From the NCBI GenBank assembly GCA_025603075.1, contig MU626294.1, positions 1 to 64,000 of the forward strand: a stretch of 64,000 nucleotides of DNA, written 5' to 3'. Of this stretch, positions 1 through 64,000 are shown in pieces. The stretch comes from Neoconidiobolus thromboides FSU 785. Lineage: Eukaryota; Fungi; Entomophthoromycota. Position 1 is the first letter of the stretch; every line of letters begins with the position of its first letter. Both the position numbers and the translations under genes were made by a program. The notes under the pieces were generated by a model. It made no database searches. It was not told the DNA's origin and worked only from the letters and a program-made list of their open reading frames with translations.

Positions 1-481
1 TTTAGAACTGTGTTTGGGTACTTTTGTTTTAATAAAAGATGTGATTTTATAGAATTTTAAGCGAAGTTTTTAAAATACAAATTTTTTTAAAATTGGATAA
101 AATAATGAAACTAATTCAGACAACCCCAAATAATAAAATATTGAATTTGACTTTATCTAAAACTGCAAGGGGAGTTTTATTTGTTTGAGCTGTAGTTTTA
201 ATAATGTCTTGATGACTAATAGGATAAACTTTACATTAGAAACAAAAAAGTACAGCAATTCATTTTACTTCTATGACAATTATTCACAGACATTATTGTA
301 TATATATAATTTGATCTATTATTTTATTTAGTATTTTGATCAAATAAAAATAGTAATTTTTTAAATATCAAGAGGGTTAATTTTCATTTTTACTACTTTA
401 TTTGTATTTGAGTTGAAAAAGTTGTACACCTCTAATCACAAAATCTGTCAAATTTGAATGTTTTCACATCATTTATCATAT

Positions 482-574
482 AGGGTTGTATTTTTTTGTT
501 TAAGAACTTTTAACAATCTTTTCACTTAAGTAGCGCTTAAGATAAAAAAGTGACGAAACCAAAAAAACATCTTC
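482..574 (-). mobile_element. MITE family copy 1 (reverse orientation, diverged)
   Basis: Matches reverse complement of the ~97 bp consensus GGGRGTGTTTTTTTGRCTTCATTAC...AAGCGCTATTTGAGTGGAAAA...CACAAAAATACATCCCC; flanked by ATAT (478-481) and ATAT (575-578). Confidence 0.8.
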
Positions 575-578
575 ATAT

Positions 579-676
579 GGGGGTGTTTTTTTGGCTTCAT
601 TACTTTTTCCATCTTTTAAGCGCTATTTGGGTGGAAAAATTATCAGCAAAATTATTAAACACAAAAATACATCCCC
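579..676 (+). mobile_element. MITE family copy 2
   Basis: GGGGGTGTTTTTTTGG...AAAAATACATCCCC with imperfect terminal inverted repeats; ATAT on both sides, each shared with the neighbouring copy. Confidence 0.9.
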
Positions 677-680
677 ATAT

Positions 681-771
681 AGTGAAGTTTGTTCAAAAAT
701 CTTGCTAATAATTTTTTTATTCAACAGTGCTTAGAAAGTAAGAAATAAGTGAAATCCAAAAAGACTCATCT
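681..771 (-). mobile_element. MITE family copy 3 (reverse, strongly diverged)
   Basis: Alignable by eye to reverse consensus (CTTGCTAATAATTTTTT..CAACAGTGCTTAGAAAG..GTGAAATCCAAAAAGACTCATCT); ATAT at 677-680 and 772-775. Confidence 0.6.
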
Positions 772-2129
772 ATATCTTTAGTTTGTAGTAATTAATGGAT
801 TGAAAGTCCAATGTAATTGAGTACATATTAAAAGTTTGTTCGCTTTTTCTCTTATATATCTTATTTTACAAGTTACTAAAATGCTTTACTAAACTATGTT
901 CTTATCCTGTATTGTTACAGTAAATGTACTTTTATATTAAATAATTTTGATTTAACTATTAAAATTAAATCTCAACTAAGCTTCATTTAATTTATTATAT
1001 TTAGCTGTATTGAAAAATAATAACCCCAGGTGTTATCAAATTTAGTTGTTTAAAGTACCATAATCTCCACAAAATATACAGAGATCTAGAGTTAAGATCA
1101 AAGCATAATATTGCAAGTTACAAGGAAATACATGTCTGCTTCGCTATTATTATTAAACATTTCAATAATGAAATAAGTCTTTAATATATGAGTGAATTTT
1201 ATATTTTGATTAAAATTAAAATAAAAGATATTAAAAAACCATACAATTACTTCAATAAAGAAACCATACTTCCTATTTTTTTGGCTATTATATTTTATCT
1301 ACATTCTTTACAGCTGATTAAAATCGGGAGAAATCGAACCTTGGATATAAATTAACTCACATCTTTCAATATATTTAAGTTATAGCTGACCTTTTATCTC
1401 AAAATAACTAATCCTTTTGAAATCAATGGAACTAAACCATAAAAGCTTGATTTTTGCAATTACCTTATTTATATAATATTAATTATTTAACGCTCTTTTA
1501 TCAAAATTCAAAATAGTCGGAAATTTTATGGACGAGACTGAATACACAATATAACATTATGAAATATTTATAGGGGTTTAAGGTACTATTTTTTACAAAA
1601 AAATATATTGAGTAGGTCAAGCTCATACCACGTAATCAAAAGTTTTAGAACTAATGTTATCATTGTTTAAATTCTATATAGTCTAGTCAGCTTTTTAACT
1701 TATTATATAATATTTAATTTCACTGATTTCATAGACAATCATAATGACATTTCAATAATTGAGAATTTGTTATTTCAAAAGTAGCTTAATTGATCAGCTT
1801 CTATTACAATTGGTTACGAAATATGAATAGAAAGTACTAAAACTAAATAGAACACTTTATCTTTACCAAAAGTCGCAATTTATAAAATAATCACTTACTT
1901 GTTAAATTATTCGCTTTTAATAGTCCTTAAATTGAAGTCCTAATTTTGAATTCGTAATAAAATTAAAATTGCAATTTCAATTATAAAAAAGCTCCTAATT
2001 TGGGATTGTAAGAAGTATTTAAAAAAAGGGATTTCCTAATATAGCATTGTAAGAAATTGGTTTCTTAAAATATTCTTTAATTTAGATATTGCCCAAATGT
2101 TAAATTAAACTATCATAAGGTAATATTGA

Positions 2130-3950
2130 ATGATATATAACCAAAGACTTTTGCTGAGTTTACCAAGTTTTAAATTAAAACCACCACTTGTTATGTCAGA
2201 AAAATTTATGCATCGGTGTGATCATTGTTATTATCGTTCTAAAGGCTGTGATCGAAAAGTACCAAAATGTAGCTATTGTAAGGAGCGGAATCTAGAATGT
2301 ACAATATCGAGACAAATCAAAAGGACAAATAAACTATACAAATTTGAAGACAAAATATCAACATTTAAAATTAATCCGTTTAAAAGCACTAATATTAGAA
2401 TGAAGATTAAGCCAACTACTAGTAAACAAGTTTCGCCAAAGAATAATGATGATGTGGAGGGTGACAATTTGTTAGTCCAAAATAAAAAAGATACCTCACA
2501 TGGGATAAAATCCAATTTATTAAAAGTAACCTCAGCTATACTTGTAATTATACCTATAAAAGGTGGAAGAGATGCTTTATTAACCTTTTTACAATATCCA
2601 CCAATGGAGAATTTTAATAATGGAGTGAAATTAATTGTTTCAATATCTACTCAAATGAGTCTACTTCTCAAAAAGCGTTACTATCTAAATTTAAATACTC
2701 TATCTTTGGCTCAATCTTATCCTTATTTCTCTTTACCATTAATTTTTCAAAGTTTAAGAAGCTACTTTAGTATCGACCATCACTTACTGCCACTATTCAA
2801 TATTAAGAGATTTGACTTCAATTCACTCAACTATGTTACCAAATTAATTATTATAGCATCTGGGTTAAATAAAGCAAAAAAAGATGATAACATGATTCAA
2901 GCAATGAGCTACTGTGAAAACGAGATATTTAATCATTTTAGGCATCCACATAGACTCAAGTACAATCTAGAAACAGTTCAATGCGTAGTTATCTTACTAA
3001 TGACTTTAAGGAACTTCAAATGGGTCTTAAAACTAACTAACAATTTTTTGTATTATTTAGCAAATAGTACGACTATATTAGGTTTAAATTTAGCTTGTCC
3101 AAAAATGAATTTAAATTTAATTATAGAGAGAAGGATGGTTTATAATGCAATCTACTTTGTATTGATGGTCTTCTCATCGGCTTCTTATTATTGTTATCCT
3201 CGATTTTATAAACAGTCCAAAAGATACAAGCTAGCAAACTCTTTAAATCAAGAACCATTCAACTCAGCTTCATGCCTTATAGATATATCCCAGCATCTCT
3301 CGATCCTATTTAATGAGTTTTTGGGCGACTACTCTTACTACTATTATGAGATAGTAGAGATCAAAGTAAAAGTAGTTGATAAAATAATGACGTTTGACCA
3401 AGTGTACAAAAGGCTCAATATAATTTTAAATAACTTTACTTCTGCTTTTATTAGCTATCAATTTATATTGAGTAAAATGAGTCAAACAAAAGTTAATGAT
3501 AAAATTTCAGTATTACTAAATGCCTATTTAAGTCACGCTAAATTCTTATTCCATTACATAAAATTCTTCTCATTCTCTTTAAGCTTATACTATCAAAGTG
3601 ATCCCACTGAATTGGATTATTGCAACTTTAACTTACCGCTCTCCTTTGATCCACAGTATTCGAAAGCTACTTTTATTCAAAAACTATTAAACGAAGCTTT
3701 ACAAGCTATAAAAAATATGATGTTTCTTCCAGTTCATTCAATCACTCATGATATGATAGGAGCTCTGTTTCAATGCGTTATTTTTATCATGAGATACCGT
3801 AGGTTTGGGGACATGGATAAAATTTCTCAGCTGTTGCTTGCTGGAAAATCAAAATTGTTGTTGCTTAGCTCATCCCCTTATTTTTCAAACTCAGCAAAAG
3901 TAAATTTGGCCTTCTTGGAAGTTGCTGAAAAGCTGATATATTCTTTGTAG
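2130..3950 (+). CDS. Zn(II)2Cys6 binuclear cluster transcription factor
   Basis: Intronless 606 aa ORF; CDHCYYRSKGCDRKVPKCSYCKERNLEC fits C-x2-C-x6-C-x6-C-x2-C-x6-C; long helical C-terminal region typical of fungal TFs. True start may be the Met at 2193. Confidence 0.85.
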   Translation: MIYNQRLLLSLPSFKLKPPLVMSEKFMHRCDHCYYRSKGCDRKVPKCSYCKERNLECTISRQIKRTNKLYKFEDKISTFKINPFKSTNIRMKIKPTTSKQVSPKNNDDVEGDNLLVQNKKDTSHGIKSNLLKVTSAILVIIPIKGGRDALLTFLQYPPMENFNNGVKLIVSISTQMSLLLKKRYYLNLNTLSLAQSYPYFSLPLIFQSLRSYFSIDHHLLPLFNIKRFDFNSLNYVTKLIIIASGLNKAKKDDNMIQAMSYCENEIFNHFRHPHRLKYNLETVQCVVILLMTLRNFKWVLKLTNNFLYYLANSTTILGLNLACPKMNLNLIIERRMVYNAIYFVLMVFSSASYYCYPRFYKQSKRYKLANSLNQEPFNSASCLIDISQHLSILFNEFLGDYSYYYYEIVEIKVKVVDKIMTFDQVYKRLNIILNNFTSAFISYQFILSKMSQTKVNDKISVLLNAYLSHAKFLFHYIKFFSFSLSLYYQSDPTELDYCNFNLPLSFDPQYSKATFIQKLLNEALQAIKNMMFLPVHSITHDMIGALFQCVIFIMRYRRFGDMDKISQLLLAGKSKLLLLSSSPYFSNSAKVNLAFLEVAEKLIYSL

Positions 3951-4680
3951 CTATATTTTTAAGTTTCTGCCCGGTGCAGTATTTTTCCTGTATAGAAAAT
4001 TAGACCAGTAATAAATAATGATATTAGATTTTAATTTATTTAGCTATTTTTACATTATTGAAAAAGCAGCAACCTCCTAAATGATTTGTTAGTAAAATAC
4101 CTAAAGAGAAGCAGTTGACAGAAAGTAGACAGACCTATAAGGTGATATTTTCCACTTTTTTATTTGTTATTAATTAAGCTATGGTTCAGGTTACTCTTTC
4201 GCACATTTCATTTTATAAGAGAAGGCATATAAATGTTTTTCTCCTAATATCATTTTTTTATAGTACGTTCTAATTCAATGAACACAAAACCATTCGATCT
4301 TTAACCTTTTTAAATAAATCAATAACATTAATAATGTTTTAAATAAACACTTATAAGAATGGCCCCTCGGTTTATATTAGTTCCATCTTTTATATTTTGA
4401 CTCAACATCCGTATTATACAAGGCCACATTATTTAATATTTACGATTGAAAATTGTACAGATTTAATCAAATATTCAAATGTGACATGATACTTTAGTTT
4501 TTTAACTAATTATTAGTTGATGTTTTAAGAAATAAGTTAATACTTATACAAGTGTATATTAAGGATGAAAAACTAGAATTGTATTTTCAGTTAAGTTATT
4601 CAATTTAAATATTGCGTTTTATTTATAAATATAAACTTTAAAAGTAAAAAAAGCCATATAGATAAAAGGCATGAAGCTAT

Positions 4681-4989
4681 TTAAAGCCCAAGTCCAAGCC
4701 CAGATAAAAGTCCTCCAGCTACCGGTATACTGGAAAGCATGCCACCGGATCCCTCATCGCTACCACCTCCTCCTAATAGCCCACCAACAACTGGGATACC
4801 AGAAAGCATACCGCCACCTCCCCCACCTCCCCCTAAAATACCTCCTAATAACCCACCAAGGAGATCACCTCCACCAGCGGAGGGTGCTTCTTTGGCTGCA
4901 CCATGATCACTGTGTCCGGCATCTCTTCTGTTTATAGACATGGCGCTAAGAGAATTTAAAGCAAGGAATAAGATAAAGTTCAACTTCAT
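4681..4989 (-). CDS. Small secreted Gly/Leu-rich precursor, family A (copy A)
   Basis: 102 aa; signal-peptide-like N-terminus, RR dibasic site, GGLL/GGIL repeats; paralog at 14822-15067; TATA box upstream. Confidence 0.85.
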   Translation of the reverse strand: MKLNFILFLALNSLSAMSINRRDAGHSDHGAAKEAPSAGGGDLLGGLLGGILGGGGGGGGMLSGIPVVGGLLGGGGSDEGSGGMLSSIPVAGGLLSGLGLGL

Positions 4990-5063
4990 TATTATTAGTT
5001 AATTAGTTTTTAAATAGATTATTAAATTGGATGTTTTTAGATTTCAGGTAAGATAAGGAGAGG

Positions 5064-5071
5064 TTTATATA
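5064..5071 (-). promoter_or_regulatory. Putative TATA box of gene A
   Basis: TATATAAA on minus strand about 75 nt upstream of ATG; same motif at similar distance in paralog A'. Confidence 0.5.
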
Positions 5072-5919
5072 CTAGTTTTTCTTAACATTTTATTATAAAT
5101 TTATTGTAAAACTTAATTAGTCTCAACTCCTCTTTTCCTCTTTTTTCCTAATTTTTTAGAACAATACTTGTATCTTTAATTCCTTTTTCCTCTTTTTTCT
5201 AATTACATACTAGCGATGCTAGCACTCCAATATTTTTGTGCCGCTTTTTTACTATTAAGTAAATCAATTAAGAATTCAATTTGTGACTAAAAGTTTGTTA
5301 AACTTAAACTGTTTTTATTGCATAAATTACTCAACTTTGGATTTACTAATTCGTAAATAAAGATGACTTTTATTTATAACATACTATCATTAAAATTCAC
5401 TATATTAGATAAAAAAATAGTTAATTTTTTTAAACTTTAAAAGGTATAAGCCCCCAAATGCTTTATTAGAGTAAGAAACATTAATTAATTTTTTAGATGC
5501 TCTAAATTTTATAGATTCTCAAGCACTTTGCCGATTACATAATAGATAAATAGCTTTAATTACTAAATCAAAAATCATCAGACTTCAAGATTAAAAAAGT
5601 TGAAATAATTAGATCCATTTATCTATAGTCCTTCTAGGTTATTAGGACTGTCAATTGGTTAATTTAAAGGCATATTATGTCGAATTAAATTACTACTGTA
5701 GATTTTTCTGAAGTGTTTTTAGATTAAGACAAAAAAATTATATTTTATCATACTCCTGCGAGTACAAAGCCCTTTAGCGGGTTAATAAAATTAGCTATGA
5801 TATTCAAATGTAAATTGTACTTTGTAATAAACTTTATTAATTAAATAGAAAATAATGATATCTTTTTATAAGAGGTAGCGGTTCAAGAAAAATGTAAGAC
5901 AAATGTAGTCTAAGAATGA

Positions 5920-6216
5920 CTGGGTATATCTTTCGAAAATAAACTAGAAAGCTACTACGTGGGTAAGGGGGCCATTTAGATAAATTTCGAGCTAAATACT
6001 TTATTGAGCCCTTTTAGAACTATAAGTTATGCAGCATTTCTTAAAATAGGATAACAGAATGTTTCAGGGTTATATCCCTCTTTTATTGTAAAGCAAAGCA
6101 GTAAACATTGGCAAGTATTATATGAAATTGGCCTCACAGTAAGGAGAATGGGTTTAGAAAACTTAATGGATTCAAATTTTATTCGAAATTCCAAAGTAGT
6201 GAATAAACATCCTTAA
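5920..6216 (+). pseudogene. Decayed coding relic of unknown origin in A-B spacer
   Basis: About 99 codons in one frame with only two internal stops and GC higher than flanks; no family recognised. Confidence 0.35.
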
Positions 6217-6432
6217 ATTAAAATTTCAATCCGGAATAATGTTCATGAAAATAGTCAATCAAATTGCCCAGAAAATTAAAATACACGGTACTATTAAAAA
6301 ATAGCGGGATAAATTAAAAGGAGTGGCTAAAATTAATATAACTAATAAGAATAAACTAAAAGATCTAGTAGCGTTGCTGTTACCAAATACCAAAAAATAA
6401 AAATGAAGAAAAAGAAATCAATAAAGCAAACA

Positions 6433-6440
6433 TATATAAA
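6433..6440 (+). promoter_or_regulatory. Putative TATA box of gene B
   Basis: TATATAAA about 65 nt upstream of ATG 6505; TATATAA at the equivalent place for B' (13874-13880, minus). Confidence 0.5.
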
Positions 6441-6504
6441 CAAAAGATAGACTTAATGAGTAAAATAAAAATATTTTTAATTTATTAATAATAATAACCT
6501 AAAT

Positions 6505-6822
6505 ATGAAATCAGCAACTTTGATAGTAAGCATGTTATTTAGTGGAATAATGGCTGGTACCATACAATTAGAGCGTCGTAAATCTTTTGTTGAAACCCAT
6601 CAGGAGCATGGTCATTTACCTGGAGGAAAGAATAATCCTGGATTTGGTGTGTCTTTAATCCCCCAAGTTCTATCCATTTTAGGAGGTCAAAATCCCTTAT
6701 CAATTTTAAATGGGTATAATAAAAAGGCTGATGAAAGTGAAGGTAAAGAATCACCAGCTGAAGGTGCATCCGAAGGCGGTCTATTATCTGGATTAGGTTT
6801 ATCTGGTATTTTAGGAGGTTGA
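6505..6822 (+). CDS. Small secreted precursor, family B (copy B)
   Basis: 105 aa; hydrophobic N-terminus, RRK basic site, His-rich core, C-terminal GGLLSGLGL motif shared with family A; paralog at 13490-13813. Confidence 0.85.
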   Translation: MKSATLIVSMLFSGIMAGTIQLERRKSFVETHQEHGHLPGGKNNPGFGVSLIPQVLSILGGQNPLSILNGYNKKADESEGKESPAEGASEGGLLSGLGLSGILGG

Positions 6823-8862
6823 CCTTTAATAAATTTAATTAATATTTGATATATTGATGTTTAGTTTATAAGCATATTTTATACTAATATTTCCTTTACA
6901 AAAAAAGAACTTATTGTTTTATGAAGTATTGATTTGATACTTGTTTATTTTTTTAGTAACAATACTGTATGAAATACAAACGGTTTTTATGTTGTTTCAC
7001 TTATTGCTGAATAATCAAAATAATTAATGATTTTCTTAATATAATTTATGTTATGCTCGATCATCCATAGTTGTTGCAATTAATCAATGTTTTCAACGAA
7101 TAAATAAACAACCTTGAAATCGTATAAAAAATTTGCTATGTAATTCTCTTTCCATTCGTACACATCGTAAAGTTAACGATATATTTTTTTAATATTAAAG
7201 GAGTCAAAAGCTTCTTGATATTTCTCGTATGAATAAATTAAAATTATAGATGGGAACGAAAAGGTTACAAGAGTACAAAATAATATTAAACTAAAAGAAC
7301 TGGCTTTGCTTTAAGAGGTTCTACTCACAACTGTGATGGATTTTACAAAGTTGCTTTGTAGTTGATTGTATAAATTACTACATATAAAAAACAAGGAAAT
7401 ACTGGTGATAGAAGTGATAGATATCTTATTATAAATCGATTTAGTGTAGTAGGAGTCAATAGCTTAGACCAATAGGAATAATAAATGGTAGGGCGTAAGA
7501 TCACTTTTTTAGATGAAAAATTTCAACTTGAATTTGTAATGGCTTAATTATCTTCTCAAACCTTGAGGTATTAGGATTTATCAAACAAAAAAATAATAAA
7601 GCAAAAGTGTTCTCAATGTAATTGGCAAGGTATAAGCAATAACCATAGAGGATTTCTTACGATTTACCAAGCCTAGCAATCAAGCTACTGGGATACTAAA
7701 TTATTTTAAAATAAATTTATGTCTCACAAATGTACCTTATTGAATTTTACTTTATTTTGTAAAAATTTGCCCAATATTATAGTTTATTCAATTTGTTATC
7801 TTTACTTCAAAAAAAGATGAACAAACCCCAATAAATTTTCCCAATAATAATCCAAAGCAAAAGTAACAAAGTATAAAATATTATAATACAAATCAAAATA
7901 ATTATAGCTAAAGCTATAATATTTTTGATATAAAGTCCCAAACTTTGTTTAGCTTTATTTTGAATTATTGTTGAAAAACTCAATTGCAGTTTGCTCAATT
8001 TTTTTCTTGAAAGATAAACATAAGTCAAAAATCCTGTATAATAGAATATCAAATGTAAAATTATAAACAATGTATATAAATAATGCAGTTTTCTTCAAGT
8101 GTTGTAAAAGTATAAGCTCCCAAGTGTTTATTTTTTTAGGATGAAAAAAGGAGTAAGATTAAATATTAATTGCTGGGGAAGTAAGAGTAATAAAGTTCTT
8201 TTTAACTTTTATAATAAAACCTGTGTAGCAAAAAATTCTAAACTGATTAAAAAAGTAAAATAAGTTTCCAAATAAGTATTTTGCTACGAAAAGAGTTAAT
8301 AACTTTTTGCCTCATTCTCTCCAAAATAATTCTATTCTACAATCAGAGAATGAAATAAGGCATTATAAGTTATTGCTACTCATACATTAAGCTTATAAGC
8401 AAAAAGATAGAAGAGAAGTACCAATTTAAATAAAAGGTGGAAACACGAATATTCAAATATTATTCAAACCCACTAGTTTTACTATAAAGTTATTATTTGA
8501 TCCTTAATAGATAGTAATTTTATAAATAAACGTGATCTAACATTTGATTTACCTCAAAAGTCGTTTAAAATAGTTCTAATTCTATAATTATTTTATGGTA
8601 TATATGTCTTATTAAATGCGGTAAAGCATAATATAAGATACTGAACTACTAACACTAATCGAATCTCGGGATGTTTTTAGAATTGCAACTGCAATATTTT
8701 CAGCGTTGTGGTGAAGAAAGTATTACTTTATGAGTTTACTAAATACTAAATTTTATTATGGTTCTGGTCACATGGCTATATAATTTAAAACTCGAACTCA
8801 ATAGCAAATTATGAAGAATTACCTTAATTTGGCCACTTACCTCAAAAGCGGGAAGCTCAAAG

Positions 8863-8870
8863 TATATAAA
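8863..8870 (+). promoter_or_regulatory. Putative TATA box of chitinase 1
   Basis: CAAAGTATATAA context is conserved upstream of chitinase 2 (minus strand, about 46060-46071). Confidence 0.55.
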
Positions 8871-8934
8871 CAAAGGAATGGGCAATCTAAATAAAGCTGT
8901 AAAAATTATCATTTTTATATCCCTAATATTTAAT

Positions 8935-10071
8935 ATGAAATTCGCTTCCTTCTTTTTAGTAGTCAGCTTAGCCGTCACCAGTGTTACTAGTCAAGCTCCC
9001 AGTAAAGTGGTAGTAGGTTACTTTTCAGACTGGACATTAACCCAATATCCAGTTAGCGCAATCGATTTCAGTAAAGTAACTCACATCAATTACTCTTTTG
9101 CTTTATTTGATGATAAAGGCTTTAATCCTAAAATTGGAACTGAAGGCACTTTAAAAGATTTGGTTGCTAAAGCACATAAGACTAGCACCAAGGTATCTAT
9201 CTCCATTGGTGGTTGGACCGGATCAAAATATTTCTCTCCAATGGCTGCGGATGCTAACAAAAGGAAGCAATTTATATCAAACACTGTTGCTTTTGTAAAC
9301 AAATTCAATCTAGATGGTGTTGATTTGGATTGGGAATACCCTGGAAGAAATGGGGCTGGTGGAAATATCATATCTCCAAAAGATACTGCAAACTACCTAT
9401 TATTATTAAAAGATTTACGTACTGCTTTAGGTAAGAAATTAATCACCGCTGCTGTAAGAGTACAGCCATTTGATGGTCCAAGTGGTCCATTAAATGATGT
9501 CAAAGCTTTTGTACCCTTGTTCGATTGGATTAATTTAATGTGCTATGACTTAAATGGGCCTTGGGGGGCTACTACCGGGCCATTAGGTGGATTGGACTAT
9601 CAACCAGGTAAAGGTGCGCCATTTTCTGTTAAACAGGCTGTAAAAGACTGGAGCAAGGCAGGATTTACTTATGATAAATTAGTTGTTGGTGTGCCTTTCT
9701 ATGGTTTTTCAGCAGGTGTTGGAGTTGATATGACCAATACTGATCAATATCAAAAAATCACCAACAGTAATTTGCCTGGCTATCCTTATAAAGATTTGAT
9801 CACTAAAAAGATCTTAAAGTCACCATTAGAAGCCAACAATACTGCTGGGTGGATTAGAAAATTCGATACTACGACCCAAACTCCATGGTTATTTAATAAG
9901 AATACAAAGACATTCATTGCTTATGATGATACACAATCATTAAAAGCAAAAACTAACTATATAAGATGTAACGGTTTAAGAGGAGCTATGTTATGGGCTA
10001 TGGATAACGATTATCAAAATCAATTACTCACTGCTTTACAAAATGTTCGTAGTACTGGAGGATGTAAGTGA
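8935..10071 (+). CDS. Secreted GH18 chitinase (catalytic domain only)
   Basis: Signal peptide MKFASFFLVVSLA.., SIGGW, intact DGVDLDWEYP (DxxDxDxE), MCYD and WAMD motifs. ATG 8935 matches the paralog start; the ORF-track start at 8878 is probably an extension. Confidence 0.95.
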   Translation: MKFASFFLVVSLAVTSVTSQAPSKVVVGYFSDWTLTQYPVSAIDFSKVTHINYSFALFDDKGFNPKIGTEGTLKDLVAKAHKTSTKVSISIGGWTGSKYFSPMAADANKRKQFISNTVAFVNKFNLDGVDLDWEYPGRNGAGGNIISPKDTANYLLLLKDLRTALGKKLITAAVRVQPFDGPSGPLNDVKAFVPLFDWINLMCYDLNGPWGATTGPLGGLDYQPGKGAPFSVKQAVKDWSKAGFTYDKLVVGVPFYGFSAGVGVDMTNTDQYQKITNSNLPGYPYKDLITKKILKSPLEANNTAGWIRKFDTTTQTPWLFNKNTKTFIAYDDTQSLKAKTNYIRCNGLRGAMLWAMDNDYQNQLLTALQNVRSTGGCK

Positions 10072-10580
10072 ACTAACTGATATTTTGAAGCTATTAGTAA
10101 TAATATTCATTATTCACTCCAGTAGCTAAAAACCCAAAATTAATCTAAAATTGAAGATGGAGCTTTTATGCAGTGCAATTAAATGTTCTATTTACTGATA
10201 ATAAATATTTAGTTAATAGATTGTCTTGTTAAAAAATATCTTTCGAAAGGAAGAACTTATTTAAAATATTAGCCTTTATTTTATTACCTTAAGGAGATTA
10301 TCATTTTGATTATGAATAAGTTTTTTTAGCCTGTATTTACACTATTTATGTAAAAATTGCAAAATAATTTATAAATTTTGTACACTTGGCTATTATTTTT
10401 CATTAAATACCAAATTATTTCTAATGTAATCTTTTTTCATATTCATTAAAAAAAACTATTACTAAAAATATAAAAAATTATAAACTGTTATAATAGCTAC
10501 AGTTACAATACATCATAACTACTGAGCTTAATAAATTAGCATTATATAAGTATTAATTAACATTATTTTTATTTAATAAT

Positions 10581-11576
10581 TTAAAGTGATAATATCTTTT
10601 TAACCTGAGCTAAAATAGATGCATTGATGAATAGAGTAACCATAGGAGATAATACTTTATGGATCATGATAGCAGAAACTACCCAAAAGTCAACAGTGTC
10701 GCTACGTGGAGTATCAGTAATTAATTCGTAAATCATTGTAACACCATAGGGTAAGAAGGATAGAATAAATATTAAGCAGTACATGATTGAGCGAAATGCT
10801 ACTGCCCTATATTTTTCTAAACTTGGATTAACTGCTAAATTTTCTTTTTCACTAATTGCCTGATAGCTAGATTTTTCATCACTCATATCAACTAAATAAC
10901 TTTGTGAAGATTCGTTTACTCGTCTCATAATATTATAAAATTGCCTGGAGATAGAGTAATAAAAGTAAACAGCCAGCACAGTTGGTATTAATATAACTGC
11001 GATTGTAATAAAATAATATCCTTTCAGTAAGGGATCATCCGGTTTGTAAGCCAAGTAACAATATCCTGCAGATGGCATTAAATCAAATCTATTAGTTACT
11101 GCGATCAAAATTCCTGCAAATAGTGGCAAAATCCATTGGGTCAATTGTAGTAAAAGTACGCCTCTCTTGGAAATGTTCTCTCCTTTTACGATTGTATAAT
11201 ATCTCCAGAATGCACATACCAAAGCTGAGTATAACCAGGTTATTTTACAGATTGCTGAAATTGCTGCTTCAACTTTGCATGCGGTCATATTTAGCACCAT
11301 ATAATTAGTTGATAGTTTGACAGATACCCATATGATTGTCCATGTTGCATAAATAACATCAATGATAGCTATTTGCATTACTATCATATTATCAGTAGTT
11401 TGCATCCTTTTATAAACTAGTACAGAAATCAATATTAACAAACTTGGTATTAATGATAATACGTTAGTTACTATGAATACATAGCTTACTCCTTGAGCCT
11501 GCCAACTATTAAATTTACTGAAAGGAAATGTCTCTAAATTTATTTGACTTGGATACAAAAATGAACTAGTAGTCAT
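10581..11576 (-). CDS. Class A (rhodopsin-like) 7TM GPCR 1
   Basis: Seven hydrophobic segments; TM1 Asn, TM2 AIID, TM3 Cys with Arg 25 residues later (FWRY), ECL2 MPSAGYC, TM6 FLP, TM7 SPMVT. Confidence 0.85.
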   Translation of the reverse strand: MTTSSFLYPSQINLETFPFSKFNSWQAQGVSYVFIVTNVLSLIPSLLILISVLVYKRMQTTDNMIVMQIAIIDVIYATWTIIWVSVKLSTNYMVLNMTACKVEAAISAICKITWLYSALVCAFWRYYTIVKGENISKRGVLLLQLTQWILPLFAGILIAVTNRFDLMPSAGYCYLAYKPDDPLLKGYYFITIAVILIPTVLAVYFYYSISRQFYNIMRRVNESSQSYLVDMSDEKSSYQAISEKENLAVNPSLEKYRAVAFRSIMYCLIFILSFLPYGVTMIYELITDTPRSDTVDFWVVSAIMIHKVLSPMVTLFINASILAQVKKILSL

Positions 11577-13190
11577 CTTATTTATTTCTTGTTGTAAACT
11601 TGATATTAACTTATAAGCGCTTTAATTAAAATAAATAAAAATATTTTTAAATGATTGTTTCAATCCAACTATTTATATTATTTTTGTAACTATCTTATTA
11701 ACCCTCCACTTTACCTCTTACTTTAGTAACTCTAAAATTTATTCTTGCTTCCTAGGCTTCGAACCTCTCATTTTATTTTTAAGCCTAGCTGATTCATATT
11801 ATTTTTTTCATGGGTACCTTAATCATGATATTATATATTCTAGCTAATATTCGTATGTTGTGTTTCAAGATATTCGTACCCGGTAGTAATACTAAGTTAA
11901 TACCAATATATTTATTATTTTATAATTCTAAATTTCATAAACAAATATCCCTATTTCTAATTTACTATTTTTGGAAATTATGAACTCATAATTAAAAATC
12001 AAAAGTTTATTAAATTTTTAAATGAAGATTATATACTCTAATTTAATTGACTTAGCCTTTGTCTTACATTGTTTATTCTACAATATTAAATAGATACATT
12101 TCGAAAGTTATTATTTTATTAAGGCTGTTTAATAAATTATTAGAAACCAACTTTAATTTACATTTACTGTTGAATATGACAGGATTATAGATTCTCATTT
12201 TTCTTACTTAATTATGTAATTGAATTTATAGACTAAATAAGATATCTTTATATGTTTTGTTACAATAAAAATTAATATTATAGTTAAATAAAGCATATCA
12301 TGGCTTTAAAATCGTGACTCTTAAGTTGTATATTTGTGTTGAGACTTTAGTACTTTAAATAAGGTAATCTTTATTTTTTAACATGTTTTTAATAAAACCT
12401 AAAACTATTCTATAGTAAAAATAGCTTAAATTCGTCTTTAAACTCCCAACTACTTTAAAACTAAATTCCAGTTTTAGTATATTTACATGAAAATTTTATA
12501 ATAAGAGGGTTTATTATCCATAAAATACTTCTGTACTATATAGTATTTTAAATATCTCAATCCTATATCAAATACTATGCTATGAGAGGATTCTAATTTT
12601 ATGTATTCTTGAGTTCAATGATTAAAAGTCCGCTTACTTCAATAGAGCAGACCACTCTTCTACTAACTATTGTATTCAAAAGCAATGAACTGAACAAAAA
12701 GCTGGACAATACCTTGTTTTTTTAGCTTGTTAACATCATTTAATATTTAAATAAAAAATCAAAATGAAATATGTTAACTAATGCTTTTTTATCTTAATTC
12801 TTTAAATATGCCTAATGCATCTAACTATTTTTCATTTAATTTAACTTTACAACCCCTTTATTTTAGCTTATAGCTTTTATTTTTAAACAAAGTTTTAAAG
12901 CCATTAGTCAGTTTGTAAATATCGAGCAATAAATAACTTGTAAAATATACTATGTTATTTATAAAGGTTATTTGTTGATTTGATTGACGTGTCTTTATTT
13001 TAAATACATGTCAGTGTAGAGCAAAATCTTATATAAAAATAAACAAATGATAAATCAATTAAAGCATGTAATCAAAGCAATAGCAAAATACAGTTTAGAA
13101 TAAGGAAAGTTGAAACAAGCTACACTTTAATGTACCAATTTAAGGGACTCATCTGTTATTTTAAGTTTAAATGATGCTTTTTTCATAATT

Positions 13191-13285
13191 GGAAATATTT
13201 TTTGGCTTTATCACTTTTTCTATCTTTTAAGTGCTATTCGAGTGGAAAAGGGTAGTAAAATTGTTAAACACAAAAATACATCTCC
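13191..13285 (+). mobile_element. MITE family copy 4
   Basis: Consensus match; flanked by AATT (13187-13190) and ATAT (13286-13289). Confidence 0.85.
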
Positions 13286-13289
13286 ATAT

Positions 13290-13388
13290 GGGGATGTATT
13301 TTTGTGTTTAACAATTTTACTAACAAATTTTCCACTTAAATAGTGTTTAAAAAACGGAAAAAGTAATGAAGTCAAAACAAACGCTCCC
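13290..13388 (-). mobile_element. MITE family copy 5
   Basis: Reverse consensus match; ATAT on both sides; forms a ~200 bp palindrome with copy 4. Confidence 0.9.
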
Positions 13389-13489
13389 ATATGTTTAAAT
13401 GATTTTAAAGTAAAAAAACTCTCTTTATATTAAAATTTGGATTTATTGAAAAAAAATCAGTGATCAATAAATTATATATCGAATTATAC

Positions 13490-13813
13490 TTAAATAATAC
13501 CACCCAAAAGACTGGATAGACCTAATCCAGATAATAAACCACTATTAGATGGACCTTTTTCTGTATACTGCATCCCCTCCTTTGTATCAGCCTCTTTGTT
13601 ATATCCATCTAAAATAGATAAGAAGCTTTGACCTTTTAAAATAGACAGGGCTTGAGGAATCAAGGATATACCAAACCCAGGGTTGTTTTTTCCTCCAGGT
13701 AAATGCCCATGTTCTTGGTGGGTTTCAATAAAGGATTTACGGCGTTCTAGTTGAACTTCACCAGGCATTATCCCACTAACAAGTATGACTGTTATCAGAT
13801 TTATGACTTTCAT
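13490..13813 (-). CDS. Small secreted precursor, family B (copy B')
   Basis: 107 aa paralog of 6505-6822, near-identical core QLERRKSFIETHQEHGHLPGGKNNPGFGISLIPQ. Confidence 0.85.
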   Translation of the reverse strand: MKVINLITVILVSGIMPGEVQLERRKSFIETHQEHGHLPGGKNNPGFGISLIPQALSILKGQSFLSILDGYNKEADTKEGMQYTEKGPSNSGLLSGLGLSSLLGGII

Positions 13814-14583
13814 TTAAGTTAATATTTGACAATATGTTTAAATAAAATTCTTACCATTCATATTCTCTATTGCTTATATAGTTTTCATTATTTAAATATT
13901 TAGTTTTAGTTAAGTTTTAAAGCTATTATTTATTGTTTTTTAATTTTTCTCTGATACCTTTCATACCATAATGTTTGAACCTGGTAGGGCATCTCAGCTA
14001 CTGCCTCTTATATAAATGATTTTGGGAACAGGAACCCTTAGTTTACTCCTCTAAATCCATACAACTATATCACTTTTAGTTTTAGTGGTTGTTGATCTAT
14101 AAAGAAGAAATGTAAAAGGTTTTTTAATTTGGAAATTTTTTTAATATAGCTGTAAATATTTAAATGTTATTTTGGTTTAGCTGTAGTATACTATGCCATT
14201 GATTTATCATATCAAGCATTTTTGATGTCAGACACTTTCTAGTCATTTAGATATAACTGCTGTAATTATATTGTGACTTAATTAACTGTTTGTTTAAGAA
14301 TATAAATTTACTAAAAATTTTGATGAATCTTGGTGATTAGGCTTAAAGAAATGAACTATACAAATAAATGCTTCCAAAAAATACCACTAATTAGGTAGAA
14401 ATAGATCCGCAATAGGTGTGTTAATTTATTTATCATTATTTACCATAATTAACCTCGGTCCTTTGGCTACAACTAGTATATTAATAATGTATAATATTCA
14501 GCCCATCTAAAATTAATCAATGTAATAACATTTTAATTAAATTAAGCTAAATAATACTTAATGCGAGTTAATTGAGTTTTAGC

Positions 14584-14610
14584 TTAATTAACTTAATTAA
14601 CTTAATTAAC
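14584..14610. repeat. (TTAATTAAC)x3 tandem repeat
   Basis: Three perfect 9-mers in the divergent promoter between B' and A'. Confidence 0.9.
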
Positions 14611-14736
14611 AACAAAAATGGATAAAAATACAAAATATCAGTATATCTGGTAGATAATTAGGAGAACAGAGGGAAAGGGGAGTAAAAAGGTATGCTTATC
14701 GTAATTTATTAAACAAAAAGAAAAGAAGAAAAGTAG

Positions 14737-14744
14737 TATATAAA
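14737..14744 (+). promoter_or_regulatory. Putative TATA box of gene A'
   Basis: TATATAAA about 78 nt upstream of ATG 14822. Confidence 0.5.
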
Positions 14745-14821
14745 TAATTGTTTATCGGGATTAAAATTCAAAAACATACAAATAACTTAATTTACTACCA
14801 TTACTATCCTTAATAATAACA

Positions 14822-15067
14822 ATGAAATTAAACTTTATTTTATTTCTTGCTGTAAGTTCAATTAGCAGTATGCCTATGGCCAGAAGAGATGGTGGAGACG
14901 ATCTTCTTGGAGGATTATTAGGCGGTATATTAGGAGGAGGAGGAGGAGGAGGAGACTTGTTAGGAGGTTTATTAGGAGGCGGAGGTAGCAGTGAGGGTTC
15001 TGGTGGTATGCTTTCTAACATACCAGTTGCTGGAGGTCTCTTATCTGGACTTGGACTTGGACTTTAG
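14822..15067 (+). CDS. Small secreted Gly/Leu-rich precursor, family A (copy A')
   Basis: 81 aa paralog of 4681-4989 with the same MKLNFILFLA start and IPVAGGLLSGLGLGL end. Confidence 0.85.
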   Translation: MKLNFILFLAVSSISSMPMARRDGGDDLLGGLLGGILGGGGGGGDLLGGLLGGGGSSEGSGGMLSNIPVAGGLLSGLGLGL

Positions 15068-15443
15068 ATAAGTTTAATTCTTTTTATTAAACCAGCTTCC
15101 ATACTTTCAAAGTTAACATTTAATAAATAAAACGGAATATAAAATGTAATATCTCGATTTTGTTATCATTTTAAATTTTTTATAATTAAACAACCTTTAA
15201 GTATTATCAAATTTTAAGTATCACTAATTGATGTTAAAAATAACATTTTATATTATAGATAAGTTCTTGTAATTAAATCCGTTTCTTTTTGTTAAGTGCT
15301 ACAAATAGGATAATCATTGATCTATAAAATAAAATATTTTTTTAAAGAGACATGTAGTAAGTACTACCATGTCATTCTAAAGCTAAGCCTATAGCTATAA
15401 AGGCTTAATTATGCGAATTTTTAAGTGAATTTTTTTTAAATAC

Positions 15444-15542
15444 AGAGATGTTTTTCTCGGTTTTATCACTTTCTCCATTTTTTAAGCACTATTTGAGCGG
15501 AAAGATTGTTGATAAAATTCTTAAACAAAAAAGTACATCCCC
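15444..15542 (+). mobile_element. MITE family copy 6
   Basis: Consensus match; flanks ambiguous (ATAC/TATA), so the TSD is not clean. Confidence 0.8.
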
Positions 15543-15958
15543 TATAATGTTTAGAAAAAGCATCAAAAATACAGAATCGTAATTTGAAGTATGAATATTA
15601 ATACTATAGTATTAATATAATAGCTTATTTTAGTTATATTATGTTGTTGTTTTAACCTTATTAAAATCGTCGGACATAAAGTTTATTACTTTGCTTATCA
15701 TAAAATAGTCTTATAGTATTTAGGTATGTAATTCGCGCATATCTTATTGTCCAAATAATTGAAATCGTAAATCACAATATTACTTATCATATCAAACACT
15801 GCTATTTTAAATACCTCTATGTCGACAGCAATGATGTTTTAATAAGCTAGTACCCAACGCTCCTTAATTTCTAAAATACGCAAATTAAATTGCATAAAAT
15901 GAGGCTACGCATTCATAGTGATATATTTTATGAAACACTAACTTTTTTAATTGTGACT

Positions 15959-16846
15959 ATGAAATTAAAATTAAAATCACCTAAGAAAAGGGAGAGAGAA
16001 CGAAAAGAGGAGAGTCATAAAAAGCCGAAAAGCAACTATTATACGGACAACTATCAATTTGATGAAGATTATAACAGAGCCAGTTTAGATCAAGATTTAA
16101 AAGAAAGAGAGTGGCAAGATCACTTAATGGATACTCTTGGTGAAGAAGAGCCAGATTTTTGGCACCATAGGTTTCAACAAACTTACCATGACCAAAAAAA
16201 TAAAGACCAGTTAATGGATATGGACGAAGAAGAGTATAGAAGATATATAATTGACGGTATGCGAAGGAAAAGGGAAAAATATACTGAGGGAGCTAGATCA
16301 CGTTCTAAAGTGGAGGATAATAGGCATAAAGATAAAGATAAAGATAAAGATAGAGAAAATAAAAAGAAGAAGAAAAGAAATTCCGCCAAAAAAGAAGAAT
16401 CTAAAGCAAACAATACTAAAGAAAGGCTATATTACTTCAAAGAATGGACAGATATTATCAATAATAACTCTTATTTACAAAACTGTGATAAGAAAATAGA
16501 GGGTTTCCAAATATACAATATACCCTGGCCCTTTAGAAAAGAAATAATTACGTCAACCCTAACTTTGGATGAGGACAATCCAGAGTTTTCAAAATATATT
16601 AACAAATCTACCATAACAAGCTATTTAAATGTTGACCTAAAGGTGGATTTAGATAAGAGCAAAATCATTCTAAAACGAGAATTGTTAAAATTTCACCCGG
16701 ATAAATTTTCTAACTTTGCAATTTTGCCTAAATTAGATTGTATCAACACCACTGACTCAGCTGTAACTAAAAAACAGATCAAAATTGCACACCACCTTGT
16801 TAACTATTTATCAATGTTGTTTCAAGAACTTTGGAGGGATCTTTAA
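15959..16846 (+). CDS. NFKBIL1-like protein with C-terminal J-domain-like HPDKF motif
   Basis: Lys/Arg-rich N-terminus, MDEEEY..YI..GM, IPWP and LKFHPDKF motifs as I recall them from fungal NF-kappa-B inhibitor-like protein 1 homologs. Start uncertain (15899 or 15959). Confidence 0.6.
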   Translation: MKLKLKSPKKRERERKEESHKKPKSNYYTDNYQFDEDYNRASLDQDLKEREWQDHLMDTLGEEEPDFWHHRFQQTYHDQKNKDQLMDMDEEEYRRYIIDGMRRKREKYTEGARSRSKVEDNRHKDKDKDKDRENKKKKKRNSAKKEESKANNTKERLYYFKEWTDIINNNSYLQNCDKKIEGFQIYNIPWPFRKEIITSTLTLDEDNPEFSKYINKSTITSYLNVDLKVDLDKSKIILKRELLKFHPDKFSNFAILPKLDCINTTDSAVTKKQIKIAHHLVNYLSMLFQELWRDL

Positions 16847-17155
16847 TTAAACGAGATACAAATTGGTTCCAATCAGGACTTTTGTTCAAGTATATCTTTA
16901 TTTTCAACGTTTGATGTATGGATTTAGCCTTTTTTACTACTATTTTATATTGTATATTAGTTTCGATCTACTAATTTTTTTAGTTAGTATTTAAGATGAC
17001 GTCTTATATAAAGTTACCTGAACTTTATTATCAAAGTTATATTGATATAAGTTAGCTTACCTTTAATGACGAAAAAAGGTTTATAAAGAGATAAATCAAA
17101 CTAGGTTATACATATACAAATAACCAGAAAAGCAAGTAATTTACTGAAATGTGAG

Positions 17156-18448
17156 TTAACGAAGGAAAAGGTTATTTTGGAGTTTAGATAGTTCAGTATC
17201 GCAATCAATTAATCTAAATACCATTGAACCAAGTTTAAGTCTTAATTTAGGCCCCAAAGTAAGATATAATCCATTGATATTATTTTCTAAGCTACAATCA
17301 AAAAGGGACAGTTTTTGCAAGAGGTAACACGAATTCAGAATGAACTTGAAAAATGCAGCTCCAAGGACAAAACCGGTAAGTTCTAAGGTAATAATCGACG
17401 ATTTTGAGGTTGGGTAAATCGAATCTAATAGTAAAACGTAATTTGAACATTTAGATTCTAAATGTAGATAGGTTAAATTAGGTAGTTTAAGTATAGAGTA
17501 TAACTGCTGCGAAGTTAAATTAAAACATTCAATTAAAGTTAACTTTCTTAAATACTGAAAAGAAGAATCACTAAGTTCAATATAATTAATATTCATGCCC
17601 AAAAAATATAGGGAAGTTATTTTTGAAGAACCAACTAGGATTAAAGGGGTGCAATAAATACATTCTATCCTATTTAATTTAGGAAAATTTTCAAGCTCAA
17701 AATATAGTTCATCAAAACCACGAACCATAAAGCCTTTGAAAGTTAAACTTTCTAAGTCTTCAAATAAGTTTGATTGTAAATATAAAAAATTCTCAAAGGT
17801 ATAAAGTTTAAAGCCTAATCTTAAATGTTTGAGTTTAGGAACTTTACAAAACACTTTTTCAAAATAAGGTAATTGATAGCCACTATCTGTCAACGCAACT
17901 GAGCTTAAAGTTGGTGGAAGCAAATTAATAACTTCTAAAACTGGACCTGAATTTACTTCTGGTAACGTTATACTTTTTAAGCTATGAAATATTTGGGCCA
18001 GATCGATATTGTTTTGAAATAAAAAGGTTTTTGTAGGTATTCTTTGGATATAAAACTGATAAGTTAAGTGGTGTAAACTCAAATCAAACTTACTATGAAT
18101 AGCTAATAGGTAAGTGTGTAAAGTGGCTGAGATTGATTTTAAATTTGGATGCTTAAAACTATTAAGGGCTGGATATCCATAAATATCTGTAGTTAAGTGC
18201 TTAATAAAATGACCATATTTTTTTATTGTTTTTAATTTTTGCTTTTGCATTTTAAATGATAATCCAATGTCTGTAGATTCCCAAACTAAAGGTAATAATA
18301 GTGATCGCCATTCTTTACAAACTCTTAGAAACAAAGATTGTTGATATAACGAAAAATGACTAAGTATGAATCTTAAATTAGACTCTGATAAACCTTTTAA
18401 TTTAAATGTGTTAGAATTGTTTAAATATCCATGAGCTTCGGCTAACAT
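17156..18448 (-). CDS. F-box plus leucine-rich repeat protein
   Basis: N-terminal LRFILSHFS..LFLRVCKEWRSLL F-box-like segment followed by LxxLxL repeats. Confidence 0.75.
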   Translation of the reverse strand: MLAEAHGYLNNSNTFKLKGLSESNLRFILSHFSLYQQSLFLRVCKEWRSLLLPLVWESTDIGLSFKMQKQKLKTIKKYGHFIKHLTTDIYGYPALNSFKHPNLKSISATLHTYLLAIHSKFDLSLHHLTYQFYIQRIPTKTFLFQNNIDLAQIFHSLKSITLPEVNSGPVLEVINLLPPTLSSVALTDSGYQLPYFEKVFCKVPKLKHLRLGFKLYTFENFLYLQSNLFEDLESLTFKGFMVRGFDELYFELENFPKLNRIECIYCTPLILVGSSKITSLYFLGMNINYIELSDSSFQYLRKLTLIECFNLTSQQLYSILKLPNLTYLHLESKCSNYVLLLDSIYPTSKSSIITLELTGFVLGAAFFKFILNSCYLLQKLSLFDCSLENNINGLYLTLGPKLRLKLGSMVFRLIDCDTELSKLQNNLFLR

Positions 18449-19416
18449 TATGGTTGATTTTTTATCAAAAAATGGTTTGTTTAATTTAAAGTTGCGTAAT
18501 TTATTCTAGAAAAAAGTTCCAAAATTTGAGAAAGTAATGAGGTGAAAGAGAAGCACTGATATAATAGATGAAGAAGCAAATAGGGTATTGGAAGCAAGGC
18601 AGTTTTATTGTTTTCGGGATCTTCAAAAAACATGTTGTAAAAACTACACTAAAGTACTTAATACGAATCTAGTACAATTGTGTTCGAGTTAACATTGAAA
18701 TGCATTTTGATTCATATTTAATAAAAACTTATATAAAAGAGTTAAGGAATGTTAGATTTTGAAAAGAAAGAATGAGATAAATAAAATAGTATTATTATTA
18801 TTTATGTGTATATACTGCGCTAAAATTAGAATTGTTAACCCCAGAGAACAGCCATTTTATCATCACAGTTATTAAAGCTAAAACAACAAGATTTAATCTA
18901 TTATTTGATTCAATATAGCTTGATTTAAAATATAAAATGGGATTTATTTATGAACATTTAGTTTAAATAAACATCAAATAGATGGATATAAAGCGGAGAT
19001 AATAAAAACTATAAAAAATCAATGTATAAAAATATAACACAATATATTCATTAACTATGACATGAATTGTACTAAGCAGAAATTAATATTGTTATCATAA
19101 TAGTAATACTCTGATAGCAAAATAGCTTTTAACTCACTGCTGTTGGTTTTATAAAGGATTTTATTATTAGCTATAGAGTCATCACTTCGTAATTTATCTT
19201 TGTATACTGTTTAATTTATGGGAAACTTAACTTAAGTTGCCCATTATTTGTTTATTTAATGGTCTTATTACTATACTACTATATAAAATCACTAATGCAT
19301 TTTTAATGATCTTTATTTTTTATTAGCATTTTATAATAAAGTTGCCTGTAAAATAGTTTAAAATATAGCATATAGAATTTAAATATTGAATTCCTTTCTC
19401 TTTATCATATTTATAA

Positions 19417-20280
19417 ACGTCGTTAAAATTTGATTTATTACTTGGTCTTCTATGAGAAGATACGCTCAACTTATTGGATCCAATTAAACTGCTTGAGTTG
19501 CGCTTTTCGAGCAAATGTTTGTTCAAAGTTGTAAGTAGGGGTATAAGGTATAGTTTGGCTTATTCACCTTACAATCAAGAGGAACTTGAAGGATATTATT
19601 ATTACCAAGAAGAGCTTATTAAGGAAAATGTAACTTTAATAAAGCATATAGATTCAAAAGATAAAAATCTAGAATATTTAGGTTATTGCCCAAATACAAG
19701 GTATATATGGGAGTGTCTTTTTTAACTTCATTATTTTTTCCATTTTTTAAGTGCTATTTAAGCGGAAAATTTGTTAGCAAAATTCTTAAACACAAAAATA
19801 TATCACCATATGATATAAATATGTCAAATATAAGGATAGTTATAGTGGCAATGTTTGGTATGAGTATAATAATGATGACTGAGATTATTACGATGACAAC
19901 ACTATTGCTATAGAATTTGATCTACCAAAGTTAAAAAAACCAGTTTTGGATCATACTACTTGTGAACCAGGGCCAATGCTTTTTGAAAAATACATAAAAC
20001 AAGCTAATCAATTTGAGTTTATTAAAGATAGTATCTATTAAAAATTCTATTATCTAAATTTATATAAATTAAATTCGCTCAATATATATGTTAGAAATAG
20101 ATAGGATTTGGATGGATCAGGCATTGTCAAAACTAAATCTAGATTAAAGTCATCAAATTTAGAATCTGATTTCTATTATGTCTCTAATATTCACAACGAT
20201 ATATAATTTACCTTATCTTAAAATCGAAAATATATGGAGACTTTAATGTTAGTTTTTAATAGATTGGTGATTTAGAGCAG
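19417..20280 (+). pseudogene. Decayed gene (possibly F-box-like N-terminus) interrupted by a MITE
   Basis: Removing the MITE plus one ATAT (103 nt) joins 19417-19708 and 19812 onward into one frame with scattered stops; the N-terminus LL*EDTLNLLDPIKLLELRFSSKCLFK is F-box-like. Confidence 0.55.
19709..19807 (+). mobile_element. MITE family copy 7
   Basis: Consensus match; ATAT at 19705-19708 and 19808-19811. Confidence 0.9.
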
Positions 20281-20999
20281 CTAAAAATATAAAAGTCATA
20301 GGCTGTAAGTTTTATTTTAGGTTTGATAAGGCTAATCATAATAAGACTAAATCAACTAAATGTAGTAATACAACTAGTTTATCCTATTACTATTACTCAA
20401 CTGAAGATAAATGTTTGAGGTTATCAGTATTAAAAGCAATACACGTTCACAAGTTTTCAAAAAGTTCATTGAATTCAATATCTTTATTATCAAATATTCA
20501 AACTGTTTATTTCAACCTTTGGTTACAAAAAAATGTTCACTAAACTTTACTTAAGCAGTATTGACTTAGATGGTGAAGAGTATGGCTGAATCAAATGCAG
20601 ATTCATAAAAAAAATTAAAATTACTGTGATGCTAAATACCAGTCATTTATCTCTTTTTTATCTCTTTTTCTAAACTTCGAAATAATCAAAATTAGTGACT
20701 TTAAATCGACATGTACAAATATAAGTATAAAACATAAACTCATCACTCCTTCGTTATTGGTTGCTTCTACTTCATCTAATATGAGTAGAGTGCTATGTAA
20801 CAAGTTGGAAAACGCTCCGATGTTATATTAGTTAAAACTTTGATAAGTCGCTAATCTGTATAATATATATAGTAACAACAACAAAGCTTTTATAGTTTTG
20901 TTTTTTATTTGTTTTTTTAGTGAAATATTAAAACTGATTTTCTAAAAAATAAAATAAACAGTTTAGTAGTTTTGACAACACTTTTGTAAATTTTAACAT

Positions 21000-21096
21000 G
21001 GGAATGTTTTTGGGTTCATTACTTTTCCATCTTTTAGGTGCTATTTGTGTGGGAAAACTGTTAGTAAAATTCTTAAATACAAAAAAACATCCCTAC
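21000..21096 (+). mobile_element. MITE family copy 8
   Basis: Consensus match; flanks ACAT / ATAT. Confidence 0.8.
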
Positions 21097-21379
21097 ATAT
21101 AAATTTTGAATATTAAAGAAGTTTACGAAAATCGATAATTTATTTTTAAGTAAACTGGATTACAGCAAACTTACAACCAAATAATAATATCTATTATTGA
21201 ATAATACTATATTCTCAACTGTTTGTCAGCTACTTGAGCCCATAATATATATTTATAATATTTTAGACCTTTCAATACGACCTTTGCATCAAGTATAACT
21301 AAATTTTTTTTTGTTATGATGGAAATTTGAAAATAATTGTAAAAAATAAAGTCCCAAGCTTCGCTCTCATTTATGGAGG

Positions 21380-21900
21380 TTTGGCCTTGATGCATTTAAA
21401 ACTAGACCTTAACTGTCCCACTCTGTTCTCAATTCCAGAAAGGAACGTCTTTTCTGCGATGAACTTATACGATTACCTTTATTAACTTACTTCCCTTTCA
21501 CTTCGACACATTGGAATCAGATTTAACTAACTTCTTGTTACACTTCCCTCTTTTAGGCCCTTCTTCAACTTTTTACTATTTTAGTAGGTTTATGGGCCAT
21601 TTATCCAATCTATGACTCATCCTCTTTAAATATCAAAGCTGTTTCGCTAGCTTCTCCCTCTATTACCTTCCATTTTTGCGCAACACTCTATAAACAAGAG
21701 TTGCCCACTCTTCAATTAAATCTACTCAACTCCAAAGCGGGCAAAGTTGAGCTAGAGCACTTTCCGCCTTTTGCATAATCCTTTTCACATTTGATCCCGC
21801 ATTTCTCTTTCCTTTGCATCATACCAGCCATTAGCCAATTATAATTTTTTCCCAACAATAAAGCATTTGGGGGAGCCTTCGGCTCTTTCAAGATTTTCTA
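21380..21900 (-). pseudogene. GC-richer coding relic, probably from a transposable element
   Basis: Purine-rich on minus strand; about 60 open codons (KILKEPKAPPNALLLGKNYNWLMAG...) then multiple stops; no family recognised. Confidence 0.3.
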
Positions 21901-22548
21901 TAAAAAATTATAAACAATAGTTAACATCATTAATATCTAAGCGGATAAACCTGTTAGAACAAATACTGCACTATACCTGTTAATACTAAAATTAAGACTC
22001 CCTTTTACATTGTCATTTAAAAAGGTAAATGATTAATAAATACTTTTTTTTTTTAACTCCGTTACGTTTGACATTAAAATATATACATGTCTCCTCTAAT
22101 TTTATTTGTTCATTTTCAGTATTAAAATCTAAGAAATTTCCAAACATAGAAATAAAGTAAAGACTTGAATATTTGCCATGAGTTGAAGTAGTTTTTACTC
22201 AAGATTTTGAGTGATAAAATTCCCAATTTTTAACAAAAGTGGACAAAGTTGTAAACTGGAGATATTCATACTTTTTATGATATGTTTTAATTAATGCAGG
22301 ATAGTAATATGCAGAGATAAGTATAATATTATAAATTAATGATTACAATTGAAACCTATTTAAATATTATCAGTTATTTAAAGTTCAACAGTTTTGTAAA
22401 AATAAACTCAAATTTTAATAAATAACCAAAGTCATTTTATACTTTTTGTTCATAAGCGTAAAAGAGGAGAAGTTGGAACATATAGTTTAAAGTGTTTATT
22501 TTTTTGATAACAATTGTTAACAATATTTCAAAATAATGTTTAGTATAT

Positions 22549-22647
22549 GGGAGTGTTTTTTTTGATTTCATTATTTTTTCCATTTTTTAAGCGCTATTTG
22601 AGTGGAAAATTTATTAGTAAAGTTCTTAAGCACAAAAATACATCCCT
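22549..22647 (+). mobile_element. MITE family copy 9
   Basis: Consensus match; ATAT at 22545-22548 and 22648-22651. Confidence 0.9.
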
Positions 22648-23291
22648 ATATGGAAGAATTTGAAAACTGGGTTAAAACTGTAAATATTTAGTGTTTTATT
22701 TTGATCTAAGTGTAAAATTTAAGTGACTAATTTAGAATGAAGTAAAAAATAACCAGAGAATGTCTTCCCATTTAGTTGTTTTTTATATTCTAGTTTGGTA
22801 TTTAGCAAATGCTATAATGGATTTCTTAAATAGAAAAAATACCCCTTGGTTTTTATACTATTAGTATTTATTTTTGCACTTTTGCAATAAATAAAATCGG
22901 GAAAAAGTTGAACCTTGGGTTTAAATTAGCGCATGTTATTAAATTTCTCCTACGATTATCGTATTACACTCATAATTGCAGTTTCTTCTATCAAAACCTT
23001 AAACCGATTTCTAATCATATCGGAAAAAGGATTATTTTTACATCCTTACATATTTTATAGTGCGGGGCTTTTTGAATTTCTTTATTATTAAACTGTTATT
23101 CTCGAGATTCGGTAAAAGTCAATGTAAAAAAAATCCCATTCAATTTTCTAGCTCAAATTTAAGCAAGCATCTTATTCAAGACTACCAAACCCGAATTATA
23201 ACTGACTTTAATCAATCAAAATTTAAATAGAGTATATAAACTTGAAATAAGAAGCATGAATCAATTAAATATATAAAAATTAAATACTGTA

Positions 23292-24635
23292 ATGAGTAAT
23301 AGTACGATAAATATACCAATGTCTGGTATACAAGACAAGACAACCGCAAATTTGTCTTTTGATTCTGTTACAACATTTAAAGAAACAAGCGATCCTACAA
23401 CAGATGAAAATATAGAGGAAGATCAAAATGTTGATAGTATCCAAGGTTGGATAGTAGTAATAGCAAGTTTTTTCAATTTATTTATTATTATGGGAATAAC
23501 TCTTAGTTCTGGTGTGTTTGTTCAATATTATGCTGATAACTTATTTAAAAATAAAGTACCTTTATCTACGTTAAGTTTTATTGGTACCATAAGTACTTCA
23601 CTTCAAACATTATTGGCTGTGTTTACAGGAAAACTAGCTGATAAATTAGGGTATCGTAATTCTATCCTGCTTGGCTCAGCTATTTACGTTATTGGTCTAC
23701 TATTAGCTTCTTTTAGTACTGAAGTTTGGCATCTATTTTTAACTCAGGGTGTTTTGGTGGGTATTGGTGGTGCTATTGCATTTGTACCAGCTGTAAGTGC
23801 ACCTGCCCAATGGTTTAAAAAGTACATTGGTTTAGCTACAGGTGTTGCTGTAGCTGGTTCTGGGATTGGTGGTTTGGTATTGAGTCCAGTGACCCAAACT
23901 GTTTTGAACAATTTGGATTTTAGATGGGCATTAAGAGTATTAGCTATTATTGCTTTTGTTATATTACTTATTACTTCTTTTTTCATAAAAGAAAGAGTAA
24001 AGGCTAAGAACGGAGGTTCTTGGTTAGATTTTACTAGATTTAAAGATCGTAGATTTCTTGCTTTATTCTTTGGAGGTTTCTTATGCTCTTTTGGTTATCT
24101 TGTTCCGTTTTTACTTATGGGTAAATATGCTCAATCCATCGGCCTTACTGAAAGCCAAGGATCTATCTTAATTGGATTATTGAATGGAGGGTCTGCCATT
24201 GGAAGGGTTGCATTAGGGAGCTTAGGTGATCGTTTTGGTAGAATTAATATTCTTTTTATTTGTATTGGGCTTGCCTCTCTCTTCTGCTATTTTATATGGA
24301 CATTCTCATTTACTTTCGGCGTGCTATTAGCTTTCAATATACTATATGGGATGGCGGCTGGAGGTTATATCTCAATGCTACCCGTAGTCACAGTTCAATT
24401 GTTTGGTGTAGAAGGTATTGCAAGTACCAACGGTTTACTTTATTTTGGCTCCGGTATTCCTAATTTAGTTGGCACTCCTATTGCATCGGCAATATTAGCT
24501 GCTTCGACCTCTAATCCAGTTAAGCCTAATTATGTTCCTGTTATTATGTATGCAGCTACCTCTGCTATATTGGGATCATGTCTTTTCTTTGTTCTTAAGC
24601 TTACGGTCAATAGAAAATTACTCGCACGAGTATAA
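23292..24635 (+). CDS. MFS transporter, monocarboxylate transporter (MCT/Mch)-like
   Basis: 447 aa, about 12 TM; GWIVVIASF, GKLADKLGYR, QWFKKYIGLATG and GDRFGR motifs. Confidence 0.9.
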   Translation: MSNSTINIPMSGIQDKTTANLSFDSVTTFKETSDPTTDENIEEDQNVDSIQGWIVVIASFFNLFIIMGITLSSGVFVQYYADNLFKNKVPLSTLSFIGTISTSLQTLLAVFTGKLADKLGYRNSILLGSAIYVIGLLLASFSTEVWHLFLTQGVLVGIGGAIAFVPAVSAPAQWFKKYIGLATGVAVAGSGIGGLVLSPVTQTVLNNLDFRWALRVLAIIAFVILLITSFFIKERVKAKNGGSWLDFTRFKDRRFLALFFGGFLCSFGYLVPFLLMGKYAQSIGLTESQGSILIGLLNGGSAIGRVALGSLGDRFGRINILFICIGLASLFCYFIWTFSFTFGVLLAFNILYGMAAGGYISMLPVVTVQLFGVEGIASTNGLLYFGSGIPNLVGTPIASAILAASTSNPVKPNYVPVIMYAATSAILGSCLFFVLKLTVNRKLLARV

Positions 24636-25091
24636 GTTTAAAATCTAATTAAATTGATACTGTTCTGATTTATCATTTGTCAGTTATCAGTTATCAATTA
24701 ATTTTTTGTAAATAAATAACGATCAAGATTACTATAATATCTACTTAACAGTTGAATACTTTAATTTTATCATTTATAAAGTTAACTATTAAGTATAATA
24801 AGATATAGACCAATATCATATACTCGAATTAAATTCAACAATAACCCTGATACTTATAACTTAGTCATTCATAAGCTAACCTCTCTCTTAATCTTTATTA
24901 TTATAAGTTTACCCTTCGCTTAAAATTGACATAAGGATTAAACCATTTAATAGCAAACCCATATAATTAAATTGCTATTTATTTTGAAATATCCTATATT
25001 TTTTGGTCTAATAACTGGTGCATATTAGCAGGAGAAATAAGTCCATTATTTATCAAATATCTCAAGTCAGCTTCTAAAGTAGTAAATATAT

Positions 25092-25191
25092 CAGGATGTA
25101 TTTTTTTTGTTTAAGAATTTTACTAGCAACTTTTCCATTTAAATAACATTTAAAAAAATGGAAAAAGTGGTGAAACCAAAAAAACACCCCT
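25092..25191 (-). mobile_element. MITE family copy 10
   Basis: Reverse consensus match; ATAT at 25088-25091 and 25192-25195. Confidence 0.88.
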
Positions 25192-25871
25192 ATATAGAAA
25201 TACCTCATAATAATTATACGAACAATTAAGCCTATAATTTTATTAGAGAATGTTAAATAATAAGAATCTTTAAAGTGTTATAATGTACGAGATAAAGGAA
25301 GATAACAAAGGAATAAAAAATACAGTATAGAAATATTGATATCTGATTTAGCTTAAAATTTTTATTAGCCCCCTTTTCTTCATATATTTTATCAAAAAAA
25401 ACAATAGGAAATTAAAGTAAAAAAGAGAAATTTTTTATTTGACATTTTAAATGTTCACCTTTCGGGTTTTTCATGAATATAAACACTTTAATAAGATATC
25501 TTTCTTATTCAAAGTATTATATTTCTAATGAAAATATAGAAAAAAATCCAAGTTCGAAATATGTTATAAAAAGATCAATGATTTCATTCGAATATTACAA
25601 CTACATAAAATTAATATTTAACATTTAAGTAATCTAAGTATTTTATAAGAGTTTAAATAATAACATAATTTAGATTTGAACACTTTCATTAAGTTATAGA
25701 ATACTATTGTAATTACTAGGTTTTAAATTACTCTTATTTTTTAGAAAAAAATATAAACTAATCAAATGAATTAAATAAAAACTTGATACCGGAAATTAAA
25801 GTGATGGAAGTCAAAGTAAAAACAAAAACAAAAAAATCAGCCTTTATCTTATTTCAACTATAAATCCAAGA

Positions 25872-27009
25872 ATGAAGCATGAAGATAACCCACTTTATCC
25901 ATTTATACAAATATTATCCATGATTATAAGTGTAGGCGTAGTATTGTTAAATGGAATACTGATTAAGATATTTTATCAGCAAAATAATTTTAAAAACTTA
26001 AATATCATTTTTTACGCAGTTATAGCCATCTTTCAAAGTTTCAACTCATTATTAATACTGTTTAATCAATTGTATTCCATTATTAGTTTGTCCAAGATAA
26101 GTCATCTGTTATGTCGCTTGTCAGGTTTTATATTTCATTGCAATTTATACATTACATTAAGTGCAACTATATTATTAGCTATTTCAAAATATTTCAATAT
26201 CACTCGAATGATCCGTAATCAAACACCTATTAAAAGTTTTATATTTAGTTCGATATTTGTTGCTTTGTCAATCTTTTCGTTTATTGAATCTATGATTCAA
26301 TTAATTAATAATGAATTTGTATTAATGCCATCTAATGTATATTGTCATATTAATAGAAATAGTCCAAAATATAATATCAATTCAATAATCACTTTAATTA
26401 TATTATTAGGTAAATTATAATAATAATAATAATGAATATATTATAATTAATTCAATTTTATGTTACTTAGGTAGTGTTTGTATAATCTTTGTTTATTATA
26501 TTGGCTTAATAATTTTATTAAAAAATCGACGAGAAGAAATTAAAAAGAATGCTATATTATTTTCAGATAATTTTTTTAATGACTCATTTCAATCAAATTT
26601 AAAAAATCAATCTATAGCTATTAATCAAAGTTTTCTACTAATGGCCGGTTATTATTTATTTTATATACTAGAAATAATAATCTTAATATTTTCATTTAAT
26701 AATGATTTTAAATTAAGTTATTTCTTAGATTCAGTTAATATAATTTTATTAAATCTAGCTGGTTTATTAAATCCAATTGTATTACTATTCTTTCATCCCA
26801 CTTTTAACTCATATTTATTAACTTTGTTTAATCTACCTGAAGTTGTTCATTCCAATGTACAATTAACAATGCTACCAAGCTCACCAAGGCTCAAATGGGT
26901 AGAAATTAAAAACACACCACCATCTCAATTAAGGCCTAAATCTGATTCTTATTTACCCAATAATAATAATAATAATGAAACTACTTGCCTTATTGAAGGA
27001 AGTTATTAA
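25872..27009 (+). CDS. Class A-like 7TM GPCR 2 (two exons: 25872-26409, 26471-27009)
   Basis: Phase-1 GT-AG intron 26410-26470 joins the two track ORFs in frame; TM1 N, TM3 CRLSG, ECL2 LMPSNVYC, TM7 LLNPIV. Confidence 0.8.
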
Positions 27010-27313
27010 ATATTTTAATAAATAAAGTTGAATTCTCCTTCATTTAATAATTTTTTATAATTATACTAAACAAAAGATTAAAATCTAAGCTTTGAACTTG
27101 AGCCAATCTCAAGTTGTTAACTTTCAGTTGAACATAGCCCAATTTATTAAATTTATTTAAAAAAGATCAACATGATGAATCAAACCTAAAATCCTAAATT
27201 AATAAAATAAGTTTTACTAATTTATTTGAATTTCTTTATTTCTACAACTTGATTATTTTAAAATAAACTATAGCAACTTCCTTCAACAATTACTAATATC
27301 TAGGAAAAAATAA

Positions 27314-28330
27314 ATGTCTATTCCTGCCGAATATGTTGAGTTACCTTATATGGATTCAAATTTACCCGAACTATATACATGGCAAGCGCTACTGGTGCCA
27401 ACCAGTTTTATGTTATTTAATTTAATAGCTATGATACCTAGTTTAATTATCTTGATAGTAGTTATAAGAACAAAATCCTTACAAACAACGGATAATTTAA
27501 TGACCTTACAAATGGTATTTGTAGATATAGTATTTGCTGGTTGGGTCTTAGTATGGTACACCTTAAAATTAGCCTCAGGTTATAGGTTATGGGATTTTTA
27601 TACTTGCCAAATGGAAGGCAGTATGATTTTAATTTGTGGTTTTACTTGGCTTATGTGTGGTACCTTTTTAGGATTTTATCGCTTCCGTAAAGTTATAGGC
27701 TCTAAATCTACTCATGTTACTGATCGAGTGATGTTAATAATTCAATATGGTTTATGGTTACCCTCTATAATATTTGCATGTGTTATTGGATTGAGTGGTG
27801 ATTTTAGAATTATGCCTTCTTTTGCTTATTGTTATATAAGATATGTACCTGATGCTCCTCAAACTCACATACATTTATGGGCTACTTTAGCTATTTTAAT
27901 CATTCCAGTAATTGCTAGTGTTTATTTTTATTGGGCAATAACAGCTAAATATTGTACCATTGTTCGACAGCTTATTGAAGCTCCTGTACCCACTTATTTA
28001 CCTTCTGGTCATGCACGTAAATCTAATACAGAAGGTAGTACTGCTCCATTAACTACAATTACCGTTCGTCCAACTCCAAAATCCCATCTTAGAAAAGTAG
28101 CTTTTAAATGTGTGCTATATGCACTTGTATTTATTTTATGTTTTTTACCAATGACATGTACCATTATTTATGAATTGGCTACGTCTCAGGTTCGTTCACC
28201 TACCATTGATGCTATCTGTATCTCCCTCGTTATGCTCCATAAAATTATGTCGCCAATGATTACTTTATTTATTAATGATACTATCAATCACCAAATTCGT
28301 GTATTATTAGGATATAATCCTATAAGATAG
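27314..28330 (+). CDS. Class A (rhodopsin-like) 7TM GPCR 3, paralog of GPCR 1
   Basis: Intronless 338 aa; TTDN..M Q..D TM2, CQMEG..FYRF TM3, MPSFAYC, FLP, HKIMSPMITLFIN. Confidence 0.85.
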   Translation: MSIPAEYVELPYMDSNLPELYTWQALLVPTSFMLFNLIAMIPSLIILIVVIRTKSLQTTDNLMTLQMVFVDIVFAGWVLVWYTLKLASGYRLWDFYTCQMEGSMILICGFTWLMCGTFLGFYRFRKVIGSKSTHVTDRVMLIIQYGLWLPSIIFACVIGLSGDFRIMPSFAYCYIRYVPDAPQTHIHLWATLAILIIPVIASVYFYWAITAKYCTIVRQLIEAPVPTYLPSGHARKSNTEGSTAPLTTITVRPTPKSHLRKVAFKCVLYALVFILCFLPMTCTIIYELATSQVRSPTIDAICISLVMLHKIMSPMITLFINDTINHQIRVLLGYNPIR

Positions 28331-28821
28331 TTTAAATTGATATTATTTGTCAGTATATAAACTTATAAGGAAGGATGAGTATAATAGAATTAATTCAAGA
28401 ATATCTAATTTTAAATAAATTTTAAATAAATTCATTTTTTTTATATTCTGCTTTATAAACTTTATTGTACTGCTTTTATTGAGTTTTAATCAATTATTTT
28501 AAAAAATAACAAAAATTGAACACTCAATATAACTTTACTGTTTTATAAAAAGAATTGAATTTTTTTACAGCTGCTGTAAACTCTATTTTAATCTAATTCG
28601 CGGTAATTTTTAGAACCTGTTAGTTGTTTGCTTGTGCTTTAGCTACCTGCATATTTAAGGATAAATTTTGTATCAAAACTTTATAAAATAAAGACTATAC
28701 TTTAAAAAAATTGAATATACGAATGTTTTTTTATAAAAGCCACTGCAAATTAGGTTGAAATAGAGTTACAATAGTAATAGAAAACTTTTTATCCATTTAT
28801 TTTGGACAAAAAAATTAATAT

Positions 28822-28918
28822 GATGTAAATATTTTTTTTGACTTCATCACTTTTTCCATTTTTCAAGCGCTATTTGAGTGGAAAGACTATTAATAAAATT
28901 GTTAAAAAATATATCCCC
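28822..28918 (+). mobile_element. MITE family copy 11
   Basis: Consensus match; ATAT at 28818-28821 and 28919-28922. Confidence 0.85.
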
Positions 28919-29218
28919 ATATAAAATGCTCAAAACCTTTTTTAAATTTCATAGTGTGTTTTGAGCTTATAATTAATTATAAAAAGTAAAAATTATATTT
29001 TAAATATTTTAAAATTAAATAAAAATTAAATTATTAATAAAAAAACATTTAGTAATATAAATAAAGCCAAACAGAAAGTTATTTTGCACATACATTAGCT
29101 TATTATAATGATAAACTATTAGAATTTTTGTACCAATCAAAATTTTAAAAAAACTCGTCAGTACAAAAATTTATAAAATTTAGTATACAATATAAGTAAA
29201 GTTAAATCAATAATATAT

Positions 29219-29316
29219 GGGGATGTATTTTTGGGTTTAACAATTTTACTAACAATTTTTCCACTCAAATAGCGCTTAAAAGGAGGAAAAAATAATAAAG
29301 TCAAAAAAACACCCCC
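29219..29316 (-). mobile_element. MITE family copy 12
   Basis: Reverse consensus match; flanks ATAT / GTAT. Confidence 0.9.
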
Positions 29317-29622
29317 GTATAATATCTTAAAAAATAAACTTATCATAACAGAGTATCAAAATATACAATTAACATAACCATCAAATATTTTTATTTTAAA
29401 TTGACTAGGAATAAAAAAAGTAACAAACTAAAAAATAGTTAGTTTTTTATTAAATATTCATAAGTTATATAATAAGCTATTATATGTGCAAAATATCCCT
29501 GGTTTTCAGCTTTATTTATATTAATAAGTATTTTTTTATTTGATTTGATTAAAATATTAAAACATTTTTTATTTTTTATAGCCCAATTCTTGATAATTGT
29601 TCACAAGCTTAAACGTGCATTT

Positions 29623-29715
29623 GAGGCTGTTTTTTTTGGTTTCATTGTTTTTCTATTTAAGCACTATTTAAGTGGAAAGATTTTAGTAAACTCTTAATCG
29701 AAAAAACGCATCCCC
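29623..29715 (+). mobile_element. MITE family copy 13
   Basis: Consensus match; ATTT on both sides (29619-29622, 29716-29719). Confidence 0.82.
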
Positions 29716-30967
29716 ATTTAATCTTTTTCTAGCTAGCTAATATTCTTTAGTAAGGCCAGTGGTAAGGGTGTAGAATTGCTGTATATAAAAACTTATAGTG
29801 AAAATAGTTTAGTTTCTCAATAAAAAATAATAGCTACTATTGCAATTGGGAACTTCTGAAGATTTTAGTAAAAAAAAACTATATAAGAGGTTGTATAAAA
29901 ATAGATTGTAATAGTAAATTTAAATTAAACTATTATCTAAACCATTATTAAATAAACTTACTATTCAAATGTTAGTTATCAATTCTTTATTATGTTTATA
30001 GCTTTTATAGGAGCATTAGCCTATGTTATGGAATGTTTTGATTCTTAGATTCATTCCCCTTTTTTAAAAAGATAACTTTCATCAATATGACCAATTCATA
30101 TAAAATATTAAAATTCCATGGTAAAAAGTAAAATCATATTTTAAAAAATATAGTTATGCTGACGAGATTAGTTAATATTCTAAAGCATTGACTGTTATTC
30201 AAATGTGGATACTATTTTCAATATTATATTTGTATTATAAGAGTATGCTCTATAAAACAGTATGTTTTCTTAAATATCGAGGTCTCGATCCATTACAGAT
30301 AATAAATAGAAAGTATCTAAGTTTCAACTTATTTTAATTATTGTTGTAAAAGTAACTTTCCACCTTTAATAAGAAAATTTAATTAGCTTTTTTACCACTT
30401 AAAAATATAGAATAGAAGCTTGGCAATATGACATTCAAAGTAATTAGAGAAATAACGTAATGAAAAATAAGCATTTTTAGTATTGTAATAAAGACTAAAA
30501 CAACGAATAATAAATAATAATACTACACTTAAATGCAAACCCTTAATAATTACTTGTATTAATTTGAATACAACACAACAATAAGTTTTATTTATAAAAT
30601 AGTTAACCTTAATTTATTTTAATATTCAATATGAGTCATCTAAAATCATGTCAAGTATGAAATTAAAATTAAATTAACCCTTGATTTTAATCTTTTGGGC
30701 AATTATTCTGGCTAAGATTAAGAATTCTTTTTTACAGTTTGGTCAAACTTTAGCTCATTTTAAGTCTGCATAAATAATGTTTGTTACTCTTACTACGATA
30801 AACTCCTGCCCAAACCTTAAACTATTAAAGATAGCATGAATATTCATCCATAAGAGAAAAGAATAAAATTATTAAAAAAATGAGTAATAAAAATAAAAGT
30901 ATATAAGCCCTCAAGATTGCTATTATAATAGTTTTAAAAAAAACAACTTAATTGAACTAGATAGTTC

Positions 30968-31105
30968 ATGTATTGCCACTCCTTTGAAAAGAACTCAAGT
31001 GACTATATCTCAGATCAAGTTTGGAAATCTTTACCACAGACCTACAATAATAATGTTAACCAAATTCGTTTTAGCTCACTTAAAATCCAATCGTTCATTA
31101 TTTAG
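30968..31105 (+). promoter_or_regulatory. uORF encoding an arginine attenuator peptide (AAP), overlapping the CPA1 start out of frame
   Basis: MYCHSFEKNSSDYISDQVWKSLPQ...; D12-Y13-I-S-D-x-x-W19 aligns with Neurospora arg-2 AAP (QDYLSDHLWRA) and yeast CPA1 AAP (QDYISDHIWKT); 45 codons, stop TAG 31103-31105. Confidence 0.9.
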
Positions 31106-32324
31106 ATCTTTTGCTACTGTTAAAGAAGGTTATTACTCTTCACCAGAAGTAATCGACTCCACTCAGGTTCAATATTTAAAATTAAAATCTGGTCAATTAT
31201 TCAAAGGTTTATCCTTTGGTGCTGAAAAAGAATGTAGTGGTGAAGCAGTCTTTACTACCTCTACTGTAGGTTATCCAGAATCGATGACAGACCCTTCTTT
31301 TCGTGGTCAAATATTAGTCTTCACTCAACCTTTAATTGGTAATTATGGAGCCCCTAACACCACCCGAGATGAATTTAATTTACTAAAATATTATGAATCA
31401 GAAAAGATACAAGTAGAAGGTATAATTGTGAATGATTATGCTACTCAATATTCCCATTGGAATGCCATTGAATCTTTGGGTGCTTGGTGTAAGCGTAATA
31501 ACGTACCTGCTATTTCTAATGTAGATACTAGAATGGTTGTTAAATTACTCAGGGATCAAGGGTCTACATTAGCTTCCATGCAATTTGATAAAGAGAAAGA
31601 AAGCGAATATAAAGATCCTAATTTAAGAAATTTAGTCGATGAAGTATCTACTAAAAAAGTATATACAGTTGGAAAAGGAAAAATTAACATTGCAGTTATT
31701 GATTGTGGTATTAAAAATAATATCTTAAGATCATTATTAGGTCAAAGTGAAGATATTAAATTAACTGTATTACCTTGGAATTATGATATTATAAATAACA
31801 AAATTGAAGGTAAAAGTATTCATGACTTTGATGGCTTATTTTTAAGTAATGGACCTGGAAACCCCAATTATTGTCAAGAGTTAATCTCAAATATGTCGTA
31901 TTTAGTTGAGAACTTTAATAAACCTATCTTTGGTATTTGTATGGGAAATCAAGTGTTAGGAAAGAGTATTGGATTAGATGTTTACAAAATGAAATTTGGA
32001 AATCGAGGACATAATCAACCAGCAATTAATTTGCTAACTAATCGTTGTTTTATTACTAGTCAAAATCATGGCTATGCTTTAAATGATACAGTTTTACCTA
32101 ATAATTGGTTAAAATATTTTACTAATGCTAATGATCATTCAAATGAAGGTATTAAACATCAATTCAAACCTATTTCTTCAGTTCAATTTCATCCAGAAGC
32201 TAAAGGGGGACCTATGGATACTCATTTCTTATTCAAAGATTATATTGAGTTAGTTAAACAATACAAACTTAAAGACTTACATTATTATGATGTTGAAAAT
32301 GAGAAAGTCACTGCCTATGCCTAA
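31053..32324 (+). CDS. CPA1: Carbamoyl-phosphate synthase small subunit, arginine-specific, with mitochondrial presequence
   Basis: GEAVFTT..VGYPESMTDPS, SNGPGNP, GICMGNQ, QNHGY and QFHPE motifs; Arg/Ser-rich acid-free N-terminus from ATG 31053. Confidence 0.95.
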   Translation: MLTKFVLAHLKSNRSLFRSFATVKEGYYSSPEVIDSTQVQYLKLKSGQLFKGLSFGAEKECSGEAVFTTSTVGYPESMTDPSFRGQILVFTQPLIGNYGAPNTTRDEFNLLKYYESEKIQVEGIIVNDYATQYSHWNAIESLGAWCKRNNVPAISNVDTRMVVKLLRDQGSTLASMQFDKEKESEYKDPNLRNLVDEVSTKKVYTVGKGKINIAVIDCGIKNNILRSLLGQSEDIKLTVLPWNYDIINNKIEGKSIHDFDGLFLSNGPGNPNYCQELISNMSYLVENFNKPIFGICMGNQVLGKSIGLDVYKMKFGNRGHNQPAINLLTNRCFITSQNHGYALNDTVLPNNWLKYFTNANDHSNEGIKHQFKPISSVQFHPEAKGGPMDTHFLFKDYIELVKQYKLKDLHYYDVENEKVTAYA

Positions 32325-32999
32325 GTAGTTTATTATTCAAATATATTATTCAAATAAATTTTTACTTTTTTATTTATTATTAATATCTTTTGAAAACAAA
32401 TTAACAATTAAATATGAAAATTAATAATTGAAATTTCAAATGCTTAAGTAGTCTTTGTATATAGTTTTAAATTGATTATAATAATTACTTTATTCAATAA
32501 CTTTTTAATTTCCAATTTTTATATCAACTTGATAATTCTAATTTTCACTAAATAAAGTTCAATAAGTTTTAAAGAAAAGGTTATAATAATCAAAAATAAA
32601 GCATTAAGTAAATATTGAGATATAATATTGACGTTGATAATTAGCAGACTAATGTATTATAAATTATAACTTAAATCTAGAATGAAATAAATAGCTACTA
32701 TTATTGAATTTGTAGCTAATCTAATTCTAGTGACTGTGAAGTAAGTTAAATAAAAGAACATCAAATTCGTTATTTTTGAGTAACATAAAATATCTTATTT
32801 ATTCTAAGTAAATTATAGTATGTTATTTTAATTCCAGCTATTTATTATTCCAACACAAAAATACTTATAAAATTCCTTCAGTAAGCCCATTTTCCATTTA
32901 GGTCTTGAAATCTTTAAATTTATCCAACTATTTTTAAAAATGCTCATAAAATCTCAAACTACCTTATCTATTCATAAAAAAAACACAATTGAGCATACA

Positions 33000-34000
33000 A
33001 CCTCAAACTAGATTTAAAACTGCCATCAGATCACACTACGAAACTTTCCCATTTTATTTCTTTATTTTTTCCACTTCAAACTTCTAGTTATCATCATTTC
33101 CCACCCTTTACATCTAACTTAACTATAATACCAACTATATCACCAAATGAACTAAAAGCAGTAAAAATTGATCTAAAACAACAAAATTAAACAAAAAGCC
33201 GATTACCTATCCGAAAATTAATCCAGTTTTTAATAGAAATTGCTAATTTTTAATTTTTCAACACTGAATTAACTATAGTAAATGAAGATAAAAGAATAAA
33301 CAAGAGAGCTCAATAATTAGAACTTTAAACCAGAAGACACATTAAAGTGGAGTTAAATACTTAGTTTAATATTGGTATTTTAAGAAATGGGGATCTGCAA
33401 TTTATAACTTTAATCATTGTTACTTTAATTAAATTTACTAAGATTACCGTAGCTTAAGGATTTACCGCCCTTCTTTTATATAGCTATAGGAACTTTTTAA
33501 TCCATGCTTTACAAAATGCTAATCAAAAAATTTAATTTATTAATTTATCTGATCTTGAAGCAGATTATAGCTAAATGTTTTTTGTTATTTAATTTGTAGT
33601 TAAATTTTTTTAATGTAATCTAAATGATATGTAAAACCTACTAAGTTGATTTCATACTAAGAATGCTTGTCCCAAATTAAAAATAACGAATGCCACCTAA
33701 CTATAACCTGTTTATTGGCAGGTTGAAACTGAACCTATTGCCATTGTGGCTTTCAACAAAAAATGACTCTAGTTTTTTGATTGGAAAATTTTACTAAATA
33801 GGAGCTACAGTTCAAAAATACGGTATTGCAATTTAACCTCGGAAAAATGAATAAAAGAACAAGGAATCAAACTCCCTGACAAGGATTTACTATAAAAGGT
33901 AATTAAACTAGCATTTTGTAGTAAGCTCAATTCCAATACCACCAAAAAAAATTGATCAAGTTTTAAAAGGTGGAAAACACCATAATTTAAAGAGAATAAA
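33000..34000 (+). mobile_element. Possible highly decayed non-LTR (LINE-like) retroelement relic
   Basis: Fragments NFKPEDT and GVKYL(V) (33321-33366, different frames) resemble the RT N..KT and KYLG motifs; V-E-T-E near 33722-33733 recalls the C-terminal ET..H knuckle. Many stops. Confidence 0.3.
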
Positions 34001-34307
34001 AAACTAAGTAAACTTTATCCACTCTTCCACTTTATATCGTCCTAATGCTATACTACCTTAATCATTTCATTTTAGAGTAATAAAACATAAAGCCCTGGAA
34101 CTATTGTTTTTAAAAAAAAAGAATAAAAACAAGCTTAAAAGTAAAAACAAGTTTGAATAATAAATTGATTCTACACATACGATAATGAAACGAGTTTTGA
34201 AAAAGAATTTAGAACAAGTAATAATTAAGTATAAATACTCAAACATAATCCCAATTCAAAGATTTATTTCTCAAAAAATAACAATTAAAAAATACCAAAT
34301 TAAAAAC

Positions 34308-36247
34308 ATGGGAGCTACACAAACTCAAAAATACCCTAATGGAGTGGTACGTCATGTCTTAGATATGAGTGAAGCTGAATTACCAACTTATATTGAAGAT
34401 ACTGATGGTCAAGTAGAAAAGGCAACTTTCCCTTTTATCCCTTTCCACATAAACTAACTTCTTCATTACTCTTTAGGTCCACACCAAATTACTTGCCAAC
34501 TGGCGCAATGGTAAAACTCGACCAATGAGTTATCGTAGACAACAGTTACTTGCATTATTATCCGTGGTTAAAGAAAGATATAGTATGATTATTGAAGCAT
34601 TAGTTCGAGATTTTAAATCGCGTAATGAAGCTGCTTTAGAAGTAGCTAGTGTGATTCAAGAAATTACCGATTATCTAGAAAATTTAGATGAATGGGCTGA
34701 ACCTGAAGTAGTTAAAACTCCAATTGGTAAGTTAAATATTAGGTGTAAATAAGATTAAATAATAATTCTTTCTTTTTCTTTTTCTGTTTCTTTTAGGAAA
34801 TGCTTTTGATACCGCTAAAATTTTATATGAACCCTATGGTTTATGGTTAAATATAGCACCATGGAATTTCCCGATTGTATTAACTTTAGCTCCGTTAATT
34901 GGTGCAATTGCAGCTGGCAATGCATGTGTTATTAAACCATCTGAATTAGCACCCAATTCAGCTGCTATTATTAAATTAATATTAGAAGAAGCTTTAGATA
35001 GTGATTGTTATGCTGTATTATCAGGTGCTAAAGAAATTACTACTACTATTTTGAAGTTCAAATGGGATTTTATTTTATATACTGGAAATAGGTAATGAAA
35101 ATAGATGGTATTATAATTTTATTTATTTGTTTATTAGTACTGTTGCACGTATTGTTATGGAAGCAGCCTCTAAGCATTTGACACCGGTGGCATTAGAATT
35201 AGGTGGTAAATCACCTGTATTTATTGATGAAAAAACAGCTGATTTACGTATTGCTGCACGTCGTATCGTATGGGGTAAATTGATGAATGCAGGTCAAATT
35301 TGTATTACAGTAGATTATTGTTTCATTCATCCAAGTATTAAAGAGAAATTTGTTAAGTTAATTCAAGAAGAAATCACCAATTTCTATGGTATTGAAACTA
35401 AAAATAATCCCGATTATCCAAAGATTGTATTATCAAGACATGTAGAAAGAATTGCTAAATTATTACCCAATCAAAACTCTCCTAAATCCCATGGTAAAAT
35501 TGTTTATGGGGGTAATTATGATGTCGAAGAAAGATACTTTGAACCTACTGTAGTTGTAGATTTAGATATTAACGAAGCTCCTTTAATGAATGAAGAAATT
35601 TTTGGTCCAATTTTACCTATTATTGAAATGCCTAATGTACAAAGTTGTATCGATTACTTAAAAACAAAGTAAGTATTTATAAATTATTATCATTATAGAA
35701 CAATTCTTATATTTAATTTTAGAGATAAACCATTAGCACTATATATCTTTTCAGATGATCAAAAATATATTGATAATATATTAAATAATATCTCTTCAGG
35801 TGGTGTTTCAATTAATGATATTTTAGCTCATTTCTTAGGTAATTAATTATTATACTCTATCACTACACATTTTAACTAGCTTATTTTATTTAATTAGTCC
35901 CTAGCTTACCTTTCGGTGGAATTGGAGAAAGTGGTATGGGCAGTTACCATGGTATCCATAGTTTTAAAGAGTTTTCACATAAAAGAGCTATGTACCAATC
36001 TACCAAATATCGTAGTTTAGAACCCTTGTTAACTTTACGTTATCCACCAGCTCAATTAGAACAAGCATTGCCATTAAATTTTACAAGTTATTTGTATTCT
36101 AATGAACCTACTAGCTCTTTCTTAGGTAAATTAGTTAATCATACTATGAGTGGTGTAAGATGGGTATTGGCTGCTGCTTTAGTTAATTTTACTGGTAGAG
36201 CCGATGGAAAGAAATTTTCTTTTGATAAGGAACCTAGAAACGAATAA
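34308..36247 (+). CDS. Aldehyde dehydrogenase, ALDH3/fatty aldehyde dehydrogenase family (multi-exon)
   Basis: [29 protein letters not shown], catalytic [14 protein letters not shown] and [11 protein letters not shown] motifs distributed over exons separated by short introns. Confidence 0.93.
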
Positions 36248-36754
36248 TTGAATTGAAAGTATATTTTACCTTTTATTAAAATTGGAATAAATTGAAACTG
36301 TTTTATTTATATAAATAATTGCTACTATTTTATTATTTATGAGTTCATGTTATGTTGAATAAGTTCTTTACTTTATTTCTATTATTTAAAAAATTCATTT
36401 TATTAATATTTATAAATGTTGAATTCTATCGGTGGTTTCTTTATCAAAAGAAATCAAGTAGGATTATACTAATTATTTTATTTTAAACATCATAAAATCA
36501 AAATTGGTTACCATTAATTAATCTTTTATTTTCTTAATATCAGTTACTAAATAAATAGAATAACAAAATCTCAGCTGTGAAAAAATACGAACCTTTCAAC
36601 ACTATCAAAAAACAAGTATCTAAAAGAAACTAACAAAAAAAGCTATAATTTAACGTATAACTTACAATCAAAAAAATATGAATCTTTACTTTCAAAAAAA
36701 TATGACATCTCCATTTACTACTATGCTTCCCTTGCTCCCATCCATCATTTCTGT

Positions 36755-37512
36755 TCAATCCTCCAACAGCCATTTTTTCTTAGCTGCCAACTTTTTTTCC
36801 TTCCTCCTTTCCTTCAATTTATCCACAATTTTCTTTGTCATTTTTGTTTTCTTCCCACTCAACATTTGACCTTGTAATTCAGCTCCTCTTTGTTGCATAA
36901 ACCCATTATAATCAAAGAAAGCGGAACATTGTCTTAAAGATTTATTTTCATATGAAAAATTTTCTGGTTGTAAACTTGGATCCGGTTGGAATTTCCCTGA
37001 TTTGGAATTAAAGTGAGCGGTAGCAACATATTGCGAAGAAGTAGATAAGGATGGGTGATTTGGGTTTTCTTGTGAAAGATAGTAGTTATATTCAATAGAG
37101 TTAATCGCTGATTGAGTAGCTATAAGTCAAAAAAATTAGTTTAATTATTATTCAAAAGATGGAAATTAATCAAATTTATTTTACATATATATAGCTTACC
37201 TAAATCTGTTTCTTCAGCAATAGCAGCTACTGCAGCTGTAGGATCTATTGTATTTCTATTCATTATTGGTAGTTCATAACTAGTTTCATTTGTTTCTGTA
37301 TTCCAATAATAATAGCATTGATAATTATTATCCCAACATGTTTTCCAAGGTAATAAACTATCGTCTTCTAATAAAGTATAAGCAGAAGAATCCATGGTGG
37401 AAGTTGAATTTTCATTGACAGTATCTTTAACTTCTATTTCCTCATCATTAGTTGGCTTTGGCGAATTGAGTTCTTTTGTTTCTGGTTCAGCTATTTTTTG
37501 TGGTGAGCTCAT
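36755..37512 (-). CDS. WW-domain protein (exons 37512-37200, 37119-36755)
   Basis: WW domain WKTCWDNNYQCYYYWNTETNETSYELP; phase-1 intron 37199-37120 gives an open exon 2 (..FNSKSGKFQ..RQCSAFFD..KKKWLLED*). Confidence 0.85.
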
Positions 37513-37864
37513 TCTTCTATTTTGTGAGTTGAAGTGTTGAAATGAGTTAAAAAAGTTGAAATTTATTTTTAAACTAGGCTTAGTTTTTGAACTTTTCTTA
37601 GTTTTAAGTAACCAATTAAAATGGATTTGATTTCAACTTACTTTATTTGTTATATAAGGAAGTAAATAGAATTTTGAGAATTTTTTTTGAGTTTATTGAA
37701 AAAAAATTTTAAGTGAAAAGGGTGCAGAGAAAGAAAGGAATTAAATAAGAAATTGCTAAAGATTTATATAAAGTCCTAAAAAAAAGAACAAGTTTTATAA
37801 AAGTATTATAAACCAAAGAAATTTGTGAATAGTCAAAATATAAATATTTTAATAGATAAGAAAA

Positions 37865-40800
37865 ATGGATCAAATGAACAATAATGACAACAACATAAAC
37901 GAAATAAATCCATTGCCTATAGAACAATCAACAAACAATATAGAATCAGTTGAACTCAATCAAAGTTTGCCCACTACTTCAAGTAGAAAGAAAAAAAAAC
38001 GGTATAACTTAAATCCGGAATTAATAAAACAAAAAGAAAAGCAAGTCTATTCTATATTAGAACATCAATTAGATTTAGAATTATATATGAAAAAAAAGGA
38101 GTTAGCAGTTATTGAAAATGAGCTAGATTTAGCTAAACAAGTGGAAAATTTATTGGGAAATTGGCTAAAAGGTAAGGATTAAGGAATATTTTATTTGAAT
38201 TATTTTTATACCAACTAGTCATCTATATTATAAAATAGTAACTAATTGACTTTTAATTAATGTTTCTTTATTTGTATAGCTGAAGCTTCTTTAGGTGATA
38301 AGAAAGATATCACTGATTTAAAAGAATTAAATACACAATTACAAAATAGTAATAAGAGACAAAAAGGGTTTATAGAATCGAATTCATTTAAAAATAAAAT
38401 GAAAACGAATTTTTTATATGTTAAAAAAGAAGATGGTACTTTTGTTAAGTAAGTTAATAGGGTTTCAATTTAAATTGTTTTGTTTTATATGTAAAATCAA
38501 ATCATCTAATGAACAATCTTATTAATCTTTTTTAATTTTGTTCAATAGATTAATCTGTACGGAATGTGGTCGTTCTAATTTTGGTAGTAATCAAGGGTTT
38601 ATTAATCATTGTAGAATCTCACATAATATTGATTTTCCAACACACCAAGAAGCAGCTATTGCATGTGGTATTGAAGTACCAGAAAGTGAAGTACCATTAG
38701 ATCATAAATGTCGAAGGACACATATTAAACCAGTGGTTAATCCATTAAAATCAAAAATTGCCTTTGGCTGCGGTAGTACATTATATAAACAATTTCAACG
38801 ATTAAATAAAGAATTATTGGATGATAAGGTAAGGAACTTTATTATTATTATTATTATAGAATAGTATATTAATAATTAACTTATTTTTATTTAATAATAT
38901 ATTAATTATTTTATTTTTTATAGCCTAAAATTAAAGTTTATGAGGAAGATGTGAATTTAGAGGATAATTTAAGTGATCATTCTAATACTAATTCGTTAGC
39001 TTCATCGTTGAAAGAGAGATTAACGAACAAAAATGAAGATGTTCAATTGAAACCAAGTGGTAAAAAGCTGGCTAGACAACCATTGAACTTTAATTCAAAG
39101 GTAGAGAAAGAAGAGGGAAAAGAGAAAGAAGAGGGAAATTATAAAAAAGAAGAAGGGAATTATGAAAAAGAAAAGGAAAGTTGCAAAAAAGAAGAAAAGG
39201 AACTCGAGGTGAGTGAAATTAGTAAGAAAAATCAAGAAGAAGATCAATACTATTTAAAGGAAAAAAAAATAGAAAAAATAGAAAAAGAAGTTAAAATAGA
39301 AAAGATAATAAAAGAAGATGAAATCCAAAATTTGGAAAAAAAAGTAGAAACAATAAAACAAGTTAGTAGCATTAAAAAAGAAGAACTTAAAAATAATAGA
39401 GTGGAGTTGTTAAGTAAGTTCAATTAATTTTTTATTAAGTAACAAAACATAGTAATATTTTGATTAATCAATAGAAATTCAATCTACTCCATGGACAGAT
39501 ACTAGTCTACAAAATCGATTAATAGATCAACAAAATTTGGAAAAAGAAAGAGGTATTTATGATAACATATTAATAGTATAACAATAATATTTTTTTAGTA
39601 ACAAATAATTGTAAAGATGGACAAGATACATCATTATCAGCTCAATTAGGGTTGGATTATACATCTAGATTTTATATCAAAAAAAGAATTATTGTAGGAA
39701 ATGTATCTAAATATTTACCACCAGGTAAAATAGATTAACTTTAATATAATTAAATATAATAATAAGATATTAAATGTATTAATTTATAAAATAGAAAATA
39801 GAAAAGAAGAAAGTAGTTATTTTAAATGGATGATTTATATCTCTGGTCCATCTTATGTAATTTTTGTTTAATAATAATAATAGTAATAATAATAATAATA
39901 ACAATAATAATATTTTAATTTAGGATCCTGATTTATCTGGATTTATATCTAAAGTACGATTTTATTTACATCCAAGCTATAAACCCAATGATGTAATTGA
40001 AGTACTAAATCCGCCATTTCATTTAACTAATTATGGCTGGGGGGAATTTCCTATTAGAATTCAATTACATTTTCATGATACTAAAAATAAACCTATGGAT
40101 TTTATTCATCAATTAAAAGTAAGCCTAATTATTTAATAAAAATCTTAAAATTTATTTATTTATTAATAATAATTAATAATTAATTTTTATTTTAGTTAGA
40201 CCATCAATTAACTGGAATTCAACAATTAGGTGATGAAAGAATGTTAGATATTGAATTGGATAGAAATACTAAGTTCTTATCTAAATTGGAAATTGGAAAA
40301 AACAAAACTCATTCGATTAATCAACAAAATGAAATACAATGGATTCCAGCTGGTAAGCTTATATATATTAATATTTAAATATAATATTTAAATGTATTTT
40401 ATATATTAATTATTTTTATAATTTATTAGATTTTGGCATAAATAAAACAATTCATCAAATGCTATTACATTTATTAAAAGACCATCCAATTATATGTAAA
40501 AAACAAGATATGGAATTACCATATACAATAGCCCCTAATTCCAATGTTTATTATCATGAGTGGACAGAAGGTAGAAGAAAAAGTAGTGAATATTTAAGAA
40601 GTTATTATTTATATGAAAATTTAAAAAAAGAAAACATAATATTAGAAAATGAAGAAAACAATATATTAATCCAACAATTAACAATTAAACAATTAATTAA
40701 TTGGTGTAAAATATATGATCTTAAATTAGAAAATAAAGGAAGTATAAGTTTAATACCAATTAAAGATCGATTAGCTAATCAAGGATATTGTAAATGTTGT

Positions 40801-41606
40801 GGTATTTATGGGAAAGTCAATTTAAATTATTTTTGTTTATTATGTTTAAAAGTAAATGAATTACAAGTGAATTCGTTATCAAATTGTGATTGTTTATTAA
40901 ATCAATTACCTAAGGGTTGGGATCAGTTATTTCAAGTAAAAAATAATGAAGTTGAAAACGAAGATGAAGATGAGGAAGATTTAATTATCATTGATGATGA
41001 ACCGTCGGAAATGGAAGTTAATTTGGGAAATCAAAGAGTTATTCAATTATGGAAAGAGAAAAATAGAGAAGAGAAATTACAAGTACCTTCATTTGTTAGT
41101 GATAATGAAATGAAATTTATAATTGAACAAGTTAAATTATTAAAATTATCTACATTTAATAAATTTAATTTAAATCCGAAAATTGTACCCTCAATGTTAG
41201 CTATAGTAAGTTTATTATTTTATTATTTTATTATTTTATGATGACATTTTTTATTAATATTATTTTATTTTTATTTTTATTTTTATTTTAGGCCACTCGT
41301 TTATTTTTAATTAAATTATTAAACCATACTCTTAATGTATATGATCAACAAACAGATACTAAAAATAATTCAGCTATTGATCTAAATCAAGCAATGAGAT
41401 TAAATTTAAATAATAATAATAATAATTTAAATAATAATTTAAATAATAATTTAAATAATAATAACTCAATTAAAAATCAACCCCGTCTATTGACCCCAAT
41501 TCATATATGGAAAGCATTAATGAGTTTAAATAACAATAATTCGAATAATTCAAATAATAATAATTTTGATTTTTTATTAAATTGTTTTATGGGACATGAA
41601 AAATAA
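37865..41606 (+). CDS. YEATS2: YEATS2-like protein with Ahc1-like C2H2 zinc finger and C-terminal histone-fold-like region (multi-exon)
   Basis: Spliced YEATS domain [45 protein letters not shown]; N-terminal coiled coil ([14 protein letters not shown]); [20 protein letters not shown] finger. Confidence 0.8.
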
Positions 41607-41708
41607 ATTAAGGAAATCAACAATTCATGGTATTATTATTATCAATATCTTCGTCATTCTATCTCTCATCTTTGTTATTATTATTATTATCATAACAATA
41701 ATTTAACT

Positions 41709-43750
41709 TTATTGATCAATTTCAAATAAAGGTAACAAATCCTTTAATCTTTGTTTTGTATCTGGATTGGATTTTAAATGTTGTTGTACTCTTAATGTTA
41801 ATGCTTGTTTTAAAGTATTGGACTGTTTTAATACTTTTTCTAAAGGTTCTCGGGGTAATTGTAACAATATTGGATGGGAGCTGTTACCTATTATCTAGAA
41901 ATAAAAAACAATGTAAGCCAGAGTAAAGTAGAGCAAATTAATTTTAATATTATTATTCTATTATTTATAACTTACATTACAAACCATAATAAACCCTTCA
42001 AATAATGTAGGCATTAAATATATCTTTTTTTGTACTAATTTCATTAATAAACTTGGTGTCCAATTTAATATTTGTTTATTCTCAGGATATAATTTTAGTA
42101 ATTCTAATACCTAAATAAATTTAATTATTAACACTCTTATTTAATAATATAATAAATAAAAATAAAAATAAATTCAACTTACTGTCCTCATAAAAAATAA
42201 AGGTAATTTTTTAAAATCTAATAATTTAATAATACTATCCATTATTAAATTAGGTGTATAATTAACGTTATCTTTCAAACAAATTTTTAAAGCTAAAAGA
42301 AGAAAATAAATAAAATTATTCGCAATCACTTCTTATAAATTATAATATAATATTAATAGTTACCTTTGATAACTCCCATTTTATTAATCTCCAACTTAGG
42401 ATCATGTAATAAGCAAATAACTTGTTCTACGGACATTAATTGATCTTTTATAATAATGGAAAATATATTGAAGGTATCTTTTAATTCACCTTGACTTAAA
42501 TAATAAATTAATTGACTAATTATACTTTCAAGTTGTTCCTAGATTAAATCATTAATTCTTTTATTATTATTAAATCCTAATGTCTATTTTACTTTTTCAT
42601 AATATTTCAATATTGGTAATATTAATTTTAATGTACTTGCATTTGACTCAAAGGTTTTAATTAATTCATTCAATAATGGCAATAAATCTATTAAAAAAAA
42701 CAATAACATTAATAAATATTTCCAATCAAAATCTTAAAATTAATTTACCTTCTTTTTCTTTTTCTTTAATAAAGCCCAATAATCCTTTTAAACTCAAATC
42801 CTGTGCTCCATTTGGTGGTTGACAAACCAAATGTATAAAAACCAGATGTTGTTTATTAAACATGGCCGCTTTTTCTTCCATCAATTTTAATAATAATTCT
42901 TGAACTTTACTATCTAATTGAGGAAATAGATTAAATATATCCATTAGTAAATCATTATCCTTAGCACATAAATTTAAATACAATTCAATTCTATGAATTA
43001 TATTCTGTTCTAATTCATTATCTTGCTCTTGTATCGAAGTATTGATTAAAAAACTTAAATTTTCTTTTGTAAATGTTTGTAAATAAGAAGTAATAACGTG
43101 ATGGGAGTGGTAAATATCAGTGAGTGTAGAGATACTTAATAAACGTAATTCTTGATCTAATGATAAACTAAATTTAATCAATAATTTTAGACTTTGAATT
43201 CTTAATTTCACTCGATGCAATGCTATTGATTTAATAATCTTTAAGCCTGCATTATATCTATAATAGAAAGATTAAAATCTTATTTTTTTATTTTAAAAAA
43301 AGTGTTAACTTACTTCAAACTTTCTGTACAAATCAATTCCAATTTCTCCAAAAATTCTTCCAAGATTACAGGTACTCCATTCAATACCTCTAACAGCGCC
43401 ACATCATCTTCCTGAATCAATTGTAAGTATTCTTCAATCAACTTCCTCATCCCAACTCGATAATTTTCTGTAACACCTAGTTCCCCTAACTCTCCTTCTT
43501 TCGCATTAGTAAATTCATGCCAACTCCATTCAATAATCAATTGTGAATAACTATTTAAATCTTTTAAAGCAAATTGAAATAATAATGAACGTAAGCTAGT
43601 TTCCTGAAATCCAGAACTCGAATCAAGTATAGTAATTTTACTTATTAATTCGGACCATGTGAGACTTTGTCGTGGTCGTTTGGTGAGTCGGGTTTCACTA
43701 CTTAAAATCCTTGAACATGCTTCAATAAGTTGTGCTTTTTGAGCTTCCAT
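41709..43750 (-). CDS. Symplekin C-terminal-half protein (multi-exon)
   Basis: LLFQFALKD..LIIEWSWHEF, SPLELIIALHD, LPLFFMRTV and LLQLPREPL segments match my recollection of the symplekin C region; stop at 41709-41711. 5' end uncertain. Confidence 0.7.
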
Positions 43751-44571
43751 TTTTTTGAAGATTGTTAAAACTGAAAAAGAAAGTTAATTATTGGTTTTTG
43801 ACTATGTCTCAAATTTTCAATTTCAAAAAATCTTCTATTTTTTAAATCAACTTAATTTACACCTTATTAATGTTTTGCTCACAATACTCAAGTTGATTAA
43901 AAGCTCCAAAACAATCAATGAAGATGCGTTTTTACTAAAATGGAATATTTTAGTAGAATATCAATATATAGTTTGCTATACTATATTCAGTTTTATTTGA
44001 GTATATTAATTAAAGTTAAAGTTAAGGTTAAAGTCAGGGTAGGATTAGGGCCATTTAATAGAATTCCCATCTTTTTAAATGACGTTTTTTTATTCAAGCC
44101 ATTTTTTGGACTTGAAAGGGTAATCTTTAGATGTTTTTGACTCAACTCCCTCACCTTTTTAAATAACTAAAAAAATAATAGCATTTTTAAGCAAGAATTG
44201 AAATAAAATGTTCAAAGTTTTGATTAAGAGATTGTTTTTTATATTTTACTACTAAAAGTGCTTTAATGTTATCTATTTTTATTACAAAAAGCATCAACAA
44301 ATTAAACAAATTATAAGTTATGTTTATAAATATTCAATTTTTGAATTTTAAGCTTACTTTTATTTAATATTATGTCTATATTATATATTATTACACAGTC
44401 TTTCAATTCCATAATAAATCATTCAAAAGCCTATAACACTTCAAAAAATATTATGTAGCTAGATGATAAGCAATTTATAGTAAATGAGAAAAAAGTCTAC
44501 TAAAAAACTATACCAAAAAAACATATCGAAAAATCCAAAAGTAGCTAATAGTTTTTTTATCGTAAATTAAA

Positions 44572-45990
44572 TTAAGGGTTACCACAATAAATCGAATTGC
44601 CAGCTTGTATACATACTGAGGTACCTGGACAAGATAACTTAATCCATTGGCTATGCGCACACTGATAATAAGTGGATCCTTTAGTTGCACCGCAAGTATA
44701 GGAACCATCTTGACAACTTCCAGTTGGCTCAGGACCTTGAGAAGTTGAAGTAACAGAAGTAGTAGAAGTAGTAATTAAAGTGGTAGAAGTAGCAGTAGAA
44801 GTAAAAGTAGCAGTAGTTGAAGTGACAGTTGAAGTGACAGTTGAAGTAGTGGAAGGACTACAAGAACCCGTGTTATAAACATTTTGTAAAGCTGAAAGTA
44901 ATTGATGTTGATAATCATTATCCATAGCCCATAACATAGCACCTCTTAACCCATTGCATCTTACATAATCCGTTTTTACTTTTAAAGATTGTATATCATC
45001 ATAAGCAATGAAAGTCTTTGTATTCTTATTAAATAACCATGGAGTTTGAGTAATCGAATCAAATTTTCTAATCCAACCAGCAGCATCATTAGCCTCTAAT
45101 GGAGATTTTAATATTTTTTGAGTAATTAAAGCATTGTAAGAATAGCCTGGTGAATTGGCGTTAGTGATTTTTTGATATTGATCTGTATTTGTCATGTCGA
45201 CTCCAACACCTGCTGAGAAACCATAGAAAGGTACACCAACAACTAATTTATCATAAGTAAACCCTGCATTACTCCAATCTCTTACAGTTTGTTTAACAGA
45301 GAATGGAGCTCCTTTACCAGGTTGATAATCTAAGCCACCTACTGGCCCAGTAGTTGTTTCCCAAGTACCATTAAAATCATAACACATTAAATTAAGCCAA
45401 TCAAATAAAGGTACAAAAGCCCTAACATCGTTCAATGGGCCATTTGGACCATCAAATGGCTGTGCTCTTACAGCAGCGGTAATTAATTTATTGCCCAAAG
45501 CTGTACGTAACTCTTTCAGTAACAATAAAAAGTTAGCGGTGTCTTGTGGAGATACAATATTTCCTTCAGCACCGTTTCTTCCAGGGTATTCCCAATCTAT
45601 ATCGATACCATCTAAGTTAAATTTGTTTACAAAGGCAACTGTATTGGCTACAAATTGCTTTCTTTTATTGATATCTGCGGCCATTGGAGAAAAGTATTTT
45701 GACCCTGTCCAGCCACCAATCGAGATAGATACTTTGGTACTGGTTTGATGTGCTTTGGTTACTAAATCTCTTAATGTATTCTCGGTTTCAATTTTTGGAT
45801 TGAATCCATTATCAGTAAACAAAGCAAAAGCATAATTAATATGCGTTACTTTACTGAAATCAATGGCACTAACAGGGTATTGGCCTAATGTCCAATCAGA
45901 AAAGTAACCTACTACTACTTTGGCCGGAGCTTGACTAGTGATACTAGAGATAGCTAAACTAACTACTAAGAGGAAAGAGGAAATTTTCAT
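44572..45990 (-). CDS. Secreted GH18 chitinase with Ser/Thr linker and C-terminal six-Cys chitin-binding module (CBM19-like)
   Basis: DGIDIDWEYP catalytic motif; close paralog of 8935-10071; T/S-rich linker then CQDGSYTC..YYQCAHSQWIKLSCPGTSVC..C. Confidence 0.95.
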   Translation of the reverse strand: MKISSFLLVVSLAISSITSQAPAKVVVGYFSDWTLGQYPVSAIDFSKVTHINYAFALFTDNGFNPKIETENTLRDLVTKAHQTSTKVSISIGGWTGSKYFSPMAADINKRKQFVANTVAFVNKFNLDGIDIDWEYPGRNGAEGNIVSPQDTANFLLLLKELRTALGNKLITAAVRAQPFDGPNGPLNDVRAFVPLFDWLNLMCYDFNGTWETTTGPVGGLDYQPGKGAPFSVKQTVRDWSNAGFTYDKLVVGVPFYGFSAGVGVDMTNTDQYQKITNANSPGYSYNALITQKILKSPLEANDAAGWIRKFDSITQTPWLFNKNTKTFIAYDDIQSLKVKTDYVRCNGLRGAMLWAMDNDYQHQLLSALQNVYNTGSCSPSTTSTVTSTVTSTTATFTSTATSTTLITTSTTSVTSTSQGPEPTGSCQDGSYTCGATKGSTYYQCAHSQWIKLSCPGTSVCIQAGNSIYCGNP

Positions 45991-46902
45991 ATTAAACGTT
46001 AAAGGAATGTAAAAATAGTTAAATTTTTATAATATTATTTGAAATATTTCCTGCTCTACTTATATACTTTGAATTCACCACCTTTCAAGCGGAATGACTA
46101 TTATTATTACATTGTATTATTGATCTTATAGTCAGTGATTCCTTTTATTAACATAATTTGATAATAGGATTTAGGATCATTTGTAAAATTTCTAACACCT
46201 ACATTGCACTCATGAATTAAAACTTAAAATCACCATTATCCTATCTTTGGTATTATGGTGAATAAACAATATTTCTGATAATCATTTAACTTAAAATATT
46301 CATTATTATTTTACTGAAATCTTAAGCACATTTAATATAACTTGAACGCCATAGCTTGATCATAGTATTAACTTATCAAAATGACTTAGGAGTAAAATCA
46401 AGTGTTTAATCACATTTTTTTTTATTGTTTTTTTAGATTTTATTGAGTTTGGAAAAGTTGATCTAGTCATTTTAAATTTACTAAGAGCTTTTAAAAGTCA
46501 CCTCAAAAACATTCTATTCTAACAACTTAATCTTTCAGTAATTAAAATAACTGAAATTTTGAGTTAAGCCTTTGAGTACTAGAGATCTAGATAAATTTTG
46601 TTCAATTGGATCGGAATTTGGTTCATCTTTTAATTATTAAACAATGATTTTTGCTTATTCAAGACTAATTTGATGAACAATGTTAGTCTAATGTACTCAA
46701 GTGGTTAACCCTACTACTAATCACAGTCAACTATCTCAGCTCAATCCTTTAGCTCATTCTTTAAAAAGTTTTACGCAATTTTTGAAAAAAAAATAATGCA
46801 AAGAGTAATTTTATTTGCGGCTTATCACGTCAACAACTAGAAAAAGCAAAAGTCCATTTACATTTTTTAAAAGCAATCCTTTATTTTTTTTAAAAAATAC
46901 AA

Positions 46903-47646
46903 ATGCTAAACTTAATAACAAAGTTCAATTTCAATAGTATAAAAACTTATACTAATCGTGCTTTATTTCACACTACAAATTTGGCTTTAAAAAACAAAGG
47001 TAAAATAATTATAGACAATATTGAAACTCATTTCAACCCAGAATTATAGATTACCCAGCGCGTCCAAAGCGCCCGGGGAATGCTTATACAATATTTGTAA
47101 GAGAAAATTTTCCAAAAACAGGGCGAGATAGTGGTATGAGTACAACACAAGTGATTAGTAATTTATCAGAAGAATGGAAGTCATTAGATAGTGGTAAAAA
47201 GGTACAATATGAAGAGAAATATCAAATGGAAGCTAAAGAGTATGAAAAAAGGTTAGAAGATTGGGAAAAGCAACTTACAAATGAGGAAAGGGAGGCTTAT
47301 AATCAAGATATTACAAAGAAAGGGCTAAAAGGTGGTCGTAAAATGAAAAAAGTCATCGATCATAATAAACCTAAGAAACCAGTCAATGCTTATTTATTGT
47401 TTTGTAAAGATAAAAGAAATGAAACTAATTATGAGTTTGGTCACTTAAGTATTGGTGAACAAGGTACTCAGCTTGGTAATTTATGGAAAACGATTGATAG
47501 TGAAACTAAACAGGTAAAATTAAATAATTTTATAAATAAATTAAATATTAATTATCATTATTATTAATTAGAAATATGTTTCACAATATAATAAAGAATC
47601 ACAACAATACAAAGAAGCTCTGGCTAAATACCATGAAGAAAATTAA
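46903..47646 (+). CDS. Tandem HMG-box protein with mitochondrial presequence (Abf2/TFAM-like); exons 46903-46999, 47050-47513, 47572-47646
   Basis: Presequence-like MLNLITKF..; box 1 PKRPGNAYTIFVREN..WK; box 2 PKKPVNAYLLFCKD..WK; introns restore the frame. Confidence 0.8.
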
Positions 47647-48407
47647 GAAATAAATGAAAGAAGAAATGAAATTATTACAGTTTATTTTATTAATTTATTG
47701 CTTGTTTTATTTGAAATGAGTAGTAACTATTGTATTGTTAATATAAAGTAATAGTGTATGATTTTAGAATGCATTAATATTTAGCCTTTGTAGATATTGC
47801 CTCATGCACGCATTTTGAAATTATTTTAATATTAAGTGTTAAAATAATAGTTCATTAGTGAAAAAAGGGCGGCTTTTTAGCTATTATAACATTTAGTAGC
47901 CTTTTATTATTATAGATTTTTAACAATGTAATAATTTTTTTGAAGAAATTTTAACATATAGTGATAAAATAAGTATATAAAAAATAGTATATAATTAAAT
48001 AATAAAGTGTATAAATAGAGTAAGTAAAACTATGTTCTAAAAATGCATTTGAAATAAGAATATTTAAATAACAGTTATTGGTTTAGAAAATATTATATTA
48101 TTTCAATTATTTGAGTCTGATGAATCAAGATAAATTGAAATTATAAAATCCTTCTTAGTTAATTTAACACTATAAAAAAATGATGTATATATGAATAATA
48201 AAATACAATAAAAAAATCAAAAATTAATAAAATTAGTAAAATTAAAAAGTTGAAAATTAACTAAAAAAGATTCTAAAATTGGAATTCATGCAGAAAAGCA
48301 TTAAACGCAATGTGATCCTAATTTCCACTCCATTGAAATTTATTTATATTGCAAAGTTTTATTAAATTATATATTTTTAAAGCAATTTTAATTTATTAAT
48401 TTATTTT

Positions 48408-51400
48408 ATGTATCTATCAGCAGCTATGCCGAACCCCAAAATGTCACTACATAGTGATAATTTAGTGGAAAAAAACCGAAATGAAGATATTAATACAATG
48501 AGTTATAAATTGTTAAATAATAATGGATTGGAAAGTAAATTAGATACTGAACGGATAAAAAGCAATATGGTAGAAGAAGAGGCTAAGCAAGTGGATGACA
48601 TTAAATTAAATATGGACATTGATAACAGTAATAATAATGGTAGTTTATTTACTAGTCCACAGTTTATACCAACTTCGCCAAGCTATTTTAATAACCCACC
48701 AAATAAGCTACCACACCCAAAAGTGTTAAATTCTAATGAAGAAAGTTCATGTATGAATTCAAATGATACGATTGACAATTTAAGCCCATCTAATTGGGAT
48801 TTAAAAAGGACAATCCAATGGTTGGAAAACAATCAATTGGAGGATTTTATTGAATTATTTCAAGGTAATCAAGATTTATTATTAATTAAGCCATAGTTTA
48901 TTTTATTTAGAACATAAAATATTCGGAGCCATGTTTTTGAATTTAAATCATAAAGTATTAAGGGCCTATGATGTACAAAGTTACAAAGATCGTTCAAGGT
49001 TATTAAAAACAATGCGTAAACAGTTTACCATGTTGGAAAAATTAACTATTAAAGTAATTTATAATAGATTTATTGTTGATTGATTTATTGACTTTAAATA
49101 GACTGATATCAATGATATTTATAAACCAAATGATGGTATGAAAACGCCTTTATCAATGGCTAACTGTTCTTTTATTGATTCTAAAATTAGTTCACCTTCT
49201 AGTCTTAAAGTGGCACCATCTCCTATAGTTGATAGTTTTATGGAAGGTAAATTTATATGATACTCTTATATAACTAAAACTTAATTATTTTAAAGACCCA
49301 TTATTAGAAGATACATTAGAAGATAGTTTTGAAACAAAATTAACATTAAGGGAAATTAAAGAAGAAGTACTAATGGAACAAATTAGTTTACAGGAAGAAA
49401 TGGAGGGGTTTGATAGTCCATTGAATGTTATTGATACACCTGGATTACCATTATTAGAAAAAAATCATGATACTTCATTAGAAAATGATGAAATTTATTC
49501 AATTATTTCTACATATGCTGATGAACCTGAATCTGATAAAGAAAATGATAATGATAATATAAATAATCAATCAGTTTATAATATAGATCAAAAATTATTT
49601 AAACAAGATAACATATTAAATCAAGATAACGAAAATAATAATACTAATAGTAATAAATTTAACAATACAATAGAAATCCCTAACAACGATAATATTTTAC
49701 TTAATGATACATTAACATTAGTAACTTCACCTCCAATATCAATAAATTCTGAAGATATAATATCAACAAATAAAACTATTGAAAATCATTCAATAAAAAG
49801 TTTATCTCAGCCAATTATTAATCCAAGGAAAGAATCAATGATTAATTTAGAAATGAATTGGAGATCAAATCCACACAACATAACAAATATAATATCACAA
49901 GATTCTAATATTAATACAAGAAATACTAAAAGAGATGGGATGTTATCAGCACAGAGGAGATCTTCATTATTTTATGATAATATTAACACACCTTATTCTA
50001 CTGTGGGAAATATTAGTCCAAAAGATTCACAATTTAAATTTCCAGTTAAAAATTTAACTTTACCTTCACCTTCACCTTCACTTTCACCCTCAAGTCCTTC
50101 TTCAATTGTATTAACACCAAGACAATCTTCTAAGCCAGAAAATATACCACCTCATTTATTAATTACATCATCAACTAATAATAATAATAAAGTATTACCA
50201 CCACCAGCTATAACACAATCACCAACACATACTAATAAAAAGCCTAATTCGCCTAAAAAAGTAAATAGTCCAGATTCTAATTTTTTTAGTCATTTGTTAC
50301 CTGGGTTTTTGAATCCATTTTCTAAACATTCTAGAAAATTATCGTGTCCTGTAAGTCTAATTATTTGGTTTAACAATAACTTTTAAATATTAAATACTTT
50401 ATTTTTATTTTAGGAAGACCTTAAATTTGATGAGAATGTAAGTTTATATGTTTTAGTTAAGTTTATAAAATAAAATACTAACTCTATAATATAATAGCAA
50501 GTCATCCAAGTTTCTATGGATACAGGTAGCAGTTATAGTGTAAATATAGGTGGTTGTAAAACAACAGAAGAAATCTATCATAAAATATTAGAAACAGTTG
50601 GTCAAGATAATGATTCTTCTTATCAAATTGAAGAATTCTTAGAAGACGGATCAACTCGTACTGTTTCACCACGATATTTAATGTTATTGTGCTCCAAAAC
50701 AGATAATAAAGGCTATATTAAATTAAGACTTTCAAGAGTACCACATAGGAAGTATCATAGTGAAGGTAATATAATATAACATAGCATATCATTTAGTTTA
50801 AAATAATAATAACAATAATAATATAGGTAAAAAATCCCAACATTTTGAACCATTAAAACCAATTGTTAAGAATATGAAAAAAATTGAAAAAGATGTTAAT
50901 GAAGATAAAAATATAAAAAATGAAATTACACAAGAACCTGAGAACAATAATAGTAGCAATAATAAAGAAGAAGAAACAGAAGAAGAACTACCTTCATGGG
51001 CCAAACTATGGGGAGATCGACCCAGTCCAGATGTTATTTCAACAAATTTAGATCAATTTTTTCCGGATCATGATCTAGACAAACCAATAATTGAAGATGT
51101 TAATTTAATTGAAGCAGAAAATGAAGTTAAAAAATTTAATTTACAAGAAAATAATTTGGGTAGAAAGAAAAGTATACGTATGATAGTACAAGAAAATCAA
51201 TTAAAACGTAAATCAAGCTTAAATTTATCTAGAAGATCAACAAAACTTTGGGGTTCTAGAATTATGCAATTAGATGACAATGTAGAAGATTTAAAGAAAG
51301 AATTACTGAGAAAAAAAATTATTGAAAATGATAGATTAGAAAAAGAAAAAGAAAAAGAAAAAGAAAAAGAAAAAGAAATGGCAACTAATAACAATAATAA

Positions 51401-52505
51401 TGATAATGAAATTAACGATAATAATAGTAAAGATAAAGAAGATGTTATTATTGATAATTATCCATCTGAGTTATTAATGTTAGAAAAAAGATCAAGTAAT
51501 CAAATTCAATGGATTAAAGGTAAAATGATAGGAAAAGGTTCTTTTGGTAAAGTATTTCATGCTTTAAATGCATTCAATGGTGAAGTAATAGCAGTAAAAG
51601 TCATTGAATTACCAAGCGAAAAAAGTATGGGTAAAAAAAGAAAACAAATTATTGCCGATTTATATAGTGAAATCGAATTGTTAAAAGATTTAGATCATGA
51701 TCATGTAGTACAATATTTAGGATTTGAAGCCAACCTAAATGCAGTTAATATATTTTTAGAATATGTATCAGGTGGATCTATTATGTCTATTTTAAATAGA
51801 GAAGGGGCATTTGAAGAAGCGTACTCAGCATCATTATTAAGGCAGATCCTCAAAGGTCTAGATTATTTACATAAAAAAAATATACTACATAGGGATATTA
51901 AATCGGCAAATATATTAATTAATAATGAAGGGGTTTGTAAAATTTCGGATTTTGGAATATCTAAGAAATCGGATTATTCCTTGGCATATAAATGTAATTC
52001 TAGAATGTCATTTAAAGGTTCTGTATTTTGGATGGCACCCGAAGTAGTTAAAGCTCAAGGCTATAGCGCTAAAGTGGATATTTGGTAAGAATATCAATTC
52101 AGTTATTTTTTGAAAATTAAGAAATTAATTTTTTTTAAAATAGGAGTGTTGGATGTTTATTGATTGAAATGGTCACTGGTAAAAGACCTTGGAAAGATTT
52201 AAATGAGTTAGCGGCTGTTTATAGGGTAATAATAATAGTTATTTAAAAAAATAACAATCAATTAATTAATATATTATATTAGCTTGGTAAATTAACTGAT
52301 GAATCAGCTCCACCAATACCCGAAAATCTAACCAAAGATTGTGAAACTTTTTTAAAACAATGTTTTATTGTGTAATTATTTTATTTAATACTTTAAAGTT
52401 TTCATTATATTAACTTTTTTGACTAGTCAACCGGATTTAAGACCAACGGCAGAGGAACTATTACTACATCCATTTTGTGCTAGGCCAGTTAAAAGGAATA
52501 GTTAA
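48408..52505 (+). CDS. BCK1: MAP kinase kinase kinase, Bck1/Mkh1 type (multi-exon)
   Basis: N-terminal SAM-like segment; WGDRPSPDVISTNLDQFFPDHDLDKP motif typical of Bck1; kinase GKGSFGKV, HRDIK, DFG, GSVFWMAPE; final stop TAA 52503-52505. Start 48408 or 48427. Confidence 0.85.
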
Positions 52506-52933
52506 AACAAAAGGAGGATTAAATTTATTAGGTTAGAAAGAAGAGGAGAAAAGAAAGAAAGGGGAAGGTGAAGGAAGGTGAGAAAAGTGAGTAGTAATTT
52601 GAGTCAATAGTCTAATATAAAAAAATATTTATTTTTTAAACAAAAAAATCATTCTACAAGGAAAGGCAGCAGTTTTTAACTTCTTTTTTCATTTTTTGTT
52701 GTTTTTGTTGGTCAACAATTTGATTTACAACTTATTTAATTGATTTAGGTTGCTTTTCAATGCATTCTCTTATTTTTTTAAAGATGCAATCATTTATCTC
52801 CTCACTTTAATTATTATAGCATATTATTTGTATCCTTAGTTGTATTAATGTTATAATTAAATTATATAATTAAATAAAATATACAAAAAAAATACAATCA
52901 TTTTTAAAAAAAGATAAATTCAATTTATTTCAT

Positions 52934-55315
52934 TTATAATAAACTTTTCAACTTATTTAAATAACCAGCAGTATTGTTAATAGTTACTTTAGGCACAGAT
53001 TCCAAATCAATTATTGAATGATTAGCCAAAGTTTCAATAATTTGGGAGTAATGAGATTTTAAATGAGATCGTTTAAATCGATGACTATAATAATAAAAAC
53101 ATAAACTTGATTTTATGATAATAGACTATAAAAACTTACTTAACCGTTACAAACTCCTGGTTACTTGAAAAAGGAGTCAATACAAATTCAAAATTCTTTA
53201 CCATTTCATCCTCTACTAGTATTTTTAGACTTTTTTGTTGTCGATTAAGTTCATTTAAAAAACCCTGTTTAAAACTCTTATCCCCACATAATCCCATTAA
53301 CTCTTCATTTAATATAACCCTTTCTAAATGATAACTAGCCCAACCTAAAAAATGATCTAAATTTGGATAGATAATGGCAATGACATTAGTAGCTTGATTT
53401 AAAGTCAATGTGGGTACATAGATCTCTTCTATAAGAGAAAGTTTCTTATATGCACTCTCAATTTTCTCTGGAGTGATATAAATACCTAAAAGAAAATAGT
53501 TAAAATTGAAATAATAAAGTCAGAAAACTTTAATTTACCTTCCTTCAACTTAAAAAAATTGGCTTTTCTATCAATTATAGTAAATATCCCATTATTCCTA
53601 TCCAAACTGCCAATATCTCCGGTAGGATACCAACCTTGTTTTGTTAAAGGACTTTTGCTCTCCCCGTAATACCCTAAAAATAAATGTGGTCCTTTTAAAT
53701 ATATTTCTCCTCTTGGACATGGTTCATCAGTGATGGAATATTCTAGTTCAGCACAATTCACTAATTTAGCCATAGTCAAGGGAACTACCCCACCTACTCC
53801 ATAACCATGTTCATCGGGGGAGGTACGAAAACCTTGTCCAGTAGTTTCAGTTAGACCGTAACCTAGAAATGAGGATTAATACCAACTATTATATGTTATT
53901 TTTATCTAACTTACTTTGTATAATTGGTACATTAAATAATAACTTTAATAAATAGAATTTATTTTTGTAAATCGAATAATTAAATGAAGTAATCAACCTT
54001 AACTGTTCTCCTATCAATTGTTGAATACTTAGAAATACTCTCCTTAATTCATCATCGATAACAATATTCTCTAACTCATCCTCATTTAAACTTAACACTT
54101 CCATTAATTTATTTAATTCAAATTTCATACCATTTTCATTTACTTTAGAATATATTAGCTGTAACAATTGTTTCATTAATCCATCAGATAAATGAATTTG
54201 ATTTGGTTTCCATTTAACTATCTCCTCCAATAACCCACTCTCCTTTTCCCCAGTTGTACAAAATAATAATGTTTGTCCTTTGATTAATGATAGATAAGCA
54301 TGTACTCTTATTGGTAACTGTGAATAACTCAAATATTCCATAGATTTCATATTTTCCATATTCAAAAATGAAAAAGCCAATTCGGAATTAAACAAAGCAC
54401 ATGTTAAGTTTTGATTACTTAATAGGACTCCTTTGGGTAAACTGGTAGTACCACTTGTATATGCAATAGTACTAATGGTATCACTAGAAATTGATTTAGG
54501 AATTAAATACATTAATCCAATGCCTGCTTGTTTAGTTCCTAATTCGTAGATTTTCTCAATATTGATGACTTGAAATGGATACTCTTGTGTAACTTCATCC
54601 TCCCTTACCTCCTTCTCATCACCCAATATAAAACATTCCAAATATTTTAGCTTATCTTTAATCTTAATTAATTCCTTCAACAATATTTTACCACCTACTA
54701 ATACTTTAAGTTTGGTTTGATTTAAACCATGGATTAAATTTTCCATTGTAAAGTTTTCATTAAATACTACAGAAATGATAGAAAAGCCTTGACAAGCTAA
54801 GTCAATTATTAACCAGTCAGGGGAGCTGGAGAGACACAAACCAAGCATGGGTGGGGAGGAGGGGGTCGACTTGGAGCTTGAAGCTGTGAAGAGTTTTTTA
54901 TAACCTAAACCAAATTTTAAGATTTGTTTTAATAGTTGATCAGCGGTTAGTTTAGAAGTAGATAGTTGGATTGCAATTTTGGAAGGGTTAGCTAAGGCAT
55001 CTAAAGTAGAGAAATGAATTAATAAATACAAGTTTTTTATTTAATTAATTTGATTTGATTTCAAAAATAATATAAAACTAGATGTTACTTACATTTACAA
55101 AAAGCTTCAAATGGAGAATTATAATACATTGAGGGTAACAATAGATCCTCTTGCGGAAATAAAGAGGAGATGTAACTGACTGTGGTAAGTGAAATTAAAT
55201 TAAATTTATTAAGGTTATACTTGTAAAATCATTATTATTAATAGTTACCACTACTATCTTTTGTAGCTGTTCCTTCGATAGATAGTGAGCGAGGAGTTGA
55301 ATTTTGGGCCTTCAT
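52934..55315 (-). CDS. Long-chain acyl-CoA synthetase (AMP-binding), divergent (multi-exon)
   Basis: YTSGTTSLPKGV P-loop, GYGLTET, PRGEIYLKGP, GWYPTGDIG and IIDRK motifs; start ATG 55315 and introns inferred by splice-site reading. Confidence 0.8.
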
Positions 55316-56209
55316 GAGAATCATCCTTGTGTTGTTTGCGTTTTATAGAAAGTGCCAATGTTTTTTATATAAACTTGATTTCTTTTCGTTAAATTTTTTT
55401 ATAAAATGCATTTTTAACAGTTTAAATTTATCGCCTTTATTAAATTCGAATTTAAATCAACTAATTACTGTTTTTGGAAAATTGCCAAATTTTGATGACT
55501 TAGTCAAAAATCAACTTTTTTTGATAAGATTTTTTTTGAAATCTCAATTCTGATGAATCTCTGTATTTTTATATTTTTAATCTTGCATATATTTTTTAAC
55601 AGAAATAACATAAGATTAAATTGCTGAGTTAAGAGGAGAGGGGTAAGTTAATAAGCTTAATAAATTATTTTCATTATTACGATTAAGAAATTAAAATTAG
55701 ATTAAATTTAATATATTAATTTAAATATCAAAATAAATATGAAACAATGTTATTTAATTATATTAAATTTTATTAAGTTTTATTTCTATCTTTCGTATAA
55801 TTAAATAAATCTCTTATTAGGAATAGTTTTTTATAAATTTATAAAGTTTAAGGAGAAGTAATATTTTGTTAAGATCAAGAAGTAAACCAGTATAATAAAA
55901 ACATGAAAAATAAACAAAAGAGGGGGATTCAAGTTCAATATGTGATTAAAAATTCAATTAAAACATTAAAAAAATAAAACGATAGAAACCTTATATTTTA
56001 ATATAATATTATTTTCCCATGTTAGTTGCTACACTACCATAGAAAAAAGTGACTAAATTTTATTTGCAGAAAAATAAGAGTAAATAAACAAGGGCTTAAG
56101 CCTTTTTAAAAAAAGTGAAAGCACTAAAAAAGAGTGACCATTAAAATAGAATAATAGAATACGGAAAACTATACAATAGAATTAGTAAGTGGGCAATTGG
56201 CTTAATAAA

Positions 56210-56989
56210 TTAAACCCCTTGTCCTTGGAACTTAGTATTCCTTTCCATTTCAATTTGAGTTTCACTTTGACAACTCGAATATCGATTATTATTCTCCATC
56301 TTATTGTAATTGTCTGATTGTAAGGTACTCTCATACATATTAGCATCCAAAGCAGCGACTTCAGCATGGGATGATGGAGTAGATTCAGCCGATAAGGTAT
56401 CTGAACTAAGCTCTAAATTAGGCAATGGCATTGGAGGCATTGTGAATCTAGGCCCTTCAAACAATTGTTGAGGTGGTAAATAAGATAAATTACTGTTAAT
56501 TAATTGATCACCATAATACTGTAATTCTTCTAATGTAATAGTAATATCAAAATTTAAACTAATTAATAATTCCAATTCTAGATGATTTAATTCCATGACG
56601 GAGATACCACCTACTTTAGCATATCTTGAATTGGTAAAGAACACATCAGAATAATATTTAGAAGAGACCATGATAGAAGTAATAATTAGTCGATGAATAG
56701 AATAAGCATCTACTGTGAAGTTGTATGAGAATTTGTTTTCCATATTAAGTTTAATGATACGATGTAAATAAATAATCATAGCTAAATAACTTTCATTGGA
56801 AGTTGGACAATATCTTTGTATACGTATCAAATAACTGGTGATATCAATATTAGGTACGGAACGTGCATGAAAAGTGGTATAACCAGAATTCTCTTGAATA
56901 CTGTTTAAATCAGATAACTGAGTTATGTAACTGGCCACCATATTGATAGTGTCTGTAATGTCGTGAGTACCGAGATCAAATGACTTCAT
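56210..56989 (-). CDS. Pho80/Pcl-family cyclin
   Basis: FHARSVPNIDITSYL.RI, HRLIITSIMVSSKYYSD, YAKVGGI..ELN.LELE motifs. Confidence 0.92.
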   Translation of the reverse strand: MKSFDLGTHDITDTINMVASYITQLSDLNSIQENSGYTTFHARSVPNIDITSYLIRIQRYCPTSNESYLAMIIYLHRIIKLNMENKFSYNFTVDAYSIHRLIITSIMVSSKYYSDVFFTNSRYAKVGGISVMELNHLELELLISLNFDITITLEELQYYGDQLINSNLSYLPPQQLFEGPRFTMPPMPLPNLELSSDTLSAESTPSSHAEVAALDANMYESTLQSDNYNKMENNNRYSSCQSETQIEMERNTKFQGQGV

Positions 56990-58559
56990 TATTGAATTAT
57001 TATTATTTTTTGAAAAAATTAAGAAAAAGAAAGTTGGTGGGGAAAATATTAGAATTAAAAGTTAAGGTACTTAAGACTTAGAATTTTATAACTTGGATGC
57101 GTAGTTATAAAACTTGGATTATTGGTAAAGTAAGGATTGAAAACTTAAAATCCTAGAGAAATTGGGGGGGTTGATTTAAAAAACTAGGGCTGAAAACGAG
57201 AAACAATTTATTACGAAATAGAAATAGCTAAGTTGACGTTGTTATTGTTTTAAATATAAAATACTTGTTATTTTTTTTAAATATAAAATAAAAAATAGAT
57301 TATAAAAATGATTAAATTTTCTGACAAAAATTAGTACTTTGAGTTGTTTATATACTCATTTAGTTCGTACAACTAAGTGTCCCATTTCCCCATTCCAATA
57401 TAGAGCCATATATATTCCTTACTATCTTATCATTGGCTATTGAATGTTCTAACAAAAAATTAGAATAAAGTGTCATATTCTTTGAAATTTATTCTATCCT
57501 CAGGTTATTTTTACTATTTTAAATGTTCAAGCCACTTTTATGAGGTAATATTAAAATTATGAACGAAGATTAGAATTTTAATTTATTCGAATAAAGCTTT
57601 TTATTCTTTACAAATTAGAAATTTTAACTGAATACTGGAATTTTAGTAAATAAAAAAACAAAGGCTTATCCAATAAAACTTCATGCCAGCTATTATTAGC
57701 TTCACCATAATTTTAGATTTTATTTTATTAACTTGCTACTTGTCTACCTTTAGTTGGCTATGCTTATCGCAACGCCCCATTGTTATTAAAAATAATTTAT
57801 ATAAACCCACTGGTTAATGGAGTTGTTTATCTAGAATTAATATTTAGGTTAAATCAATACATTTAAAAATGTAATATTATATAATAGTTGTAATAGTAAT
57901 ATTATTATATAAAAAGTTCGCTTAAATGAAAACATTCAAGTATTAATTTGAGAGTAATACGATAACTTGGAATAAAGTGAATGGAAATATAAAATCATTA
58001 AAAATAAAGAATAAAATTAAATTAAATTATTAACAAAATAAAAAAATTGAAGATATTTGGTAGTATAAAAGAATACTTTATAATCGCTCTCTGCTTTTTT
58101 TATTGTTACAATTTACTTATTTATTGAACTTATCTATTAGTTTTGTGTAACAACTTAATACTTACTTTTAGCAATTGAGGTGGTGCTTGAATTATCAATT
58201 GTTAGGAAATGAAAGGTACTCATAATTAATTTAAACTTATTATTATTGTTGGATAGTTGACTGTTAATTTTTTTACATTACTTTAAGTCCCCTAAAAAGC
58301 TTGTTTAAAACTAATCAAACTTTAATTATAAAAGAGTATTAGCTTTTCAATTTTTGAAATAGTCAACACACCCGTAAAGCGATTTAAAATAAAGCATTTA
58401 GAGATTATAGATGAACAAATTCACATTTTTTCATACTTTATTCAAACCAATTTTTATTCATTAAACAAACATTCTATAATTTAAATAAAATATTAGAATT
58501 TAAAAGCTAATTTATTTCAAATATTCCAATTTCACGGAAATATTTCACTTGATTAATGT

Positions 58560-61200
58560 TTATTTTATAATGACAACTTTACATGAAGTTTATATTGCGT
58601 GGTATTAAAGATTAGCGGGTGATATTAGAAAAATAGAATCTTTTTTACTTCGAAACATAAGTAGCACTATCATGCAATTGGTAGATGATCTCATCTTCGA
58701 TATATAAAGGATGATCTCAAATAACATTTATTTTTTCCGATTTAGCCTGCAATTGTAATGTATTGATTTTCATTTATGCTTTTTTCTAACAGAATAAAAA
58801 GTTTTATTTGCATTTTATTCTAGATGTTTGAATATTTTAATGTATATTATCTGCTTTAAAGTGGACATTATTCGTAACTTTATAAAATAAACGGGTTATT
58901 GTGTTAAGCAGAGAGTTTGTTAATTTAATTGATATCATTGTATCATAGTTTAAATAACTTTTAGCTACTTTCCGTTGAACTTTAAATAGCTTGTTTGCTT
59001 TTTATTCTTAGATTCTTTTTATAATTTAATAAATGAATATCAAATCTAAAAATAAGATTAAGTTTACATTTGTATAATAAATAGATAATTATTATTTATA
59101 TGAACAATAATTCTTTTGAAAGATATGTAGCTAATGACGTGTTTATTGTAAACAATGATAGCTTTATGTATAGAAATGACATTAATTTGATATTAAACGT
59201 TACATTTTCGATGACTCTGGATGATTTTTTCATACGAAATGGAGGCGTTTTTTTGGTCTTAGCACTTTTATATCTTTTAGCACCATTTGAGCAGGAAAAT
59301 TGTTAGTAAAATTCTTACACAAAAATATATCCTCAAATGTAAATCCTTTATTTAAAGATTCCCACATATTTCTGAACCACCAATTCACTTTTTTGTTAAT
59401 ATAAAAAACTCCACTTATAAATAATAAAATAACGAAATTATTCCAAAAAGTCAATATGCTATTTAGTTTATGCTACCAACTTTAATAAATTAAATGGTAT
59501 CAACCCTAATCTCATGTCAATAGAGTGAGGTAAGGAAGGAAAGACTGATCTTTCATGTAGATTATAGTTTATGTTATCGCAGATGATCAGCTTCAACAGA
59601 TCTCAAAATATATACTTACGATCTTTGAAATCTAATGTGTGATTTTATTACGATATTTTATAATTTAATGTGATTTTATTGCTCTAGAATAAGGCACACT
59701 TATTCTGTTCTACAGCTTGAGTAATATATTATTGTAATCTAGAATAAACAAGATATTTTTTGGACATTCACACGAGAAAGCGGACAATTTATAAGAAAAC
59801 AGGCGATCATTTGAAGGTTTGACAGCTTTTTTGTTAAAAATGAATATTTCTTTAAAAAACTGTTGCCTACTTTTTTATTGTTGAGGCTACTTTTGTTAAT
59901 TATGAGTATAGCTTATTATTCATAGAGTAAACGTACTGTTTAATTTATGGTATCACCCTCAATAAATTAAATGATATCAGCATCTATCTCATACCAATAG
60001 AACGAAATAAAATTAATCGATCTTTCCTGATAAATGTATAGTGATATTACCATCGATATCATATCTGTATAGATACCAAAATGATCTCAGTTTCAATTTG
60101 TTTTTATGACTGAAGTCAAATTCAAAATGATATTTTAATTATACTTTATTTTAACTCTAGAATAAAAGGTTTTATTTTTACTTTTACCTTTATTCTCTTC
60201 CACAGTTTAATACAGAAAAAATGATCTAAAATCAATTTGGTTTTTTTTTAAAATCTTGAAAAGGTGAAAATGAAGCAAATTTTTATTATTGAAGGTGAAA
60301 GAGAATTGTGTCTTTGTTATTTTTACAAAAGAAATATATAATTCTGAGTTAGCAGGTGATGATTGATATTAAAAGTAATAATGTTGGGTTACTATAAGAT
60401 AGCACTGGAACTATAGCTGTAGCTTTGGATTGTTTTTATCATGGGAAGGGAATTTCTTTCAAAATTATTCATTAATTATTTAATTATTTAAGTCACTTTT
60501 ATTAATAATAAATGTAACGAAATTGTTCACAAAAGAGTAGCTATCTTATTTTATAGTGACAACTTTTCGTAAATCAAACAATATCAACTTTCATCTTATG
60601 ACTATAGTGAAAATGAAAATAAAAATAAAAAAGCTGTCTCTTCTGATAAAAATACGCTAACATTACCGTAGATGACCTCACTAGCAAATAAAATACTATT
60701 TCAATCTACAATATATTTTTTATGATGTTTTAGAATCTAATGCGCGATTCTTTTACTCTAGAATAAAAAATATTTATTTTTACTTTTATTCTCTTCTACA
60801 TATTAATATTGAAGATATTATCTAAAATAAATCGGGTCTTTTTTGTTTTTACAAAAGAAATGGGTAATTCTAAGTTAATCAATGAAGCTTGATATTAGAA
60901 ATGACAATGTCAAAAATGAAGCAGTATTGAAACTACCAACTTAAACTCTATTTATTGAAAGCGACTGTTTTATTAAATTATTATAAAAGAATATAACATA
61001 ATACTCAAGTTATGGTGACAACTTTATTAACTATGATATCAATCTTGATTTTATGTCAGTGAGAAAAAATCCCAGTCAATGGACCTTTTATGGTAAGGGC
61101 ATATCGATTTTCATATTAATGATCTCATCCTCTATAGAAAGGAAAAGGCAACTTTATTGTTAAAAGTATGATGATTTTACTATAGATGACTTTATCCACA
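58560..61200. repeat. Degenerate tandem array, about 5-6 units of roughly 450-600 bp
   Basis: Ordered motifs recur: GACAACTTT-like (58571, 59155, 59495, 59948, 60557, 61015), GATGATCTCA-like (58684, 59582, 60081, 60671, 61119), CTCTAGAATAA-like (58786, 59682, 60155, 60756). Confidence 0.65.
59241..59334 (+). mobile_element. MITE family copy 14
   Basis: Consensus match; AAAT on both sides (59237-59240, 59335-59338). Confidence 0.82.
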
Positions 61201-62199
61201 AATAAATTATAAAAGAATATTTTTCTATAACACTTTCTTTTTACATTTGGTAAGAAGATTATTTGGTGGTTATTCTTTAATGTTGATATATTAGCTTGTT
61301 TAAAATAAAATGGCTGCTTTTTATTTTCATAAAAGGATGGGATGGCTGTAACTGGTCTTGGGGGATAGTTTGGAATTTTAAAATATTATTATGTTATATG
61401 ACCTAAAGCTTCTTAAACTATTGCTTCAAATATCTTAATTTTACAAACATTTTTTTTAAATATTGACCCTTTATTTTTAATAGTGCCACTGAGAAAGTTG
61501 CTATTTTCGAAAGTAGGTTGGAGGGAATTTAGAATTTTTGCAGTTTTTATAACTGGTCTTTTTTAGTATTTTACAAAGTAATTTGATACTTAAAATAATG
61601 ATAACATAAAACCACTTACTACTACTACTTATCTTTATTATTATTGACGTTTATTTGATTATTTAATTATTACTGTTGTATTTTCCATTTTTTATACACT
61701 TGTAGAAAAGGTGTAGGATATTGAATTAAAGTAATTGCTCGAATACCTAGGGGTTTTAAATTTTATTTATATAGTAATGTCAATACAACTAAGTGCGAAA
61801 TAACAGGGACATTCGATTTCCTAATTGATATAGATTTTTTAAGAAACAAGGACTACTAGTTAAGTATAAATAATATAAATAATATTTAATTGGCTATAAC
61901 TATTTTTGTAAATTATGAATTGTAAACATTAATGAAATGAAATCCATCTTATTTAACAAAGGTCAATTGTCAATTATAGCCAAGTGCTAAATAACATATT
62001 AACTTTTTCAGCTGTTATTTTTAAAATTAAAAAAAACTAATAAAAGTTTACTAATATTTTTAAATCTATTTATTTAGTAAAAAAATATGTTTATTTATTT
62101 TGAATAAAAATAAAATTTGAATGAAATAAAGATTAAAATTAATGGCAAACAATAAGAAGCTAAATAATATAATAGAATTATATTATTTAGACCAACTAG

Positions 62200-63426
62200 T
62201 TAACAGGTATGTTTAACAGGTTGATGTAAGTCTATCCAACCTTGATCAACAGCCATTAAGAAATCCCATTCAGGTGATTTTTCAGCTTTAAAGTTCCAAA
62301 AGAACCAACCAGACCCAGCTTGTTCATAAACAGCAATTTGTTGCATAGCAAAATTTTTCAAAAATTGACGATGTTCTGGAGAATAAGTAGCCAATTCATC
62401 TTTATCTCGACATGTACAACCAGGGCAAGCTGGTCCTTTTCCTGCATCTAAAGTACCATCGTATCTGGCACCTCTATTGAAACCATTTAACCATTTTGTA
62501 CAATCGGTACTTGCTAATGACCATTCACCTACAATGGTCCATAATTTCTGATTAGATTGAGCAATATCACCATATCTTGCACATGGTAATCTCAAATGTT
62601 GATCCTTAGACATTGAAACTAAACCATATTCAAATACTTGATAATAATGAGTATCTAATAACACATTAGAATATTGAGGATCATCTCTTAAGTAAGTCCA
62701 TTGATTTAAGGGTTTAAAAGCATCATGAACATTAACTAAAACACTCTTAGATTTGTTTCGAATAATGTTATGACCATCTAAATAAAACTTTTGTAATTTA
62801 GCCATATCTAATGACCAACCAGCAGGCTCATTAACTAATTCAATAGCAGCTACAACGCTTTCATATTCATTACCAACATAATTATCAGTTAAATATTTAA
62901 TAATATTTAACATTCTAGTAATATTTTCATCTTTGTTAAAGAAACCAATATCCCCTCTTTTACCAGAATTATCAAACCCATTTTGAGAACCTGGGGCACC
63001 ATGAATATCAATAATAACTTTTAAATTATACTGTCTAGCCCAATTAATAGCTTTTGTTAAATAAGGTAATTGACCTTGAACATAAGGTTCACCCCCGGAT
63101 ATATCAAAGGCCCAATAACCAATAGGTATACGGATATGATTAATACCGCTTCTGGCTAATTTTGATATATCATTTTCAGTTACCCAAGTATCCCAATGTT
63201 GAATTAACTGTCTTTTAGCTTCATTAGCACCTAATTTTTGGCAAAATTCCCATTCATCCACGGCCCCATTAGGTTGGCCTTCAAATTGTCGAAATAAAGA
63301 GGGATTGATCCAAGGCTCTAATACTAACCAACCACCTAAATTAACACCACGTATCTTATCAACACCATAATTAAAACTTTTAACAATATTAAATAAGGAA
63401 TAAAAGGTAATTAAAAATAATTTCAT
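62200..63426 (-). CDS. EXG1: Secreted GH5 exo-beta-1,3-glucanase (Exg1-like)
   Basis: RGVNLGGWLVLEPWI, RIPIGYW, DIHGAPGSQNGFDNSG, acid/base NEP, nucleophile GEWS, GWFFWNFK. Confidence 0.93.
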   Translation of the reverse strand: MKLFLITFYSLFNIVKSFNYGVDKIRGVNLGGWLVLEPWINPSLFRQFEGQPNGAVDEWEFCQKLGANEAKRQLIQHWDTWVTENDISKLARSGINHIRIPIGYWAFDISGGEPYVQGQLPYLTKAINWARQYNLKVIIDIHGAPGSQNGFDNSGKRGDIGFFNKDENITRMLNIIKYLTDNYVGNEYESVVAAIELVNEPAGWSLDMAKLQKFYLDGHNIIRNKSKSVLVNVHDAFKPLNQWTYLRDDPQYSNVLLDTHYYQVFEYGLVSMSKDQHLRLPCARYGDIAQSNQKLWTIVGEWSLASTDCTKWLNGFNRGARYDGTLDAGKGPACPGCTCRDKDELATYSPEHRQFLKNFAMQQIAVYEQAGSGWFFWNFKAEKSPEWDFLMAVDQGWIDLHQPVKHTC

Positions 63427-64000
63427 CTTTTAAAAGTATTATTATAAAAAATAAAATTGGATTTTTTGTATTTTGGGGTTTATATATAAATTTGTTGATA
63501 CTATTCTTAATTTTAGTTACTTTTATTGATATTCGTTACTTGTTTTTCATTTGTATAAACTTTTATTTTTTCTATATTAATTTTACTTAGTTAAACTATT
63601 AGATTATTATATCAATTAACCGCTGATAAGCAATTCTAACAGTTAGCTGATCCACTTAATCTATTACTATATTTAGTAATCTTCTTACAAGTCGATGCCG
63701 AACATTTTCAATTACACGTTAATTAAAAAAAATCATTATTGTCATTTATATAATTGTAGTTAAGCCTTGATATTCCAGGGATCAAACCAATTAACTTTAA
63801 AATATTTAAAAATAAGCCAATTATACCCAACTTTCTCCATCAAGTTACACAAGTTGAATTTAACAATTTTAAATTATGTTTATTATAGTAGTGAGAATGT
63901 GAACGATTACTGTATTTATTATAAGTTACTAGCGTTTTTAAATGAAATATTTAATAATAATAATAATCAATAAATAGTTTAACAATTAAAAATACTTCCC

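Follow-up and report, generated by a model that had tools for sequence, protein, structure and literature searches.

An old inverted duplication of a divergent gene pair encoding predicted secreted pre-pro-peptides in Neoconidiobolus thromboides

In the frog dermaseptin-type and cone-snail superfamilies a conserved prepro leader is combined with a divergent mature peptide. To our knowledge, hardly any of the small proteins secreted by Entomophthoromycotina have been characterised, and hydrophobins and many of the effector families of Dikarya are absent from this group. The fungal Kex2-processed repeat proteins (KEPs), among them the Rep1 repellents of Ustilago, are defined by the presence of at least three tandem repeats, each at least 8 aa long and bounded by KR, RR, KK or RK sites (PMC7329392, PMC6339444). 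Two other described molecules are relevant here. Leptoglycin is a 22-aa Gly/Leu-rich peptide from frog that is active against Gram-negative bacteria (PMC10876013, PMC7554965), and SsGSR1 of Sclerotinia is a glycine-rich GPI wall protein (PMC10269696).

The locus described here, from the insect-pathogenic fungus N. thromboides, lies at one end of the 64-kb stretch of DNA that was analysed (the window) and contains two types of small gene, A and B, each present in two copies (A and A', B and B'). Like KEPs including Rep1, their products are predicted to be small secreted fungal peptides with a signal peptide and, behind it, a dibasic site of the kexin type. However, the dibasic site of A and B is a single one close to the leader, repeats bounded by Kex2 sites are lacking, and the analogy with Rep1 that had been drawn in a first-pass annotation of this DNA therefore fails. 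The same applies to its analogy with the class IIb bacteriocins. Two small adjacent genes and a GxxxG-type glycine spacing are common to both systems, but the A and B peptides are anionic or neutral instead of cationic, and their genes are eukaryotic, lie on opposite strands at a distance of 1.0-1.5 kb, have separate TATA promoters and encode a Sec signal plus dibasic site rather than a double-glycine leader. With a glycine content of 14-33%, the GxxxG motifs present in the A and B peptides would arise from composition alone, and no immunity or ABC-transporter genes were found among the neighbours. A and B may be likened to the dermaseptin-type and cone-snail superfamilies in that their cores are unrelated and only a short tail and a similar leader, with (Q/E)RR at its end, are shared; the taxon is different, however, and the leader similarity is weak. 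Profile comparison of A with B gave no demonstrable homology, the leader alone being aligned with an hhalign probability of 10%.

The likeness to leptoglycin concerns residues 42-63 of A, which are identical to the frog peptide at 17 of 22 positions (hand count, using the sequence in PMC10876013); A' carries a similar block. As in leptoglycin and the plasticins, the block in A is uncharged or acidic, consists of Gly/Leu-rich sequence and has no cysteine. Unlike leptoglycin, A is a 102-aa fungal precursor in which no cleavage sites flank the block. We regard this likeness as analogy and not as homology, and in sequence of such low complexity it may mean nothing. Fungal peptides that nearly copy an antibacterial peptide of frogs would constitute a neat case of convergence.

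The coordinates of the genes and of the associated elements are given in Table 1. All four ORFs were found in the mirror-image arrangement that had been proposed for them, A(-)/B(+) followed by B'(-)/A'(+). Inverted repeats cover the coding parts of B and B' (6505-6819 versus 13499-13813; 315 nt, 73%) and two segments of A and A' (4664-4785 versus 14963-15084 and 4901-4997 versus 14814-14910; 75-79%). At the protein level B and B' are 70% identical (E 1e-44), and A and A' are 85% identical over the aligned residues, with indels amounting to 21 residues. Synonymous divergence is nearly equal for the two gene types (dS of 1.02 for A/A' and 1.03 for B/B'), which fits a single duplication and supports the earlier proposal that the pair was copied as a unit. 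The dN/dS ratios are 0.09 (A/A') and 0.20 (B/B'), and both gene types are under purifying selection. The 10-kb structure would be an old inverted segmental duplication (dS of about 1), the duplicated unit being two divergent genes for small secreted pre-pro-peptides. MITE copies are present on both sides of the B'-A' pair (13170-13410 and 15445-15546). This MITE family has about 12 copies within the window, and the flanking copies, considered as a cause of the duplication, were therefore dropped as such. In the public annotation, A is represented by the identical protein (P0006). In the public model of A' (P0007, 77 aa), which is probably incorrect, the signal-peptide exon is replaced by one located further upstream.

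Table 1. Position of genes and sequence elements at the A/B locus (N. thromboides FSU 785, contig MU626294.1)
Feature	Coordinates	Strand	Remarks
Zn2Cys6 transcription factor gene	2130..3950	+	CX2CX6CX6CX2CX6C complete; next to A
Conserved 3'UTR block of A	4609..4646	-	87% to 15102-15140, E 4e-8
Gene A	4681..4989	-	intact ORF, 102-aa predicted pre-pro-peptide
TATA box of A, TATATAAA	5064..5071	-	75-82 nt upstream of ATG, colinear with TATA of A'
28-nt purine-rich promoter element of A	5126..5153	-	137-164 nt upstream of ATG
Gene B	6505..6822	+	intact ORF, 105-aa predicted pre-pro-peptide
GH18 chitinase gene	8878..10071	+	E 8e-71, DxxDxDxE motif, signal-like start; in spacer of inverted duplication
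Class-A (7tm_1) GPCR gene	10581..11576	-	E 4e-15; in spacer of inverted duplication
Gene B'	13490..13813	-	intact ORF, 107-aa paralog of B
28-nt purine-rich promoter element of A'	14656..14683	+	139-166 nt upstream of ATG
Gene A'	14822..15067	+	intact ORF, 81-aa paralog of A
Conserved 3'UTR block of A'	15102..15140	+	match to 4609-4646

Within the pairs, the intergenic regions of 1.0-1.5 kb contain a separate TATA box for each gene. The claim that the promoter motifs had been duplicated together with the pair holds for A and A'. The 28-nt element has just two copies in the whole genome, those upstream of A and A', shuffles gave 0 matches, and a TATA block located about 75-95 nt upstream is colinear in both genes. 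The match obtained when the upstream regions of B and B' were compared was not significant, and the mid-intergenic regions of the two pairs could not be aligned.

The N-termini of all four predicted products resemble signal peptides, having small residues at -3/-1 and an 8-aa Kyte-Doolittle maximum of 2.4-2.9, and an RR pair is located at residues 21-25 (21-22 in A). This is in agreement with the signal peptides and dibasic sites that had been assigned to them, the signal calls being based on hydropathy heuristics. A, A' and B' contain one dibasic pair each, and B has an extra KK at residues 73-74. The proposed Kex2-type cleavage is feasible, since the genome encodes a kexin-type P-domain convertase and the dibasic site is retained in 10 of the 11 members of the B family, which belong to two genera. 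The four products have a net charge of -5 to 0, a glycine content of 14-33% and no cysteine. We propose that each of them enters the secretory pathway and sheds its signal peptide, and that a propeptide of roughly 3-8 residues would then be removed at the kexin-type site (between RR and D in A, between LERR and K in B). The predicted mature product would be 60-85 aa long, cysteine-free, anionic or neutral, and mostly disordered or helical. The AlphaFold2 model of B, based on an 11-sequence alignment, had a pLDDT of 50, and the models were of low confidence and either helical or disordered. Anionic mature peptides would differ from most antimicrobial peptides.

No member of either family matched Pfam up to an E value of 1. 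A PDB profile search gave 0 matches, the ESM Atlas contained no usable match, exact-protein look-ups of A and B retrieved no other assemblies, and the literature contained no match to either family. Judged from these searches, the A and B families are undescribed and restricted to their lineage. The history of their duplication is an ordinary one, and the locus is presented as a pair of new families and not as a demonstrated new system.

The product of gene A contains 31% Gly and no Cys, and has a net charge of about -5; the unit ..LS.IPV.GGLL occurs in it twice, and its sequence terminates in GLGL. Eight A-type loci are present in the 24.6-Mb genome, six of which form a tandem array, without B, on another contig, C42. 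Several of the A-type paralogs have charged, non-hydrophobic ends, or D/K within the tail. Only proteins of the N. thromboides genome were found as A-type relatives in word searches in which the best 8000 candidates were scored, and confinement of the A family to this species is therefore provisional.

The B family of Entomophthoromycotina is likewise undescribed and is defined in the present analysis. When 1.84 billion proteins were scanned in full with HMMER, relatives of B were detected solely in Entomophthora muscae and on one Logan contig (P0011, SRR18067481). Two other proteins, P0012 and P0013, were excluded on reading of their sequences; they are unrelated repeat proteins in which weak repeated matches summed up. 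The N. thromboides genome contains a third B gene, B'', located on contig C42. The alignment of B, B' and B'' with the E. muscae proteins P0008-P0010 and P0014-P0017 and a second gene in L031 has 18 invariant columns (F28, T31, H32, H35-P39, G41, N44, P45 and others), which include the invariant core F..TH..HGHLP.G..NP. The family-defining pattern consists of a leader end LERRK followed by F..TH.EHGHLPG..NP...Q...G...L..YN..AD. The conserved, His-rich core of B (residues 26-78) follows the LERR-K junction, and pN in the B core is 0.04 versus a pS of 0.73. A literature search for the His-rich motif of B found no papers. This core of about 55 aa is under strong constraint, begins directly after the dibasic site and holds the invariant His cluster. 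With its cysteine-free, predicted secreted products and an invariant His-rich motif that Neoconidiobolus shares with the "zombie-fly" fungus Entomophthora, the B family is a concrete and cheap target for experimental work.

A, A', B and B' have in common the tail G(G/S)LLSGLGL. When the whole genome was searched with back-translated GLLSGLGL, the four genes and one chance antisense match on contig C8 were obtained; the reversed control pattern gave 3 matches. The terminal motif that A and B had been said to share is thus borne out, and apart from the C8 match it is restricted to these four genes in the genome. The codons of the tail differ between A and B, indicating that the tail is not due to gene conversion. 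A related tail, LG.[SE]D.PI.G, is present in B'' and in E. muscae members. The two families have the leader type in common and, at the C-terminus, a hydrophobic stretch of short length (.IP..GG / LLSGLGL) that is kept at the protein level.

We consider it rather likely that the locus is an old inverted duplication of a gene pair from two distinct families, and that each gene encodes a secreted Gly/Leu-rich peptide that has no cysteine, is matured by kexin and acts on its own. The site of action would be extracellular, on membranes or surfaces. It is extremely improbable that the ORFs are not genes and have arisen by chance in GGN-rich DNA, or that they are merely the opposite strand of real proline-rich products. 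Pro-rich antisense ORFs do exist (4739-4906, plus strand; 14761-15021, minus strand), but they are unlike in start and length. In the sense frame, on the other hand, dN/dS is 0.09-0.20 with synonymous sites saturated, conservation extends to the start codon, the leader, and a TATA box and an upstream element at a fixed distance from the ATG, and B has homologs in another genus. The A and B genes are real and selected, and probably encode secreted pro-peptides. A structural role has to be weighed as well, in which A and B would be GPI-anchored or wall-bound glycine-rich proteins and the hydrophobic tail a GPI-attachment signal that is removed. Such a role could explain why unrelated families share the tail alone, and it has a precedent in SsGSR1 (PMC10269696), with which A and B have in common a signal peptide, a glycine-rich body and a hydrophobic C-terminus (mean Kyte-Doolittle value of the last 15 residues 1.27-1.85); in addition, S/G residues read from the sequence upstream of the tail are possible omega sites. 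Compared with SsGSR1-type wall proteins, however, the tail of A and B is weakly hydrophobic, is repeated internally (it recurs in A as the ..LS.IPV.GGLL unit) and is absent from many family members. These include the A-type paralogs mentioned above with charged ends or with D/K in the tail, and two of the three E. muscae B subfamilies, which have no hydrophobic tail, the third ending in ..IIGKY. Moreover, the spacer in B is very short. Together, these observations make a GPI-anchored or wall-bound role not very likely.

The first-pass annotation had put forward that co-expressed A and B act together, for instance as a two-component toxin or a surface coat. In this reading they would be the two halves of one system, and the two-peptide toxin or mixed coat would require both peptides. 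In line with this, the head-to-head order is retained in both copies, the tail unique to A and B in the genome is maintained at the protein level, both families are restricted to the same two contigs, and an ORF with an A-like tail lies 3.7 kb from B''. The retained order was inherited from one duplication, however, and hence counts as a single observation. In addition, the C42 array of six A-type genes is at least 38 kb away from any B gene, and comparison of synteny with E. muscae revealed five B loci that have no A-type ORF within 10 kb; in this species B is paired with B instead. The promoters are also separate, and the conserved 28-nt element is private to A and A'. An obligate two-component system is therefore unlikely. 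An A-like ORF is nevertheless present within 4 kb of all three B genes (for B'' this is the putative ORF C42:69646-69963), and there may be some functional coupling.

The presence of a GH18 chitinase gene and a class-A GPCR gene between the pairs, and of a Zn2Cys6 gene next to A, was confirmed by domain matches or by pattern (the Zn_clus score was 20.8 bits, at a cut-off of 21). The functional link of the pair to the enclosed chitinase and GPCR that had been suggested found no support. Class-A GPCRs (7tm_1) occupy at least 34 loci in the genome and GH18 genes about 20 or more, no 7tm_1 or GH18 gene was found on C42 near the paralogous A-like and B'' loci, and the second GPCR and the second GH18 gene of the window have no A or B gene alongside. 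The chitinase and the GPCR in the spacer are probably bystanders, and we take it that all three genes, the Zn2Cys6 gene included, would be neighbours by position alone. A or B being the peptide ligand of the enclosed receptor is accordingly very improbable. Physical proximity is the sole support for it at the locus, and the constraint on the B core across genera is what would be expected of a ligand with a conserved receptor. Against it, only one of the at least 34 GPCR loci is near A or B genes, C42 and the second GPCR of the window provide no further case, and gene calling in the 10 kb around the E. muscae B genes gave no GPCR. A broader proposal, which we regard as quite improbable, is that the B family is an Entomophthoromycotina-specific peptide signal or metal-binding factor, in which kexin cleavage would expose the invariant His cluster at the N-terminus for contact with a conserved partner, possibly a class-A GPCR, and the tail of A and B would serve both as a tag for sorting or assembly. 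If true, early-diverging, insect-killing fungi would have a system for peptide signalling or delivery that was previously unknown. Class-A GPCRs are unusually numerous in Entomophthoromycotina.

At this locus two small-protein genes, both real, under selection and undescribed, were duplicated in inverted orientation long ago. All four ORFs claimed in the first-pass annotation (A, B, B' and A') were intact and correctly placed in the window, which is contig C37 (1-64000) of the AT-rich, 24.6-Mb assembly (799 contigs). Inverted repeats cover the coding regions with a nucleotide identity of 73-79%. Protein identity is 70% for B/B' (E 1e-44) and 85% across aligned residues for A/A', which also show indels totalling 21 residues. 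Nei-Gojobori estimates of dS were 1.02 for A/A' and 1.03 for B/B'; both the equality of these ages and the mirror order are as expected from a single, old inverted duplication of the A-B unit, as had been proposed. Maximum-likelihood phylogeny places B and B' as sisters (support 93/94). The dN/dS values, 0.09 (A/A') and 0.20 (B/B'), and the pN of 0.04 versus a pS of 0.73 in the B core (residues 21-58) rule out both chance ORFs in GGN-rich DNA and proline-rich antisense frames as the products. A, A', B and B' are therefore coding genes under selection.

The neighbouring genes were also as annotated. Pfam confirmed the GH18 chitinase and the rhodopsin-family GPCR (7tm_1). The Zn2Cys6 gene upstream of A scored 20.8 bits, just below the Pfam cut-off of 21, but has all six cysteines canonically spaced. 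A palindromic MITE family of ~200 bp is present in ~12 copies within the 64-kb window. Contig C37 has four GH18 matches in total. The public model of A' (P0007) starts with an upstream exon, MDKNTKYQYIC, and splices over the TATA box and signal-peptide codons common to A' and A; it is probably a mis-model of A'.

Positions of the genes and elements discussed (window coordinates unless a locus or contig is named; C42, another contig of the same genome, G000; L numbers, extracted genomic loci)
Feature	Position	Strand	Remarks
A	4681-4989	-	102 aa, intact ORF
28-nt purine-rich element, A	5126-5153		137-166 nt upstream of start codons (both copies)
B	6505-6822	+	105 aa, intact ORF
GH18 chitinase	8878-10071		between B and B'; E 8e-71
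GPCR (7tm_1)	10581-11576		between B and B'; E 4e-15
B'	13490-13813	-	107 aa, intact ORF
28-nt purine-rich element, A'	14656-14683		
A'	14822-15067	+	81 aa, intact ORF
P0007	14602-14900		region of the upstream exon and splice in this model of A', whose product is 77 aa
MITE copies	13170-13410, 15445-15546		flank the B'-A' pair
Further MITE copies (about 10)	477-680, 19705-19812, 21007-21093, 22526-22654, 25088-25195, 28824-28922, 29215-29320, 29629-29717, 59249-59339		
MFS transporter	23292-24635	+	
Second GPCR	27314-28330		
Second GH18	44572-45990	-	
GH5 cellulase-family gene	62200-63426	-	
A-like-tailed ORF	L008:3646-3963 = G000:C42:69646-69963	+	105 aa, signal-like start
B''	C42:73.7 kb		
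Six-gene tandem A-type array	G000:C42:111892-126398	- (all)	about 101-185 aa; loci L013-L018, L006, L007, L010, L011
E. muscae B-family genes	L031:2953-3426, L031:10001-10324	-, +	QTSX02005087.1; head to head, ~6.5 kb apart

Beyond the coding parts, conservation is limited to short blocks. The 28-nt purine-rich element has no copies in the whole genome other than those of A and A', and none in shuffles. A TATA block is colinear in A and A', ~75-95 nt upstream, and the two genes have a 3'UTR block in common (87%, E 4e-8). The remainder of the intergenic regions (1515 bp and 1008 bp) could not be aligned between the copies, and the match between the sequences upstream of B and B' was not significant. 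The promoter motifs proposed to have been duplicated with the pair are real for A/A'. This pattern of surviving upstream blocks indicates that each of the four genes has its own core promoter, and that the sole clearly constrained promoter element is private to A and A'.

As annotated, each of the four proteins has a signal-peptide-like N-terminus, according to simple hydrophobicity and -3/-1 rules, and an RR pair at residues 21-25. All lack cysteine and contain 14-33% glycine, and the part that follows the leader is anionic or neutral in each. Dibasic processing would be feasible, as the genome encodes a kexin-type P-domain protein. The products would be secreted and matured by kexin, and each peptide on its own may act extracellularly on membranes or surfaces. 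The terminal motif shared by A and B is real: a back-translated GLLSGLGL pattern matched only the four genes in 24.6 Mb, apart from one chance antisense match within a gene for a transporter; as a control, the reversed pattern had three matches. A and B use different codons for the Leu and Gly of the tail, and the motif is therefore kept at the protein level and not by gene conversion copying. Searches of Pfam, PDB and the Atlas yielded no relative of either type. The AlphaFold2 model of B is of low confidence (pLDDT 50, three short helices), and the Atlas model of A is poor too.

By profile search the genome has eight A-type loci; besides A and A' these are six intact genes on C42. Most have a leader with a PLQRR-like end and a GGLL...GGGSDGGLLE...GPIGGL block; in the array members the leader is followed by PL(Q/G)RR-like sites. 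As in A and A', repeated ..LS.(I/L)P..G units are present in the longer array members, some of which end in GVGV or GLGL; the two longest have three or four units and GVGV ends. Word-based searches of 5.8 billion proteins found no A-type relative outside the genome among the best 8000 candidates scored in this low-complexity space, and the family is therefore only provisionally regarded as restricted to N. thromboides.

The B family is conserved across Entomophthoromycotina. The genome has three members, B, B' and B''. NCBI names a paralog on another contig as a hypothetical protein of N. thromboides FSU 785. Outside the genome, HMMER with a B profile, run in full against 1.84 billion representatives, recovered four real relatives: one Logan contig and three clusters of hypothetical proteins from Entomophthora muscae. 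Two further matches were rejected as unrelated repeat proteins. The alignment has 18 invariant columns, including F28, T31, H32, H35, G36, H37, L38, P39, G41, N44 and P45, which come directly after the leader; in 10 of 11 members this leader ends in LERRK. A literature search gave no match to the His-rich motif. The tails differ, being Gly/Leu-rich in N. thromboides and Asn/His-rich or built of PPPPMYG repeats in E. muscae. In the E. muscae proteins P0009 and P0016 a long proline-rich tail of these repeats replaces the Gly/Leu tail, so that the conserved core is joined to low-complexity tails of very different kinds. A C-terminal LG.(S/E)D.PI.G motif is common to B'' and one E. muscae clade, so this tail type is ancestral. 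Both L031 genes end in LG.SD.PIIGKY, and the pair is an independent local inverted duplication within the family.

The first-pass annotation inferred that A and B act together; the results do not support an obligate A+B two-peptide mechanism. Profile-profile comparison aligned A and B only in their leaders (probability 10%); the two resemble each other in the type of leader and in a short module of the tail, but not in their cores. No A-type ORF was found near the B genes at five E. muscae loci within 10-kb flanks, a limited view in this gene-sparse genome; one of these loci has two B-family genes head to head. In N. thromboides, the A-type array lies at least 38 kb from B'', and the promoters are separate. 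One observation, an unsupported singleton, keeps a loose A-B association alive: the A-like-tailed ORF on C42, separated from B'' by a cytochrome P450 gene and situated 3.7 kb upstream of it, has a KR site followed by a terminal 30-aa peptide that contains IPIVG and GLGL. No paralog of this ORF occurs in the genome.

Likenesses to known systems proved limited. The proposed class IIb bacteriocin analogy fails on leader, charge, gene organisation and kingdom, and that with Rep1 on repeat number: three or more repeats lying between Kex2 sites are needed for Kex2-processed repeat proteins and Rep1 (PMC7329392, PMC6339444), and A and B lack them. The closest functional analogy is leptoglycin, an uncharged peptide of 22 aa from a frog that acts on Gram-negative bacteria (PMC10876013, PMC7554965). 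Residues 42-63 of A are identical to it at 17 of 22 positions; however, A has no cleavage sites to release such a piece, and since the sequence is of low complexity this is at best an analogy. A fair rival reading, with a precedent (PMC10269696), takes the tail as a signal for a GPI anchor, but its sequence is a repeat of an internal unit, and in many relatives the tail is charged or missing.

Nor do the results support a functional connection of the pairs with the GPCR and chitinase that they enclose. C42 has no 7tm_1 or GH18 loci, and no A or B genes lie beside the second GPCR or second GH18 of the window; the linkage is therefore a single occurrence. Genome-wide there are about 20 or more GH18 loci, and at least 34 loci pass the Pfam cut-off for 7tm_1, a class-A GPCR expansion that is large for a fungus (genome 24.6 Mb). 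The 7tm_1 loci are found for instance on contigs C75, C187, C218, C39 and C260. Several are in local clusters, and four lie inside 10 kb on contig C237 (4935-14406).

Follow-up and report, generated by a model that had tools for sequence, protein, structure and literature searches.

An arginine attenuator peptide uORF that overlaps the CPA1 start codon in Neoconidiobolus thromboides

What becomes of an arginine attenuator peptide (AAP) whose upstream open reading frame (uORF) lacks a stop codon where the ribosome stalls? Among the metabolite-sensing arrest peptides of eukaryotes, the AAP serves as the model, with stalling described at the stop codon of the uORF. A locus in Neoconidiobolus thromboides FSU 785 raises the question. 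Here, within the stretch of 64,000 nt of contig MU626294.1 that was analysed (hereafter the window, whose first letter is position 1), a uORF with AAP hallmarks reads past the usual stop position and across the start of CPA1/arg-2, the gene for the small subunit of the arginine-specific carbamoyl-phosphate synthetase. We assign a probability of roughly 0.7 to the reading as a whole, namely that this is a working AAP uORF which controls translation of the CPA1/arg-2 mRNA by arresting ribosomes in elongation, its extension being a tolerated stop loss.

The uORF, its transcript and the CPA1 gene

The features at issue all lie on the forward (+) strand (X2, X4, X5 and X6 denote sequencing runs):

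30900-30906, +: TATA-like box TATATAA, a putative core promoter element, ~30-36 nt upstream of the start of the X6 contig at 30936
30936-30967, +: 5′ leader before the uORF start codon (uAUG), without ATG; covered by the X6 contig (97.5%-identical relative), with the X5 contig starting at 30975
30968-31105, +: AAP uORF, ATG start, 45 sense codons and TAG, overlapping the CPA1 start (sequence read, Pfam)
30992-31027, +: conserved AAP core, codons 9-20, N-S-S-D-Y-I-S-D-Q-V-W-K (Pfam Leader_CPA1 and relatives)
31037-31042, +: codons 24-25, CAG ACC, predicted P and A sites of the Arg-stalled ribosome, placed by register with 24-codon AAPs
31043-31045, +: codon 26, TAC, likely stop-loss site, aligned with a TAA in Conidiobolus coronatus and unchanged in runs X2, X4, X5 and X6
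31053-31105 (53 nt), +: overlap of uORF tail codons 29-45 with CPA1 codons 1-18 (mitochondrial-type presequence), in different frames
31053-32324, +: CPA1/arg-2, arginine-specific carbamoyl-phosphate synthetase small subunit, 423 aa, no intron (Pfam, homologues, tree)

The uORF coordinates (30968-31105), the length of 45 codons, the 53-nt out-of-frame overlap and a 13-nt gap had been put forward in a first-pass annotation, and all are reproduced from the sequence. The gap runs from the end of codon 24 (CAG) at 31039 to the main ATG at 31053; seen from the uORF, the main CPA1 ORF lies in the +1 frame, and the uORF ends 50 nt past the main ATG. D12 (GAC, 31001-31003), Y13 (31004-31006) and W19 (TGG, 31022-31024) occupy the codon positions expected of the canonical AAP register, again as that annotation had it. 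No further ATG occurs between the uAUG and the main AUG, which are 85 nt apart, and the context of the former is weak (T at -3, T at +4), with A at -3 of the latter. Since the uORF overlaps the CPA1 start, ribosomes that have translated it are geometrically barred from forward reinitiation at the main AUG, which upholds what had been claimed on this point.

Is the downstream gene the arginine-specific enzyme? A Pfam search of the 31053-32324 product returns CPSase_sm_chain (2.4e-44) and class-I GATase (4e-46). The closest matches to this protein come from Entomophthorales (Entomophthora muscae, Massospora cicadina and C. coronatus, at 61-63% identity), and it groups with the entomophthoralean homologues in a maximum-likelihood tree, with support of 100/99 and on a long branch. 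The genome (24.6 Mb in 799 contigs, ~27% G+C) contains only one stand-alone copy of the CPA1 type, its other match being a separate 2159-aa CAD-like open frame, which marks the window gene as the arginine-specific small subunit. A further CPA1 copy headed by a canonical AAP was looked for in the genome and not found. Position 31053 is the sole plausible main start, as no earlier ATG stands in frame and the next in-frame ATG falls within the conserved enzyme domain; the N-terminus that begins there resembles a mitochondrial presequence.

Two side observations concern the surroundings of the gene. Upstream of its ATG, the CPA1 frame meets no stop over 52 codons (30897-31052) and contains no further ATG (P ~0.01 at window composition). 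A frameshift fusion or an N-terminal extension was considered and judged unlikely: relatives do not keep this stretch open to the same extent (3-49 codons), and its openness here is probably coincidental. Moreover, short AT-rich stretches at 30857-30906 and 32330-32432 have matches in numerous unrelated contigs of the DNA runs and yield a spurious joint from 30892 to 32330 in two runs, which suggests that a dispersed short repeat flanks CPA1 on both sides.

Is the uORF part of the mRNA? Our transcript evidence consists of assembled contigs. Run X5, which bears the same organism label as the window, contains one contig of very high depth (30975-32317) with 0 differences, gaps or joints and with almost uncovered flanks, an RNA-like pattern. 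Starting 7 nt after the uAUG, it puts uORF codons 3-45 and the overlap in an unspliced mRNA. Run X6, from another organism label, provides a gene-restricted, RNA-like contig (30936-32315; 34 differences in 1380 nt, 97.5% identical) that spans the uAUG and 32 nt of leader, with a run of A before it. Both contigs stop 7-9 nt before the stop codon, that is, inside the CDS, so their ends reflect assembly clipping and not transcript ends. The uAUG is seen within mRNA only in the X6 contig of the close relative, the same-species X5 contig beginning at 30975 in a clipped assembly; the TATATAA at 30900-30906 would fit a transcription start near 30930-30940. An intron that alters the uORF, which the first-pass annotation had named as a threat to its interpretation, was looked for and is ruled out: the RNA-like contigs are colinear with the genome, that of X5 without joints over 30975-32317.

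The stretch 31040-31052 is covered by contigs of runs X2, X4, X5 and X6 without differences, and a sequencing error at codon 26 is ruled out by TAC in all four, including the DNA contigs of X2 and X4, which represent two more organism labels. The X4 contig shows 16 differences, 2 of them within the uORF and both synonymous for it: one at 31003 (D12, GAC to GAT) and one at 31075, silent for S36 of the uORF but giving A8V in CPA1. These are the only two changes in the long ORF, which is stable in the four related organisms. It is real and common to this species cluster, the genomes of which are too similar (at least 97% identical) to show constraint. As an aside, run X4 (organism C) holds two alternative contigs over 30379-30680 and 32204-32351, with 0-2 versus 11-19 differences, so that the sample holds either two haplotypes or more than one strain.

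The peptide and its zygomycete relatives

Does the uORF encode a genuine AAP? Pfam PF08252 (Leader_CPA1) matches residues 10-21 with an E-value of 0.0033; the score of 17.2 bits falls just short of the gathering cut-off of 18.5, and the match is marginal when taken alone. In C. coronatus, the CPA1 leader contains a 25-codon uORF (L001:2909-2986) at the equivalent place, whose peptide is identical to that of the window at 19/24 positions. Over codons 1-22, 7 synonymous and 3 non-synonymous codon differences separate the two, with one serine codon-family switch; such a pattern marks selection that acts on the peptide and not on the nucleotides. The same core is present in 7 further zygomycete CPA1 leaders, being identical in C. 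coronatus and near-identical in Coemansia, Smittium, Basidiobolus, Syncephalis, Dimargaris and Rhizopus, and it agrees with ~68 metagenomic AAPs over D-Y-I-S-D-x-x-W-K. Together, the Pfam match, the identity with the syntenic C. coronatus uORF and the mostly synonymous divergence show that the first 22-24 codons are a genuine AAP, as first proposed, and by the same comparison rule out a chance ORF.

The window uORF shares with the Neurospora crassa arg-2 AAP and the Saccharomyces cerevisiae CPA1 uORF the same gene, the same leader position and the same core register of D12, Y13, S15, D16 and W19. Common to them, too, is the pairing of a weak uAUG with a strong main AUG, as leaky scanning expects (PMC7969011). 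Position 17, in contrast, is Q in the window and in most zygomycetes, but H in the canonical N. crassa and yeast AAP. Another difference lies at the far end: canonical uORFs comprise 24-25 codons and stall at their own stop, well upstream of the main AUG, whereas the window has no stop until codon 46.

How unusual is this arrangement? We scanned the leaders at the CPA1 loci of eleven further zygomycete genes for an AAP, reading the exons of the spliced uORFs of Basidiobolus, Syncephalis, Rhizopus and Dimargaris individually from DNA. Besides C. coronatus, AAP uORFs were found as follows:

Coemansia reversa: 24 codons, unspliced
Rhizopus delemar: 25 codons, spliced
Dimargaris cristalligena: 25 codons, spliced
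Basidiobolus meristosporus: 26 codons, spliced
Smittium culicis: 29 codons, unspliced
Syncephalis fuscata: 30 codons, spliced

With detections in Entomophthoromycotina, Kickxellomycotina, Zoopagomycotina, Basidiobolus and Mucorales, the AAP is widespread in zygomycetes. The first-pass annotation had spoken of a lineage in which the AAP may be undocumented; taken as a sign of absence, this is refuted by AAPs across the zygomycete lineages. A literature search for the AAP in Zoopagomycota found no report, and conservation of the AAP in many fungi is stated in a passage of the review PMC11550727, which cites Hood et al. 2007. The start contexts of 8/8 zygomycete loci, window included, bear the mark of leaky scanning: the uAUG has a pyrimidine at -3, the main AUG a purine.

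A metagenome search with a degenerate DNA pattern for D-Y-I-S-D-x-x-W-K retrieved 69 contigs, ~68 of which represent AAPs, mostly of the ascomycete type and many with CPA1 visibly downstream. Every one of these metagenomic AAPs meets a stop 4-7 codons after W-K, and the other zygomycete uORFs (24-30 codons) all stop short of the main AUG. Apart from the window, the natural AAPs surveyed thus terminate at the stall site or within a few codons beyond it. Among the ~77 AAP loci surveyed, the window has the sole uORF that reaches or crosses the main AUG; its 45 codons, against 24-30 in the other zygomycete loci, confirm the earlier impression of an abnormally long frame across the CPA1 start. In the literature searched, no report of a natural AAP uORF that lacks a stall-site stop or overlaps the main ORF was found either.

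Entomophthora muscae and Massospora cicadina each possess two CPA1 copies, none of which has an AAP above noise within 3 kb upstream. The element can consequently be lost in this order, and it may have been lost or moved in Entomophthoraceae, the nearest family-level relatives of the window. The same search produced a weak string, Y-S-H-I-Q-A-D-Y-I-C-N, at L003:~419 that is probably noise.

Further observations emerged from the surveyed leaders. In Basidiobolus, Syncephalis, Rhizopus and Dimargaris (L004:2737-2892, L009:2625-2812, L011:2842-2973, L084:2559-2840), the AAP uORF is interrupted at one and the same site by a phase-1 intron, which follows base 1 of codon 18 and falls between D-Q/H and V/I-W. 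No such intron is present in the uORFs of the window, C. coronatus, Coemansia and Smittium, a distribution that suggests an ancient intron within a 25-codon uORF and several losses. The metagenome contig L037 carries a Conidiobolus-like AAP uORF of 27 codons (218-301) with the CPA1 match (876-2156) following only ~575 nt further on, which reflects either an unusually long spacer or an intron in the leader.

Predicted arrest in elongation and the probable origin of the extension

How would such a uORF regulate CPA1? In N. crassa and yeast, the uAUG is weak and the main AUG is reached mostly by leaky scanning; at high arginine, the nascent AAP arrests the ribosome, whereupon scanning is blocked and nonsense-mediated decay (NMD) triggered (PMC7969011, PMC11550727, PMC7049704). 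Transferred to the window, most scanning 43S complexes would leak past the uAUG, a weak site with T at -3, to initiate 85 nt downstream at the strong main AUG, and the minority that translate the uORF would make the conserved core from D12 to W19. At high arginine, this core is predicted to arrest the ribosome after ~24 residues, with the P site at ~31037-31039 (codon 24), a position taken from the register of ascomycete 24-codon AAPs, which stop 5 residues after W. As there is no stop at codon 25/26, the arrest would have to occur during elongation and not at termination. The arrested 80S ribosome, its leading edge at ~31052-31054, and the ribosomes queued behind it may then block scanning to the main AUG. 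At low arginine, ribosomes on the uORF would pass the main AUG, terminate at 31103-31105 and be lost for CPA1 synthesis because reinitiation is impossible.

Can the AAP act without a stop codon at the stall site? Engineered in-frame AAP fusions (Wang, Fang and Sachs 1998; Fang et al. 2004) have sense codons after the AAP as the window does, so that arrest must take place in elongation, and ribosomes reportedly stall on them just after the AAP coding region. These fusions are laboratory constructs in frame with a reporter, whereas the window arrangement is natural and runs out of frame across the main start. AAP function is described as independent of position within the polypeptide in a passage of the review PMC11550727, citing Fang et al. 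2004, and arrest peptides in general work at elongation or termination (PMC7969011). The natural 29-30-codon tails of Smittium and Syncephalis point the same way, suggesting that the stop codon is not essential.

The window uORF departs from the canonical systems in three real ways: arrest cannot fall at termination, ribosomes that have translated the uORF cannot reinitiate at CPA1, and termination is moved 50 nt into the main ORF. The general class of overlapping inhibitory uORFs, of which ATF4 uORF2 is an example, likewise ends inside the main ORF and closes the route of reinitiation at the main AUG to all ribosomes that translate the uORF. ATF4-type uORFs, however, act via eIF2-dependent reinitiation timing and not through a metabolite-sensing nascent peptide.

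Where did the extension come from? The C. coronatus uORF is the closest natural relative found, belonging to the same order-level clade, and neither uORF has an intron. The distance from uAUG to main AUG is 85 nt in the window versus 92 nt in C. coronatus, where TAA closes the 25 codons and a spacer of 14 nt leads to the main AUG; in the window, codon 26 is TAC in the place of that TAA, and the frame reads on. A single base change from TAA to TAC would have been enough for read-through, with the caveat that the two species stand far apart and that lineages differ in their tails. Beyond codon 26, another 19 codons pass before a stop, for which the chance probability is 0.18 at the base composition of the window. 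From codon 29 onwards the tail is the +2 (alternative) frame of the CPA1 presequence, and nothing in its sequence indicates selection. Across an ancestral spacer of just ~14 nt, reinitiation probably counted for little even before the change, so the loss of the stop is most simply seen as a tolerated one. We infer that the 20-codon extension most likely represents a near-neutral stop loss.

Alternatively, the extension may have been selected because the arrested 80S ribosome covers the main AUG and, with no reinitiation, affords tighter or different control. This is how the first-pass annotation had read the locus, with the stalled ribosome directly masking the start codon. The geometry fits, as the P codon ends 13 nt before the AUG and a footprint of ~+15-17 nt reaches 31052-31054; moreover, the arrangement is unique among the ~77 AAP loci, and the long uORF is retained in four related organisms. 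Masking would nevertheless be functionally redundant, since scanning subunits come from the 5′ side and stop behind an arrested ribosome wherever it stands, and covering the AUG adds nothing obvious. In C. coronatus, too, a ribosome at the uORF stop nearly touches the AUG across the spacer of just 14 nt. Retention carries little weight in organisms that are at least 97% identical, and the tail both fits chance in its length (P = 0.18) and doubles as an alternative frame of the presequence. So while the geometric part of the proposal stands, its functional part is an extrapolation from that geometry, and we consider selection for masking unlikely. Equally unlikely, in our estimate, is the combined claim of a natural AAP obliged to arrest in elongation, with the 80S edge on the CPA1 AUG, all uORF ribosomes lost and the coupling to NMD possibly changed.

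Could the AAP instead be decaying or bypassed? The stop loss would then be a step towards loss of regulation, leaving a constitutive damper, or the main transcription start would lie downstream of the uAUG. Compatible with this are the start of the same-species X5 RNA contig at 30975, just after the uAUG, and the four Entomophthora muscae and Massospora cicadina CPA1 copies without an AAP upstream (3 kb each). Yet the core is intact at all conserved positions and diverges synonymously from C. coronatus, and the uAUG context is still weak. As to bypass, the X6 contig of the 97.5%-identical relative takes in 32 nt of leader ahead of the uAUG, both RNA contigs (X5 and X6) are clipped, as their 3′ ends inside the CDS reveal, and a TATA-like box is present at 30900-30906. 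We rate decay or bypass as improbable, a little below masking. Finally, a chance ORF or an assembly error behind a falsely long uORF, for which one might cite that 44 codons remain free of stops with P = 0.018 in AT-rich DNA, is effectively refuted by a peptide that is conserved and syntenic across phyla and by the identical reading of 31040-31052 in independent DNA and RNA runs.

Implications of an AAP without a stall-site stop

The reading we favour, a working AAP with a tolerated stop loss, leaves the principle of AAP control as it stands in textbooks; the stop-less, overlapping form is rare and probably a mild variant. Its use lies in what it separates. A natural AAP lacking a stop at the stall site offers a test of whether arrest in vivo needs termination, the overlap offers one of the share that reinitiation has in CPA1 expression, and the displaced termination of the uORF one of whether coupling to NMD depends on the termination site. 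If the extension proved to be selected, it would represent a distinct regulatory design, with control exerted purely by leaky scanning and a roadblock. The accompanying survey gives a first picture of zygomycete AAP leaders, with a common codon-18 intron, variable tails and an apparent loss in Entomophthoraceae. The practical importance of the window locus is modest, as a known mechanism is refined and no new one revealed; its interest is that of the specialist, as a test case for stop-independent arrest.
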